This document shows positions 1 through 64,000 of a stretch of 64,000 bases of DNA, one piece after another; position 1 is the first letter of the stretch; every line of letters begins with the position of its first letter. Both the position numbers and the translations under genes were made by a program. The DNA comes from Guillardia theta CCMP2712. Its lineage: Eukaryota; Protista; Cryptophyta. The DNA lies in assembly GCF_000315625.1 (NCBI RefSeq), contig NW_005434596.1, forward strand, positions 172,360-236,359. The letters are read 5' to 3'. The notes under the pieces were generated by a model. The model was given only the letters and a program-made list of their open reading frames with translations. It did no database searches and was not told the DNA's origin.

Positions 1-2842
1 GGTGGAGGCTGGGAAGAGGAAGAGGAAGAGGAAGAGGAAGATACCGCTAGCATCTTGGAAGGATCAGAGCAATCTGAGTAGAGGAGCCAAATTTGATCAT
101 TGGTAGTTTGACCTCCCGAAAAGTTCTCGTAGAAGACGTTGATCCTGTGAACGAGGAACATGAGAGAAAGGAGAAGGGGGAGAGGGTAGGAGGCTGGAGA
201 GCGATTGTTGCGCAACTCTCGATGTTTTCAGAGTGAAGGAGACAAGAAACAACAGGCGGAAGGTAGACGGGAATTCAGGATGGAGGAAGAGAAGAACAGA
301 CGAAAGGAGAAACCAGCAGTGAAGATGAAGATAGGAGAGGACTGGTAGAATGTAATGAAAGGAAAGGAATGGGGGAATGGGTGGAAAGAGAAAGATGTTG
401 AGGGGGGGGATGAACTTACCTCTTTGCAATCCAGGGCTGAGAAACGAAAACCTCCTGCAACCTTTTCTTCTCTACGTTTGCCTGATCCTTGTCAGGAGGA
501 GCAGGAGGAGCAGGAGGAGCAGGAGGAGCAGGAGGAGGATGCGCAGAGCTGCCCCGGTCTTTCCTCTCCTGCTTCCTAGGCACGATTCTCCTCCCTCCTC
601 TCGTTTTCCTGCTCGTCAGCCACGCAGGCGGCTCGTGTGAGGCCTTGAGCAGATGAGCATAGCGAGCTTGGAATCTCTTGCGAGGGGAGAGAGGAGGGGG
701 AGGCCGAGGGGGAGGGGGCGCGGCGGCGGCAACAGAGAAGCTCGTTCTGGAGGAGCCTCTGCGCGTGCTTGTTCCCTCGAGGAGGAGGAAGTCGAAGGAG
801 TGCTCGTAGCCGCAGGAGGGCTCCCTCCTCCGCAGGGAAGCAGAAGAGGCTCTCCTGGTGCTATGGTGCGATGTTTGATCGGGGATCAACCCTTGTGCCG
901 GCGACCTTGAAGTGGCCTCGTCCTCGGTCACATCCTTGCCATGCCTGCCCACCTCTCCTACCTTGCCGGCTTCCTCCTCCCCCTCCCCCTCATTCTCTTT
1001 CTCCTTTTTGGCGATGGTTTCAATGCTCGTCTCATCTCTTTTCCCTACTTGACTCTCGTTCTGAACAAGCCCTACCTTCTCTTCCACCTTGTTGCCATAA
1101 GTTTCATCGTGAGCATTTTGTGTCCCCCCTTCATCATCCCCCTTGTTCTCTCCTCTTATCCCATTTCCTCGCACGCTCTCTCTTCTCTTTCCATCATCTC
1201 TCCTCCCTCCTTGCCTCTGTTCCTCCTGCCCTATCTTCTCTCCCTCCCCCTGTCCATCGGAGGTCAAGGGATCTCCCTCCCCTGCTCGAGGAGAGGCGTC
1301 TCTGCAAGCGCAGGTAAGAGAAGAGAGAAAAGGAAGGGAGGAGTACGCTACGTCTTCTCGTCCCTTGCAGCTCTCTGCAGCAGGTTGATGAAACTTTCCT
1401 TCTTCCTTGACCTGCTTGGCTGCTGGCTCACGATCTTGGAGGAGAAAGTGCTCGATATATCCCGCAGTTTCTTCTTGAGAGCAGCAGAAGACCCTCCTCG
1501 GGTGTTGAAATACTCCTGCGGGAAGGACTCAAGTCAGGGCGGGAGGAAGAAGCAGGTGGCGAGAGTCGACCTGAAGCTCCTCCTGCTGAGCTCGCAAGGC
1601 TGCGACTTTCCCCTCCTCATGCCAGGCCACCAAGAACTTTCTGGCGATGAAGTCTTTTTGTTGGAGGGAAATGCAGTCTGTGACCGCTCGGCGGACCTGA
1701 AGAGGATGCCGAGTCAGGAAGGAGGGGAGAGAAGGGAGAGGAGGAGAGGAGGAGAGGAGGAGAGGAGGAGAGGAGGACCAGAGCACGATCGAAGGATAGA
1801 AGACAAGAGGAGGAAACGAGGAAACGAGAGAGTTGGAGCGAGAGGGAAAAAGAAGTGACAGCGGTGAAAAATTGTCACCTTTCCTCTTTGCACAACTGTT
1901 TTCCACCCCCTCCATGATAGAAGGAAGATTGTGCGCAGGAAAAAATTATCCAGCTTGCGAAGAAACGTCAAGGGTGTGGGAACCGACAAACTCAATCTCT
2001 ACAACGCATACAGCAGAGTAACATCTTCACGAAACAGGCAAACAAAAGCAACAAAGACATCAAAGCTGAATTATTGACTCAAGAGCACATCAGCACCACT
2101 TGTATCGTCGTCAACAGATTCTTTTGTTCATCTCACCTTCGTGAAGATTTCGAAAACCTGACCAAGTGTGTTCTGAGCGGACGATTTCTGCTCCTTCAAG
2201 TAGTCGATCCAATCCTGGAGAATCCAGGAATCTCGTGTCCTTGCCCACCTGTCTGTGGTCAAGTGCAGAAGCACGTGCAGAAGCGGGAGAAGAAACTGGA
2301 ACACCACAAACACCAAAGGAAAGGAGGAGAGGGAAGCGAAGGGGAGGGTACGGGAGAGGAGAGGAGAGGAGAGGAGAGGAGAGGGGAGGGGGAAGGGGAG
2401 GTGAGAGAAGAGAGGAGAGTGGAGAGAGGAGGAGAGGAGAAGAGAGCAGAGGAAACGGGGAGCTAAATGGCTTCACTTTCTCTGGAGCTCAAGCTCATCG
2501 GATGTGATGACGTCATGCGCGTATTGCTCCTCGAGCCTGAATCGTAGCAGAGTCAAAAAGAAGCAAAGGAATGAGGCAGGAGGAGTTTTGGAGGTGGGAG
2601 GAGGGAGGGGAAGGAGGGAGAGCGAGATTGGAGAAGGGCGATAGATGGGAATGAGCTGCAAGTGAGAGTGACAGAAGGGAAGGAGAGGGACAAACTGGAG
2701 GGCAAGGTGGAGAAAGGAAGAGAAAAGGAAGGGAAGTGCATGACATTTCCAGTATCCTCTCTTGGTCGATCGTCTCGTCGATTCCAAACTCGTATAGATT
2801 GATGCTCTGAGAAAGCATCGTCATCATCATCATCATCGTCGA

Positions 2843-2941
<99 letters not shown>

Positions 2942-3313
2942 TTCTCTCCATCTCCATCTCCATCTCCATCATCGTTGTCATCGTCGCATCTGCCTCTTCT
3001 CCTTTCTTGACCTTGTACTTGCACGAGCTGCTCAGAACATTCCCTCTCAGAAACTCCTCCTCCTCCTCCTTCCGCTGCTCCTCCATGGCCTCCTCCTGCC
3101 CATCCCTGTCAGGTCGACGGTACCAGAAGGGGGTCAAAACCGTTCTGCGGGGTTTGTAGATGGCAAAGAAGTTAAGAAGCATTTGTTCTTCCCCCGCAGC
3201 AGAAATCATTCTTTTGTCCTACGGGTGCAGAGTGTAAGAGCGAGTCATGTGGACATGAGGTTTACAGCAAATACAAGGAGGAGGAGGAGGAGGAAGAGGA
3301 GGAGGAAGAGGAG

Positions 3314-3345
<32 letters not shown>

Positions 3346-5693
3346 GGAGGAGGAGTAGGAGAAGCAGCAGCAGCAGCAGCAGGAGGAGGCATGACGAAGG
3401 CTGGTGGACGGAGGCTGGAAGATGAAGATTGGAGAAGGGAGGAGGTAGAGACCGTCCGTGCGTCTTTCTCACGCATCTCATGCCTGTCGAAGAATTTTTT
3501 CGCCAGCAGTCTGGACCCTCCAATGATCTGCAGCACGACATGCTCGTCACACGACTTCGCCTTTCTTTCCCCCTCTGTTTTGCCCATCTCTCCTTTCTCA
3601 GCTCACGTTCAGGATCTTCGAGCTGAAAATCTGCTCCTTGAACATGTACTCCGCCCCCTTCTGCTCCAGTCCAGCTGGGAACCAGCTCAGGAGCGCGTTT
3701 GACAAGTTTGACCAGCACCTTGACGCATCAGCTTGAGGAAACTTTCGTATTTGACCAGGTGGAACATTTCTTGCACAAACCTGACAAGACGTCACAAGCA
3801 GTTCAACACATCTACCACACACGTTGCTGTCACGATTGGTTTTGTGGCATGCGCAGTACCTTTGACATTCATGGTATCTATGGCATGTAAAGGTTTCTAG
3901 ATACCATGATTGTCAAAGGTTTCTAGGACAGTCATAGGATCTCTGAAACAACTGCATATGAACGTATCGCCCATGAACATAACATTGACCTTCACATGGC
4001 AGAAGATGGGAATTCAACTATCATTCATCGCATGTACAGATAGAACAAGAAGAGTTCATCGACATGGCAAAAAACGTGTCACCAAGACAACCAGATCCTT
4101 TTCAACATTTTCTCCATTCCTCTCCCCCCCCCTCTTCTTCCTTCACCTTCTGGTTTGCAGGTTCCCGGCACCATAGGAAATCTCACAGTAGTCTAGAAGG
4201 TGCTGGTACTCGACCCCTTCATTCGCTGAGAATTGCATCAAAACCCTCTCGAAGTTGAGGAGGAAGAGATGGTAAATCTCGTAGAAACGCAGCTCCTGCT
4301 CGCTCCTGCTCGTCTTCAGAGTCATCACAACTGCCGCACAAGCTTGCAGGCAGCTTGGGAGCACCTCAGCTCGACCGAACGGAAGTTGATGGAGTACTGA
4401 CGGAAGAAGGGGGAAAATGCATCCGTAAACTGCGAGCTGAGTGTTGATAGCCTGTCAGCGACATCCAAGGTCCTCTTCCCTCCTCCTCTACCTCCCGCAG
4501 AACTTCGCCAGCTTCTTCAGGCAGGCCGCTGCCTCTTTCCGCCTCCTCACCAGCCTTGCTGCAAGGGTTCGACGTGCCCAGGACTTGGAGAAAGCACGTA
4601 TCAGAGTGCAAGCGAGAAAAGGAGAGGGGAGAGAGGGAGAGAGTGAGTAAGTGAGTTAGAGGATGTTTTGACACGATATAGTGCAGAACGGGAACAAAAC
4701 ATGATCGAAACACACCCATTTGCATTCAACCATACACAACAGCTCGTAGACAGGACGCCTTGTCAAACACCATGAAAAGAGGAGGGGGAGGGGGCGAGAA
4801 GGAGAAGGGGGAGATGGAGGTGGTGGTGGAGGTGGTGGAGGAGGAGACGACAACTGAGTCGACTCGAAATGAAACCCTTTCTCAGGTTTCCTCACCTGCA
4901 CTTTAACAAGCGCGCGAAGCAACCTCCTCCTCTCCTCCAACAGTCGGAATGCTGCTCCCTCCCTCCCCTCCTTGCATTGTTCTCTCACCCTGCGGAACCT
5001 CCTCCTAGACACGAAGCGCCGCGCAGCGCACTGTATCCGAACTATCAACTCCCCCACGGTAATGAGCCCGAAGGAACGTATGATGCTAGTCTCGGTCTGA
5101 GCGGCGAAGAGCAGAGGGAGGTCGGGAAGTTGTCTCCTCTGCTGCCCGGGTATCAGCCAGACAAGATCGAACGTGTGGCGTATCATCTGCCTCTTGGCCT
5201 CTGCCGACGATCTCATCAGGCGCTCGAACAATCGCTGCTCGTACTCCTCGTAGTCTCGGTTCCCCTGCTCCCTGATTGCTGCCGCCAGGTCATGCCCAGC
5301 AAGGTCCCAGTCGGGGATGCCGCGAGCATGCATGGAGATGATGGTCAGCTCCTTCCTCTTCCTCTCCGCCTCCTTCCTGCTAGGGTACAGGTTGGCCCCG
5401 CAGCTCCTGATCATGTGCGATACGAGATTGCTATGGAAGGTAGGGGACGAATACGCGATGGCCCAACGGTAGACCGGCCACCAGGACGTGTGCTTGTTCT
5501 CCTGCGTTCTCGCTCCCTCACCCTCCTGCGGCTCGGAAAGAGGAGCAAGCATCTCTGCCTGCACCTTGTTGTACAGCTGGATAAACTTGGTGGACCTGGC
5601 AGCATGGACAGGATAGTGCGGATTTGAAATCCTGTCCTCCAAGTCCTTTTGAAGCTCGCTGCTCCATTGCTGCAAGCTGTTGGAGAACGGCAT
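1..5693 (-). CDS. Multi-exon IQ-motif-containing protein of unknown function (3' end appears to run off the window; may be more than one gene)
   Basis: Long first exon ORF 4656..5693 contains the IQ-like motif IQCAARRFVSRRRF. Further protein-like exon fragments with GT/AG borders lie at ~4420-4590, 4145-4365, 3430-3720, 3000-3210, 2110-2320, 1310-1700 and 420-1260. Confidence 0.5.
2817..2941. repeat. Compound (TCA)n/(TCG)n trinucleotide microsatellite, probably intronic
   Basis: Directly visible tandem repeat. It generates the spurious poly-M/poly-T/poly-D ORFs. Confidence 0.95.
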
Positions 5694-6209
5694 GTTTGTT
5701 GTTTTTGAAGACTCTCCTCAGCCGCTACTCACATTGATGCAGCCTGCTGCGATCTGATGTATGTCTAACGGTTCACTCACGACATTCCTGTGCTCTCCTG
5801 TGCTTTCTCCTCCTGTCCTGTCCTGTCCTGTCCTGTCCTGTCCTGTCACACCTGTCCTGTCACACCTGTCCTGTCCTGTCCTCTCCCGGCTCTCCATCGC
5901 AATGGTTCCTCCTCTTCTCCATATTCTTGAGGTTCTTGACCGAAGGGTTTCAACGGCCCGGAACTAGTTACTAGATAAGCTAATTCACTTCTTAGCACCC
6001 CCGCCCGATACCCACCCCTACATCCATTTACAAACCCCTACATCAAAATCGTTAACCCCTCCTTTTCTACACCCCACCTACAATGATCCAATTAATAGAT
6101 TGATTTACACCGGTACTGAAACCACCTACCCCATATCAAACATCATCTCTTCTAGGATCGACCCCTCGATGGAAAACCCTACCCAATTTTATCGGGACTC
6201 GGGTGACTC

Positions 6210-9200
6210 ATGGCGGGGGAGGAGCAATGGTGGGCAGTGCGAAGGGGGGAGGAGGCGGTGAAGGAAGAGAAGGAGAAGCTCAGGTTCGCAAGAGAAGGTA
6301 AGAAAGGAGGACAGGCTGTATCTGGACCCTATTTCTTCTTCCCTGACCTTCCTGCCCTGTAGTTGTCGCAGGAGACGTGAAACTTTTCGACAAAAGCTAC
6401 GAGCAGATTACTTGTTCTTTGAAGGAGGTACGGGGCCAAAGTAGATGTCCTCTCTCCTCAGAGGACTATACTCATCGATATCATGACGACCACGTCCCAT
6501 CTAACCTCCATGATGCGTCATTGTGACGTTCTTGTTTCTTCCTTTCGACTGATCGTTGTGGCAGCGAGGATTTCAGCAGTGCGCTGAAGGCACATATCAG
6601 CACTTGTTGAGCACGCCAGGTGATATGGCTGCTATCGTGTGATGAGGTCTCACGCTGCTCCATCGAAGTCTCTTCCTTCACTGTCGACGGGATGCGGATG
6701 TTGGAGGAAAGAATCAGTGATCAGGTGCTGACCTGAGAAATCCTTTTGTGGCGAAGTCATGAGACGTGTTTGTTGTGTTGGTCAGTTTGACAAGATCGCG
6801 TTAGCCAAGAAGAGCGCCAAGGAGTTTGCTCGCCAGAAGGTCTGCAGACTCATCTGATCCTCTCAGGAGGGTGAGCTAACAGGACCGCAGCTTCAGGAGA
6901 GGCGGGCAAGTATCCAGAGGAGGAAGGAGAAGCTGGAGCAGGTCTTGACGGAGCTCACCAACAAGAAGGAAGAGCTCATGAAGAACTTCTCCAACCTCAA
7001 CGTGGACATGCGGCAGAAGATCGGGACCGTGACCGACGCGCTCGACCAGAGGGAGGTCGAGCTTCTGAATCAGATCAACCGGCTGGAGCAGACGAAGCAG
7101 ACGCAGCAGGTGGAGATTGGCGAGGACTTGAAGGTAGCATCAGCTGCGTGCAATCTTTTGGTAGGATGCATGACCCGTGCTGGGAAGGTGCTGGAGGACG
7201 GGTTGGCGAACAGCGTGAGGGACATCAACGCGGCACTCCAGAAGGAGGACCACTATGACTTTCTTGAAGCAACAGCAGCCCTCGATGCGACAGTAGAGCA
7301 GGTGGGAGAGGGCGGTGGGATGACACAGCTCCTCCTCCCCTAGCCGCTCCTCTTCTCCTTCCCTACTCCTCTCCTTCTGGCTGCTCTTCCTGCCCTGGGA
7401 CGTGCCTGACCTTCTCCTCCAGCAACTCTCCACCATGGACCTCTCGGCCATCCGCCGCTTCCGCCCAGACTTCGAAGTCAAGCTGGATGTGAGGAGAAAC
7501 AATTCTTACTTTTCTTTCTCATGCTGAGAATCTTCACTCCTCCTGCTACTCTAACCATCTTCGAATGATTGCAATCCTGTTCCCTCCCCCCCTTCCTCCT
7601 TCGCCTATCCCTCTTCCTCCTCCTCCGACTTGCTCTCCCTTTCCCTTCCATCTCTTTCTTCTCTCTCCTTCCTATCCTTCTCCTAGCCACCCCCCTTCTC
7701 CTCCTCTTTCCCTCCCTCACCATCCCCAGCTCTGCCTGCTCGACCTGAACCCTCCTACCAGATCGACTACCCCACTTCCACCATCCGCCAGCTCTCCATC
7801 TTCCCGTCGCAGCCTCAGTCGGAACCGCCGGGGCCGACCAACGTGGCAGAGGCAGCGGCACCGACCCCAGCAGAGGATGTGGGAGCTAGGAACAGGGAAG
7901 TCAGTTTGCGGTCGGTTTCCAGCATGTCACACAGCTCGAGCTCCTTTGGGGATATGATCCAGCTGGAAGATTTGAAGAAAACGAGGGCGGGGCAGGTGGA
8001 AAAAAGTCAGATCCATATGATATCAGCGACGACACAGGTCAGCGGGAGAAGGGGGGCATGGAGGAGGAGGAGGAGGAGGAGGAGGAGGAGGAGGAGGAGG
8101 AGGAGGGTGAGCTGGGGAAGCTGGGGAAGCTGGAGAGGAAGAGATCAGGCATGGTTAGGAGAATGACATGGAGAGGGAGCGAGGAGAAGGAGTAAGACGC
8201 GGGAGGGAAAGAGGTGGGATCATTATGGGAGGGGAAAAGGAGGTCAAGGAATGGAGAGGACGCGATCTGGTAGTATGGGACTAGTGACAACACGATCATG
8301 AGGAAGGACGGAGGGACGGAGGGACGGAGGGACGGAGGGACGGAGGGAGAAGAAGGTAAAGTATGGGGAGGGGTGGTGAGCTGACATGCAATGGCAGGGG
8401 AAGGAGAGGAGCAGCATCATCACTATTTCTGCTCGGCAGCAGGAGAACTCGCCGAGCGGAGGAGAGAGGGAGGCGATCGGGACACACAGGGCGCGGAGGG
8501 GGATGGAGGGAGAAGCAGGAACGTCAAGCGCTGGAGAGGGGAAGGTGAGGAGTGTCATGGAGCTGAAGGGGAGGGAACGATGCTTTGGGATGAACAACAG
8601 AAAGCAGCAGGGAGGAGGGAAGGGGGGAGGTGGGATTGTCGTGGTTGATTGGGGCCGGCTGGAAAAGGAGGAGGAGGAGGAGGAGGAGGAGGAGGAGGAG
8701 GAGGTCACAGAATTGACCCTCGTCATAGCAGGAACCTGCCAGCTCTCCTTCGATTCTGTTCGATCACATTCAGAACGGATCTCTGCTGAAGTTGAGCAAC
8801 CTTAGCATCGAAGAGCAGGTCCTCAACGCAAGGAGGGGGAGGGAGGGGGGGAGGGGGAGGGCTGACGCAAAAAGGAAGGGGAAGGGGAGGGAAAGGGTTG
8901 AAAGCTTGACGACAAGTGTAGGACCTTTGCTCGCTGCCCTCAGTCTTGTCCTCCTACCCGACCTTGACGACGGTCGACTTGACGGACTCAAGTGATACTC
9001 CTCTTGCTCCTCTCGTCTTCCTAGGTTGTGACGCTGAGCGGTGAAGACATCGGGGATAGCGGGGCTAGGATCGTTGCCGACGCTCTCGCTGCCAACATGA
9101 CCGTCACTGCCCTGGGGCTGTCAGGCAACAAGATTGGTGAGAGTGTGAACGACAATGATGATGGCGGGAGTGTGAGTTGCTTGGTGTGGAGGGATGGATC

Positions 9201-11224
9201 AGAAAATGACATTGTTGAAGTTTATGTTGGTTGTTGATGTCTGCGTTGAAGTTGCTGTTGGTTGTAGATGTTGTTGCAATGATGATGTGATCGACTTGTT
9301 CAGGTGACGGGGGTATACACGCGATCTCCAATTCTCTTGCTGTCAACAGAGCTATCCTCTCTCTCTTCCTCCGAAACAACTCCATTGGTATGTCTCCCTC
9401 CCATTACATGCCCTCCTTCTTTCGAACCTCCTCCTCTTCGCTTCCCCACCAATTGAACTCGTTTTCCCGTCTTCCCTTTCTCCTCTCCTCCTCTCCCCAT
9501 CTCCTCCTCTCCTCCCCATTCTCCTTGTCTACCTGCCTCATTTTTTTGTAGGCTCGTTTGGAGCAAAACAAATTTTCAGCTCGCTGATGGTGACCGTCAA
9601 ACGCCAATAAATGTGTTTGACAGATTGACAGGAAAACTTCACTCTTACCAAACTCAATCTGAAAAACAATCACATTGGTAGGTTTGTCTTTTTCACTGCT
9701 CCAATCCCTCCCACCATCCTCTCCTCCTCCTCCTCTCCTCCTCCTCCTCTCCTCCTCTCCTCCCCTCCTCCTCCTTCCTCACTCCTCGCCATTTCCACCC
9801 GCATGCTTCTTCTCCTTACCTCATCCTACTCTCCTTCACTTTCTCACTGTCGCTCCCTCCCTCCTCAACCCTTCATCTCGCTGCAGGAGAGGAAGGAGTA
9901 GCGCAACTGGTCCCCATGCTACAGGTTTGAGGAGGAGATAGTGTTCCCCTCTCACTCACCAGCAGAAGAATCATACCCTGCTCGAGCTCAATCTCTGGAG
10001 CAACAACCTTGGAGCAGGCAAGAGCCTCTCCTCCCCGCCTTTCCTCTTCTCTTCTGCACTCTACTTGTCTTGTGCTCTTTGTTCCCTCCCCTCTTCTCCT
10101 ATCCTCTCCTCTTCTCTCCCTCTCTGCTCCTCTTCTCATCTCCTCCTCTTCTGCGCTCGTGCTCAATCTCTCTTCATCTATACTCATCCTTGCTCTCCCC
10201 TTTACGTCTCTACCTTGCTCCTCATTCTTCCTTGCGCCTTCCTCCTCCTCCCTCCGCTCATCATCCGTTTCCTTGAGTCTTCGTATCCGCCGCTTCTCCC
10301 CTTCTCCTTATCCTGCTGATCTTCCGTAGGAGGCGCCGCGATCATCGCCATGGCTCTGAGCCACACCAGTGCGGGGCTGGTCGACCTGGACTTAGGATGC
10401 AACAGCATCGGCAACGAGGGACTGACGGCACTTGCGGAGGTGAAGAGGAAGAAACAGGGAGAGGGGGGGAGCAAACAGTAGCAGCATGAGGAGGGGAGGA
10501 GAGGGAAGGGGAGAGGAGAGGATGGGCAGAGGGAGGGGGGNNNNNNNNNNNNNNNNNNNNNNNNNNNNNNNNNNNNNNNNNNNNNNNNNNNNNNNNNNNN
10601 NNNNNNNNNNNNNNNNNNNNNNNNNNNNNNNNNNNNNNNNAGGAGGAGGAGGAGGAGGAGGAGTGTGGAAGACGGGGGCCATTGAGGGAAGTTACTCCTC
10701 TGCAGAGGTGGAATGAAATCGACGACGAGGGCGTCCTGCATGCTGGGCGGGTAAGGGGGAGGCGGCAAGAGCTGAGCTGAGGGCGTTGAGCGAAGAGGGA
10801 GAAGAGGGAGACCGGGAAGGGCGGGTGGACGGAGGACACGGGTGGTGGAGGCAGAGGAGGGGGGGGAGGAGGGATAGGAAGGCGGGAAGGGGAGGAGTTC
10901 GGCTGATGAGGATGCGGCAGACGCTTGCGGGAACTTCTTGTCTTAAGGAGATGAATTTGTTCGGGAACAAACTCAGCTCCGATGGGAAGGTATCGCCATG
11001 CTCCTTCTCCTCCTCTACCTCTTCTTCAGCTTCCTTCCACCCTCCTCGTCGTCTCCGTCATTCACCAAATCCCTCATCCCTTCCTCGTCCTCTTTCTGCT
11101 CCTCCCTCTGCCTCCTCCTCGTCATCATCTTGTCATCATCACCACCGCAACCACCATCTGATGTGCTTGCCAGGCACAAGCTGAACTACAACGACAAGTA
11201 CCATCCATCAAAGTCATGAAGTAA
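6210..11224 (+). CDS. Coiled-coil plus RNI-like leucine-rich repeat protein (NLRC3/CARMIL-type LRRs), multi-exon
   Basis: Coiled-coil exon 6890-7300 (LTNKKEELMKNFSNLNVDMRQKIGTVTDALDQREVELL). Successive LRR exons: LSGEDIGDSGARIVADALAANMTVTALGLSGNKIG, LNLKNNHIG, LLELNLWSNNLG, LDLGCNSIGNEGLTALAE, LKEMNLFGNKLSSDG. Stop at 11222-11224. Confidence 0.8.
10541..10640. other. Assembly gap (100 N)
   Basis: Run of N; true length unknown. Confidence 1.
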
Positions 11225-11266
11225 CAACTGAGTCAGACCGGCCGCTTTCATTCTTATCATCCCCTC

Positions 11267-12397
11267 CTACTCGAGCACATCTAAATCCTCCGCCATCTCC
11301 AGACTCTTCAGAACCTCTTCCATCATCTCTGTCTTCAGCTTTCCCCACTCCTCGTACGTGTGAATCTGGACCGCAGCAAGAAACAGTCTCTGTGAGAAAC
11401 TTGGCAAGCGGAACTCAACAAATTCTCCTCCTCCTCCTCCTCCCACAAGCGCTTCCGCTTCAGGCTTCTTGCTCCTCCTCTCTTCTTCACTCTCTCCTTC
11501 CTCCTTTTCTTCATCCTTCTCGTCATCTCCTGGCATCGCCTGTGGCAGGCGAACGGTCTTGTCTTCGTATTCTTTGCAGGAAAGGCCGAAGGCGATGCTG
11601 ATGCGAGGGCAGGCACTGCTGTCTTTGCTCTCTCCTCCCGAATGCACAAGCCTCCCACTCCACACCAGGAGGTCTCCTGGGCTAGCAGGACAAGGCTGGA
11701 AGTCATTCTCGGGGGGAACAAAGTCTTTCTCCTGCTCTTGCCTCATGTAGTCTTCATCTCTGCTGGCAGGACAGTACTGAATGCAGCTGTTGGCTTCACT
11801 CGCTCTCGTCAGAGGGATCCAACACGTCGCATACATGGGACAGACATGCGGGTCGCCCCTCTTGTCCTGCCGCTTGTTGGCCTGCCCCGCACTCCTCCCC
11901 TCCCCTCCCTCCACCCTCGCACTGGGAAACCTCACCCGCTCAAAAGGCATGTCTGTGCGGTCTCTGTGAGGAGGAAATCCTCTCTCCATCTTCTTCGGGT
12001 CGACGTGCCATGCGTACCAGTCGAAGTTGAGCTCCAGCCTTGGGTGGATGGTCTGCCGCATCAGAGGCACAAGGGTGTGAGCGATCTCCCAGGCCTCGTC
12101 GAAGAGGATGATGAAGAGAGGGTGTAGACCTCTGTCGACTAGACTTCTCACTCCTCTCTGCAGGCGATCCAGTGTGTCCTCCTCCTCTATCACATCCCTC
12201 ATTGCGAAGAACCCTTCGCGTTCCATGGAAGACCTGAACCGCCTGACGTCTCCTTCCTCCGCCATCTTCACCTTCATTCTTCTCCGTCCGCAGCTGATCT
12301 TGAGCCATGGCAGCATCTCTCGCCAGTAGTCTGACTTCTTCACCTCCCCCCTCCTTCCCTCCCTCCCCTCCCCGCTCGCCTCCTTGGCTTCTTGCAT
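11267..12397 (-). CDS. Phytanoyl-CoA dioxygenase (PhyH)-family Fe(II)/2-oxoglutarate oxygenase
   Basis: HxD motif GFPPHRD, strand ATCWIPLTRASEANSCIQYCPAS, distal His in GDLLVWSGRLVHSGG and 2OG-binding Arg in RISIAF. There is probably one short in-frame intron near 11870-11935. Confidence 0.85.
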   Translation of the reverse strand: MQEAKEASGEGREGRRGEVKKSDYWREMLPWLKISCGRRRMKVKMAEEGDVRRFRSSMEREGFFAMRDVIEEEDTLDRLQRGVRSLVDRGLHPLFIILFDEAWEIAHTLVPLMRQTIHPRLELNFDWYAWHVDPKKMERGFPPHRDRTDMPFERVRFPSARVEGGEGRSAGQANKRQDKRGDPHVCPMYATCWIPLTRASEANSCIQYCPASRDEDYMRQEQEKDFVPPENDFQPCPASPGDLLVWSGRLVHSGGESKDSSACPRISIAFGLSCKEYEDKTVRLPQAMPGDDEKDEEKEEGESEEERRSKKPEAEALVGGGGGGEFVEFRLPSFSQRLFLAAVQIHTYEEWGKLKTEMMEEVLKSLEMAEDLDVLE

Positions 12398-12493
12398 GTC
12401 GTGGTACGCTTTTTTTTTTAATGGTTTTAGTCAAGTTCTCAGGTCTGAGGCGGACCGGTTTGTTCATTTTCGGAGACTGGTAGGATCACGACC

Positions 12494-15400
12494 ATGGCGG
12501 GAAGCTCTTCCCCGAAGCGGATCAGAGTGAGTTCGGGATGGTGGCGTATACATGGCGGAGGGGCGAAGGATGGAGGGAGGGAGGAGGGAGATGAATGTCG
12601 CTGCTCCTGATGGTGGCATGCGTTGGGCCGCGCTTGTCACCAAGTTGTATTCAGGCCGTACAAGCAGCAGAGCCTGATGAGCAGATCTGACACCATCTGC
12701 TATGAGCTTTCCTGAGCCGAAGATGAAGGCTGGCTGGCTGGATGAAGAGCGGGAGGTGGTCTCAGGTCCAACGTCAAGCACCGACAGACACCTCAGGGAA
12801 GTCGAAGATGACAGGAGGGACTACCTCTCATCTCAATCTATTCCCCCCGTCGTCCCTCCTTCACTCTCGGCGAGCTCGATGAGGTTCAAGCAGGTCAGGG
12901 CCCCGTCGCTGCATGTAAGTTGATGACTCGATCATGTGCAGGAGCCCGGCGCGTTAGTTTCAGACAGAACAAGAGCTAACGCAAGTGTTGAGCTGACTCG
13001 ATCTTTGTGGGCCGTGAACGTCTTGAATCTCTCATCCTCCTTACCGCAATCCGCAGCTCGAGCTCGCCATGGGACATCAACGGTATTCGATTCTCCAGCA
13101 CGGCGAAAGCAGTGGTTCTAGGGCACAGTGAGCATCAGCATCCGTACTGATATGTTCGAGGCGAACAAGTGTCTGACTCGTTGGATCAGATGGAAGACTC
13201 TTGCCATACTTTGCGGCCCGTATGAAGTTGAAAGCATGAGAGCGGTAGACGCGCTGAGAGCACTGGGCAAGGAAGAACTTGTTGGAGCTCTTGGAGGCGG
13301 ATATAGCGAGATGAGATCTAAGGTTTGATGTGTCTGCTAGAGGTATGTGTTAACTGATACCTGATACCTGCTAGCTCATTGCTGCCTTGTGGTCAAGCAA
13401 GAGTTCTCGAGTTAGACAGAAGATCTGCTATCTTGTACAAGAGTTCGCTTCCGGCCCAGACCGCTCTTTCATTGAGGTTTGAGATAAGCTACTTGCACAC
13501 ACAAACATACAGAGCTAAGTCTTGACAGGAAATGATGATAGCTTGTGAAGATGAAAGCCCTGCCGTGCGAGCAGCTGCAATATCATGTTTGAACAGCCTG
13601 TTGAGTCATGAGGGTGCTGGGGACTTGTGCGTCACTTTCATGTCAAGTGAATAGCGCTGATTTCCAGTTGCAGCTTGCCTCAGGTATTGCCGTTGATAAA
13701 GAAGAGAGTGAGAGACGATAGTGCCGAAGTGAAGAAAGCAGCGCTGATGGCTTTGTCGGTGACTTGCTGATCTGTCAGTTCCTTGAGTGTTGTTGATTGA
13801 GGTGTAAGAACCTAGCTAAAGCCCGAGATGTGTCAACTCTCATGCTGCTGGTTGAATCCGTAGAGAACGTGAACGCTGAGGTCGTGCAAGGGCTTGTCTT
13901 TGCCTGAGTGACCTCTGCCATCCAGGTGAGCAGCACAGCTCAAAGTTCCCTCTTGCAGATCATGAAAAAGGTAATTCCGAGAGGGTTTCTCCTGCCGATT
14001 GAGTTTGAATGATTTTGGTTTACTCAGGATGCTGTGGAGTACAGTCGCATTGAGATGAAGGTAAACTCATCATATCATTTGAGGTCCATCCCTTTGAATC
14101 AAATGCAACAGATGTCTTTAATTACTTTTGTCAAGAGCCTTGCTCATACATACAGAAACGACATGTTGGCGAGATTTGAAAATGCCTTTGGAGAGTTTGA
14201 CATCAACGGGGAAAGAGTAACAGACCCAGAGCGTGTGAGAACAACTCTAGAGGGTGCGATCGGAAACAACATCCACCAACTCGCTGCTCTATCTGACCTA
14301 CTGTCGGAGCCAAACGTAACAAATGCCAGGGGATTGTCAAGGTGACTGACGAAAACTTGAAAGGAAAACATGTCATGGGAAAAGTTTCGAGGATGTCTAG
14401 AGGTGGACGAAGCTGTCGACTGGCACCCGCCTTTGAGGGTCCCGTCCTTGTTCCGACTGCTCTGGTTGATGAGAACTCAAGACTGTCAGTGTTCCATCCA
14501 ACGAGTTGCTTGCTGCATCGAACCCAAGGTAGACGGTGAGCAGCAGGGGGGGAAGGACATTGCCTGTCAAGCGCTCAAGTAGTTGATGCCCGCTGGTTGT
14601 GCCGGACTGAATCGACTCAGGCTGTGGATCTCCTGGTTTGGTTTGCATGATATTCAAAGTCGATGCGATCTGCGGGTATTACCTTGACTAGTCACTGAGT
14701 TGCAATGATTGGTCCTTGCAGCTGCCGGATGGGAGGACCAAGTTGTTTGCACTTGTAGAGGACATGCTGGTTTGTGCTGGTTGATGATGTTTCATTGTAT
14801 GATAGCCATCCAGGTACTCAAAGACGGAGATCGAGAAGCCAGACAAGACGTGCTGTTTGACTTCCTTGGCCGTCCATTAGTTTACAGATCAGAGGATTCT
14901 TGGGCTTGGGCGTATGATTACCTGTTGTGCTTGCCGACGTCTGATCTCCTTCAAGGAACAGAAGGAATTGGCTGTATCAAGGACCCTACAATTATTACGA
15001 TGCTGCTACTGGAGAGCCGATTCTGTCCAGCGATTTCAGCTTCAGCAAATTCTTTGCGATCAGAAGGGAAGGTGATGAACTAGAGATGATAGACAGAAGA
15101 ACGGATGAGGTGTTGTTTTGTTCTCCGATCTTTCCTTTTGATGTCTTTCGTCCTGCAGCGGATCTTTGCGTTTTGGAAGCCGTTGTTTCTGGAATGTGTC
15201 AAAGTATGTGCCTTATGAGGGTTGTTTTGATCTCCGCTTACGACTGACACTCGACGACCATCACAGTCAGAAGTCGACTCAACAGAAGCTGAAGCAGAGT
15301 TTACAGTAGATGTTGAGAGAGACATGTCAAGAGTTGACTTCTCTCAATCAACTTTCTTCGTATACCTTTGGTTGAGGACAACGGAATCCGGCAAGCAGCT

Positions 15401-16426
15401 TATTCAACTACAGGAAAGAGCGGGTTGCATTGTCAAATCGTTTGAGATGATTATCACAACAGGGCTCTTGTGATTTGACGTATGCCATGAAGTTTGGGGC
15501 TGTGAAGGTACGTTGAAGAAAATCCTGAACACATATGAAGCAACACCATGAAGATGTGCGAAGCGACTGAGGAGGAAGAGGATCAAACTTGGTCCACCTG
15601 CGATATGGCAATGTCAGACATGGAGGACAGCATCGGCAGTTCTACCAGAGAGCTGTGCGACTCTGAGCTGATGGGCGTGAAGTATCGAGCAGCTCACTTG
15701 GATTGCTCTTGTTGGTTTCAAACAAGGACGAGGATTGCAAGAGCACAGGACAAACTCATCAGAGAGCTTCTGGAGAGGTGATGAGTACATGAAACATGCT
15801 CGTTGGACTCGACTGCTGGCACGCAGTCTTATTTCTTGTGACAGGGTGGGAAGTGAGAACGCAACGATGAGGTTGAGTGTGAGTGAAATAGCTTCTGAAG
15901 CTTCAAAGGTTTGTAAACAAACATGCAGTGCTCGAAAGTCTTGGAGCAAACGGACAAAGACATCCAGCAAAAAATGGTTGCTGGCTTATTCAAGAGGTCT
16001 CTTGTCCACATGTTGATTTGTGATGATGATGGGCATGAGGATGGAGGTGGAGGACAACGATGATGATCAAGACAATGCTGATGACATGTGCTGATGTGCT
16101 GATGCAGACTGAAGGCGGAAACTACTACCTCACACTTTGACATCATGTCTCTGCTCGTCAGATTTGCCTCTGACACCAGCCAGAAGGAAGATATCATACT
16201 TCGAGCACTGGAGATGACCAGACAAGAACTCAAACATGTCAGGGTCGCTGGGCTAGAGCTTCTTGCTAGCTTGTGCGAGCCCAAAGATACTCGACTGAAC
16301 GAGCTGATGTGAGGAAGAAAAGAAAGAGATGTTGAAGACTCGCTGCTCTGACTGCCTTGCAGAAGTCAAATGAGTTGTGATGACGACTATGCCGTGCGAG
16401 CTATAGCCTTCCGACTGAATCATTAG
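12494..16426 (+). CDS. HEAT/ARM-repeat protein, many short exons
   Basis: HEAT-like segments DESPAVRAAAISCL, DDSAEVKKAALMAL, ELKHVRVAGLELLASL and DDYAVRAIA, separated by ~50 nt GT-AG introns. Confidence 0.6.
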
Positions 16427-16622
16427 AAATGTCTGCGATTAACGTTAAAACGATCTGTAAACTTAGCCCACGATGCTTGAGATTCCCTCGACCATTGAAC
16501 CGCACCTCTTTAAATTAGACTACAAAGACTCCAGCTGTTTAGAAGCTCCTTCCAACTCGATCGACCTGGTTGTGAAAGCTCTCCTATTCTTAAGGTGTTC
16601 GTTTGCAAGGGTGTACATTCCA

Positions 16623-17085
16623 TCAGTCATTTATTGACTCGATAAACATCTCTATACACAAGCTTCGTCTACATTCTCTCGACCTACACAATGACATGCT
16701 CTTGCTTCCATTGCATTCCGTCCTACCCCTCCTCGTGTCCCTCGTCCTCGATCCCAACCTCGGAAGTGTAGCGCATCCATTCCTTACGATCAAGCGCCCC
16801 CTCCTGTCCTCGCCGATGTAGTCGCTGGGGCAGCTGGTAGCATAGTCCTCGTCTCGGCTGGCGCTGATGTCGTCTGCCAGCTCCTGGTGCTCGGCTCTCG
16901 ATGGTGTCTTCTCCGACGTCTCCCAGTCTTGCAGGAAAGCAAGCTCGGCCTCATGGGAGTCAAGGAGAGAGAAGTCACAGATGAGGTTGGCGCTGCTGCT
17001 GACGGGGCTCACACAGGCCGAGGAGCCCCATAGCTCGATGAAGGCGCTCATATCTGTTGGTGGCATGCTGTCGCGGCTCGTCATG
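16623..17085 (-). CDS. Hypothetical small protein, left copy in the inverted repeat (MTSRDSMPPTDMSAFIELWG...)
   Basis: Open frame with an ATG and an acidic, protein-like composition; no recognised domain. Confidence 0.4.
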
Positions 17086-19136
17086 GTGCAAGAGTTGTGT
17101 GCGGAGCGACGGTCAAGCTTCTTATGTACGGGAACGGGGGAAATGCACACCCCCTGATGAGGCTCTGTTGGCACCCCGTCTTATCCCCATGAAACCACCC
17201 CACCCTCAGGACCGGCTAGAGGATTCTCCCCGAGTCTGTGGCTCTCTCGGGCGCATCGGTTGTGCTCGAGTCTCACCCGCTGACTAACCGGCGCCGTGCT
17301 GATGCCGTGATCCCGGCCTCGCTTCCCGCTCCACCGGTCCTTGGGAGGTGAGATCTAGACCACCGGGTGGTGTAGGAACCGGAGACATGCTCCAGGGATC
17401 TGGAGGAGCTCGAGGAGGTGCGGTATGACGGTCAACGAGTAAAAAGCTTTTCTCTAACAAAGTCGTTGCGCCATGACCAGCGCCGTGCCGACACGAATGA
17501 CTCGTCAACCTGAAGCGAGAGTGGGTCCCGGACTCAAGTTTCACAAATTGAGTCACGGTACCACGGTACCTCCCATAGCTCGCTCAGAAGTTTTCAAGTC
17601 TATTTATTAGCCTCCTCCTGTTGCTTCCTGTCGTCTACCTTGCCCTCCAGTCAACTCGCCCCATGTCCTTCTTTCCTCACCCGCTCTCTTTCGCCTCTCT
17701 TAGCCTCTCCTCTCAGCTCCAGGGCCCCTCGCGCACCAAGCAGCTCGCCTGTCTCCAGGCGTCCATCCGCCTTATCCAGTCGGGCAAGCCTGTGGTCGGG
17801 GCGACGGGGGACCTGATCCTGATGAGACCGTCTGCTGCTCGAGTGAGGGTCGAGAGCGAGGAGGGAGAAAGCGCGAAGGCCGGGAGGGCAAGACAACAGT
17901 GTATAGCGAGGGCGACATCAACGTGAAGAAGCGAGTATAGGATTGTAATAAGATGTATATCTATGTAAAGGTCTATCGAGAGACAAGTGAGTTGAGTTTC
18001 TTCCCGATGTACAGGCACAGGCCCCTCAAAATCTCTTTCCGTTAGTGCATGCATGCAATCGTGTCGACGTTATTATATGATGATTCCAGCCCTTGTTCCT
18101 TGCAAGATGATGGCGTTTAGATTCTCGGCGCCAGTGTACTCAAGCTCAGTTGTGCCAGTGTATGGAGTAGATTCAAGACTATGCAGGAAAAGCTTAAGAT
18201 TCATTCAACACACATTTACATACTATTGTATCAAAATATTCTACGTAATCGCTTCTTCACGTTGATGTCGCCCTCGCTATACACTGTTGTCTTGCCCTCC
18301 CGGCCTTCGCGCTTTCTCCCTCCTCGCTCTCGACCCTCACTCGAGCAGCAGACGGTCTCATCAGGATCAGGTCCCCCGTCGCCCCGACCACAGGCTTGCC
18401 CGACTGGATAAGGCGGATGGACGCCTGGAGACAGGCGAGCTGCTTGGCGCGCGAGGGGCCCTGGAGCTGGGAGGAGGGGCTAAGAGGGGCGAAAGAGAGC
18501 GGGTGGGTAGGAGGAAAGAAGGACATGGGTGACACAGCAGGACAAGGGCAGGCAGGGAACGAGCAAATGACTTGAGGAAGCTATACAGCAATTCAGCTTT
18601 GGGCAGGCAGGAGGGCGGAGGTGTTCCGGCCGGAAGCAAGCGATGGATTTGAAGCCGTACACGGGAAGCGGAGGAGGATTCGTGGCCTTGCTGACGGGCA
18701 ATAGGACCGTGAGAGCTGCTCTAGCCCTTCGCATCTGGGGGCCAAGAGAGCCAGAGAAGGTTGACATGATAAAGCTTTTTACTCGTTGACCGTCATACCG
18801 CACCTCCTCGAGCTCCTCCAGATCCCTGGAGCATGTCTCCGGTTCCTACACCACCCGGTGGTCTAGATCTCACCTCCCAAGGACCGGTGGAGCGGGAAGC
18901 GAGGCCGGGATCACGGCATCAGCACGGCGCCGGTTAGTCAGCGGGTGAGACTCGAGCACAACCGATGCGCCCGAGAGAGCCACAGACTCGGGGAGAATCC
19001 TCTAGCCGGTCCTGAGGGTGGGGTGGTTTCATGGGGATAAGACGGGGTGCCAACAGGGCCTCATCAGGGGGTGTGCATTTCCCCCGTTCCCGTACATAAG
19101 AAGCTTGACCGTCGCTCCGCACACAACTCTTGCACC

Positions 19137-19598
19137 ATGACGAGCCGCGACAGCATGCCACCAACAGACATGAGCGCCTTCATCGAGCTATGGGGCTCCT
19201 CGGCCTGTGTGAGCCCCGTCAGCAGCAGCGCCAACCTCATCTGCGACTTCTCTCTCCTTGACTCCCATGAGGCCGAGCTTGCTTTCCTGCACGACTGGGA
19301 GACGTCGGAGAAGACACCATCGAGAGCCGAGCACCAGGAGCTGGCAGACGACATCAGCGCCAGCCGAGACGAGGACTATGCTACCAGCTGCCCCAGCGAC
19401 TACATCGGCGAGGACAGGAGGGGGCGCTTGATCGTAAGGAATGGATGCGCTACACTTCCGAGGTTGGGATCGAGGACGAGGGACACGAGGAGGGGTAGGA
19501 CGGAATGCAATGGAAGCAAGAGCATGTCATTGTGTAGGTCGAGAGAATGTAGACGAAGCTTGTGTATAGAGATGTTTATCGAGTCAATAAATGACTGA
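19137..19598 (+). CDS. Hypothetical small protein, right copy in the inverted repeat
   Basis: Near-identical to the left copy (Q/H difference in AFL[Q/H]DWE). Confidence 0.4.
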   Translation: MTSRDSMPPTDMSAFIELWGSSACVSPVSSSANLICDFSLLDSHEAELAFLHDWETSEKTPSRAEHQELADDISASRDEDYATSCPSDYIGEDRRGRLIVRNGCATLPRLGSRTRDTRRGRTECNGSKSMSLCRSRECRRSLCIEMFIESIND

Positions 19599-20553
19599 TT
19601 CAATGCAAAAACTGGCATGCTACTGTAAGTTTTCTTGAATCTCTGAGTTCCAAGAGCTTGAGTCCCAAGAGCTTGAAACGTCAACGCTTTTCCATTCTTC
19701 AGATATGCATACACATGTCAAGATCCTAGAAGTCTAAGGAACTCAGAGGCTAGATTGCAGCAGCTGCTCGGGAAATACCTTCACGACCCTGACGACCGTC
19801 ACCCCCGTTACGGTCGGACTGGCAAAATTCTGATCCGATCAGGCTGCGTCAGTGCCTGGTAGTACTGTTATGTCGAGGTCTCACTGGCTGACAGGCTGAG
19901 AGTCGATCGTCGGAGCTGCTGCTGGCCCTTGATCCACTCAGTCCGCCAGATCCGGGGAGTCCGACCGTCTGACATTACCGTACCGTACGACGGTAAATCA
20001 ATCGGAGAGTCCGTGGCAGTGAGTACGGTAGTACGGTCATGACCGCAAAAGTATCTGCCATCACGGGAAACGTGACAGTGACTCGCGGGCGGGGCCTCAG
20101 AGTCACAGTGCAGGCTTGCCAACCGGGCCGTTGCCACCGGAACGGTGCTCCGACTCAGTCACTACTGTAGGCCGGGCCGCGCTCCTTGACTGAGCCTCCG
20201 ACTCCGAGGGCCCGGCTGACGCACTGTGACAGACGGAGCCTCCGGGTGATGAACTCAGGCCCTCGGAACAGGCCGCCGGGCCGCGGGCTTCGGCTTGCCA
20301 GGACTCTCGCCGGGGCCTCCGGCCCGCGTTTTGCAGCCCAGTGACTCCGAACCGTCCGGAAGTTCGCCGCCGCCGGGCCCCGGGAACTCGGAACTTCGGC
20401 GGCCCGGCGGCGGGCCGGCAACAGTGGACGGTGACGGTGACAGTGAACGGCCGGGCGGGCGGGCCAGTGTTCCTCAGATTAGCTTAAACCATTTTTCTTG
20501 CTTTAAAAATCAGCCAGCCTCCCCCTATTCATTGCAACAGCGGCTCTTCGGCC

Positions 20554-21567
20554 ATGCAGCGCAATATGCTGCTCGTGGGTAGAGCCGCCATGGCCTGTGC
20601 CGCTCTCATACTCTTCACCAGCCTGCTTTCTAAGGTCCTCCATGTTTGATTCCGCCTCTCATGATTCTCTTCTCCACTGCACTCCCATATCCCACTCCTT
20701 TTTCACACTTCCGGCAATTTTTTGATAGTTGCTCGTGACAGGGGGGGCAGAAGTCATCGCTACTGGAGCAGGTGACGATGACATGTTGGCACTCATCGTT
20801 TCTCATATCTTGGCATGCAGAAGTCGGCGGGTGCAGAGTTCCAGGAGCTCTTCATTGTACCAGAGGCAAACGTTCTCACTGGAGCAGGCCAGCGCCCCGT
20901 TTCTCACCATGTGAAGAAGGGACCCAGTGCAGCATCAACTTCGTCACAGCATGTGAGTCGCAGATTCATGAGATCTGCAGATCTGCTCACATGGTGGTTC
21001 AGGCTGCTCATGCTGTGAGCAAGGGGAGTGCACACAAGGCGGCACCTGCCCCCAAACCAGTTGCGAAACCATGGACGAAAGCTCAGATGCAGGTGGCTCA
21101 GAATGTGAGGAAGGCGATGATGAGCCAGCACGAGTCCTTAGAGAAAGCTGCACGCGATAGCGCAGAGAAACAGTACTGGAGCCGCATCAAGGCTTCACTC
21201 GCTCATGAGAGACATAGACTGCGTGGGTTCAGGGGCAGGGAAGCCATGTACCAAGCTAGGAAGGCTCTGCAGGATGAAGAAGCTTCTGATGCAGACCTTG
21301 CGATCACCAAGACCAGACAGCAGAAACTTCGCAACAAGATAGACGAGATGTCGTCGGAGAAGGCAAGATCCTTTCATCCCCTTTCCGCGTGTGACACATT
21401 AGAGCAGAGGCAGGAAGACGAGGACGCTTACCATGCTATCGAGAGCCATAGGATCGACTACACCAAGTGTGGAGATGCATGCAAGACTGCAAGTCGCATC
21501 GTAGCGGGTGAGATCGTTTGTTGAACTGAAATGCCTCGTTCCTCAGTAGTGTACCGCAGGTAACTGA
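20554..21567 (+). CDS. Hypothetical protein with an N-terminal hydrophobic signal/anchor and a coiled coil
   Basis: MQRNMLLVGRAAMACAALILFTSLLSK start; the spliced continuation runs into the 20772..21524 ORF (charged helical region). Confidence 0.55.
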
Positions 21568-22099
21568 GTACCAGACCTTTACTCCGTACCCTCCTTATTT
21601 ACATGTAATCTCTATCATCGTTGGGCGTACCCCAGACACCATAATTTGAATAACACGGACTGTTCCGTGAGTTACTTTAAGCAGCCTTCAGTAAACGTTT
21701 TCACGAGTATGTCTGGAACGAGTGACAGGTTACCTCATCAGTGCGTGGAGGCATGTGTCAAAGGTAGACGCGTGTGCACATGTCTTCATCGTGCTCCTTC
21801 TCCCTGCACGAGCCTCGTCAGTCAGTTTCCAATCGTTTGGTAGCGAAGGCACCAGTTTGTTCGGCAGTTGTCATGGTGTTTCACAACCGCGTCGTCCGCC
21901 CCGATCCTACCTTTCTGTCGAGAGATGTTAAAAAAATGCTCCGAGGCCATTCTGAGGAAGACCTCAAAGACTTCTTGTTCCAACAAGGATTGTTCTGCCT
22001 CCGACCTGAGCAGAGCTCGTGATCATCGAACAAGAGACGACACAAAAAATCGTGTCGGATGAAATGTTCAGTGGAGTGGACACAACCTACACCGCAATT

Positions 22100-23748
22100 T
22101 GGCACGTCTCACGCAAGAATGTACCTGCTTGAGAGATTTTTCTTCTTTCTCACTTCGTTCTGCATTCTTGAAAGCTTGAAAGGGAATCAGAGCTCGCGAG
22201 ATGTACATAAGCATATATCTATACCATCCTTGCAGCTTCGAAACTCAATTCATCGACGGGCGAAATGTCTGCCTACAATGCAAGCTGAGCCTCAAGCAAT
22301 AGGTTTTCAATCTCCCCCACATGGTTCACCACAATGGGGCTCGCTCCATGCTCCAGCAGAAGCTGGATAGTGCTCCAGGCCAGTTCGTTGTTGAGGGATG
22401 AATCTTTGAGAATCTCGCACGCGAAGTGGAAGGTGGTATTGCCTTCCCTGATACAATCTCAGCATGCCAGCACTAGATGCAGCAGGAGCTCACAGGTCAC
22501 GACCGTGCACATCTGCTCCTCGTTGAAGCAGAGCTTGCAAGATCGACAAAGATCCGATTCTTGTTGCTCTGATGTCAAGTATGAGCTGATAGCAAACAGC
22601 GGCCAAGGTTTGACGCACAGGATCAGCGGTGTGCTTCCTGTACTGTCGCCATCGTTGATTGGCATCTACAGCTGGAGTGAGCGTGAAGGTGAGAGGCGAT
22701 ACGAGTCTACCCCATACTCGTCCAGTAGCATCTCCACGATGTTGGTGCGATTTTTCATGCATGCTGTCACGGAAGTCAAATCAAGAAGGCGCAGGGAGGG
22801 CAAGGTACCGAAATGCAGCAATGAATGCCGGTATTCGTTGGTCCTTATGTTCAAGAGGCATTCCTCCCCTAGAGGGAATCTTATCACTCTCAGCTCTTCT
22901 CACCAGGTCCTTCATCCTCGTACCTCGGTTCTGGCATGCTTGCAGCAACACCTTCAATACGCTCAAGCTCCCGCTGCTGCGGGTTGCATCAGTCGCTACC
23001 CGCTATCATGCAACTTTGAATGCCTTGTCGCGCAGTGCGCTGCTGTCCAGCCCATAGAATCTTGACTGCAGTCATGTTCTCAGAGGAGAAATTGTATCAC
23101 AAGAGACATCGTATGAGATGAGGCATTGAACGAGAAAAGCTTACATGGTTATGTCTGCTCCGCAACTCAACAGATTCTCGACAACTCGCTCGTTCCCAAC
23201 AGTGCTGGCCCAATGCAAAGCTGTCCTTCCATCTTCATCTCGTGCGTCCGGGCCTGATTCCTCTACCACTGGGAAGGAAGCAGACTGGTCATAACAGCTC
23301 ACTACATCTTATCTTCAATCTCTCTTACATCTCATCACGGTATCCTCGTCTCCCACTCTCGCAGCTGCCCACACCTGCATGCGGTCAGAGCGAGTTCCCC
23401 GGAAAGGGTGAGAGTGGTTATGTACCGAAGGCTCTCCCATGTTGTAGGACTTGCGATGTCAAGATGTCAGACTCTTGATAACACACACTAAAGTCTCGTT
23501 AAACTTACATACTCCCAGGATCTGTTATACTCCCCTCCACCGTGTAGGCGGAGAGGTCGAGGGATGGCAGGAGGGAGCTGGAGTCCGGAGACGAGGGAGG
23601 AGGAGAGAGAGCAAGATGAGGTGCAAGGAGGAGGGAAAGGAGAGTGTGTTGCTCTAGCTCTAGCCGTCGTCTTACTGCTCGTCGTAGCTTGAGGAGGAAA
23701 CAGCATAGCGAGTCCGAACAGCATTGCGACCACCCGCGATCCTGCCAT
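22100..23748 (-). CDS. Ankyrin-repeat protein with a putative signal peptide
   Basis: Minus-strand exons read RDEDGRTALHWASTVGNERVVENLLSCGADI, QDSMGWTAAHCA, NRTNIVEMLLDEYGVD, INDGDSTGSTPLIL, SILQALLQRGADVHGRD and GNTTFHFAC. N-terminus is MAGSRVVAMLFGLAMLF. The 3' end is approximate. Confidence 0.8.
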
Positions 23749-23852
23749 GGCGCCCAACTCTGAAACTTTCAAACTTCGAAGACTCGCTGCAAGTCAATCC
23801 CCATCTGAAAACTTTCAAACTTAAAACTTGCTTTCCGACCCTGGGGCATGTA
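23749..23852. promoter_or_regulatory. Very short bidirectional promoter region with a duplicated CTGAAA(A)CTTTCAAACTT motif
   Basis: About 104 bp separate the divergent ATGs (23748 minus, 23853 plus); direct repeat at ~23760-23776 and ~23805-23822. Confidence 0.5.
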
Positions 23853-26800
23853 ATGGGCGACAATGGCGGAGGGAGGGGAAGCACGAGGCCGCAATGGTGG
23901 CGATGGCTCTTCCTGTTGTCATGCCCTGTGCTCACTTCATCCTTCTGTTATCCTATCACCGCTCCTCCCCTCCCTCTGACAGCTCAACCCTCAGCCTTCC
24001 TCCTCCCGCCTGAGAATCCCCTCCTCTCGTCAAGGCCTGCACAGTTTTCACCTCCAAGACTTCGCATGAGACTTGCGACAAGGCTCTCCTCCTTAAGAAG
24101 GGCTGGTTCTTGCCTGTTGTTTCCTCCTCGCTCCTCCTTCCTGCGCCCGATTCCTCCTGCTCTGTCGGGCGAACAGCAGAGGAGACATCAGACTGGTCCC
24201 CGGTCCCTCGCCATGAGTGCCAGCGCCGGCAATGCAGGATTGGGACAAGAGCTGATGCGGCATGCGTCAGAGAAGAATCTTAGTCTAGAGCCACTTGAGA
24301 AAGAATTCTTCTCGTCTCTTGTTCTCGTCCTGCGACGCCACGAGCAGCAGGGCACGGAGGAAATCCCTGCAGACCGAGCAGCTCGCTCGCTGTATTGTAA
24401 CAGCCTCATCCTATCCCTCGCCTCCCAGGGGCTCCATGCAGGCAGCATGTCAAAGAGCGAAGGAGACGGATCCCCGATGTGGCCAGACGATGCATTGCTG
24501 ACCTCCGTAGCTGATGTCCTTTCGGTGCGATTGGTTTGTCACAAGCGGGGTCAGGAGGCTGCGGGTGACAGTGGGGATATCATGGTATTTCATTGAAACA
24601 TGACATGTTCCTTTGTTATCACGCGCGTTGCTCCTGATCGCTGCTGGTGCAGGTGTCGAACTATGGGTCGGTTGCTGCTGGCTCGGAAGTCGACGAGATT
24701 CACCTGGCGACGACGCCTGCTGGTTTTGTCGGGCAGCTGATTCCGAACAAGCATGGCGGGAGCAAGACACAACAAGAGATCGCCGTAAAGCAAAGCTCGC
24801 AGACCGACACGCTCTTCGTCTTCTTTGACCTTGAAAGCACTGGCCTGGATGTTGCCGCAGACCACATCACACAGATCGCGGCAGAAGCGTACATCATGCC
24901 TTCATTGGATTTGGCAACAAGTGCCGATACAGAACAGAAACCGTCAGCGCGTGCGGAGCTGTTGAGCAAGTTCTCAAGATTGGTTCAGCCGGGTGTACCC
25001 ATAAGCCCGCCAGCCTCTGCGATCACGGGGCTGACCAACGAGATGCTTGCGGATACTCCCAGGTGAGGTCGAACCCCTGGGGATGAACAAGTGCTGAGTG
25101 TTGTCTCCTCTTGCAGGTTTGATGAGCAGGGAAAAGAGTTCCTCGCATGGCTGGAAGAGCAGGTACAGAAGTGCAGAGGATCGCTGGATGCCAGCAGGGG
25201 CTTGCGGACGGTGCTGATCGCGCACAACGGGTTGAAGTTCGATTTCTTGCTGTTAGGGCACGAGATGAGGAGGCACAACCTTCCTACTTCTGCCTTGGAG
25301 GAATTCACGCTGTGGGACACGCTGGTTTACTTCAGAGAGAGGGGACACAAGGTCTGCAAACTTGGTGTCCTCTTCGAAGAGAAGTTCAAGAAACCTCTTG
25401 ACAACGCGCACGATGCCACTGTTGACGTGTCAGCGCTGGCCCATCTCACGCTCCGCGCATTCAACGATGACGCGGCGCCAAGTGCTGATGGAGCATCATT
25501 CATGCCGGTGGCAGCGGCTGAGGTCGCTTCTGTCCTCGAGCACGTGGACGAGAAGGGCGTCTGTGCGATCAGTTCAGTGTTCTTCCATGACCAGGCAGCT
25601 CAAGTCGTGGAGGATGTGGAGAGGTGGACAGCAAGTGGATCAAAGTCAGATCGACCCCTGGCCGTCTTGTCGGCATCGCCTCAGACGGTACCGGCCGATG
25701 GCGGAGTGAAAGTGAACTGCTTGATCGAGAACCTGGAGGCCACGGGCAAGGATCAAATACTAGCCCTCATCCGTGCTGACCCCAAGCGCAAAGCCAAGCC
25801 TGGCGAGAGCGACTTTCAAGGGATAAGACTGACAGTGCTTGACGTGCGCAAATACTCGTTGCAGCAGGGTGAGGGCACCGGGGGCGAGGCTCCGTCGTTC
25901 ACCTGGTGATTTTCTTTCTACTTCAGGAGAACAGCTGAAAGTTGCTGTTGTATTAGTGTGACGGTAGCGATCCCTCCTGCTCCTGCTCAGGAGAAGGCCC
26001 CTGCATCGTTGGAAGTTTTCATAGGTGACATGAGGCCGTTGGACGAGTTTGTCTCCTTCAAAGTGGACTATGAGAGAGGTACTTGACTGACATGTGTCAT
26101 TCTTTTTTCTCAACTGAACTTCCCTATGTTTCGCACTGTTTGCTTTGCACGGCAGCCTGGCAAAAGAAGTATTTCAATCCTTTCTCTCAAGGACTGAGCA
26201 AGAAACCAGAGACGAGCGTTTCCCCTCCACCTGCCCATGCTCCACCGGTGGAAAGCCTCAAGGGAAAGGACTTGTACCAGGCGCTCGAGCAACTTCCGAG
26301 CGACTGGAGAGATTTCCTAGCGGATGAGACGGACAAAGAATACTTCAAGGACCTCAACGATTTCTACGTGGATGAGGTTTCCAAAGGCGCTACTGTCTAC
26401 CCTCCCACTCGAGACATCTTCGGGGCCTTCTGCCTCTGCCCTCTCGACCAAGTCTCAGTCATCATCGTCGGGCAGGATCCGTACCACGGCCCCGGGCAGG
26501 CGCACGGGCTGGCGTTCTCCGTCCGTCAAGGCGTGGCGCCTCCGCCGAGCTTGCAGAACATCTTCAAGGAACTCGAGTCGGACCCAGCCGTCAGCTTCCA
26601 ACGGCCTCGCCATGGCTGCTTGGAGGGATGGGCGAAGCAGGGAGTTCTCCTACTCAACACCTGCCTCACTGTCCGCGCTGGGCAGGCCCTCTCTCACCAG
26701 GCGAAGGGATGGGAGAAATTCACCGACGCCGTGATCTCCAAGCTAGACAAGCAGTGCGATGGACTCGTCTTCCTCCTCTGGGGTCAGCCAGCAGGTAGCT

Positions 26801-27010
26801 GATATGCTCCGCCTATGTGTGCCGGTCGCCCTGATTAGCGTGTGCAGCAAAGAAGTGCTCGAGTGTGGATGAGAGCAAGCACATGGTGCTGAAAGCTCCC
26901 CATCCTTCGCCGCTGTCCGCTAGGCGAGGCTTCTTCGGATGCAAGCACTTCTCTCTCTGCAACGAGTATCTTTCCGCACAGAGCAAGAAGGAGATCAATT
27001 GGCAGACATG
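23853..27010 (+). CDS. UNG: Fusion protein: bipartite targeting presequence + DEDDh (DnaQ-like) 3'-5' exonuclease + family-1 uracil-DNA glycosylase
   Basis: ExoI FFDLESTG, Exo[13 protein letters not shown], Exo[11 protein letters not shown]; UNG motifs [26 protein letters not shown] and HPSPLS. Stop at 27008-27010. Intervening exons splice in frame. Confidence 0.85.
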
Positions 27011-27618
27011 AATCGCATCATAACTCAGTAAACACCGGGTAGAATGTTGTTCAACTCAGTACCGTCGTCATGACGGCGAACCGTCCGGCCACGGCCGCCG
27101 GGCCCGGCACTGGCACTGACTCAGTGATGGTGGCAAGTGGGAGTCAGTCGTCTTACAGACCCTCCCGCCAGACCGTACGGCAGTGCTGCACCGGATCACT
27201 CGGTAGTAGTCATCGGATCGCCGCCCAGCGATACCGGGCCGCCGGGCCCGGCCGCGCCGGGCCCGGGCCGTGTCAACCAAAGACACCGGGGCCGCACCCT
27301 CTGTCAACTGTGAAAATGATGGGGTAGGGTGAACACAAAGATCTTCAGTGCTCGGTAATTTGTAAAGGAAAATCGAGCTGAACAGGGGGTAGGGTGGTGA
27401 ATGTGGAGGGTACTAAATCCCCGAGGGTGGTCTGGGAACTTGCGAGCGCAGGGCGGATCAACTCGCATACCTCACACCGCTCGCCCTCGTCCTCCTCCTC
27501 CTCCTCCTCCTCCTCCTCCTCCTCCTCCCTGTCCCAGACCCCCTGGCTGTGTATCCCCTGCTGCTCGTACATCCTCTCCCTCCGAGTTCTTCCATCGTCT
27601 CCTTCGCTCCCATCCATA

Positions 27619-30600
27619 ATGCATCCATTCCGGATCGGCCTCGTGCTGATCCTTTTCCGTGTCTGCTCTGCTTCCTTCTTGCCGGCATCCCCGATCCTCA
27701 AACGTCCAGCCCCTCATCTCCGTCCGTTGCGAGGAGGATCCGATAAGATGGAATCTGAAGGTGGCGAGCAAGCCAGAAGCAGCTGGGTGCTGACTGTGGA
27801 CTTCGGGTCCCAGAAGACTATGGCTTCCCTGGTGAAGGTAGGAGAGGAGGGGTCGACCTCTCCTCCCTTCCTCGTCCACAATGACCTCTCCCGCTTCGAG
27901 ACTCCGACCGAGGTCTCGTTCCGAGGAAAGACCTGCGAGACCGGAGAGCTTGCCGCCATGCAGCCAGCAACCAACGCGCACAATGTCGTGAAGGAGTTTG
28001 TCCCTTACGTCGGGCTGCCTCCAAGAGAGGTGAGGGAGGCGGCTATTGCTCCAGGCTTCAGGGTATCCGATGATGACGTGCTGCCCGTGACGTGCGCGGC
28101 TGTCGAGTTCGATGGGAGTGACTCGTCGTTTCCCCTCGAGCTGGTACTTGCGAGGCACCTGGAGGGAGTAGTGGGCTGCGCGAAGCACCAGCTCGTGGAG
28201 ATGAGGAAAGTACCATCCAAGGACGCGGCTGACATCCGACTGGCAGTCATCCTGCCTGGCTGCTTCACTCCTCGGCAGGCCAGGGCGCTAGAGGACGCGT
28301 GTAGGATCGCAGGGGTGGAGGACGCATACCTGGTCCCCGCGCATCAGGCTATGGCGCAGGGGTACGAGCAGCGGCACAAGCCAGAGATCGAGCAGATGAG
28401 GAACTCTTCCGTGAAGGAGCAGACGATCGCTATAGTGGATGTTGGGCACATGATCTCTTCGTGTGCCATAGTCCGCTTCACGCCAGGAGAGAGCAAGGTT
28501 GGGAGGAGAGCAAGTGAAGTGAACGAGAGAGCGGTGGTGGTGATGATGATGGAGATGATGATGATGATGGAGATGATGATGATGATGGAGATGATGATGA
28601 TGGAAATTGTTGAGATGACGGTGGTGGTGGTTGCCGCGGCGGCGGCGGTGGTAGTAAGATGGAGATGATGATGGATATGATGTTGGTGTCGGAGGTAGTG
28701 GTTGTGGAGATGATGATGGTGGCGATGATGATGGTGTCTATAGTACGATAAGCATTATTGACGCTCTTCACTCAGATCGTCTCTGCCAAGTCAATCTTTG
28801 GCGTCGGAGGTGCAGCCGTCGACAGCATCCTGGTCTCGCACTTCAAGGAAGATATCGAGAGGAAGTACGGGAGTGGTTGCTGCGAGTCTCCCCGATCTTT
28901 GTTCCGCCTCCGGGCCGCGTGCGAGAAGCTCAAGAAGATGCTGTCGACGATCGATGAGTCAGAGGTGAGAACCTGAGGACTTCCTGCCGTTCCCCCTTCA
29001 CCTCCGCTTGCCAGGTTGGTGTCGACGGGCTGCTGCCGGAACGTGACGTGACCATCAAACTGACCCGGCACCGTCTGAACGAGATGATTGCTCCTCTCTG
29101 CCATCAACTCCAAGAGGTGAAAACTTGGTTGTCCCTCCTCCCCCCTCCCCCTGCCTCTTACTACCTCCCTCCCCCTCCCTTCCCCTCCACCTCCTCCCTT
29201 CCTCTCACCAACACCCTCCACGTCGCTCCCTTCCTCCCTCCCTCCCTCCCTCCCTCCCTCCCTCCCTCTTCTTTCCCCTCCCCCTCCCCCCGCCTCCCTC
29301 CTCTCAACTTCCCAATGCTCCTTTCTCTGTTTCCTCCTTCCCCTCCCAGTCTCACCTTGTCTCCTCTGCCCCTTTCCCGACCGACCCCTTCATCCTCTCC
29401 CCGGGCCGCTGACGCAGCTCCTTCCCAGCTTGTCAAGTCGACGTTGCAGACGGAGGACTCGTTTATCGAAGGCTCTTCCCTGGACGGAGTTGAAATCATC
29501 GGCGGCGCCTCCCGTATCCCCTGCCTGGCAGCTGTTGTGCAGGTAAGGGACTAGGGTCTGAAGCTGATGGTTCTCCGCTGAATCCTCCTCAGAGCGCGTT
29601 CGACGGCAAGGAGCTCCGCAAGACCCTCGACTCTAACAGTGCGGTACGTGCTAGTGCGTGAGGAGGAGGGTGCGAGTTGTGGTGATAAGCCCGGAGAGGA
29701 GGAAGGAAGTGGAGCTAGATATCCAGATAGTGAAGTCCTGCTATGTAGTGTAACAGACTTTGATGGAGAGTGCAGAGAGAACAGGTCGTGATGCGAAGAG
29801 TTAGAGAGATCGAGGTTGGAGGCTGGCAGGTGAAGACCGAAGGAAAAGGGGGAGATGAAATCAGAGAGGAGAAGCGAATGTTGCAAGATTTTGCAATCTG
29901 TTTGATCTTTTGTGCAGTTGTGTATTGGGGCAGCAAACCCCGCTGCTCAATTCTTTGATCCTGCGGTCAGCCAAGGTAAGAAGGTTATCAATCAGCAGGC
30001 AGAAGAGATGAATGGTCTTGTCAGAAAAGAAAGACTGTAACCTTCAAAACGCTCTCAAGAGCTTCGACGGTGAAAACTTGTGCTGCTGTTGCCGCTGCTT
30101 TGGACGTGCAATTGTGATGACGTTGCTTCAAACTTGTGTTCATCTTGCTTTTTTTTGTGTCTCTGCCGTGTCTGCTTGTCAGAACTACACTATGCCGGAT
30201 TGTTTCTCGCAAGATCCATTGACCTGCTTTATCTGCTGCACCCAACGGCAGTGAAAGGCTTGGAGGAATCCCATTTGAAAGGACTGAGAGAGAAGCACAT
30301 GGAGGTAACTTGTTACACGTTTTCTCTTCTTCCGTTTGACGCCTGCGTGTAAAGATCTCGGAGATGCAGGCTCAGTTGAGAAGGTTAGAAGTCGCCATGA
30401 ACAACCTCGAGTCGAAGATGTCAGGTGATGAGAAGCGGATGATGATGAGGATGAGGATGAGAAGAATGGGAAAGAGGATGAAGTAGACGATGGAAGCGAT
30501 ATGATAAAGATTATGATGGCAATGTTGATGACAATTTTCATATTGAAATTTTGGTGAAGAGACGAGAGAAGCTCTTCGGGGAAAACATGCTCACCTTATG

Positions 30601-33003
30601 AAGCGTGACGAGACGGAGGTGAAATCTGAGAGAGTGAGAGGAGGAAGGGAGATTGACAGACTTTCGTTTCATCCAGTCGGCCTTGAAGGAGGTGGAGGAA
30701 TGGTTGGAGCAGGTCCCTCAGGTAAGAGGAAGAGGATGACGAGGGCAAGGAAGGGGTAGATTGGGAGAGAGGACGAAAGCAGACTAGAACAGGAGGAGGG
30801 GGAGGAGGAGACAAGAGAAGATTGGAAAGGAATGTTCGAGAAGAGAGGGAAGGGGAAGGGGAAGGGGAAGAGAGGTGAAGGGGACGAGGGGGGAGGGAGA
30901 AGATGGAGGGCTGGGGGGCATTCATGTCTCGTGTTGGGCAGGAGGGTTATTCCGTTGAAATGTTGGAGAAGAAGAAAGAAGAGTTAGGTAGTACCATGAC
31001 ACTACTCCTGACTTCCTCGTTTCTTCTCATTCTTCTCCTTCCCCCTTGCTTGATCGTCTCCTTGTATAGTCTCCTCTCCTATAACTCCCTGGCATTTGTT
31101 GTCTCTGTATCTTCTCCTCATTTTATCTGTCTCCTCCCTCCTCCCTCCTCCCTCCTCCCCTTCTCTCTCCTCTTCTCTTCTTTCCTCTCCTACTCTTCTT
31201 CCTCTCTCCTCTCCTCTCCTCTCCTCTCCTCCTCTCCTCCTCTTCCTCCTCCCTCCTCCCCTCCTCGCTGACTTCGAGGCCTCAGAGCTGAAGGTTCGCG
31301 AGCTCAACTCGAAGATGTTCGAGCAGCTCGAGAAGCAGGCGGACGAAATGAGTCGATCGGTTGGTTGAGAAGGTGACGAGCAGAGACTGAAAGTCAAGCA
31401 GATGGAGCGAAGTGCTCAGGAGCGAAGACAAGAGGAGGCGAATCAGGATGTGAGATGACGATAGTGGTGGTGGTGGTGGTGGTGATCATGACGATTCGTG
31501 TTTATGTTGGTCTTGAGGAGGAAGAGAAGGATCATAGCAGGTTGGGGTGGGGAAGGATGTGCGAAGAGGGGGAAGAAAGTGTATACGATTGAGGTGGAGG
31601 AACTGCACAAGAATGATAATCCCTTGCTACTGCAGAAAGACGACCACGACTTCCGAAAGCTTCGTTTCGATGAGAGGTCTTAACCTTCCTCCCTTCCTCC
31701 CTTCCTCCCTTCCTCCCTCCCTCTCCTACCCCCCCCCCTCCCTTCCTTCATCCTCTTCCTCCATCCTCTTCCTCCCTTCTTTTCCTCTTGCACCACCCCT
31801 GATCTACATGGCAGAGTCAGGATGGCAGAGAACAACAAGAAGGAAGCCAACGAGCTCTTTCGGTCAATCCTTCACCTTCCCTCCCTCTCCTTCCCTCCCT
31901 CTCCCTCTGCCTCTCTGCCCTCTTACCTCCTGCCTTTCTGCCTCCACTGGCCTCCCTTCCCTCGTCCTTTCTCCTTCCTCCACTTTTCCCTCCTTCCCTT
32001 CTCACAATCTGTTCCGCCTGGCAGTGACGGCAATGTCATGCATGCAATCGACCGTTACAACAAGGCGATCGGGTGAGGGTTCCGAGCCTCCTCCCCTCCC
32101 CTCCCCTCCCCTCCACCAAGCAGCTTCGTTGTAATCAGTTCAACGTCACCCCTTCCTCCACTCGCAGCTGCCTCTCCCTTGCCGTCCCTCTCCCTCTCCT
32201 CACACCGCAGCAGGCACTGCATGAAGATCGTAGAGACTCTCAGGCCGGAGCAGGTAAAGGAGGAGGCCAGGAGGGGCTGATGTGATGCAACTTGCTCGGC
32301 AGGAGAAGCAGCTGAACGAGCTGAAGGGGGTCATCGTCCTCAACCTCGCACAAGCCTTCTTCAAACTCAACAAGGCTCGTACCTCCTTGTCTACCTCCTC
32401 CTCCAACTTCACCAACACAACCACAACCACCTGCTCCTGCACCTACTCCTGCTCTTCCGTTTCATCCTGTACTTCTTGCTCCCCAGTACTCCCTTCCTCG
32501 TCCCGTGTCTCATCTTTATGCTCGTTCCTGCTGCTTTCTCCATCTTCGTCTCTGCCATCCCTGCCATCCCTGTCATCCCTCCTTTTCAACCTCCTCCATC
32601 CTAATTTTTGAGAGTATTCCTTCTCTTCTCTTCTCTTCTCTTCTCTTCTCATTTTCTCTTCCTCTTTCTTCTCATTTCCGCCTCCTTTTCTCACGCTCGT
32701 CTACAGTTTCAGAAATGCATCGACAACTGCAACGACTGCCTTCGCTACTCTCCCTCGCTCAGCAAAGCCAAGTTTCGAAGGGCCCTGGCGTACGAGCAGA
32801 TGAACCTCCTTGACGAGGCAGAGAAAGATGCCAAAGTCCTGCTGGAGGAGGAGCCGGAAAATCCCAACTACACTGCGCTGTCAAAGAGGGTGAGGGGACT
32901 TTGACCAGGTTTGACATCAGTTGATTCTGTTGAGCAGCTGGGGTTAAAGCTGCAGAAGAGACTGGACAAGGAGAAGAACATCTGCAAGAAGATGTTCGGA
33001 TGA
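27619..33003 (+). CDS. Hsp110/Hsp70-superfamily nucleotide-binding domain fused to a C-terminal TPR domain, with a signal peptide
   Basis: NBD motifs VDFGSQ, IVDVGH, RLRAACEKLKKMLS, VEIIGGASRIP and GKELRKTLDS. TPR segments KKEANELF, AIDRYNKAI, LNLAQAFFKL and KAKFRRALAYEQMNLLDEAEKD. C-terminus KKMFG*. Confidence 0.85.
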
Positions 33004-33103
33004 AGGTGCCCCAGATGGTTCAAGACACGAGGAATTATTCAAACAAACAAATGCTATCATCTCATAGTACAACAACCTGCTGCTCAACAGCTTAATTAAC
33101 TTT

Positions 33104-36100
33104 TCACTCCTGCTCCTCCTGCTCCTCCTGCTCCTCCTGCTCATGATTGTCATCATCGTCGATAGAAGGCCAGGGGTCCGATGGCGACGCGTCGCCCGTG
33201 AATCGGAGGATGCGGTCAGGAACGTAACGCGGCGCGTCATCTCGCTCGAAGGCCTGAGCAGCAGGGGTCAGGAGCTCCTGCAGGGCAACCCAGCCGCTCC
33301 TCACCTGGATGCCCCCTCCTGGACCCATATCGCTCATGGTGAAGGGAAGAGGGTTGTCAAACTTCATCTCCGCGAAGAATTTCCTGCTCGAGCTCGTCAG
33401 ACTTGGGGAAGGGAAAGGAACGAGAAATAGGAGGGCGGAGGTGGAGGGAGGAGGAAAAAGGAAGGTTCTGAGAGAAGACCATGACGGAAAAGGAGGAGAG
33501 AAGAGTAAGTGGCCGAGAAGGAGGTAGTAGAACGTCAGGATAGCATCTGACCTTCTCCATTTCTTCGGAAGGAACGACTCAATGTCAAGGCAGATGCTTG
33601 CCCTGCGCATGATATCTCAGCACCCGGCAAGCCTCCCTTTGTCTTCTCCCTACCTGTGCTTCATCGCAAACCCCTCCTTGTCCGAGGTCAACTTATCGTA
33701 GGTGATGGTGAGCTGAGCGATGAGGATGTTGAGCATGCCGACCGTGACGCAACTTGAAGAGATTTCAGCGACCGAAGAGCATGAAAGGATGCAACTCACG
33801 TGACGAAGGAAAGGAGGAGGAATCTGGTCAACGACGAGATGTCTGCGTACATTGGCTGAGCTACTCCAAGCACCTGAAGCCAAGTGAGGACGACATTGCG
33901 CGTGAGTGACGACAGATACAGCGCAGAGAGGTAGGGGATAGAGAGAAGGGTACGCTGACGTGGAGAGAGGATGCAGAGAAAAGGTGCAAGAGGCAGAGGA
34001 GGAGGAGGAGGAGGGGAGTACAGAGGATCAAAGTAGAGCTCACCTCTTGGAAGAGGATGACAGTCGTAGAGTCCCACCCCTCGTTGAACGGGCTGTCATG
34101 TAGGATGGAAAGAGCAGAGCCAAACGCTGCACATACGTCAGGTCAGGAGGCCTACACCCTCATATTGGGGAGGTGGAGCAGCAGGGGAGGAAAACAATCG
34201 TGTGTCACCAGCAATCAAGATGAGAATCATGATGAGCGAATGGCTCAAATCGTCAAGCATGATCCCGATGGTGTAGGTGAACGCTGCCATGGTCGTCGAC
34301 AGGATGCTGACCTGTGGGTGTCGACATTCAGTGAGACTCTCGGAGTGAGATGCAGCAGCAGAGGAGACAATGAGAAAGAGGAAAACGAGATAAGCATCAA
34401 CGAGCGATCTTCATCACCTGGAACATCTGCACCCACAACATGATGGAGACCACTGCCCATCCCGCTCGATCGCTCATGTCCTTCTGTGTGGACGATCCTC
34501 CGGTCGCGGAGGTAACTGCTCCGCCCGATTTCGCCGCAGCGAGAAGTCTCCGGAAGTGGGAGGAGACCCCGTCGTCTGCCACACTCGCTGCCAACCCAAG
34601 TCACCCAACATGTCCGGCTCATCCCCATTATGTTCAGCTCACCATGTGATCGACCACTCACGATGCAGGCTGTGACGTTTCCTGTGCTGGCGAGGCATTC
34701 TTCGTTGACACAAACCTTGAGGATCAATCAGAGGCCGACTGGTGGAGTGACGGGCGTCACCGGAACGTGAGTAGCGAAGATGAAGATGAGGAGGATGCAA
34801 GAAGTGATCCGAAGGAGGTTCCAGATACTTGCGATCGCCCTGTAAGAACACGAAGACTGTCAGAGCACAACAACCCTTCCCCACAACTTGGCACCTTGGG
34901 AAATGAATCGTGACAGATCCCATCTTGATGGGGATCATCAACCCCTTCCTGAGATGAGAGACCACCACCCACATCTGCCGGCAGCAAGTCAGATTCAAGT
35001 CCCATCCCCACAATCCGTTTACCTGCAGGACGAGCGTGCATACTGCCATGCTCATCAAAAGGTCTCTGACCCACTGAGCAACCACATGTCAAGACGAGCA
35101 AGTGCCACGGCAGCCATGCTTACTTGCAGCGAATCGTCGCAGGCGGAAGGGTCTTGCACGTGCCCGCACATGAATGCGACGAGCATGATCACGTACCAGA
35201 ACTCTTTCAAGCAAAAGATCTGCAGCCCGAACTTCTTCCATTTGAGATCCAACGTCTTGCACACTGCTGGGTGTCTGAACGTTTGATTGTCGCCTGCAAA
35301 GGACATGTAAGAGCACACGGAATCAATTGAAGCAACGGACCGAGGGCCACAAGGCGAGCCAACGGCGAAGTCCAGGGATCCTTAGACTTGTCAGGGTTGC
35401 CGTAGATGTCTTCGATGTAATAGTTGACACGGATCTTGATTGAATTCGGTCAGTCTGGCGTCGGCTTGCCAACACCATCGACCCTCACCTTGCGTCCCTG
35501 CATCTTCTCTTTCGAATGCCAGAGCAGACCATCCAGTAAAGTGGTCAGCAGACTGGGACTTTCTCGTCCCAGCTCGCCGAGGAGATCGTCATGGTACTTA
35601 AAAAGAACCTACGGCGATGGTTCAGGCATGATTCCTTGCTAAAATCCACATACATCTCTCCCGTAGTAGTATCCGTGAATGTCCGCACGAATTGTTAGGA
35701 GATCACTGCATTTGACATTCACTTCACAACATGAAAGAAAAATTTGTGATACCTGATGATAAACTCTGCAATGGCGTACTTGCCATCGTGCAATGCCCAA
35801 TACAGCGGAGAGATTACCGCGCCATTGATATCAATCTAGAGAACCAAAATCACCATCGTGTCAATACCCATCATGTGTGACTTCTCAAATCAACGTTCCA
35901 AGTTGATGACATTCATCGATAGAGACAATCAATATACCTGGCAGAGCCATTCCGATCGTAAATTTCGGGGAGCTGATGCAATTGCCTGCTGCAACGCGTC
36001 GACGTTTCCGCCGACAAGGGCATGCGTGATAGCATTTCCACCCATGTTCAATCCCTTAGAGATGCTGTTCGCAGCTCTTTTCCAGATCTGCGCAGAGGAA

Positions 36101-39100
36101 CAGTTCAGCATCGCATGCCCAATTTCTCGTTTGATTGCATGGATGAAAGTGATGTACTCGTGAAGGTGACAGCAAAGGTTGTCATGTGACTCACCGACAA
36201 CCAGGCGCTGTTTGCGCGGTCACTCCAAGTCTCTCCAAGGATCTGCAAAGGGCCCATGAGGAACACGAATGATCTCACAGCCCATCCAACCTCTTGCACA
36301 GTGCAGATGAGGGCGTTTCCGAACGGTCCGAGGTATTCCGATCGAACGCCGTAACGGATGTGACGAATGGTCAACTCGAAGAGCTGCTCGAAGAACCCCT
36401 GGAAGAGGCTTGAGATCGCAGCACAGCAGGGGAGGAAAGTACCTCGGGGTCAGATATACTCATCATAAGCATTGCCATGATGTGATGGATCAAATGGCCC
36501 CACCTGTGGCCACGAAGTCAGGAGGTGTATGTGTAAGCAGAAAATAGTTTTGTACATCTTGAGGGAGCGACGGAAGAGATGAGTTTGTTCCGGCGACTAT
36601 ATCAAAGTTCTGATTAGTTGAAGGAGACGACGAGAGCAAGGTGCTGCATACCAAATCGTTCAAGTGCTTCCAGAAGATCTTTCCAAGCTCCTGCAAATTT
36701 GAGTATCAGCACACAGCAATACAAAGTGGAGTATCTTCGTGAACCTCGACGTCAGTGCGCTGTTTCACAGTCTCCCAGCTGAGCATAACAACTTCGTTCC
36801 TCTTTGACTCGAAGCCAAGAAGTTCGCCAGAGAGTGCCTTGAAGGTAGAATTCAGCTATTCATCGCCATCAACCCATCCGGTTCAACCTTCGAGATCGAC
36901 CTCCAATACCATCGGAACGAATCATTGACGATATTGGTCCATCTGCCAACAACCAGTCATTCTTGTAGAACATCGACTTCATCCGCATTGCCTGTCCTTG
37001 CCCAAAGTCGCCTTCGCTGCATTCTCAAATGCCTCCCCGACAGTGGGGACGTGCGAGGCCCTCATGCCCCTGCCGATCTTGCTAAGTGGATTGCAAACGT
37101 CCTCTACGTCTTTACCATCTGTACAGCCGAGGAGCAAAGATGTAAACTTGTTCGATTTGCTGCTCAGGCTCCCAGACGAGTTTTGCCGCTGCCATGATAA
37201 ACCCTAAGATATTCTTGACAAGCTCTTCCTGATATGACACGAAAGTTTCAGAAATTAAGAAAACCTGCAGGATGGGAAATCAAAGTAGCTTTCGCACCAC
37301 AGCTTCTTCGTTGATAGCAATCCCAAGAATGGAGCGATTTTGTTTGCCCCCAGTCCCGTCTAGACGATGAAGAGTTACAATCCCAGACAGAATCATGAGC
37401 AAGGCAGCATCATTTGAATAGAGCAGCACTCACTTTGTCCATTCTCATTGCCTTGAGGTTTCTTCTGCGCACTGACATTGAGGAGATGTGAAACCTGAAT
37501 ACGTTTAAAACACGCAATGATGAAAAATTGCAAGACTTCTACCTCCGATGCATTGGCATTCCCGTACTTTGAGTTTCCCTTATCTTTTTTTGGCTTTTTC
37601 GTCTTGTCAGTGTCCATGATTCCTCCATTGATCTTCAACATGGACAGGGAGAGGAGCTCCTCGAAGATAGACGGGCAAGTAACCGACAACTCCGCACGTA
37701 AAATCTTGAGCAAGTTGTCCTGGTTGCCTGGCTCCTCTAGGAATTTAACGCTTTCCTCCATCACGCCAGCAAAGTTCTCGCCATCCTGTATGGCCTCCGA
37801 CATGCTCTCACAAACCATTGAGAAGACCACCCCCCAGGCTTTCTCGACTTCTGGGGTCCAGTCCGGTCCAGCGGCTTCAGAGAGCACACTCATGAAAACA
37901 GGCCCCATCAAGGGGATGTGGTGAGGCCTTACTCTATATTTTACGTGTCTGAGGCCCAAGCAAGAGACCTGCTGCTTCATGTTGTCGGGATCGTCGGCGA
38001 AGGAAACGAGCATACCGAGCATGTCACCCATCTTCACTGCCATGTAAACACGCGGTTGGGTGAAGAGAGATGCGACATTGGGTGCCAATCGGAACAGATG
38101 ATCATACACCATCTCACCAAGATCACTTGGCTCATAGTGCTCCATGATAATATCCCAGCAATCTCTAACAATGGAAAGAGTTGATCCAACATCCTTCAAC
38201 GATTGCTCCAAAGCCTCAGAGAGATAATTCCACATCCAAGACCATGCTCTTCGCTCTTCTGGCAGAAAATCATCTGCCAGAGCGGCCCTGAACACTCCAA
38301 GTACCACATCTTTCATCAAGGGCATCTGGCTACCCTTCACACCTTTACGATGGTGCATTGGGGCCAATTCAGCGATCTTCACATAGATGCTTGCTGGCGA
38401 TTGTACGTTCTCTACAATGCTCGAGAGCATGTCAACAAATTTGGTTCCCTGCACTGAACTGTTTGTGAAGCGAAAAAGAGGCTCCAACTCATCATTATCA
38501 CGGACAGAGGAATAAATGCTCGATCCGATTTCAGTGTAAGACATGCTCTTCAGAACTTTGTTCCAAGAGGCAACCACATGCCCAGAATGCTGAATCCATT
38601 TCCCCATGTCCACTGGAGGTGCTTTGCCAAACTTGACATTCACATTCCTTTTCCTGTGTCTACTTGGGCGGTAGACACCGCCTGCCTTGTTCAAGTTGGT
38701 TCCACGATAACGACTGTTGGAACGACTCATATCGCTCTGGCTGTAGTTGTCCTTGCTGTAGCTCGAGGCAGTGTTCTTCGATTTCACTGAGCGGCTCTCC
38801 CGCGAATGCATCGACCTTGGACTAGTATTCTGCATGCCCATGATTGCAAAAGAAGACGCAAAGGAGCCAGCAGTCCTAGTATCAGACTTGAACGAGTGGG
38901 TACTGTCGATCACAGGTTTGGGGTATACCCCCCCTCCGCCAAGTCCATTTTCATTCAAATGGTTCTTCTCACCTGCGTCAGAATCTGCAGCTTCTTCTTC
39001 TTTGCTCTCATGCAGTGCAGCAAGGGCCATGAATGGGCAGCCCCCACCACCCTGCTTCAGCATATCCTCGTCTACGCCATTCACGGTAGGGTGATGTTCA

Positions 39101-39492
39101 GGCAGCTTCAAAGGAGGAACAGGAAGAACATGCTTCTCGCTAGACACACGCTTCGCCCCATCATCATGAATTGCTGCAGATCCGTTCTCTGACATGCCCA
39201 CATCGGCTACAAACATGTCTACAAGTCGCCACTGAGCTTTCAAGCTGTGCGTACGCATGAAACTATCGGTTGCTTCCTTTCCGTTGCTGCTGCGAAGGAT
39301 ACCAGATCCACCAGGGTGCTCTCGAAGGAAGCTGGTGACGTCAAAGACCATATTGTGGATTATAAGAAGACATTTCGAGTCAGATGACTTCTCAGAAACT
39401 TGCTGTTTCGACCACACTGGGTTTCCCAGCGTCGTTCGCTTTCTGTCGATTGCAGTGAGTATGTCAGCATTTAGCGCCTTGCCTGCAGACAT
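33104..39492 (-). CDS. Cytochrome b5-globin(x4)-TRPV-like ion channel, paralog A
   Basis: b5 motif VFDVTSFLREHPGG...DSFMRTHS; globins with LAPMHHRKGV, LGLRHVKYRV and LTIRHIRYGV; pre-S1 HPAVCKTLDLKWKKFG; S6 VTVGMLNILIAQLTITYDKL; TRP-box-like KHRASICLDIESFLP. Exons are collinear with paralog B. Confidence 0.88.
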
Positions 39493-41989
39493 CTTGGCTG
39501 TTCCAGTCAAAAACCTTCCCGAGAAATGGGACGATCAGCCGAAAGCACGCCGCAAGCTTTGCAACGGTGAGCTTTGCCTCGTCCTCTTAGGGGTTTCAGG
39601 GGGAATAACACACTGACCAATGACAAAGTTGAGAGAACGGGAGCTTTCAAAGAAGAAGAGAGTTGTAGAATGAAGATCGAGCTTAATATCAAGACGAGAG
39701 GAGAATTCAAGTCTTATGATAGGGATTTGTACAGCACCGCTACCTCTACTTCACTCCACCATTGCAACCATGCAGGTCGTATACCCAAAGTCCGGTTACC
39801 GGGGGTCGTCGAAGGAGCGAGTGGGGGTGGGTGGTGGTTGGCGTGTTTGCCAGTAAATTCTTCTTCGCTGACTGGGTGGGGGTAGTATTCACTCATCGCG
39901 AACCGGTGCTTTGCACTTACAATACAGGGGTGTAAAAATATCAAGGTGCAAGAACCATCACCGGTAGTGTCCTAAATGCGAGTCATTGGTGGGTAGGGTT
40001 GAAATTGAGGAAACGGAGTCACCACAGGACTGTCGCCAAGAGGTGCGAAACAATGGGATCTAGTGGGGTGGGGTGGCAGGTCAGGGTGGTAGGGGTGGTA
40101 TGCACAATGAGGAGGCGGGACCACAGTAAAATATAAAACTTTTTTTAGTATTACAGGTACGGTTGTACGAAGATACCGTGGGATTGTGTTTTGAAAATTC
40201 TTTTAAAGAACCCCTTGGCTCCCAAAGGCCCCCCACCCTGCAGCCGATTTTAATGTGGTAGGGTGGGGTCCATGGGTCCACAACGTGACGACCTGCAGAG
40301 CTTTTTCAACCTGGGTGGGGTCTGCAGGTCTCCTAAGAGCATGACTAAGTAAAATGCCAGGACGGCTGAACAGACATAGTCAGGAAGGGCACTCTTGTCC
40401 TTTCCCCGAACCGATGCGTTAGCTTGTCCGTCCGTGAGATATTATTGTTTTTGGCAAGGATATCATGCGCCCCGCCACCCCTACCCTGCTCTTCAAGGTT
40501 CCGACAGTCACCTCTGGTGATACAGTGGTAAAATCTCCCGGAGGTGAATAAACTTCCGGGGTGGGATAGTGAGAACGGGGGGGTCCTATCAGCGGGGGTC
40601 ATTGTGAGTAACTGTACATCGGGGGAGGGGGAGAGGGGAGGGCAGGGGGTTGAGACTGGGTGGCCTCCGGGCGTCCCTGGCCCTCGGGAATGACGAAGGG
40701 AATTCTCCTGCACCCCTATTTGGACGGGTGGGTGGTGGGGTCGTAACAAGAGTGTTACTTTTCGAACCAAAAAAGGAATATCCCAAAAGAGAACCTTTCG
40801 AGAAATTTGGGAAGCCGGGGACGGATGGGTGGTGTCAGCTTCTTGTCACATCTCGGTATCTCCAGATGGACCCATGTGACGTGTGGTACCCCACCCTTGC
40901 CGAAACCCCATGATACATGGGGTGCGGCGTATCTTTTAAAATGTTTCTAATCTTAAAAGATACTTTACGACTGCCTCCTTGCAAGGGACCCGAATCCTTC
41001 CTGTTCTGTTTGTGCTTACCCCGAAGTTTTGTCAAGTACCCACCCCACTAGAGACCATTCCTTCCTGACCCCCACCCACCTTTATGGTAAAACTTACCCG
41101 TGTTCCTACCATTGCGTCCCACCTACCCATATGTGTACCTGGCCACCCGGGGCGATACAACCCTGTCCCTATCACCCACCAACGGCCTCCTCATATTCGG
41201 TACACAGTACCCCTACCCCCCTGCTCCCAAAGAATGTACACTCATGGACCACCCACCACCTGGCAAAACAGCGGTCTTAATCATCCACTATGGCGAGAGA
41301 AGATTATGAGAAGATTATGAGAAGGGTTATGCGCAGGGAAAAAGAGGACAGGACAGGACACAAGCTCATGGAGTAGACGGAAATGGGCTTACCTGCTGAT
41401 GATGTTGATGACGCAGAACGAGGAGGGCTCTTGAGAGTAATGCAGGGGGAGAAGCTGGACGTCCTAAGTGAAAATGGACTAATATGATTACTGGTGTTAT
41501 CAGGAAAGGATAATGGCACGACCCTCAAGTGGTAGATCAACACGCAGTTGATACTCTGTTGTGTTTGCTTGTGCAAGCAATATGAATGCAAGCACAAGAT
41601 AAGGAGGAATTCAGAATGGACGTGGCGGTAGTAGAACTCGAAACAGTGAATCATGAAAGGCTTCAAGAAAGGCTTCGGTGTGTTTCTCTGTCTTTCATCA
41701 GTTTTCCAACATGTCGAGGTCATAAGTTGTAGGAAAGCTAGAGCATTGGCCATATTAGACCATGGAGGAAAATAGATAGACGTGGCAGACCTTACTAGTG
41801 TTACTAGTCTCATGTTTTTGTTGCGAAATAATGCTCACACTGTGTCGCCAACCTGCTAATCGTTACTGCCAGGAGATGAGCAGCAAGTGAATCGGTTTGC
41901 ATCTCGGAGGATCTTGTTATAAGCTTTGATCTGTGTTTCTTTACCGTGGAGCTCAGACAGTGTGGTAGTATCCCGAGCCATCAGTCAGG

Positions 41990-44900
41990 ATGGACTTTCA
42001 CGCCATGAGACTCCCTGAAGATGTTTTGGAGAAGATCCAGGATGAGCGAGACAGGCTCGGCCATCCTGTGCTCACAGATGCTGATCTCGTTGAAGCACGA
42101 TCCGAAGGGAAGATGTTGATCATCATTGCCGGGATGGTCTTCGACGTGACCAAGTTCCTCGAGGAACACCCAGGGGGCTTCGAGGCGCTCGAGCGCCACA
42201 TTGGAAGAGATGCCTCTGATCCTTTCTTCGAGCGCCATGACAACCCTGCTTTCCAGCTGTTGCCGAGGTATTACTATGCCGACTATGCTGCTGATGATGG
42301 TACGGCTGCGTTTGGCGAGCTGCCAATCCTGAGGGAGGAGAGCGGCGAGACCTCGATGAACGAAGACGAGGCCACTGCAGATGCTGAGCTCAAGGCACGC
42401 ACTGATGAATCCCATGAGGATCATCATGAAGATCAGGACGATGAACGCGCTGGTTCGGGTTACAAGGAAGATCTGCCCGAGGGCGTAACTGAAACTGCGG
42501 GTGCCGCAGGCCCTTCGCAGGAGGGAGTAGTACCTGCCATGGTTTTGGATGCAAAAGAGAATGGTGTGCTGGAAAATGGATCTTCAGAGGAAGCGCATTC
42601 GGAGGTAGATTCAAAGCCTGATGAGGAGGAGAAAAGGAAAAATTCCAAGGATGATGACAAGCACAGTGTAGCTACAACAGAGTGCAACCAGCCGCCGACT
42701 CTGAACATTCCTGCAACAGGATGTCCTTTTATGGCTCTAGCGATGCTCAAAGAAGCAGGCCACGAACCCGTCACACCTAGCAAGACCATGTCGAGAACGG
42801 GAAGCTTCAAAATGAGATCAGGCTCAGACGACATGACTTCGAATAATCCGTATGGCTCTTTCAGTTCTTTTCCGAACAAAGCGACTGAGTCACCGAGATC
42901 GGTCAGATCTCGAGAAGATCTCTCTTCCTCGAGGCCCACCACAACTAAGAACAGCAGCAGCATGAACTCAAGGTCTCGCAAGGGCAGGGGAACTAACATC
43001 AACAAGGCTGGAGGTGTGTTCCGTGGACAAATGCACCGCAAACGGCGTCTCGCCAAGCTGAAGAAGGCTCCTCCTATCGATCAGTACCTATGGGACCTGC
43101 ACTCTGCTCGTATTGCATCAAGTTGGACCGAGTTGGTGAAGAAGTCGGATTACGCAGAGATCGGACGTCGCATTTATGGCTCAGTGAAGGCGAACGACAC
43201 TTTGGAACCTCTCTTTCGCTTCACAAACCAAACTGTGCAAGGCACAAAATTCGTTGATATGCTCTCCAGCATCGTTGAGAACATCAACAACCCGCAGACT
43301 ATCTTTGAAAAAGTGAACGAGCTGGCCCCGATGCATCACAGGAAAGGTGTGAAGGCAGCGCACATGCCAATAATGAAGGGCATTATTGTTTCGTTGCTGA
43401 AGCATGTGCTCGGAGACGAATTCACCAACGAGGATGAAGAAGCTTGGAATTGGATATGGCAGTATCTCACACAGATTCTCGATCAGTCCTTGCAGGATGT
43501 TGGCTCCAACTTGGGTCTCGTAAGAGAATGCTGGGACTCAATTTGTGAACAGTACACGACAAATGAACTTGGTGAGATGGTGTACGACCATTTGTTCAAG
43601 ATGGCTCCAAACCTGACAATGTTGTTCACGAAACCAAGATCGTACATGGCTGTGAAGATGGGCGACATGTTGTCCATGCTCGTGTCCTTCGCCGACAGCT
43701 CTGAATCGATGAAGCAGCAGATTTCATGGCTGGGTTTGCGCCACGTCAAGTACAAGATCAGACCCCATCACATCCCGCTGATGGGACCGGTCTTCCTTGC
43801 TGTTGTGGCAGAAGCAGCTGGTGTGCACTGGTCGCAAGACACAGAGAAGGCGTGGTCTGTCCTCTTCAATATGGTTTGTGTCAACATGGCAGATGCGATA
43901 CAGGAGGGGGAGGAGTATGCAGAGGCTCTAGAGAAGGCGATCGGAATCTTGAAGGAGCAGGTGGACGCGACCAGCATGGTGGCAACGATCAGAGCAGAGC
44001 TGGCGACCAACTGCCCTTCCATGTTCGACGACGAGGCGAGCTCTGGGTCCAAGGGGTTGTCGAGGCTGAAACGTAGCGGACGGCTCATGTCGGTCTCATC
44101 CGGCAACCCAAGCAATGAGTCGGTCAAGTCAGGCTCGGATAGGAGGGGAAGCGTTCCCGATCTTGCGTTGCATGATGTGAGTATCTTGCAGTGTAGTGCG
44201 CTGTACTGAAAGAGATGTCAAAAGGTTTCGCATCTCCTTCATGCCAGTGCTGCGAAAAAGAAAGAGCCAGAAAGTGAGACGATTGCTCTGAGTGATTTGT
44301 AGCTTGTTTGATGATGAGAACTCCAGGGAAGCTGAGTACAACCGGAACGTCCCGACCGAATGCGAACACTTTTGAAGGGATGGCGGAGGAAACGACCGTG
44401 AACATCATCGAGAGCGTGTACGACTTCTTCCTGGAGACCGGACAGAATGTTTGGGACCCTGAGAAGCAGATGGAAATTGTTGCGATCTGTGCTCCTCGCC
44501 TGTTTGCATGGTTGATCCTGAACTCCAAGTGGAGCGGAAAGTTGACCTGGACCATGGCAGGGGCATGAGGGAGAAGCATCTGAAAGATGTATGGTTGGCG
44601 ATCGAGCGAGCAATCACCAAGACTGCGGAGAGCCTGTAACAATGTCGTGCTCTCGCCTCACTGGTTCTGAACTGTTTGTCAGGTTCGATGAGAGGATGAT
44701 AAGCTCCCTTCGCTGGTTCTGGAAAAGCATCTCCGAGGTGACCTTTCCCCAGTTGTGCCTCCGAGCTCTGCAATTCTTTGCCATGGCTCGCGTTGCCGAT
44801 TAATGCTGCCAGCTAATAGAGATTGTGCTGTCCTCTGTCTCCAGTGTTGGCAACTGTGCTCCATGTTATTTCCTTGTACGTGGTCCTGGATCTGAGATCT

Positions 44901-47900
44901 CCTTCACCTACCCAGGCATTGCAAGAAGAGTTCAACGCCTCTGAGAACGGCTACAACGACCTGGTCTTGAGCAGCTGGGATATTGTCAGACAGAGAACGG
45001 AAGTGCAGGAGCTTGGGGAGAAGTTCTGGAAGTATCTCAACTGCATGGTTGCCCTCATGACTTGTCTCCCCTCCGTGTGATCCCTGCTTGCAGAGCCCTG
45101 AGCAGACGAACCTGTTCCGCCGATCGCTGAGCATGTGGGGCCATCTGCTTCACCATATCGTGAACATGCTGCTCATCAGCATTACAGACCCCGAGGTACA
45201 GCCCTCCTCCAGCTTGCATCCTACTCCTCTCTCCATTCTCCTTCTGCCATTGCTGCCCTGGTCTTCTTCCTTTCTTCTCCTCCTCTCCCTTCAGCGTCCA
45301 TAGATTTTCATGAAGGAGTATAGATCCTTCTCCATTTCCTCTACCTTCTGCCACCTGCTGCAAGCTTATGTTGTCATTTCAGGAGTATTATGACCTCATG
45401 TTTGAGCTCACTATCCGCCACATCCGCTATGGAGTTCGCTCCGAATATTTGAATCCTTTCGGAAACGCCTTGTTCGCAACCTTCGAAGAGGTTCTTTCCC
45501 GCCTCTTTGATCTACTTCCTCTCCTTTACGCTCTCTCTCCCTCGATGCTTCTTCTCGAACCTTTCTTCATCCTTGCCTTTGACCCTTCCCTTCCCTTCCC
45601 TTGCATCTTCTTCTGAACCCGACGAAATCAGATTCTTTCCGATGTCTGGGAAGAGAAGACGACGAAGGCGTGGAAGCTGGTGAGCTGACGAACAAACAAG
45701 GCACTCCGAGTGACATGATGATGAAGGTTTGGAAGAGAGCCACATGCAACATGTCAAGAGGGCTGAACATGGGAGGCAACGCGATCACGCAAGCTCTAGT
45801 AGAAGGGAACGTGGAGGCGCTACAGGACGCCATCAGCTCGGCTCCCCGCAGCAAGAGAGCAGAGTGGTTATGTCAGGTGATGACGAGGGAGATTTATTTC
45901 TTGGTGGTGGTGGTGAGGCGCATGAACGCTGCGACATAATGATGAAAGAGGCGATGATGGATGGGATGGTGTTGTGGATTCACTATCAGACCTGTTCTGT
46001 TCATGTCTGACTCTCTTGTCTCCCCTGCTGTAGATTGATATCAACGGCGCCATCATCTCCCCCTTGATCTGGGCGATGCACGATGGAAAGACAGCGATCG
46101 TAGACTTCATCTTAAGGTGGTGTCTTTTTCTGTACCCCTGCCAATGTTTTGATTGGTCTCCGTTACAGCGACCTGCTCACTATCCGAGCGGACATCCATG
46201 GATACTACTACGGGAGGGAGGAGCTCTTCAAGTACCACGATGATCTGATTGGAGAGATCTTGCGGGAGGCTCCTGACTCGATGACCGTCCTCCTGGACGG
46301 GCTCATGTGGCACTCCAAGGAGAAGCTGATGGGACGATTGGTAGGAAGATTTCCTTGCGCAGGAGGATGGGAGGCGTTGGGGTGATAGGGGCGTTGGATC
46401 ATATGTCCTTTCGGATCCTACTGCTCGAATATCACCTTGGTTGCTGTTGCAGCTTTGTGAAGATGATGATGATGATGATGATGAACATAGAGAGGTGATG
46501 ATCACGACGATCGTTGACCGAAATGCAGGTGAGAGTGAACTACTATATCAAAGACGTGTACGGTGAACCTAGAGAAAACGTCGACTCCTGGGCTTCACCT
46601 CTAGGACGTTTCATCGTGCTGGGTGAAGAGAACCTTCTGATTGTCTTCCATTCTCCCTGATTAACTGCTCATTGTAGGCGATAACCACACGTTCCTGCAT
46701 CCGATTGTCAAACAGACTCTGCAGCTCAAGTGGCAGAAGTTTGGTCTGTTCCTCTTCTGCTTGAAGGAGGTCTGGTACCTCGGCATGCTCATCACGTTCA
46801 TGGTTGGCCATGTGCAAGACCCGAGCGGGTGCATAGGAAGGCTGCAAGTGAGATCGTTTGTTTGAGATGCTGTTGCCATGTAGAGGACTTGTTGACCTTA
46901 GTGGCTGGATGCGCTTCTCCTCTTTGTGTGTTGAGGCTCGATGTGCGAAGTGTGCGAGTTGTTGGATGAGAGGACGTCTGTACTGTTGTCGCAACGACCT
47001 TGTTGCTGTCATGGCCCCATCATCCCTTCATTTGACTTTGAACCGTCTGCAGAAAGATCGTATTGCCCTCTCCGTCATGGCAGTTGTCACTCTGGGCGTT
47101 CAGGTGAGCCGCAACTTGCAGTGCTTGTCAAACTTTTTCTCAGCTCCTTTCGTGGCAGATGAAAATGGTCATGACGCACTTTGTCAAGCGGCTGTGCATC
47201 ACGTATCAGATCGGCTCCTTCGAGATTATAGTCCCTCGTTGTCTGGCGAGCATCTGGACGCTTGTCAGGATCACTTCCTGTGTTCTCCTTATCTACGTCA
47301 TGTCACGCGATGTAAGATGCATCTCTTCTTTCTCTGCTCTTCTCTTCCTGCCCTTCTACCTCTTCTATCTCCAACTTCTACTCTCCCCTTTCTCCTCCTA
47401 CGAATAGTCCTTGTTCTCTCCTGGCGTCCTCCTGCTCTTTGACATTCTTTTCAATTCATTTCCATCGCATGATCATTGCTCTCCAGGGATGCAATCACTG
47501 CGTGAACAACCCGACGTCTGCTTCCTGCACCAACATCACCAACACCTCTACCCGAGCAGGTGCTGTTGGTGCAGTCGCACATTTGTGCATAACTCTGCCT
47601 TTTAACTCCTCCTCTCAGAGTACTGGGATGAACCTGCGGACAACTTCGGCATGTTGGAGCAGTTCAGCCTCCTTGCAGCCAAGGCCAAGGGCGACACAGG
47701 AGTAGCGACGGCCACTACACTGGCTTCATCCAAGGATCGATCCGCCATGGCGTTTGTTGGTGTTCTCCTGTGGATTCAGATGTTCCAGGTCTGTTCCTAC
47801 TGCAGGGGAGGGAGTGAGGGGGAAGAAAGCTCTAAACTTTCTTGCAGGCTTGCATTCTGTCAACACCTCTCGCTGCTTTTACCTATACCATTGGCATCAT

Positions 47901-48750
47901 GTTTCTTGATATTAGCCATTCTTTGTTCATGATCTTCATCCTCATCTCAGGTTCCTCCTTCTCCTCCTCCTCCTTTGCTGCCCTTGTGCTGATTGCTTCT
48001 TTAGCGTTCGGCTCTGCCCTGACAATGATCGGCGAGCCTCCTTTCGATCAGGGTTGGGATCATACGCTGGCTGTGCTGCTCCAGGAGGTAAGTTGATGCA
48101 AGAAGAGGAGGAGAAGAAGAGGGCAAGTGATGAGACCTGGGCCAGGTTCTTGGCGTATCCCAGCAGTACTATCCAGAGATTGGCTCCTTCACTCGCTTCC
48201 TCCTTCTTGTCTACGTCTCGTGAGCGCCTCACTTGCCTTCTACGCTCCAAGTGACCTGGCTTACAGTGCTGTCACTATCGGCATGCTCAACATCCTCATC
48301 GCTCAGCTCACCATCACCTACGACAAGTTGTCGTCGGAGAAGGAGGGGTACGCGATGAAGCACAGGTAAGAGACGAGGACGTAGGGTGGAGCGATCCTCA
48401 ACTCGCTGACAGAGCAAGCGTCTGCCTCGACATTGAGGGCTTCCTCCCCTACTTCGTGCGGAAGTATGCTTGAACAGCTTTCGCTGCTTCCTCCTTGCTG
48501 ACGACTTCACCCTCCAGGAGGATCTTCGATGACATTGGCTTTGATGAGCCCCTCAACTTCAGTGCCAACGACTCGGGGCCGGCAGGAGGCGTTCAGGTAC
48601 GAACCACCTGCTGTAGAGTAGCCTCGGAGCCTGACGCTCTTCCCCCTCTAGCTCTTCGAGCGAGACGACCATCCCAAGTACGTTCCCGACCGCATCCTTC
48701 GCTTCACCGGCGATGCCTCCCCTGAGGATCCATGGCCCGAGATCAACTGA
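41990..48750 (+). CDS. Cytochrome b5-globin(x4)-TRPV-like ion channel, paralog B
   Basis: b5 motif VFDVTKFLEEHPGG...DPFFERH; globins with LAPMHHRKGV, LGLRHVKYKI and LTIRHIRYGV; pre-S1 HPIVKQTLQLKWQKFG; hydrophobic helices; S6 VTIGMLNILIAQLTITYDKL; KHRASVCLDIEGFLP. Stop at 48748-48750. Confidence 0.88.
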
Positions 48751-50442
48751 TTTGGCTAACCACCATGTGACTGTGTGTAAATTATGTTGTCAGTTCTTAA
48801 TAAAATTCCGACTGAGGATGACACTCGGCTGACTCAGTGACCTCACGGTCGGAGTCATCTGGCGGTCTGCGCGGCGCGCGGCAGCCTGAGCGCGGCGCGG
48901 CCCGATCACTGTAAACTAACTATGATGTCTGCCTGCCTGTATGTATAGTACGGTACCGTACCGTTGTAGTACGGGATCGGATGGTACTACCGTACCGGGT
49001 ATGTATCACTGAGCCATGCCAGTCAGCGGATAGCGCCGGGTACTGAGAGCCTCGGAGCCTGCGAAGACTCAGAGGAGACCTTCCTAGCCGTCTTGCTAAG
49101 GTCTTCTCATGTCTGGATGCTTGGGTTTCACATCCTATTAGCATACACAGTGACAGTCGGGGCTATCTCACACGCGGCCTGGCAGTGTACTGACTCCGTC
49201 CTAAATTCTGGTTTCGGCCGAAGTTCAAGCCGGAGCAAAAGCTGTCTTGTTGCAACTGAGATCGACTCATTATGTCTGCGTGCCACCGTGACTTTGCCCC
49301 CCGGCGCGCCCGCAGTGCGGCGGCGGCCACGGGACGGCGGCCGCGGGGCGCCGGCGGCGCCGCGGGCGGAGTCAGCCTACGAGTAGTACCGGCCGGGCGG
49401 CCCGGGCCGGCCTGGCATGTCAACTTATGCGGCAATGACTGAGGCGGCCCGGCCCGCGCATCACTGTCAATAGTAGCGTTGCGGCTTTCAAGTTTTCAGG
49501 CCCTCAGAGGGCCGGCCGTTTTGCCGGCCCGGATCATCATGGCTGAGTCCGGCTCGGACTCAGTGGGAACCGTTGAACGGTTCCGATGGCTTGTGACCGT
49601 GGCTCGGTTATGAGTCCTCTGTTTAGAATCTCAGCAGGTGCAGGGTAGGGTAATAGAAGGAGTAGGTGGAGGGTACTAATAGTATCTTGAGGTTATGGGG
49701 TGGTGAGATTATGACGGGTGTCAGTTGAGTGAGAGGGGTTCCCGATAATTTTTAATTCATATTTGTGGGTTGTGGTAAAATTAATTGATTAATTTTCAAA
49801 CTTTGATTGAAATGTCTACCTCTTGCAAAGTTGACACGGTGGTTAAACCAACTGGTGGGTACTCTGGACCAGGTAGGCTCAAAGTAGGGGTACAGATGAT
49901 GCTCCAATAGGGTTGTGTGAGTTTTCAAGGGGTAGGGGTAGGGGGGTCAGCTATGTGGTAGATGACTGGAGATGCTTCCATAATAGTACGGGTAGGGATC
50001 CATAATAACCGGTCCTTTCACATTCAGTCGGATTTTCTATGGTAGGTCATGAGTCACTAGGGGTTAGATTACTATTTTCAGTGGGTACTTAACTCAACCA
50101 AGACTTTTTTGGTGGGGTGGGGTGTATATACAGTGCTGAAGATGTGGTCTTTATCAATGAATGTTGGTACATAATACAGGGTATGGGTGCATGTTGTAGG
50201 GGTACATTGACAAAAGCAAAATGTAGGGGTGATTTAAGGTATTGGTATCTACAAGGAGGGTCAGGTCAATTCTGAAATTTCATCTTTAGGGGTAGGGGTC
50301 CTAATCCTCCCGCAACAAACCCGGGGAGTGAAGTAGGAACTCGGGTAATACGAAATGTTTCAACTAGTGAGACAACACTGTGAAAATACATCGTAATATT
50401 TGAAATTTCAATTCAAAATGGAACCTGGGTCCTTTTGGGGGA

Positions 50443-52700
50443 ATGTGGGGAATTCGATCGCCATGGCTACAGGAAGAGGCGGAGCGAAGTGAAGGAGCGA
50501 GCACGTGAGAGAGACAGGAAGAGCAGAGGAGGAGAGAGACTTCGAGGATAAGGAGAGAGAGAGGAGGCGGAAGACAAGGGGCAGAGGGATTGAAGAGGTT
50601 GAGAGGCGAGAGGTGGAGGTACCCTGGTCAAGGAACTATTATTGCAATCCAAGTGCAGGGTTTCAGGGTACGGAAGGATCTGGAGTGAACGTTGGATAGT
50701 GCACTGCTTGGTTCTTGAGAGCAGGAACACCTTTCAAGAGTGCTGTACTGAACCATGGTAGCGATCACGAGCGAGCAGCCAGAGCATGCGGCTCATCAAC
50801 AGGCTATAAGCCAACGTGCCTGCCCTGGTTGGCTGCAGGACATTGCAGCGCTGAACCGACTGAACCATGGGGAGCGAGCAGCTGCAGGCGATACAGTGGA
50901 ACACCTTCTCTCGCAGCTCAGAAACAACAATGTGCATATCCGCCTAGCTGCGATCAGGTCCCTAGGGCACGTTGCGAGGAATGGGGACTTCCACGTTGTG
51001 AGAGAGCTGTTGGGCCAGTCGATAGCAAGCAGCGGGTTCGGTGTGCAGGATAAGGCCAGCGAAGTCCGTGCTCTGGCTGCGGAGGCTGTGGGGAAGATAG
51101 CGGCAGACACGGGGGATCGTTTGGTTTGCGACAAGATGCTGGATATGATTGATGACAAAGATTGGGCAGTGAGGAGCTCGGCGCTCAAGGTAGCAAACTT
51201 TCATTCTGCTCGTGCTATCCTGATGCTTGTTCTGTGTGGACAGTCCTTGTCGAAAGTCTGCAGCCGTGCAGATGATTGGGTGGTGGATGAGCTGTTGGCG
51301 AAGATGATGGGGAGCGAGAGCTGGTCAGCAAAAGCACTCTGTGCGGAGGTGGGACCTCAGTAGTCTGTGGTGGCCTCAGGCAAGCGTCTGATCACTGTGC
51401 TCGATGCAGGGCCTGGGAAACCTGTGCACTAGAGGGGCAGGACATGTTGTAAATGCGCTGATAGAGATGTCCCGGCACGATGACTGGGCTGTACGGAAGG
51501 TTAGGATTCAAACCAACTACTTTTGCAAGCATTGGAATGACTTGCTCTCTCCTTGAAGGCATGTCTGATAGCCTTGGGGAAGATTGCCCAGCAGGGGGAT
51601 CAGCTAGTCTTGCGGGTGCGTGGCTATTAGAGTTTGCATGAAGGAAGAGAACTGAAAATCTCTCAGGCGATCGTACAGTCCTCGCAGGACGCGGACTGGA
51701 GGGTCAGGAAGGCTGCCGTGCAAGCTCTGGGCCAGGTAAAGGCTCTTGCTCTCGTGGTCTTGTGGTCACATGATCGTACAGGTTGCTGAGAGAGGATGCC
51801 GGTTCTCGATCAACGGTTGAAGTCATGATCTAAGTGAAAATTGGATGTTGACTAGCGTTGGCAGAGATCCTCTTGCGACTGGACGATACTGCAGTGGGAG
51901 AAAGACACTCCAAATTGGACGTGATCAACCATGATGACAGGGACGTCAAGCTTGCAGCGGTGTGCAGTTGGTCCTGCCACGCTCTTCTCTGACTTGAAGT
52001 TTTAGATAAAGGTGCTCGAGAAGCTTGCGGAACCGGGAGATCATCATGTTCTAGCTGCTCTTGACAGCACAGCTCAACGTAAGATTTCTGCAATCCTCCT
52101 CGTCCACTTGCCTTTAAGTTCGTTCCATCCAGGCATCGCTGGAGATTCCGTGCTGCTTGCTGCGATAGTGCGGGCTACGACTGTCATCTCGCACGAGAGG
52201 TCAGTCTTCATGCTGCTCCCTTTGTGCAACCATCTCTTATTGCAACCCCTGTATCCGCCATTGGTGTATTCTATTCTATCTTCTTGCTTTCTTGTAGCCA
52301 CTCGGCGTTCACAATGCTCTCGTCTGACGGTTCTGCTCCTTGCAGCCTGATCCCGCGGTTGGGAGATTTCTCCGGCACGGAGTCCTCCTCCTCTACAGAT
52401 TCCTCACCGGAATGGTGAGCAAGAGCCAGCGGTGGAGGCGAGTCTGATGACAGCAATGTTTCAGTGTGAGCAGGGGAAGCCTGGCTGAATAAGGATGTTC
52501 CTAGCAGACGTTTACCTCCATGTCGGAGTCAACACGATCAAGGGAAATAGAAGGGAGGAGGGAGGTTGGAAGAAAGGAAAGGAAGGAACGTTAACTCCTC
52601 GGCAGAGGAGAACGCTTAAAAGAACTCGATGCCTGGACGAGGGACCTTGAACCTACCTCGGAGTAGGTGCGCGATGGGTTTCTCGAACGCCTTTCTCGCA
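50443..52700 (+). CDS. HEAT-repeat (PBS lyase/HEAT_2-like) protein; both ends uncertain
   Basis: Repeats NNVHIRLAAIRSLGHV, DKASEVRALAAEAVGKI, DKDWAVRSSALK, DDWAVRKACLIALGKI, DADWRVRKAAVQALGQ and DRDVKLAA. Confidence 0.75.
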
Positions 52701-52798
52701 GCGAACAGATTTATTCTCCCGTGATAATATTATGTAGATTGAATGTTTAGCTAGTCTTGTTTCTCACTCTTGCCAGATGAGCTTCTTCTTCAGTTGTA

Positions 52799-53645
52799 TT
52801 ACAAAACGAATGGAACCAAACCCCCTTGCAATTGGAACCATCGCCAAAGAGCGTCGCTGAAAATCCAGTAGAGCCCGATTACCAACAGCACAAGGATCAC
52901 ACATGCCGCAAGAGAGGGATTTTCCTTGTGCTGAGTGTTGTTATGCTCCACATCTCGCCCGTTGACCATCACTTTGGCTCGTGGCCCTCCCGCTTCAACC
53001 CCTTTGCTGACGTCGCCGTTGCAAGTCCTGCCGGCCTCCACCGCCTCCACCACGCCATCGTGCTCAAGAGCTCCCGTTGCCCTCTCCTCCTTAGCCTCCC
53101 CCCGCAAACTCATCGGAGGCCGTCTGCTGGACTCGAGCTGGAGGCTCAGCTCATCACAGAACTCTCGGCTAAGTGTCAGGCTCTCCATCCCTCTCAGCCG
53201 TAATGTCCTGCCCCCCTTCCTCCTCCCCAACGTGATGCCTTCCCTCCCGTACCCGAGCCGAGCTTGAGCAAGGAAGAGCTCTCCCTTCAGGACCCGCTCG
53301 ATGGTGTGGGGGGGCCAGGAGGAGGGATCCCCTGCTGCCTCTACTCGTTCACCGTCGTGCACGACGATCACAGCAGTGAAGGTGTCCTGAAGCAAAGCTC
53401 AAGTCAGCTCCGAGCAAGCAGGAGGGGCAAGAGTAAGTCACCGCAGTGTCCTGACGATACGTGATCAGCTTGTTCCTCGTCCTGTACGCCAGAACCTCCC
53501 GCGCAATGGCCGGCGACCTGGCGATGTTCCTCTCCAGGGCCTTGAGGGGGACAACGATTCCATTCTCTGCACACTTGCGCTTGAAGGACGACCTCGACAT
53601 CTTCTGCATCTTCTCTCGAGCTGTCACTGCGTCTCCTCCTGCCAT
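52799..53645 (-). CDS. Hypothetical protein with a C-terminal transmembrane helix (two exons)
   Basis: ORFs 53349..53645 and 52799..53395 can be joined by a short intron (~53391-53461). C-terminal LAACVILVLLVIGLYWIF is hydrophobic. Confidence 0.55.
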
Positions 53646-54803
53646 GGAGGCGGGCGGGCGAGAAGGATGGGGCGGATCAAACAGCGATCAACTTCGTTGT
53701 CACCTGCTCCTTCACCTTCAAAGTTTCCCCGACGGACTTTGACGTTGACAAGGTGCCAGGGCATGGACACGAGCTAGCAGGGCCAGGCGGCTCATGGCCG
53801 TCAGTCTCCTCGGGTCCTCCTCATGCCCAGAAGCTCGACCTCTTCTCGCCTCCTCCGCTCCTCCGCTCCTCCGCTCCTCCTCTCTTCATTCCTCTCGCCA
53901 AGCTCCAGTACCATCGCCGGGATCAACTATGCGGGCCCCCCGGGATCAACTACCGGGCGGGCCCGGCCGGCCGGGCCCGCCTCGCGCCCTCGGATGCAAT
54001 GCTGCACACTTGTATGATTGTTCATACGATTCCTTACTGTGTACAAAGAGTTGTTTTCGTAAAATTCGCGTGCTGCCGCAGGAAGGTCGGGTGTTTGTAA
54101 TTTCGCGAGATCGGACTGCAATCGGCACTGGGCCGCAGGGCTCCAGTTTGAACCTCGGAACAACTCCACCAGTATTTGCTCTGCAAGCAAGTCTTGCGCT
54201 GCCGAGATAGCACAGTTGCAATTGTTGTCCTCTAGTTGCTCGTCGAACTCGAGCCGCTGAGCAGTCACGGTGGGAATCACGGTTGTGCGGGGCCTACCGT
54301 ACTGGCCACCGTCGCCACCGTGAGCGGCCGATCCCAAAGATGAGCTTCAGTGTTGCAGCGGCACTCCGAGGCTCGGATGTCGCGGTTGACCACCAACACG
54401 CTGTGACCGCCGTACAGTTCGACGTCGCGGCCGAGTTGGATCAGACCGTGAGACTGAAACTTGCCAAGTTGGAACAACTTTGTCACGTGGCAAGAAAATT
54501 CAGCCGACTCTCATTTCTCGACCGTTTTTTTTTTTTTTTTTGGGAACATCGCCGGTCTAGACCCACATCTTCGTCATCAGAAGATGTTGATGCTGATGTT
54601 GACGAGAATGTCATGTCATTGAACGGAACGGATCGTCATGCTTGTCGTGATGATATCTGCAAACATGGGAATTGAATCTGAACCTGTTTATTTTAATTTG
54701 AATTGTTAATAGAGTATTTTCGAAATTTCTCGAACATTTTGAAATATGAGCAGATTTGAACCAGATCGCATTTCCCGCCATCACTACTCGCTGCGCGATA
54801 GGA

Positions 54804-55748
54804 ATGTCGTCTTGCGATGCGGAGCAAGCAGCGCCTCGAGAGCAGCAGCATGCGGACAAGCAGACCAGGATGAGCTTCAAAGGAGGGCCAGGTGTCGATG
54901 GCTTCAAGAGGCGCGTTCGGATAGTACAAGGCATGCTGATGTACTCCCCGGACAGGATATTCGGATCCAAAGACAGATTCGCCTTGTACAATTCAGTCAC
55001 GGCCACTCTCAACTCTGATCCTCTTTTCGATGGTGCTCTGAAGACTTTCACCACGCGTGACAGGTGGCTCGAGGTCATGAGAGTCGTCGACTCCATCATC
55101 TCTGGCGGCAGAGAGAAATACCTCCGTCCTCTCCATGAGGCGGGGAAACCTCTCAACGAAATGGACGAGCTACACTTGCGCTTGTCCGAGATGAAGACGG
55201 CATGGCTCAAGAATAATCCCCAGGCTGAAACAAGCATGAATGGTGTGAGCGCTCCGAACAAACGCGGGAGAGACTTCGATGCGAAGACGGTGGACGTGGA
55301 AGAGAAGAAAAATGAAGCTTCTGAGCGGGGATCTGAGAGCGAGTCAGAAAATGGAGCTGAGCGACTGCAAGGGCACGAAGATGACGACGAGTATGCGGGA
55401 AAGCCACCGTCCGATTGCAGGACAAGCCATGCTCCTCGGAAGAGGGGACGGCAAGTCGCGAATCAGAAAAGTTACCCCGAAGTGTCAGTTCCCCAGTTGT
55501 CTGACCTCCTGGACTACCTCAAGAAGAGCGACGATCAGTTTTACAACTTCGTTGACCAGCACCGCGCTGTCAGGCAGGCTGAGACCCAGGCTGAGAAGTA
55601 CAAAGAGGAAGCTCGGATGTATAAGGCTAGGGCCGAGAGGTATAAGAAACAGTGCGAGCTCTTGGTGAAGATCATCGAGTGCAAGGATCAGGGAATTCCA
55701 ATTCCTCCAGGCTTTATGGCAGAGACTCGTAACATGATGGATGAGTAA
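54804..55748 (+). CDS. Intronless protein with a Myb/SANT(trihelix)-like N-terminal region and a C-terminal coiled coil
   Basis: Single long ORF. YNSVTATLNSDPLFDGALKTFTTRDRWLEVM resembles Myb/SANT-like helices 2-3; acidic/basic linker with PRKRGR; coiled coil QAEKYKEEARMYKARAERYKKQ. Confidence 0.6.
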   Translation: MSSCDAEQAAPREQQHADKQTRMSFKGGPGVDGFKRRVRIVQGMLMYSPDRIFGSKDRFALYNSVTATLNSDPLFDGALKTFTTRDRWLEVMRVVDSIISGGREKYLRPLHEAGKPLNEMDELHLRLSEMKTAWLKNNPQAETSMNGVSAPNKRGRDFDAKTVDVEEKKNEASERGSESESENGAERLQGHEDDDEYAGKPPSDCRTSHAPRKRGRQVANQKSYPEVSVPQLSDLLDYLKKSDDQFYNFVDQHRAVRQAETQAEKYKEEARMYKARAERYKKQCELLVKIIECKDQGIPIPPGFMAETRNMMDE

Positions 55749-56338
55749 GGCCCAGCTCAAAAGGCTTCTGAATTTCCGCGAGGAAGGATAGCAGATGTCG
55801 TGCTAGTCCCTTTTTAAGATAGGAAACTCCTAACTTCGGCAGAGCCAGTCGATGCAGATGCCTACAAGGATCTAACGTCAAGGTGGGCCAAGTGATCTGG
55901 TTTCACATACAAATGCAGTCAACAGCACAGCGAAACCAGATCATGAAATCAGCCATGCTATGATGACGCGGCGGAGGCTGTTGAATCATTGACGTGTGCA
56001 AGGCAATTCAACGGATGCATCTTCGTGTTTATCACACTACTTTTGACATCATACTTAGTAAAACATACGATCCGATTGACTCCTCATGCCAGTGAACTTA
56101 CTAAAGTTAGGCCTTGTCGGTGAACTGCCCGGTCAATGATGAGTCACGCGGCCCGTAGCCCCTCCGGCCCTTCCCCGACACGGCACGTCCGATCCCAGGC
56201 CCGGGTACGTCGCAGCGGGTAACGGGCGCCGGGCCGGGCGGCGTGACGGTCCCGGATCCAAGGCTCAGTGCCGGGTATGAGTGATACATTTCACTGTATG
56301 CTTATATTACCCGCAATCGGGGGAATAAAAAGGGGGCC

Positions 56339-58798
<2,460 letters not shown>

Positions 58799-59276
58799 GC
58801 TGCGTTTGTATCGCATCCGGTGGAAGGAGGACGGAGACAACAGTCGCTGAAGTCGAAGAAAGAGGAGGACGGTGGAAGCAAGTGGGGAAGGAATGGGGAG
58901 GATAGGAAGGAGGAAGGAGGAGGGAGAAGAAGGGTACTGAAGAGAGTGGACAAGGAGGAGAGGAGGGGGAGATCTCAACAAATTTTCATTCCAAGTTTTC
59001 CATGTTGAGTTATCAGTAGACGCTATCAGATAAACGATATAAAATGTTTCTTGTCTCTATCTACCTACGTAGACGCTAACTATGATAAATCTGTTGTCCT
59101 CCCCTCCCTTCGCTGGGCCCCATCTTCCTCCTCCTCCTCCTCCTCCTCCTCCTCCTCCTCCTCCTCCTCCTCCTCCACGTTGGTTCCCTCCCCTGGCTCC
59201 TCCTACGAATTTCCTCCCACTCGGCTTCCTCTTCCCCTCTCTCCTTCCCGCTTTCCTCTCCTCCCTTCTATCCCTC

Positions 59277-61166
59277 CTAGTAATTCATCGGGTCAAACGT
59301 GGTCTGGAATGCAACTGCGCTGAAATCTTCCTCCTGTTTGAAAGTCACTTCTCGTCTCCCCGTTCCCTCCCTTCCTCCTCCTTTTCCCCACCTGCTTTCT
59401 TTCCTCCAACTCTCTCCCTCCCCTTCCCCCCCTTGCCTCTTCTCCCTCCTCCCCCTCTCTCCTCCCACAAGGATCTACGCACCTTCACAACCTCCAGCTT
59501 CATCTTCTTCCAGTAAAACTTCAGCTCGTCGCTCTCCCACCCGTCATAAATTTCTTCCCACGTCTGCTCCACATCCATCATACAGCCCCCCCCCCTCTCA
59601 CTTTCCCTCTCTCCTGTCCCTGTCCCTGTCACTGTCCCGCCTCATCATACTTTCTCTCCCTTCCTCCGTTCCTCTCTATCTCCACTTCCAATCTCCTTCT
59701 CCATCTCCACCTCATTTCCATCTCCCTCTTCCTTCTTCCCCTTGCCCGAACAATCGTGCTTCCTCTTGTCTTGTCCTTTCCTCTTGTCCTCTCCCATCGT
59801 CCTTCTCTCCTCTCCTCTCCTCTCCTCTCCTCTCCTCTCCTCTCCTCTCCTCAACCTGTCTTGTCCAGTTAGGCTGCAGTGCTCTCTCACTCACAACNNN
59901 NNNNNNNNNNNNNNNNNNNNNNNNNNNNNNNNNNNNNNNNNNNNNNNNNNNNNNNNNNNNNNNNNNNNNNNNNNNNNNNNNNNNNNNNNNNNNNNNNAGA
60001 GACGAGGAAGCAAAGGAAATCACCAGACCCCGAAGAAATGATTCGCCTGCGAGCAAGCATGTAAGATGGCAGAAGAGAACGGGGAGAGAAGGGGAAAGGA
60101 GAGCGAGAGAGGCGAGAGTGGGGGAAAGAGGAAGGGACGGGACGGGAGGGAGGGAGGGAGGAGAAGCAGGTGCGATTCAGAGTTGGCGATCGCAAGCTGG
60201 ACAGGGCTGAAAGACAAGGGAAAGAGGTCAAGTCGACCTGACGGCATTCCAGCGAGGTGTACTCGCATAATGTTGGCATTCTTGGCCAGCTGAGAGGAAG
60301 GAAAGTGAGAGAAGGAGAGGTGGGGGGAGGAAGAGAGGAGAGGAGAGGAGATGTGAGGAGGAAGAGAGGAGAGGAGAGGAGAGGAGAGGAGAGGAGAGGA
60401 GAGGAGAGGAGAGGAGAGGAGAGGAGAGGAGAGGAGAGGAGAGGAGAGGAGAGGATAGGAGAGGAGTCGGGGCGAGGAGAGGAGAGGAGAGGAGAGGATA
60501 GTTGAAACTTCGAACCTTCATCCCAAACTTATTCGAGCCCACGAGGACGGCAAGGGGCCCGTGCTCCCTCGTAACATCCCCAGCAGGGCACCAGCAGGTG
60601 ACGGTCCTCTGCGACCCCTGCACGTAGGGGAAGTCCTGGTGGGGGAGAGTTCGATGCTGGTCCTGACGGGGGAAGTGGACGCGGCAGATGTGTCTGGGGT
60701 GCATAAGGACGCGGTCGCGGAAGAGGAGGGAGAGGAGGGAGAAGAGGCGAGGGGAGTGCGGCAACGAGTGGAAACTCTCGAGCTTCTGTACCCTATCGAA
60801 GATCTTCCAGTCGTGAGGATCAGTCAGCTGTGTGCTGGGAGGCAGCTGGGAGATCATCGTCCCGTGCTGCATGTCCGGCTGCTCTTGGTCGTCATGCTCT
60901 AGAGCAGAAGTCGAGTCCTCACCTGCTCCTGGTCGACCAGCTCGAGATGCCGGAGCTCTCGCACGATCTCCCGGCGGAGGTCGAGGACGAGCCTGCGGTC
61001 AAGGATGCTGCGGAGGAGGAGGTAGCCGTCCTCCTGCATGCGGCGTTGTAGCTGCTCTTCGTCCCCTCGCTCCAGGAGGTCGTTGGAGCTGCGCAGCTCT
61101 TGGAACCTTGAATGATGGCGGCGGGAGGCGGCGGCCCATGGCAGGCGCCTGAGACTCGATCGCCAT
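59277..61166 (-). CDS. Second PhyH-family Fe(II)/2OG dioxygenase, multi-exon; start uncertain
   Basis: ELRSSNDLL...LQRRMQEDGYLLLRSILD; HxD motif TLPHQDFPYVQG; TVTCWCPAGDVTREHGPLAVLVGS. A gap lies inside the gene. Confidence 0.75.
59898..59997. other. Assembly gap (100 N)
   Basis: Run of N. Confidence 1.
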
Positions 61167-61529
61167 GCTACTGGACGCAGGAGGGGGAGGAGAGAAGGCA
61201 TGCGAGAAAGGCACAGCTTACATGCAGCAGGAGAGAGAGGAGAAGGGAGCAGGGGAGTGGATGTTGAGGGGGAGCAAGAGGAAGCGGGGGAGAGGGGCTG
61301 GGGGAGGCAGGGAGGGCAAGGTGAGGAGGGGCGGGAGGGAGGTGATGGGGAGCAGATGAGAGGGGGAGGGGGCAGCAAGAGAGAAAGCTGGAGGGAGTAG
61401 CGGGGGCAGGAGGGGCAGGAGGAAGAGATCCTTGCTCATGAGGTCGGGGGATCGGCGGGGGCCGGGGGCGGGGAGGAGGCGGAACTCGTGATGAGGTGCA
61501 AGGGATATGGCGTGTGAGGGGGAGGGGGA

Positions 61530-61629
61530 NNNNNNNNNNNNNNNNNNNNNNNNNNNNNNNNNNNNNNNNNNNNNNNNNNNNNNNNNNNNNNNNNNNNNNN
61601 NNNNNNNNNNNNNNNNNNNNNNNNNNNNN
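61530..61629. other. Assembly gap (100 N)
   Basis: Run of N. Confidence 1.
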
Positions 61630-64000
61630 GAGAGGAGGAGGAGGGGGGAGGGGGAGGAGGAGGAGGAGCGCCTGACCTAGGCCAGCAACTTTGAGCGAGT
61701 GCAGTCGATCTTCCCAGCATTCTTTACGGCGAGCAAGCAGCGTCACTGCTCAGCTTCAGCTCAATCCTAGCTCACCTTCTCCCTCTCCAACGAGCTTGAC
61801 GACGACGTTGGGCCGCAGCCTTCGGATTAGATCTGTCCTTGCAACTTCCCAAGACCCCCAGGAGTCCTCGGGCGTGAGGAGGAGGAGGATGAGGAGGAGG
61901 GATGCTTGGCTCGCAGCCGTTGCCAGAGGCCGTACATGCTCTCCTCTGAGACCATGAGCAGTTGCCCCCCGTGCGAGTGAAAGGTCTTGGCCTGCTTCTC
62001 CTCTTCGAGGATCGCGGCGCTGCCACTCCTCCTGTCTGGCTGCGGGGGCTGACGCATCAAGCAGCAATCCCTTTCTATGGCCTGGGTAAGGAGTCACTCC
62101 CAGCCAGTGAACTTGCTGACTGCACACGGATGAAGGAAGGAGAAGAAGGAGGGTCGAGGAGGGATGCACAATAGAAGAGAAGTATCAAGGAGGAGGCGGA
62201 GGCTGACAAAGAAGGGAGAAGAGGCGCATGAAGAAGAAGAGGAAGAGGAGACGTATGAAGGAAGGGGAGGAAGTGGAGACGCAAGAAGGAAGGGGGGGGG
62301 ACAGGGCGGTAGCTACTGACCTTGCTGAACCACTCGTTCACTGACTTGTCGTAGCAGAGACCGACTTCTTTCCTCCCGCACACTCGAAACGATCTTGTGG
62401 TCGACCTCCCTCCCCATATCTCACCCTTGAACAGCATGCCTCCCAACGACGACAAGCTGCCTCCTCCTCCTCCTCCTCCTCCTCCTCCTCCTCCTCCTCC
62501 TTCTCCTGCCATTCTATCCACGTCCTCCTCCTCCAGGCTGATCCTCAACGTGCCCAGCTCAGGCTTGGACAAGCATCGCACCATCATGGCTCTCTCCTCC
62601 ATCACGATCGACGGCTGCACGTGCGCCATGTTCGGCTCCGCCTTCTGCGTCAGCGCAACCCCTCCGCATCCACCAGCGTCCAGACCCTGTCGAGGAAGAG
62701 ACCAGAGGAGGTGAGGAGCCAACCAGAGGAAGAGGAAACGATCTGAGGAGCACAAGACTTGATAGGGAACAGGATCAGCTCTTGAACCGTCGCTATCCTC
62801 TCGTCCTGCGCGCCAGCCCCTCCCGCCTGCTCCTCCTCCTCCCCCTTGTCTACGAAGTTCGTCTCCAGGAACCGAAGGACCCTCCTCGCGTCGTCAAACG
62901 TGCTCATGTACCCGAACGACACCCGCACCGCCCCTGTCGCCTTCCCGCCGATGACGCACCTCCGGTCCCCGCACACCTTCCCCTCCCTCAGGAACAGCTC
63001 CACGTCCTCGCTTGTATGCCCCAGCATCTCCTTGTTCGCGCCTGGGTTGCAGAAGGACCCCGTCCTCAGGTTGATCCCCACCAGACACGCCAGCTCCTCC
63101 ACGTGCGAGTAGTCAAGCAGCCCTCCAGCAGGCTGGAGCATGTTGAAGCAGCAGATCGAGCCGACGGCGCTGGAGGGAGAGGAGGGCGGAGGTCCGTAGA
63201 CCATAGCCGCCTTCCTCCCGTTGGCATGCCTCATCTTTCCCAGCTCGGAGGCGAAGAAATCCCTCAAGCTCCACGTGTGCTGCTCTATCCCCTCCATCCC
63301 GATCTCCTCCAGGTGCCGAAGCCCGAGCTCTGCCGCCATGATGGAGAGGAAGGGGATGGTTCCGTCCTCGAGCCTCTCGTGCAGACTCTCTCGCAGGACG
63401 AACATGTCGTCGTCGGCTCTCGCCGCCAAGACGGTGCCTGAGGCACAGGAGGAGTGAGTGAAGTCGGTTGTAAGAATGTGACCGCTGCAGGCAAGAACGG
63501 GAGAACGATAATTGTTATGTACAGAGATGGTTCGACACGTGATCGTTTCATAGACATGCAGGGCAAGAGAGGGTGGAGACAACACAAGCATAGGAATGCG
63601 AGCAGCACCTCCTCGCTCTCCTCACCTCCAGCAAAAGTCTTCTTCTCCAGGCACGCGGCCGACTCCCTCCTGATCAGCAGAGCTCCCAGCCCCGTCGGAT
63701 AGCCGAACATCTTGTAGAAGGAGAGAGTGATAAAGTCAGGTTTGTGCTCACCATCCAAACGGAGAGGCGATGTGCTGGCGTGCTTAGCGGCGTCTAACAG
63801 CACCTTCCACCTGGTGTCGCCTCCACACCCCAGCAGCTGGTTCAGAGCCCCAGCTTGCACCCTCTCAGTCCAGCTGAGGTCTAGCTTCTGACCGCTGAAG
63901 TTGCACTCAGCGGGGAACGCGAACAGGCTGAAGGTGGTCTGTTCCTTGCTGCCCTCGTCCGCATCCTTCGCGGCTGATTCCAGCACCTCAGCAGCCTGCA
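61630..64000 (-). CDS. MOCOS: Molybdenum cofactor sulfurase (NifS-like PLP domain + MOSC domain), partial at both ends
   Basis: LFAFPAECNFSG, VLLDAAK, PDFITLSFYKMFGYPTGLGALL, EDGTIPFL, LRTGSFCNPG and GAVRVSFGYMST; MOSC motifs LFPIKSC, FLDRVWTLVD, LTQKAEP and RLRPNVVV. Confidence 0.92.

What the first reader, a model, noticed from the sequence alone, without database searches (positions are those of the whole stretch)
33104..48750. Two diverged globin-TRP paralogs arranged head-to-head: candidate heteromeric channel
Seen: paralog A (minus, ATG 39492) and paralog B (plus, ATG 41990) diverge from a ~2.5 kb spacer. They share domain order and many intron positions (after APRLxxW, DPE, WLCQ, W[IV]QMFQ, KHR, GG[IV]Q), while linkers and introns have diverged. 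Both frames look intact, so this is an old, retained duplication, and the second copy independently supports the fusion. Established: invertebrate TRPV pairs (Drosophila Nanchung/Inactive, C. elegans OSM-9/OCR-2) act as heteromers. Inference: these are co-regulated subunits of one channel.
Basis: partly seen in the sequence, partly recalled or inferred. Interest (0 to 1): 0.75.

Follow-up and report, generated by a model that had tools for sequence, protein, structure and literature searches.

The report
Head-to-head pair of haem-sensor TRP channels
Two intact, back-to-back genes of the alga Guillardia theta each join a cytochrome b5 and several haemoglobin-like domains to a TRPV-like ion channel. 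They are two of at least eight such genes in this genome, and nothing yet shows that these two in particular work together as one channel.

Summary
The window is Guillardia theta CCMP2712.

- **Gene A:** minus strand, 39492 to 33104, 30 exons, about 1489 aa.
- **Gene B:** plus strand, 41990 to 48750, 25 exons, 1547 aa.
- **Arrangement:** they diverge from a 2,497-bp spacer and are 55% identical.
- **Architecture:** both encode cytochrome b5, globins and a TRPV-like six-helix channel.
- **Introns:** all 24 introns of B sit at intron positions of A.
- **Integrity:** both frames are open and both are under strong purifying selection. dN/dS against the Hanusia phi orthologues is 0.04 for A and 0.06 for B.
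- **Expression:** a G. theta transcript matches B exactly. Both orthologues are transcribed in Hanusia.

The reading as a dedicated heteromer is not supported.

- A and B are two of at least eight paralogues, and six of the eight have one-to-one Hanusia orthologues.
- A and B are not resolved as sisters.
- The shared introns are ancestral to the whole family. B has simply lost five.
- The spacer is too long for a classic bidirectional promoter.
- I found no full-length G. theta transcript for A.

Three things leave the idea open. A second, independent head-to-head pair lies on a Hemiselmis-like metagenome contig. A CACCC-like motif clusters upstream of seven of the eight paralogues. The pore-lining S6 exon evolves in concert across the family.

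The scan had already found this gene family at four other places in this genome. I found no paper describing the channel part.

The parts
33104..39492 (-). Gene A: 30 exons, CDS 4470 nt, about 1489 aa (cyt b5, globins, TRPV-like channel)
   Evidence: Spliced alignment to the Hanusia orthologue P0053 and to P0010/P0012. No internal stop. dN/dS 0.040. The ends of exons 21 and 22 are uncertain by 6-15 nt: 34761 or 34767, and 34643 or 34658.
37543..39492 (-). A exon 1: cytochrome b5 (aa 29-94), low-complexity linker, globin D1 and D2
   Evidence: Pfam Cyt-b5 E 2e-15 and Globin E 1e-19. HPGG motif and the F8 His contexts (MHHRKGV, LRHVKY) seen. The GenBank fragment P0052 (54 aa) maps to 39259-39420.
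35938..37494 (-). A exons 2-13: linker, degenerate globin-like stretch, globin D3 (F8 His in IRHIRYGV)
   Evidence: Exon table and exon peptides. The profile matches bacterial single-domain globins at E 1e-13 over the homologous part.
35341..35835 (-). A exons 14-17: ankyrin-like repeat and TRPV-type linker/pre-S1 domain
   Evidence: Weak Ank_3 hit, E 0.065. AF2 model elements mapped to the homologous B exons. 74-78% identity between A and B.
33654..35293 (-). A exons 18-27: S1-S6, pore helix, filter (QEVLGVAQP), S6 and start of the TRP helix
   Evidence: Exon peptides. PDB profile match to TRPV3 S4-TRP helix, E 2.6e-9. Foldseek TRPV hits.
33104..33602 (-). A exons 28-30: end of the TRP helix, C-terminal beta strands, acidic tail, stop
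39493..41989 (.). Divergent spacer, single-copy in the genome, with 11 CACCC-like sites (39824-41070). G-rich strand up in the A-proximal half, C-rich strand up in the B-proximal half.
   Evidence: Only a self match in the genome. GGGTGGGGT occurs 7 times in the window against 0.5 expected, 4 of them here. Site counts. No Rfam match. No extended homology between the two halves.
41990..48750 (+). Gene B (GUITHDRAFT_143733 / EKX39126.1): 25 exons, 1547 aa. Transcript spans at least 41881-48820.
   Evidence: G. theta transcript L020 / protein P0054 matches every exon at 98-100% identity. dN/dS 0.058 against Hanusia L001.
41990..44176 (+). B exon 1: cytochrome b5 (aa 31-98), acidic linker, globin D1 and D2
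   Evidence: Pfam Cyt-b5 E 2.6e-15 and Globin E 1.7e-21.
44225..45876 (+). B exons 2-10: linker, degenerate globin-like stretch, globin D3. Three of the five lost introns lie here.
   Evidence: Exon lengths: B3 about A3+A4, B6 = A7+A8, B7 = A9+A10.
46034..48365 (+). B exons 11-22: ankyrin-like repeat, linker, S1-S6, pore (QEVLGVSQQ), S6
   Evidence: AF2 model of the Hanusia B orthologue, pLDDT 84.7, mapped to exons. Foldseek.
48267..48463 (+). B exons 22-23 (S6 and TRP helix). Missing from the GenBank model EKX39126.1 but present in the transcripts.
   Evidence: P0011 skips them. L020 and P0012 include them.
48413..48750 (+). B exons 23-25: end of the TRP helix, C-terminal beta strands, stop

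Best explanation
A and B are two functional members of a family of at least eight Guillardia theta genes. Each encodes one polypeptide: cytochrome b5, three haem-type globins (plus a degenerate globin-like stretch), one ankyrin-like repeat with a TRPV-type linker, a six-helix TRPV-like pore domain with a TRP helix, and a C-terminal beta strand.

The head-to-head arrangement is the product of an old local inverted duplication of the gene alone. It predates the Guillardia-Hanusia split. B has since evolved faster and lost five introns.

The rest is inference. The subunits form tetramers, as TRP channels do. Ligand or redox state of the haems (O2, NO, CO or electron supply through cytochrome b5) is passed through the linker to the S6 gate. 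The eight paralogues share one almost invariant pore but differ in sensor linkers and in the S1-S4 periphery, so they most likely provide differently tuned or differently placed versions of one channel.

Co-assembly of paralogues, A with B included, is possible. The data do not indicate it.
For: - **Organism and genes:** P0011 (GUITHDRAFT_143733) and transcript L020 match B.
- **Eight loci:**. Six of them have 1:1 Hanusia orthologues, and the Guillardia/Hanusia family is monophyletic at 97/98 support.
- **Intact frames and canonical splice sites:**
- **Purifying selection on both:**
- **Transcripts:** L020 (B, G. theta), L019 and L001 (the A and B orthologues, from the same Hanusia sample), L002 (paralogue C78c).
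- **Domains:** Pfam Cyt-b5 and Globin. Three separate globin matches and a TRPV3 match at E 2.6e-9 in the PDB profile search. Precomputed YVC1_C hits. AF2 model with pLDDT 84.7, whose first 47 Foldseek hits are all TRPV1/3/4/5/6 at E down to 2e-11.
- **Ancestral intron pattern, B-specific losses:**
- **Pore and S6 nearly invariant across paralogues:**
- **Duplication of the gene alone:** no paralogy between the flanks.
Against: - No functional datum exists. Haem binding, gating and stoichiometry are all inferred.
- A second head-to-head pair in another cryptophyte lineage hints that the orientation may not be an accident.
- A shared upstream motif hints that the family may be co-regulated.
- No G. 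theta transcript of A was found, so its expression in this species is inferred from selection and from Hanusia.
- dS is near saturation, so the dN/dS values are approximate.
Confidence: 0.72

Rival explanations
1. A and B are the two co-regulated subunits of one obligate heteromeric channel, expressed from a shared divergent promoter, like Nanchung/Inactive or OSM-9/OCR-4.
For: - TRPV subunits form heteromers with defined stoichiometry (PMC5064019).
- The arrangement is divergent, with 11 CACCC-like sites in the spacer.
- Both orthologues were assembled full-length from the same Hanusia sample.
- Pore and S6 are nearly identical, so a mixed tetramer would be structurally plausible.
- An independent head-to-head pair, 55% identical with a 2.4-kb spacer, lies on contig L041.
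Against: - There are eight paralogues and the other six are unpaired.
- The A+B sister grouping is unsupported.
- The motif clusters also lie upstream of five of the six other paralogues, so they are not specific to the pair.
- The spacer is about 2.1-2.4 kb between transcript starts.
- B and C78c transcripts were recovered from G. theta, but not A.
- Nan/iav and the osm-9/ocr genes are, to my knowledge, not neighbours in their genomes, so adjacency is not a mark of heteromers.
Confidence: 0.12
2. The head-to-head pair is an ancient, selectively kept unit that predates the split of the Guillardia and Hemiselmis lineages. The species-wise clustering of paralogues in trees would then be an artefact of concerted evolution.
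For: - Two head-to-head pairs, with similar spacers (2.5 and 2.4 kb) and similar identity (55%), in two cryptophyte lineages.
- A and B are the two basal branches of the Guillardia family, outside a clade of the other six at 80/82 support.
- Gene conversion does act in this family. The S6 core is identical in five G. theta paralogues while the Hanusia orthologues differ at synonymous sites.
Against: - The Guillardia/Hanusia family is monophyletic at 97/98 and far from the Hemiselmis-type pair, at about 30% identity.
- Synonymous sites between A and B are saturated everywhere except the S6 exon, so any homogenisation stopped long ago or was confined to short tracts.
- The intron-less relative on L009/L010 has no partner within 3.5 kb upstream.
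Confidence: 0.1
3. One of the two copies is silent or on its way to becoming a pseudogene.
For: - No G. theta protein or transcript of A of 535-1703 aa is in the protein collection.
- GenBank holds only a 54-aa fragment model at A.
- B evolves 1.6 times faster than A at non-synonymous sites and has lost introns.
Against: - Both frames are open over 30 and 25 exons with canonical splice sites.
- dN/dS is 0.04 and 0.06.
- B has an exact transcript.
- The A orthologue is transcribed full-length in Hanusia.
Confidence: 0.03

Closest known systems
Animal TRPV channels (TRPV1-6; Nanchung/Inactive; OSM-9/OCR)
   Same: - Best sequence-profile match in the PDB: TRPV3 residues 548-714, S4 to the TRP helix, E 2.6e-9.
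- Best fold match over more than 500 columns, TMq 0.53-0.56.
- The model has a linker beta-sheet, pre-S1, S1-S6, pore helix, TRP helix and C-terminal beta strand.
- TRPV subunits form homo- and heterotetramers (PMC5064019).
   Different: - There is no six-repeat ankyrin domain. One ankyrin-like repeat follows a cytochrome b5 and globin array of about 900 residues.
- The position of the TRP-box tryptophan reads A (AMKHR).
- The filter reads LGVAQP / LGVSQQ.
- There is a long Cys- and NxT-rich S3-S4 loop.
- Only 12-17% sequence identity to the TRPV chains.
Yeast vacuolar TRP channel TRPY1/YVC1 (Pfam PF23317 YVC1_C)
   Same: Precomputed Pfam hits of family members to YVC1_C.
   Different: The hits are marked weak for the A orthologue P0053 and for B's own product P0054. 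My own Pfam runs did not return YVC1_C even at E 1-10. TRPY1 has no haem domains.
Bacterial globin-coupled sensors (HemAT, globin-diguanylate cyclases, globin-histidine kinases)
   Same: A sensor globin placed N-terminal of a signalling output domain in one polypeptide. This is established knowledge; see also PMC8076648.
   Different: The output here is an ion channel. The globins are 3/3 myoglobin-fold, neuroglobin-like and single-domain-globin-like, not the sensor-globin lineage. There are several in series, plus a cytochrome b5.
Chimeric cytochrome b5-globin proteins of G. theta (Smith, Vinogradov and Hoogewijs 2014, PMC4101818)
   Same: EKX39126.1 (1497 aa) is gene B and EKX33177.1 (1060 aa) is paralogue C189. 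The paper reports an N-terminal cytochrome b5 and three globin domains in each.
   Different: - The paper never mentions a channel or a membrane part.
- It counts two chimeric proteins where the genome holds at least eight.
- Gene A is not among them.
- By accession order, its 126-aa single-domain globin EKX39124.1 may be a fragment of A. This is inference and was not tested.
Neighbouring TRPV paralogues of mammals that co-assemble (TRPV5/TRPV6; TRPV1/TRPV3)
   Same: Products of local duplication that lie next to each other and are reported to form heterotetramers. This is my own knowledge; Hoenderop et al. 2003 is in the reference list of PMC5064019.
   Different: To my knowledge those pairs lie in tandem, not head-to-head, and each member also works as a homomer. 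Adjacency there is a trace of duplication, not a requirement for assembly.

Membership tests
TRP channel superfamily | Six transmembrane helices with a re-entrant pore helix between S5 and S6 | tested here: met
   AF2 model of the B orthologue (pLDDT 84.7) has helices 137-174, 182-211, 234-252, 311-335, 337-374 and 407-439, with a pore helix at 383-395. 437 PDB matches with E <= 0.001, led by TRP channels.
TRP channel superfamily | TRP helix directly after S6, with the TRP box | tested here: inconclusive
   The helix is present (model 443-459) and the profile alignment to TRPV3 runs through residue 714. The sequence reads FAMKHR / YAMKHR. The tryptophan I recall from the TRP box consensus is absent. 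That consensus is from memory.
TRP channel superfamily | Curated Pfam channel model above its gathering score | tested here: not met
   PKD_channel scores 19.5 bits (cut-off 22.4) for the A orthologue, and there is no channel hit for B. The relative P0013 passes at 23.0 bits. Exon-wise scans gave nothing.
TRPV subfamily | N-terminal domain of six ankyrin repeats | tested here: not met
   Only one weak Ank_3 hit, E 0.065. The N-terminal 900 residues are cytochrome b5 and globins.
TRPV subfamily | Closest relatives by sequence and fold are TRPV channels | tested here: met
   TRPV3, TRPV1 and TRPV4 are the best PDB sequence matches. Foldseek ranks 1-47 are all TRPV, and TRPA1 first appears at rank 48.
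Globin (haem-binding 3/3 fold) | Pfam Globin above its cut-off, and a proximal His F8 | tested here: met
   Globin scores 71.7 and 77.3 bits (cut-off 22) with 2-3 stretches. The His contexts MHHRKGV, LRHVKY and IRHIRYGV are conserved in A and B. Haem binding itself was not tested.
Cytochrome b5 | Pfam Cyt-b5 above its cut-off, and the HPGG motif with a second His | tested here: met
   57.0 and 56.6 bits (cut-off 23.7). EHPGG and a downstream His are present in both genes.
Obligate heteromeric TRPV pair (Nan/Iav type) | Physical co-assembly and mutual dependence of the two subunits | not testable with these tools
   Needs co-expression, co-IP, subunit counting and electrophysiology.
Obligate heteromeric TRPV pair (Nan/Iav type) | Co-expression of the two genes | tested here: inconclusive
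   Both orthologues are full-length in Hanusia sample 3300017027. In G. theta sample 3300017164, B and C78c were found but no A product of 535-1703 aa.
Bidirectional-promoter gene pair | Divergent transcription starts less than about 1 kb apart | tested here: not met
   A's ATG is at 39492. B's transcript reaches up to 41881. The gap is 2.39 kb minus A's unknown 5' UTR, which is 292 nt in the Hanusia orthologue.

The most novel reading that the evidence does not exclude
A and B co-assemble into a heterotetrameric, haem-gated TRP channel whose two subunit types carry differently tuned sensor arrays. They are co-regulated from the CACCC-rich divergent spacer. The head-to-head unit is selectively kept in cryptophytes, as the independent pair on a Hemiselmis-like contig suggests.
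Probability: 0.12. Interest if true: 0.85.

Novelty: new variant of a known kind. Interest (0 to 1): 0.6.

Why it matters
A TRP-type channel with its own cytochrome b5 and globin chain would be a direct, one-protein link between oxygen, nitric oxide or redox state and membrane excitability. I found no description of it. The only paper on these proteins treats them as chimeric globins and does not mention the membrane part.

The pair studied here gives two natural, diverged, intact versions side by side, with exact exon maps and a transcript for B. That makes them ready for expression alone and together.

The work also corrects the public annotation. The GenBank model of B lacks the S6 and TRP-helix exons. 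A exists there only as a fragment. The genome's count of two chimeric globins should be at least eight.

If the paralogues do co-assemble, the family would be a combinatorial gas or redox sensor in a unicellular alga.

Tried and rejected
- **Exon-by-exon Pfam scans of the channel part:** nothing usable. The channel was identified through natural transcripts, a PDB profile search and a fold search instead.
- **Greedy exon-mapping script:** failed in the divergent linker. I replaced it with a dynamic-programming spliced aligner and validated that on an mRNA/genome pair.
- **P0009 as the A orthologue:** rejected for the C-terminal third. From about residue 1067 it matches paralogue C189 at 89-96% and A at only 40-83%, so it is a chimeric assembly. 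P0053/L019 is the true full-length orthologue.
- **Metagenome-contig scan:** returned no Guillardia or Hanusia transcripts.
- **Spacer as a transposon with terminal inverted repeats:** rejected. It is single-copy, and the inverted repeats are only copies of the short G-rich motif.
- **RNA gene in the spacer:** no Rfam match.
- **Segmental inverted duplication that included the flanks:** no paralogy between 1-33100 and 48751-64000.
- **A/B-specific gene conversion in the S6 exon:** pS there is 0.20 against about 0.75 elsewhere. I rejected it as pair-specific because the same 41 nt are identical in five paralogues and the flanking introns are unrelated.
- **Joined models:** I gave no joined (spliced) model of A or B to any search, family or fold tool. 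I used exon references, B's natural transcript product (L020/P0054) and the Hanusia orthologues' natural transcripts (L019/P0053 for A; L001 for the fold of the B-type channel part). Frame continuity was checked inside scripts by carrying the phase from exon to exon, without saving or sending a joined protein.
- **Large representative search and ESM Atlas:** not used. They were not needed.
Full report
**What is there**

The window is nuclear DNA of the cryptophyte alga Guillardia theta CCMP2712. The GenBank protein GUITHDRAFT_143733 (P0011, EKX39126.1) matches the plus-strand gene at 94-100% per exon. A G. theta transcript, L020 from JGI sample 3300017164, matches it at 98-100% in 25 blocks. 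The window is contig C78:172360-236359 of an 87-Mb assembly.

The two long first exons start at 39492 (minus) and 41990 (plus). They are 50% identical over 486 residues, E 2e-165. Both carry Cyt-b5 and Globin above Pfam's cut-offs. About twenty further exon pairs match downstream, in the same order.

**Exon models**

No search tool here takes a spliced model, so I wrote a protein-to-genome aligner with splice-site and phase states. I checked it on paralogue C78c, for which a G. theta mRNA (L002) and the genomic locus (L005) are both at hand. It reproduced all 30 mRNA-defined exons to the base.

| | Gene A | Gene B |
|---|---|---|
| Strand and span | minus, 39492-33104 | plus, 41990-48750 |
| Exons | 30 | 25 |
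| Protein | about 1489 aa | 1547 aa |
| Reference used | Hanusia orthologue P0053 | P0054, the product of transcript L020 (same length) |

All introns are GT-AG apart from one GC donor in A. Neither gene has an in-frame stop before the terminal one. The ends of A's exons 21 and 22 are uncertain by 6-15 nt.

I gave no joined model to any search, fold or family tool. Searches used exon references or natural transcripts.

**Intron positions**

All 24 introns of B coincide in position and phase with introns of A, and the homologous exons mostly have identical lengths: 108, 48, 150, 83, 94, 170, 51, 170, 103, 83, 74, 99, 51 and 79 nt.

A has five more introns. Those five are also present in C78c, C178a, C178b, C29 and C192. 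The roughly 30-exon pattern is therefore ancestral to the whole family, and B alone has lost five introns. Shared intron positions say that A and B belong to one family. They do not say that A and B are a special pair.

**What the proteins are**

A profile built from four family members was searched against the PDB. It finds:
- three separate globin domains: neuroglobin-like at profile positions 368-495 and 507-634, and bacterial single-domain-globin-like at 971-1100, E 1e-13;
- TRPV3 residues 548-714 (S4 to the TRP helix) at E 2.6e-9.

A single sequence already finds TRPV3, TRPV1 and TRPV4 at about E 3e-4.

I made an AlphaFold2 model of the channel half of the Hanusia B orthologue (L001:3204-4781, with a 25-row alignment). 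It has mean pLDDT 84.7 and pTM 0.79. Its first 47 Foldseek hits in the PDB are all TRPV1, 3, 4, 5 or 6, at E down to 2e-11 and TMq 0.53-0.56 over more than 500 columns. TRPA1 first appears at rank 48.

The model shows one ankyrin-like repeat, a linker beta-sheet, pre-S1, S1-S6 with a pore helix, a TRP helix and C-terminal beta strands. I mapped these elements to the exons of B.

The protein is not a TRPV by the subfamily's own definition, because the six-repeat ankyrin domain is replaced by the haem-domain array. No curated Pfam channel model reaches its cut-off for A or B. It works like a TRPV core with a new sensor head.

**The pair in its family**

A six-frame search of the genome finds eight loci with the cytochrome b5-globin first exon, each followed by channel exons:
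- A, B and C78c on contig C78, with C78c 92 kb downstream of B;
- C178a and C178b, on the same strand and 25 kb apart;
- C189, which is GUITHDRAFT_120658 and is truncated by assembly gaps;
- C29;
- C192.

Only A and B are head-to-head.

In a maximum-likelihood tree of the D1-D2 region, six of the eight have one-to-one Hanusia phi orthologues with full support. The A+B grouping has 51/0 support, so it is unresolved. With more outgroups, the Guillardia/Hanusia family is monophyletic (97/98). A and B are basal branches beside a clade of the other six (80/82).

The flanks of A and B share no paralogous genes, and the two halves of the spacer share no extended similarity. The duplication unit was the gene itself.

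**Are both copies alive?**

| | A vs Hanusia L019 | B vs Hanusia L001 |
|---|---|---|
| Codons compared | 1466 | 1410 |
| Amino-acid identity | 91% | 87% |
| dN | 0.050 | 0.081 |
| dS | 1.24 | 1.38 |
| dN/dS | 0.040 | 0.058 |

These figures are. dS is close to saturation, so the ratios are rough, but the constraint is unmistakable in every region of both genes.

B is transcribed in G. theta (L020). The A and B orthologues were both assembled full-length from the same Hanusia sample.

For A in G. theta I found no protein of 535-1703 aa in the collection, only a 54-aa GenBank fragment of its cytochrome b5. That is weak negative evidence about its expression level in that one sample, and nothing more.

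**Evidence bearing on co-regulation and co-assembly**

Against a dedicated pair:
- There are eight paralogues.
- The A+B sister relation is unresolved.
- The distance from A's ATG to the start of B's transcript is 2.39 kb, well beyond a classic bidirectional promoter.

For some shared control:
- The spacer is single-copy and holds 11 CACCC-like sites. GGGTGGGGT occurs 7 times in the window against 0.5 expected, 4 of them in the spacer.
- I treated the spacer as the discovery set and the 3-4 kb upstream of the six other paralogues as the test set. Five of the six carry a cluster of at least four sites within 1 kb. Only 7.8% of 3-kb windows in 200 kb of control DNA do (P = 1.6e-5).
- The paralogues' gene bodies hold almost none.
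- The motif is therefore a family-wide upstream feature, not a mark of the pair. The control is random DNA rather than promoters, so the enrichment may be overstated.

The pore is almost the same in all eight paralogues. The filter reads QEVLGVAQP in six, GVSQQ in B and IVGISSP in C29, and S6 is nearly invariant.

Synonymous sites between A and B are saturated in every exon except the S6 exon, where pS is 0.20. However, the same 41-nt core is identical in A, B, C178a, C178b and C189, while both Hanusia orthologues differ from it at synonymous sites. The flanking introns are unrelated. This looks like short-tract, family-wide concerted evolution of the gate-lining segment. A uniform pore is compatible with mixed tetramers, but equally with eight homomers.

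**A second head-to-head pair**

ENA contig k141_208772 (L041, 14 kb) carries two family members in divergent orientation:
- one at 1735-5574 on the minus strand;
- one at 7950-11432 on the plus strand, continuing in three more exons to about 12533;
- a 2,375-bp spacer between them;
- 55% identity between the two.

In the tree, one is sister to a Hemiselmis andersenii protein (P0018) and the other to P0024. Together they form a clade far from the Guillardia family. The same arrangement therefore arose, or was kept, in a second cryptophyte lineage.

With only two cases, and with gene conversion known in the family, I cannot tell recurrence from conservation. An intron-less relative (P0013 on L009/L010) has no partner within 3.5 kb upstream.

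**Literature**

Smith, Vinogradov and Hoogewijs 2014 (PMC4101818) list EKX39126.1 (gene B) and EKX33177.1 (C189) as chimeric proteins with a cytochrome b5 and three globins. They do not mention a channel or a membrane part. Four further full-text searches for globin-TRP fusions found nothing.

Nan-Iav and OSM-9/OCR-4 (2:2) form heteromeric channels. For OSM-9/OCR-2, co-assembly is inferred from mutual localisation and was never reconstituted.

Earlier follow-ups of this scan reached the same reading of the family (cytochrome b5 and globins fused to a TRPV-like channel) at four other loci of this genome. My tests of that reading were made independently here.

**Verdict**

The gene family is an undescribed variant of known kinds: a globin-coupled sensor with a TRP channel as its output. 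The pair itself is an old inverted duplicate within an eight-member family, with both copies functional.

The heteromer idea is neither supported nor excluded, and I put it at about 12%.

Shown here:
- gene structures;
- integrity and selection;
- transcription of B;
- family size;
- the TRPV-like fold;
- the family-wide motif;
- concerted evolution of the S6 exon.

Inferred:
- haem binding;
- tetramer formation;
- gas or redox gating;
- any statement about subunit composition.

Noticed in passing
window 48267-48463: The GenBank model of gene B (EKX39126.1, 1497 aa) skips exons 22 and 23 (150 nt in frame), which encode S6 and the TRP helix. The G. theta transcript L020 and the Hanusia transcript include them, giving 1547 aa.
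   Followed up: yes
window 39259-39420: Gene A has no full-length public model. GenBank holds a 54-aa fragment (P0052) of its cytochrome b5. By accession order, the 126-aa single-domain globin EKX39124.1 of PMC4101818 may be another fragment of A, and EKX39152.1 a fragment of paralogue C78c.
   Followed up: partly
window 39824-41070; L013, L015-L018: Clusters of a CACCC-like motif (CCCCACCC / GGGTGGGG) lie 0.2-2 kb upstream of seven of the eight paralogues. They are rare in the gene bodies and occur in 7.8% of control 3-kb windows (P = 1.6e-5 for 5 of 6 independent regions). The motif is absent from the Hemiselmis-like contig L041.
   Followed up: partly
window 33654-33752 and 48267-48365; homologous exon in L003, L004, L006: The S6 exon evolves in concert. 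A 41-nt core is identical in five G. theta paralogues (C178b and C189 are identical over 96 nt, on different contigs). The Hanusia orthologues of A and B differ from it, and agree with each other, at synonymous sites.
   Followed up: partly
L041:1735-12533: A second head-to-head pair of globin-channel paralogues lies on a marine metagenome contig from a Hemiselmis-like cryptophyte. They are 55% identical with a 2,375-bp spacer. The genes have long intron-free stretches and neither has a Pfam cytochrome b5 hit.
   Followed up: partly
L009:3523-8397 and L010:3563-8437: P0013 (1625 aa: partial cytochrome b5, globins, and a channel part that passes Pfam PKD_channel) is one uninterrupted ORF on marine metagenome contigs. 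So a relative of this 30-exon gene exists without any intron. Its organism is unknown.
   Followed up: no
P0009 (MMETSP Transcript_2496): This 'complete' Hanusia transcript product is a chimera. Residues 1 to about 1066 are the orthologue of A, and the rest is the orthologue of paralogue C189. P0003 from the same species lacks the stretch homologous to A's exons 5-9 (306 nt in frame), which may be alternative splicing or an assembly artefact.
   Followed up: partly
window 34643-34715 and 47487-47559: The loop between S3 and S4 is rich in Cys and NxT sites and is the most variable part of the channel among the paralogues. It has low pLDDT in the model. It looks like an extracellular, glycosylated, fast-evolving surface.
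   Followed up: no
L006 (G000:C189:57000-66999): Paralogue C189 (GUITHDRAFT_120658, 1060 aa) is cut short by two assembly gaps (N runs at locus 99-915 and 3975-4979), not by biology. Its channel exons lie beyond the gap.
   Followed up: yes
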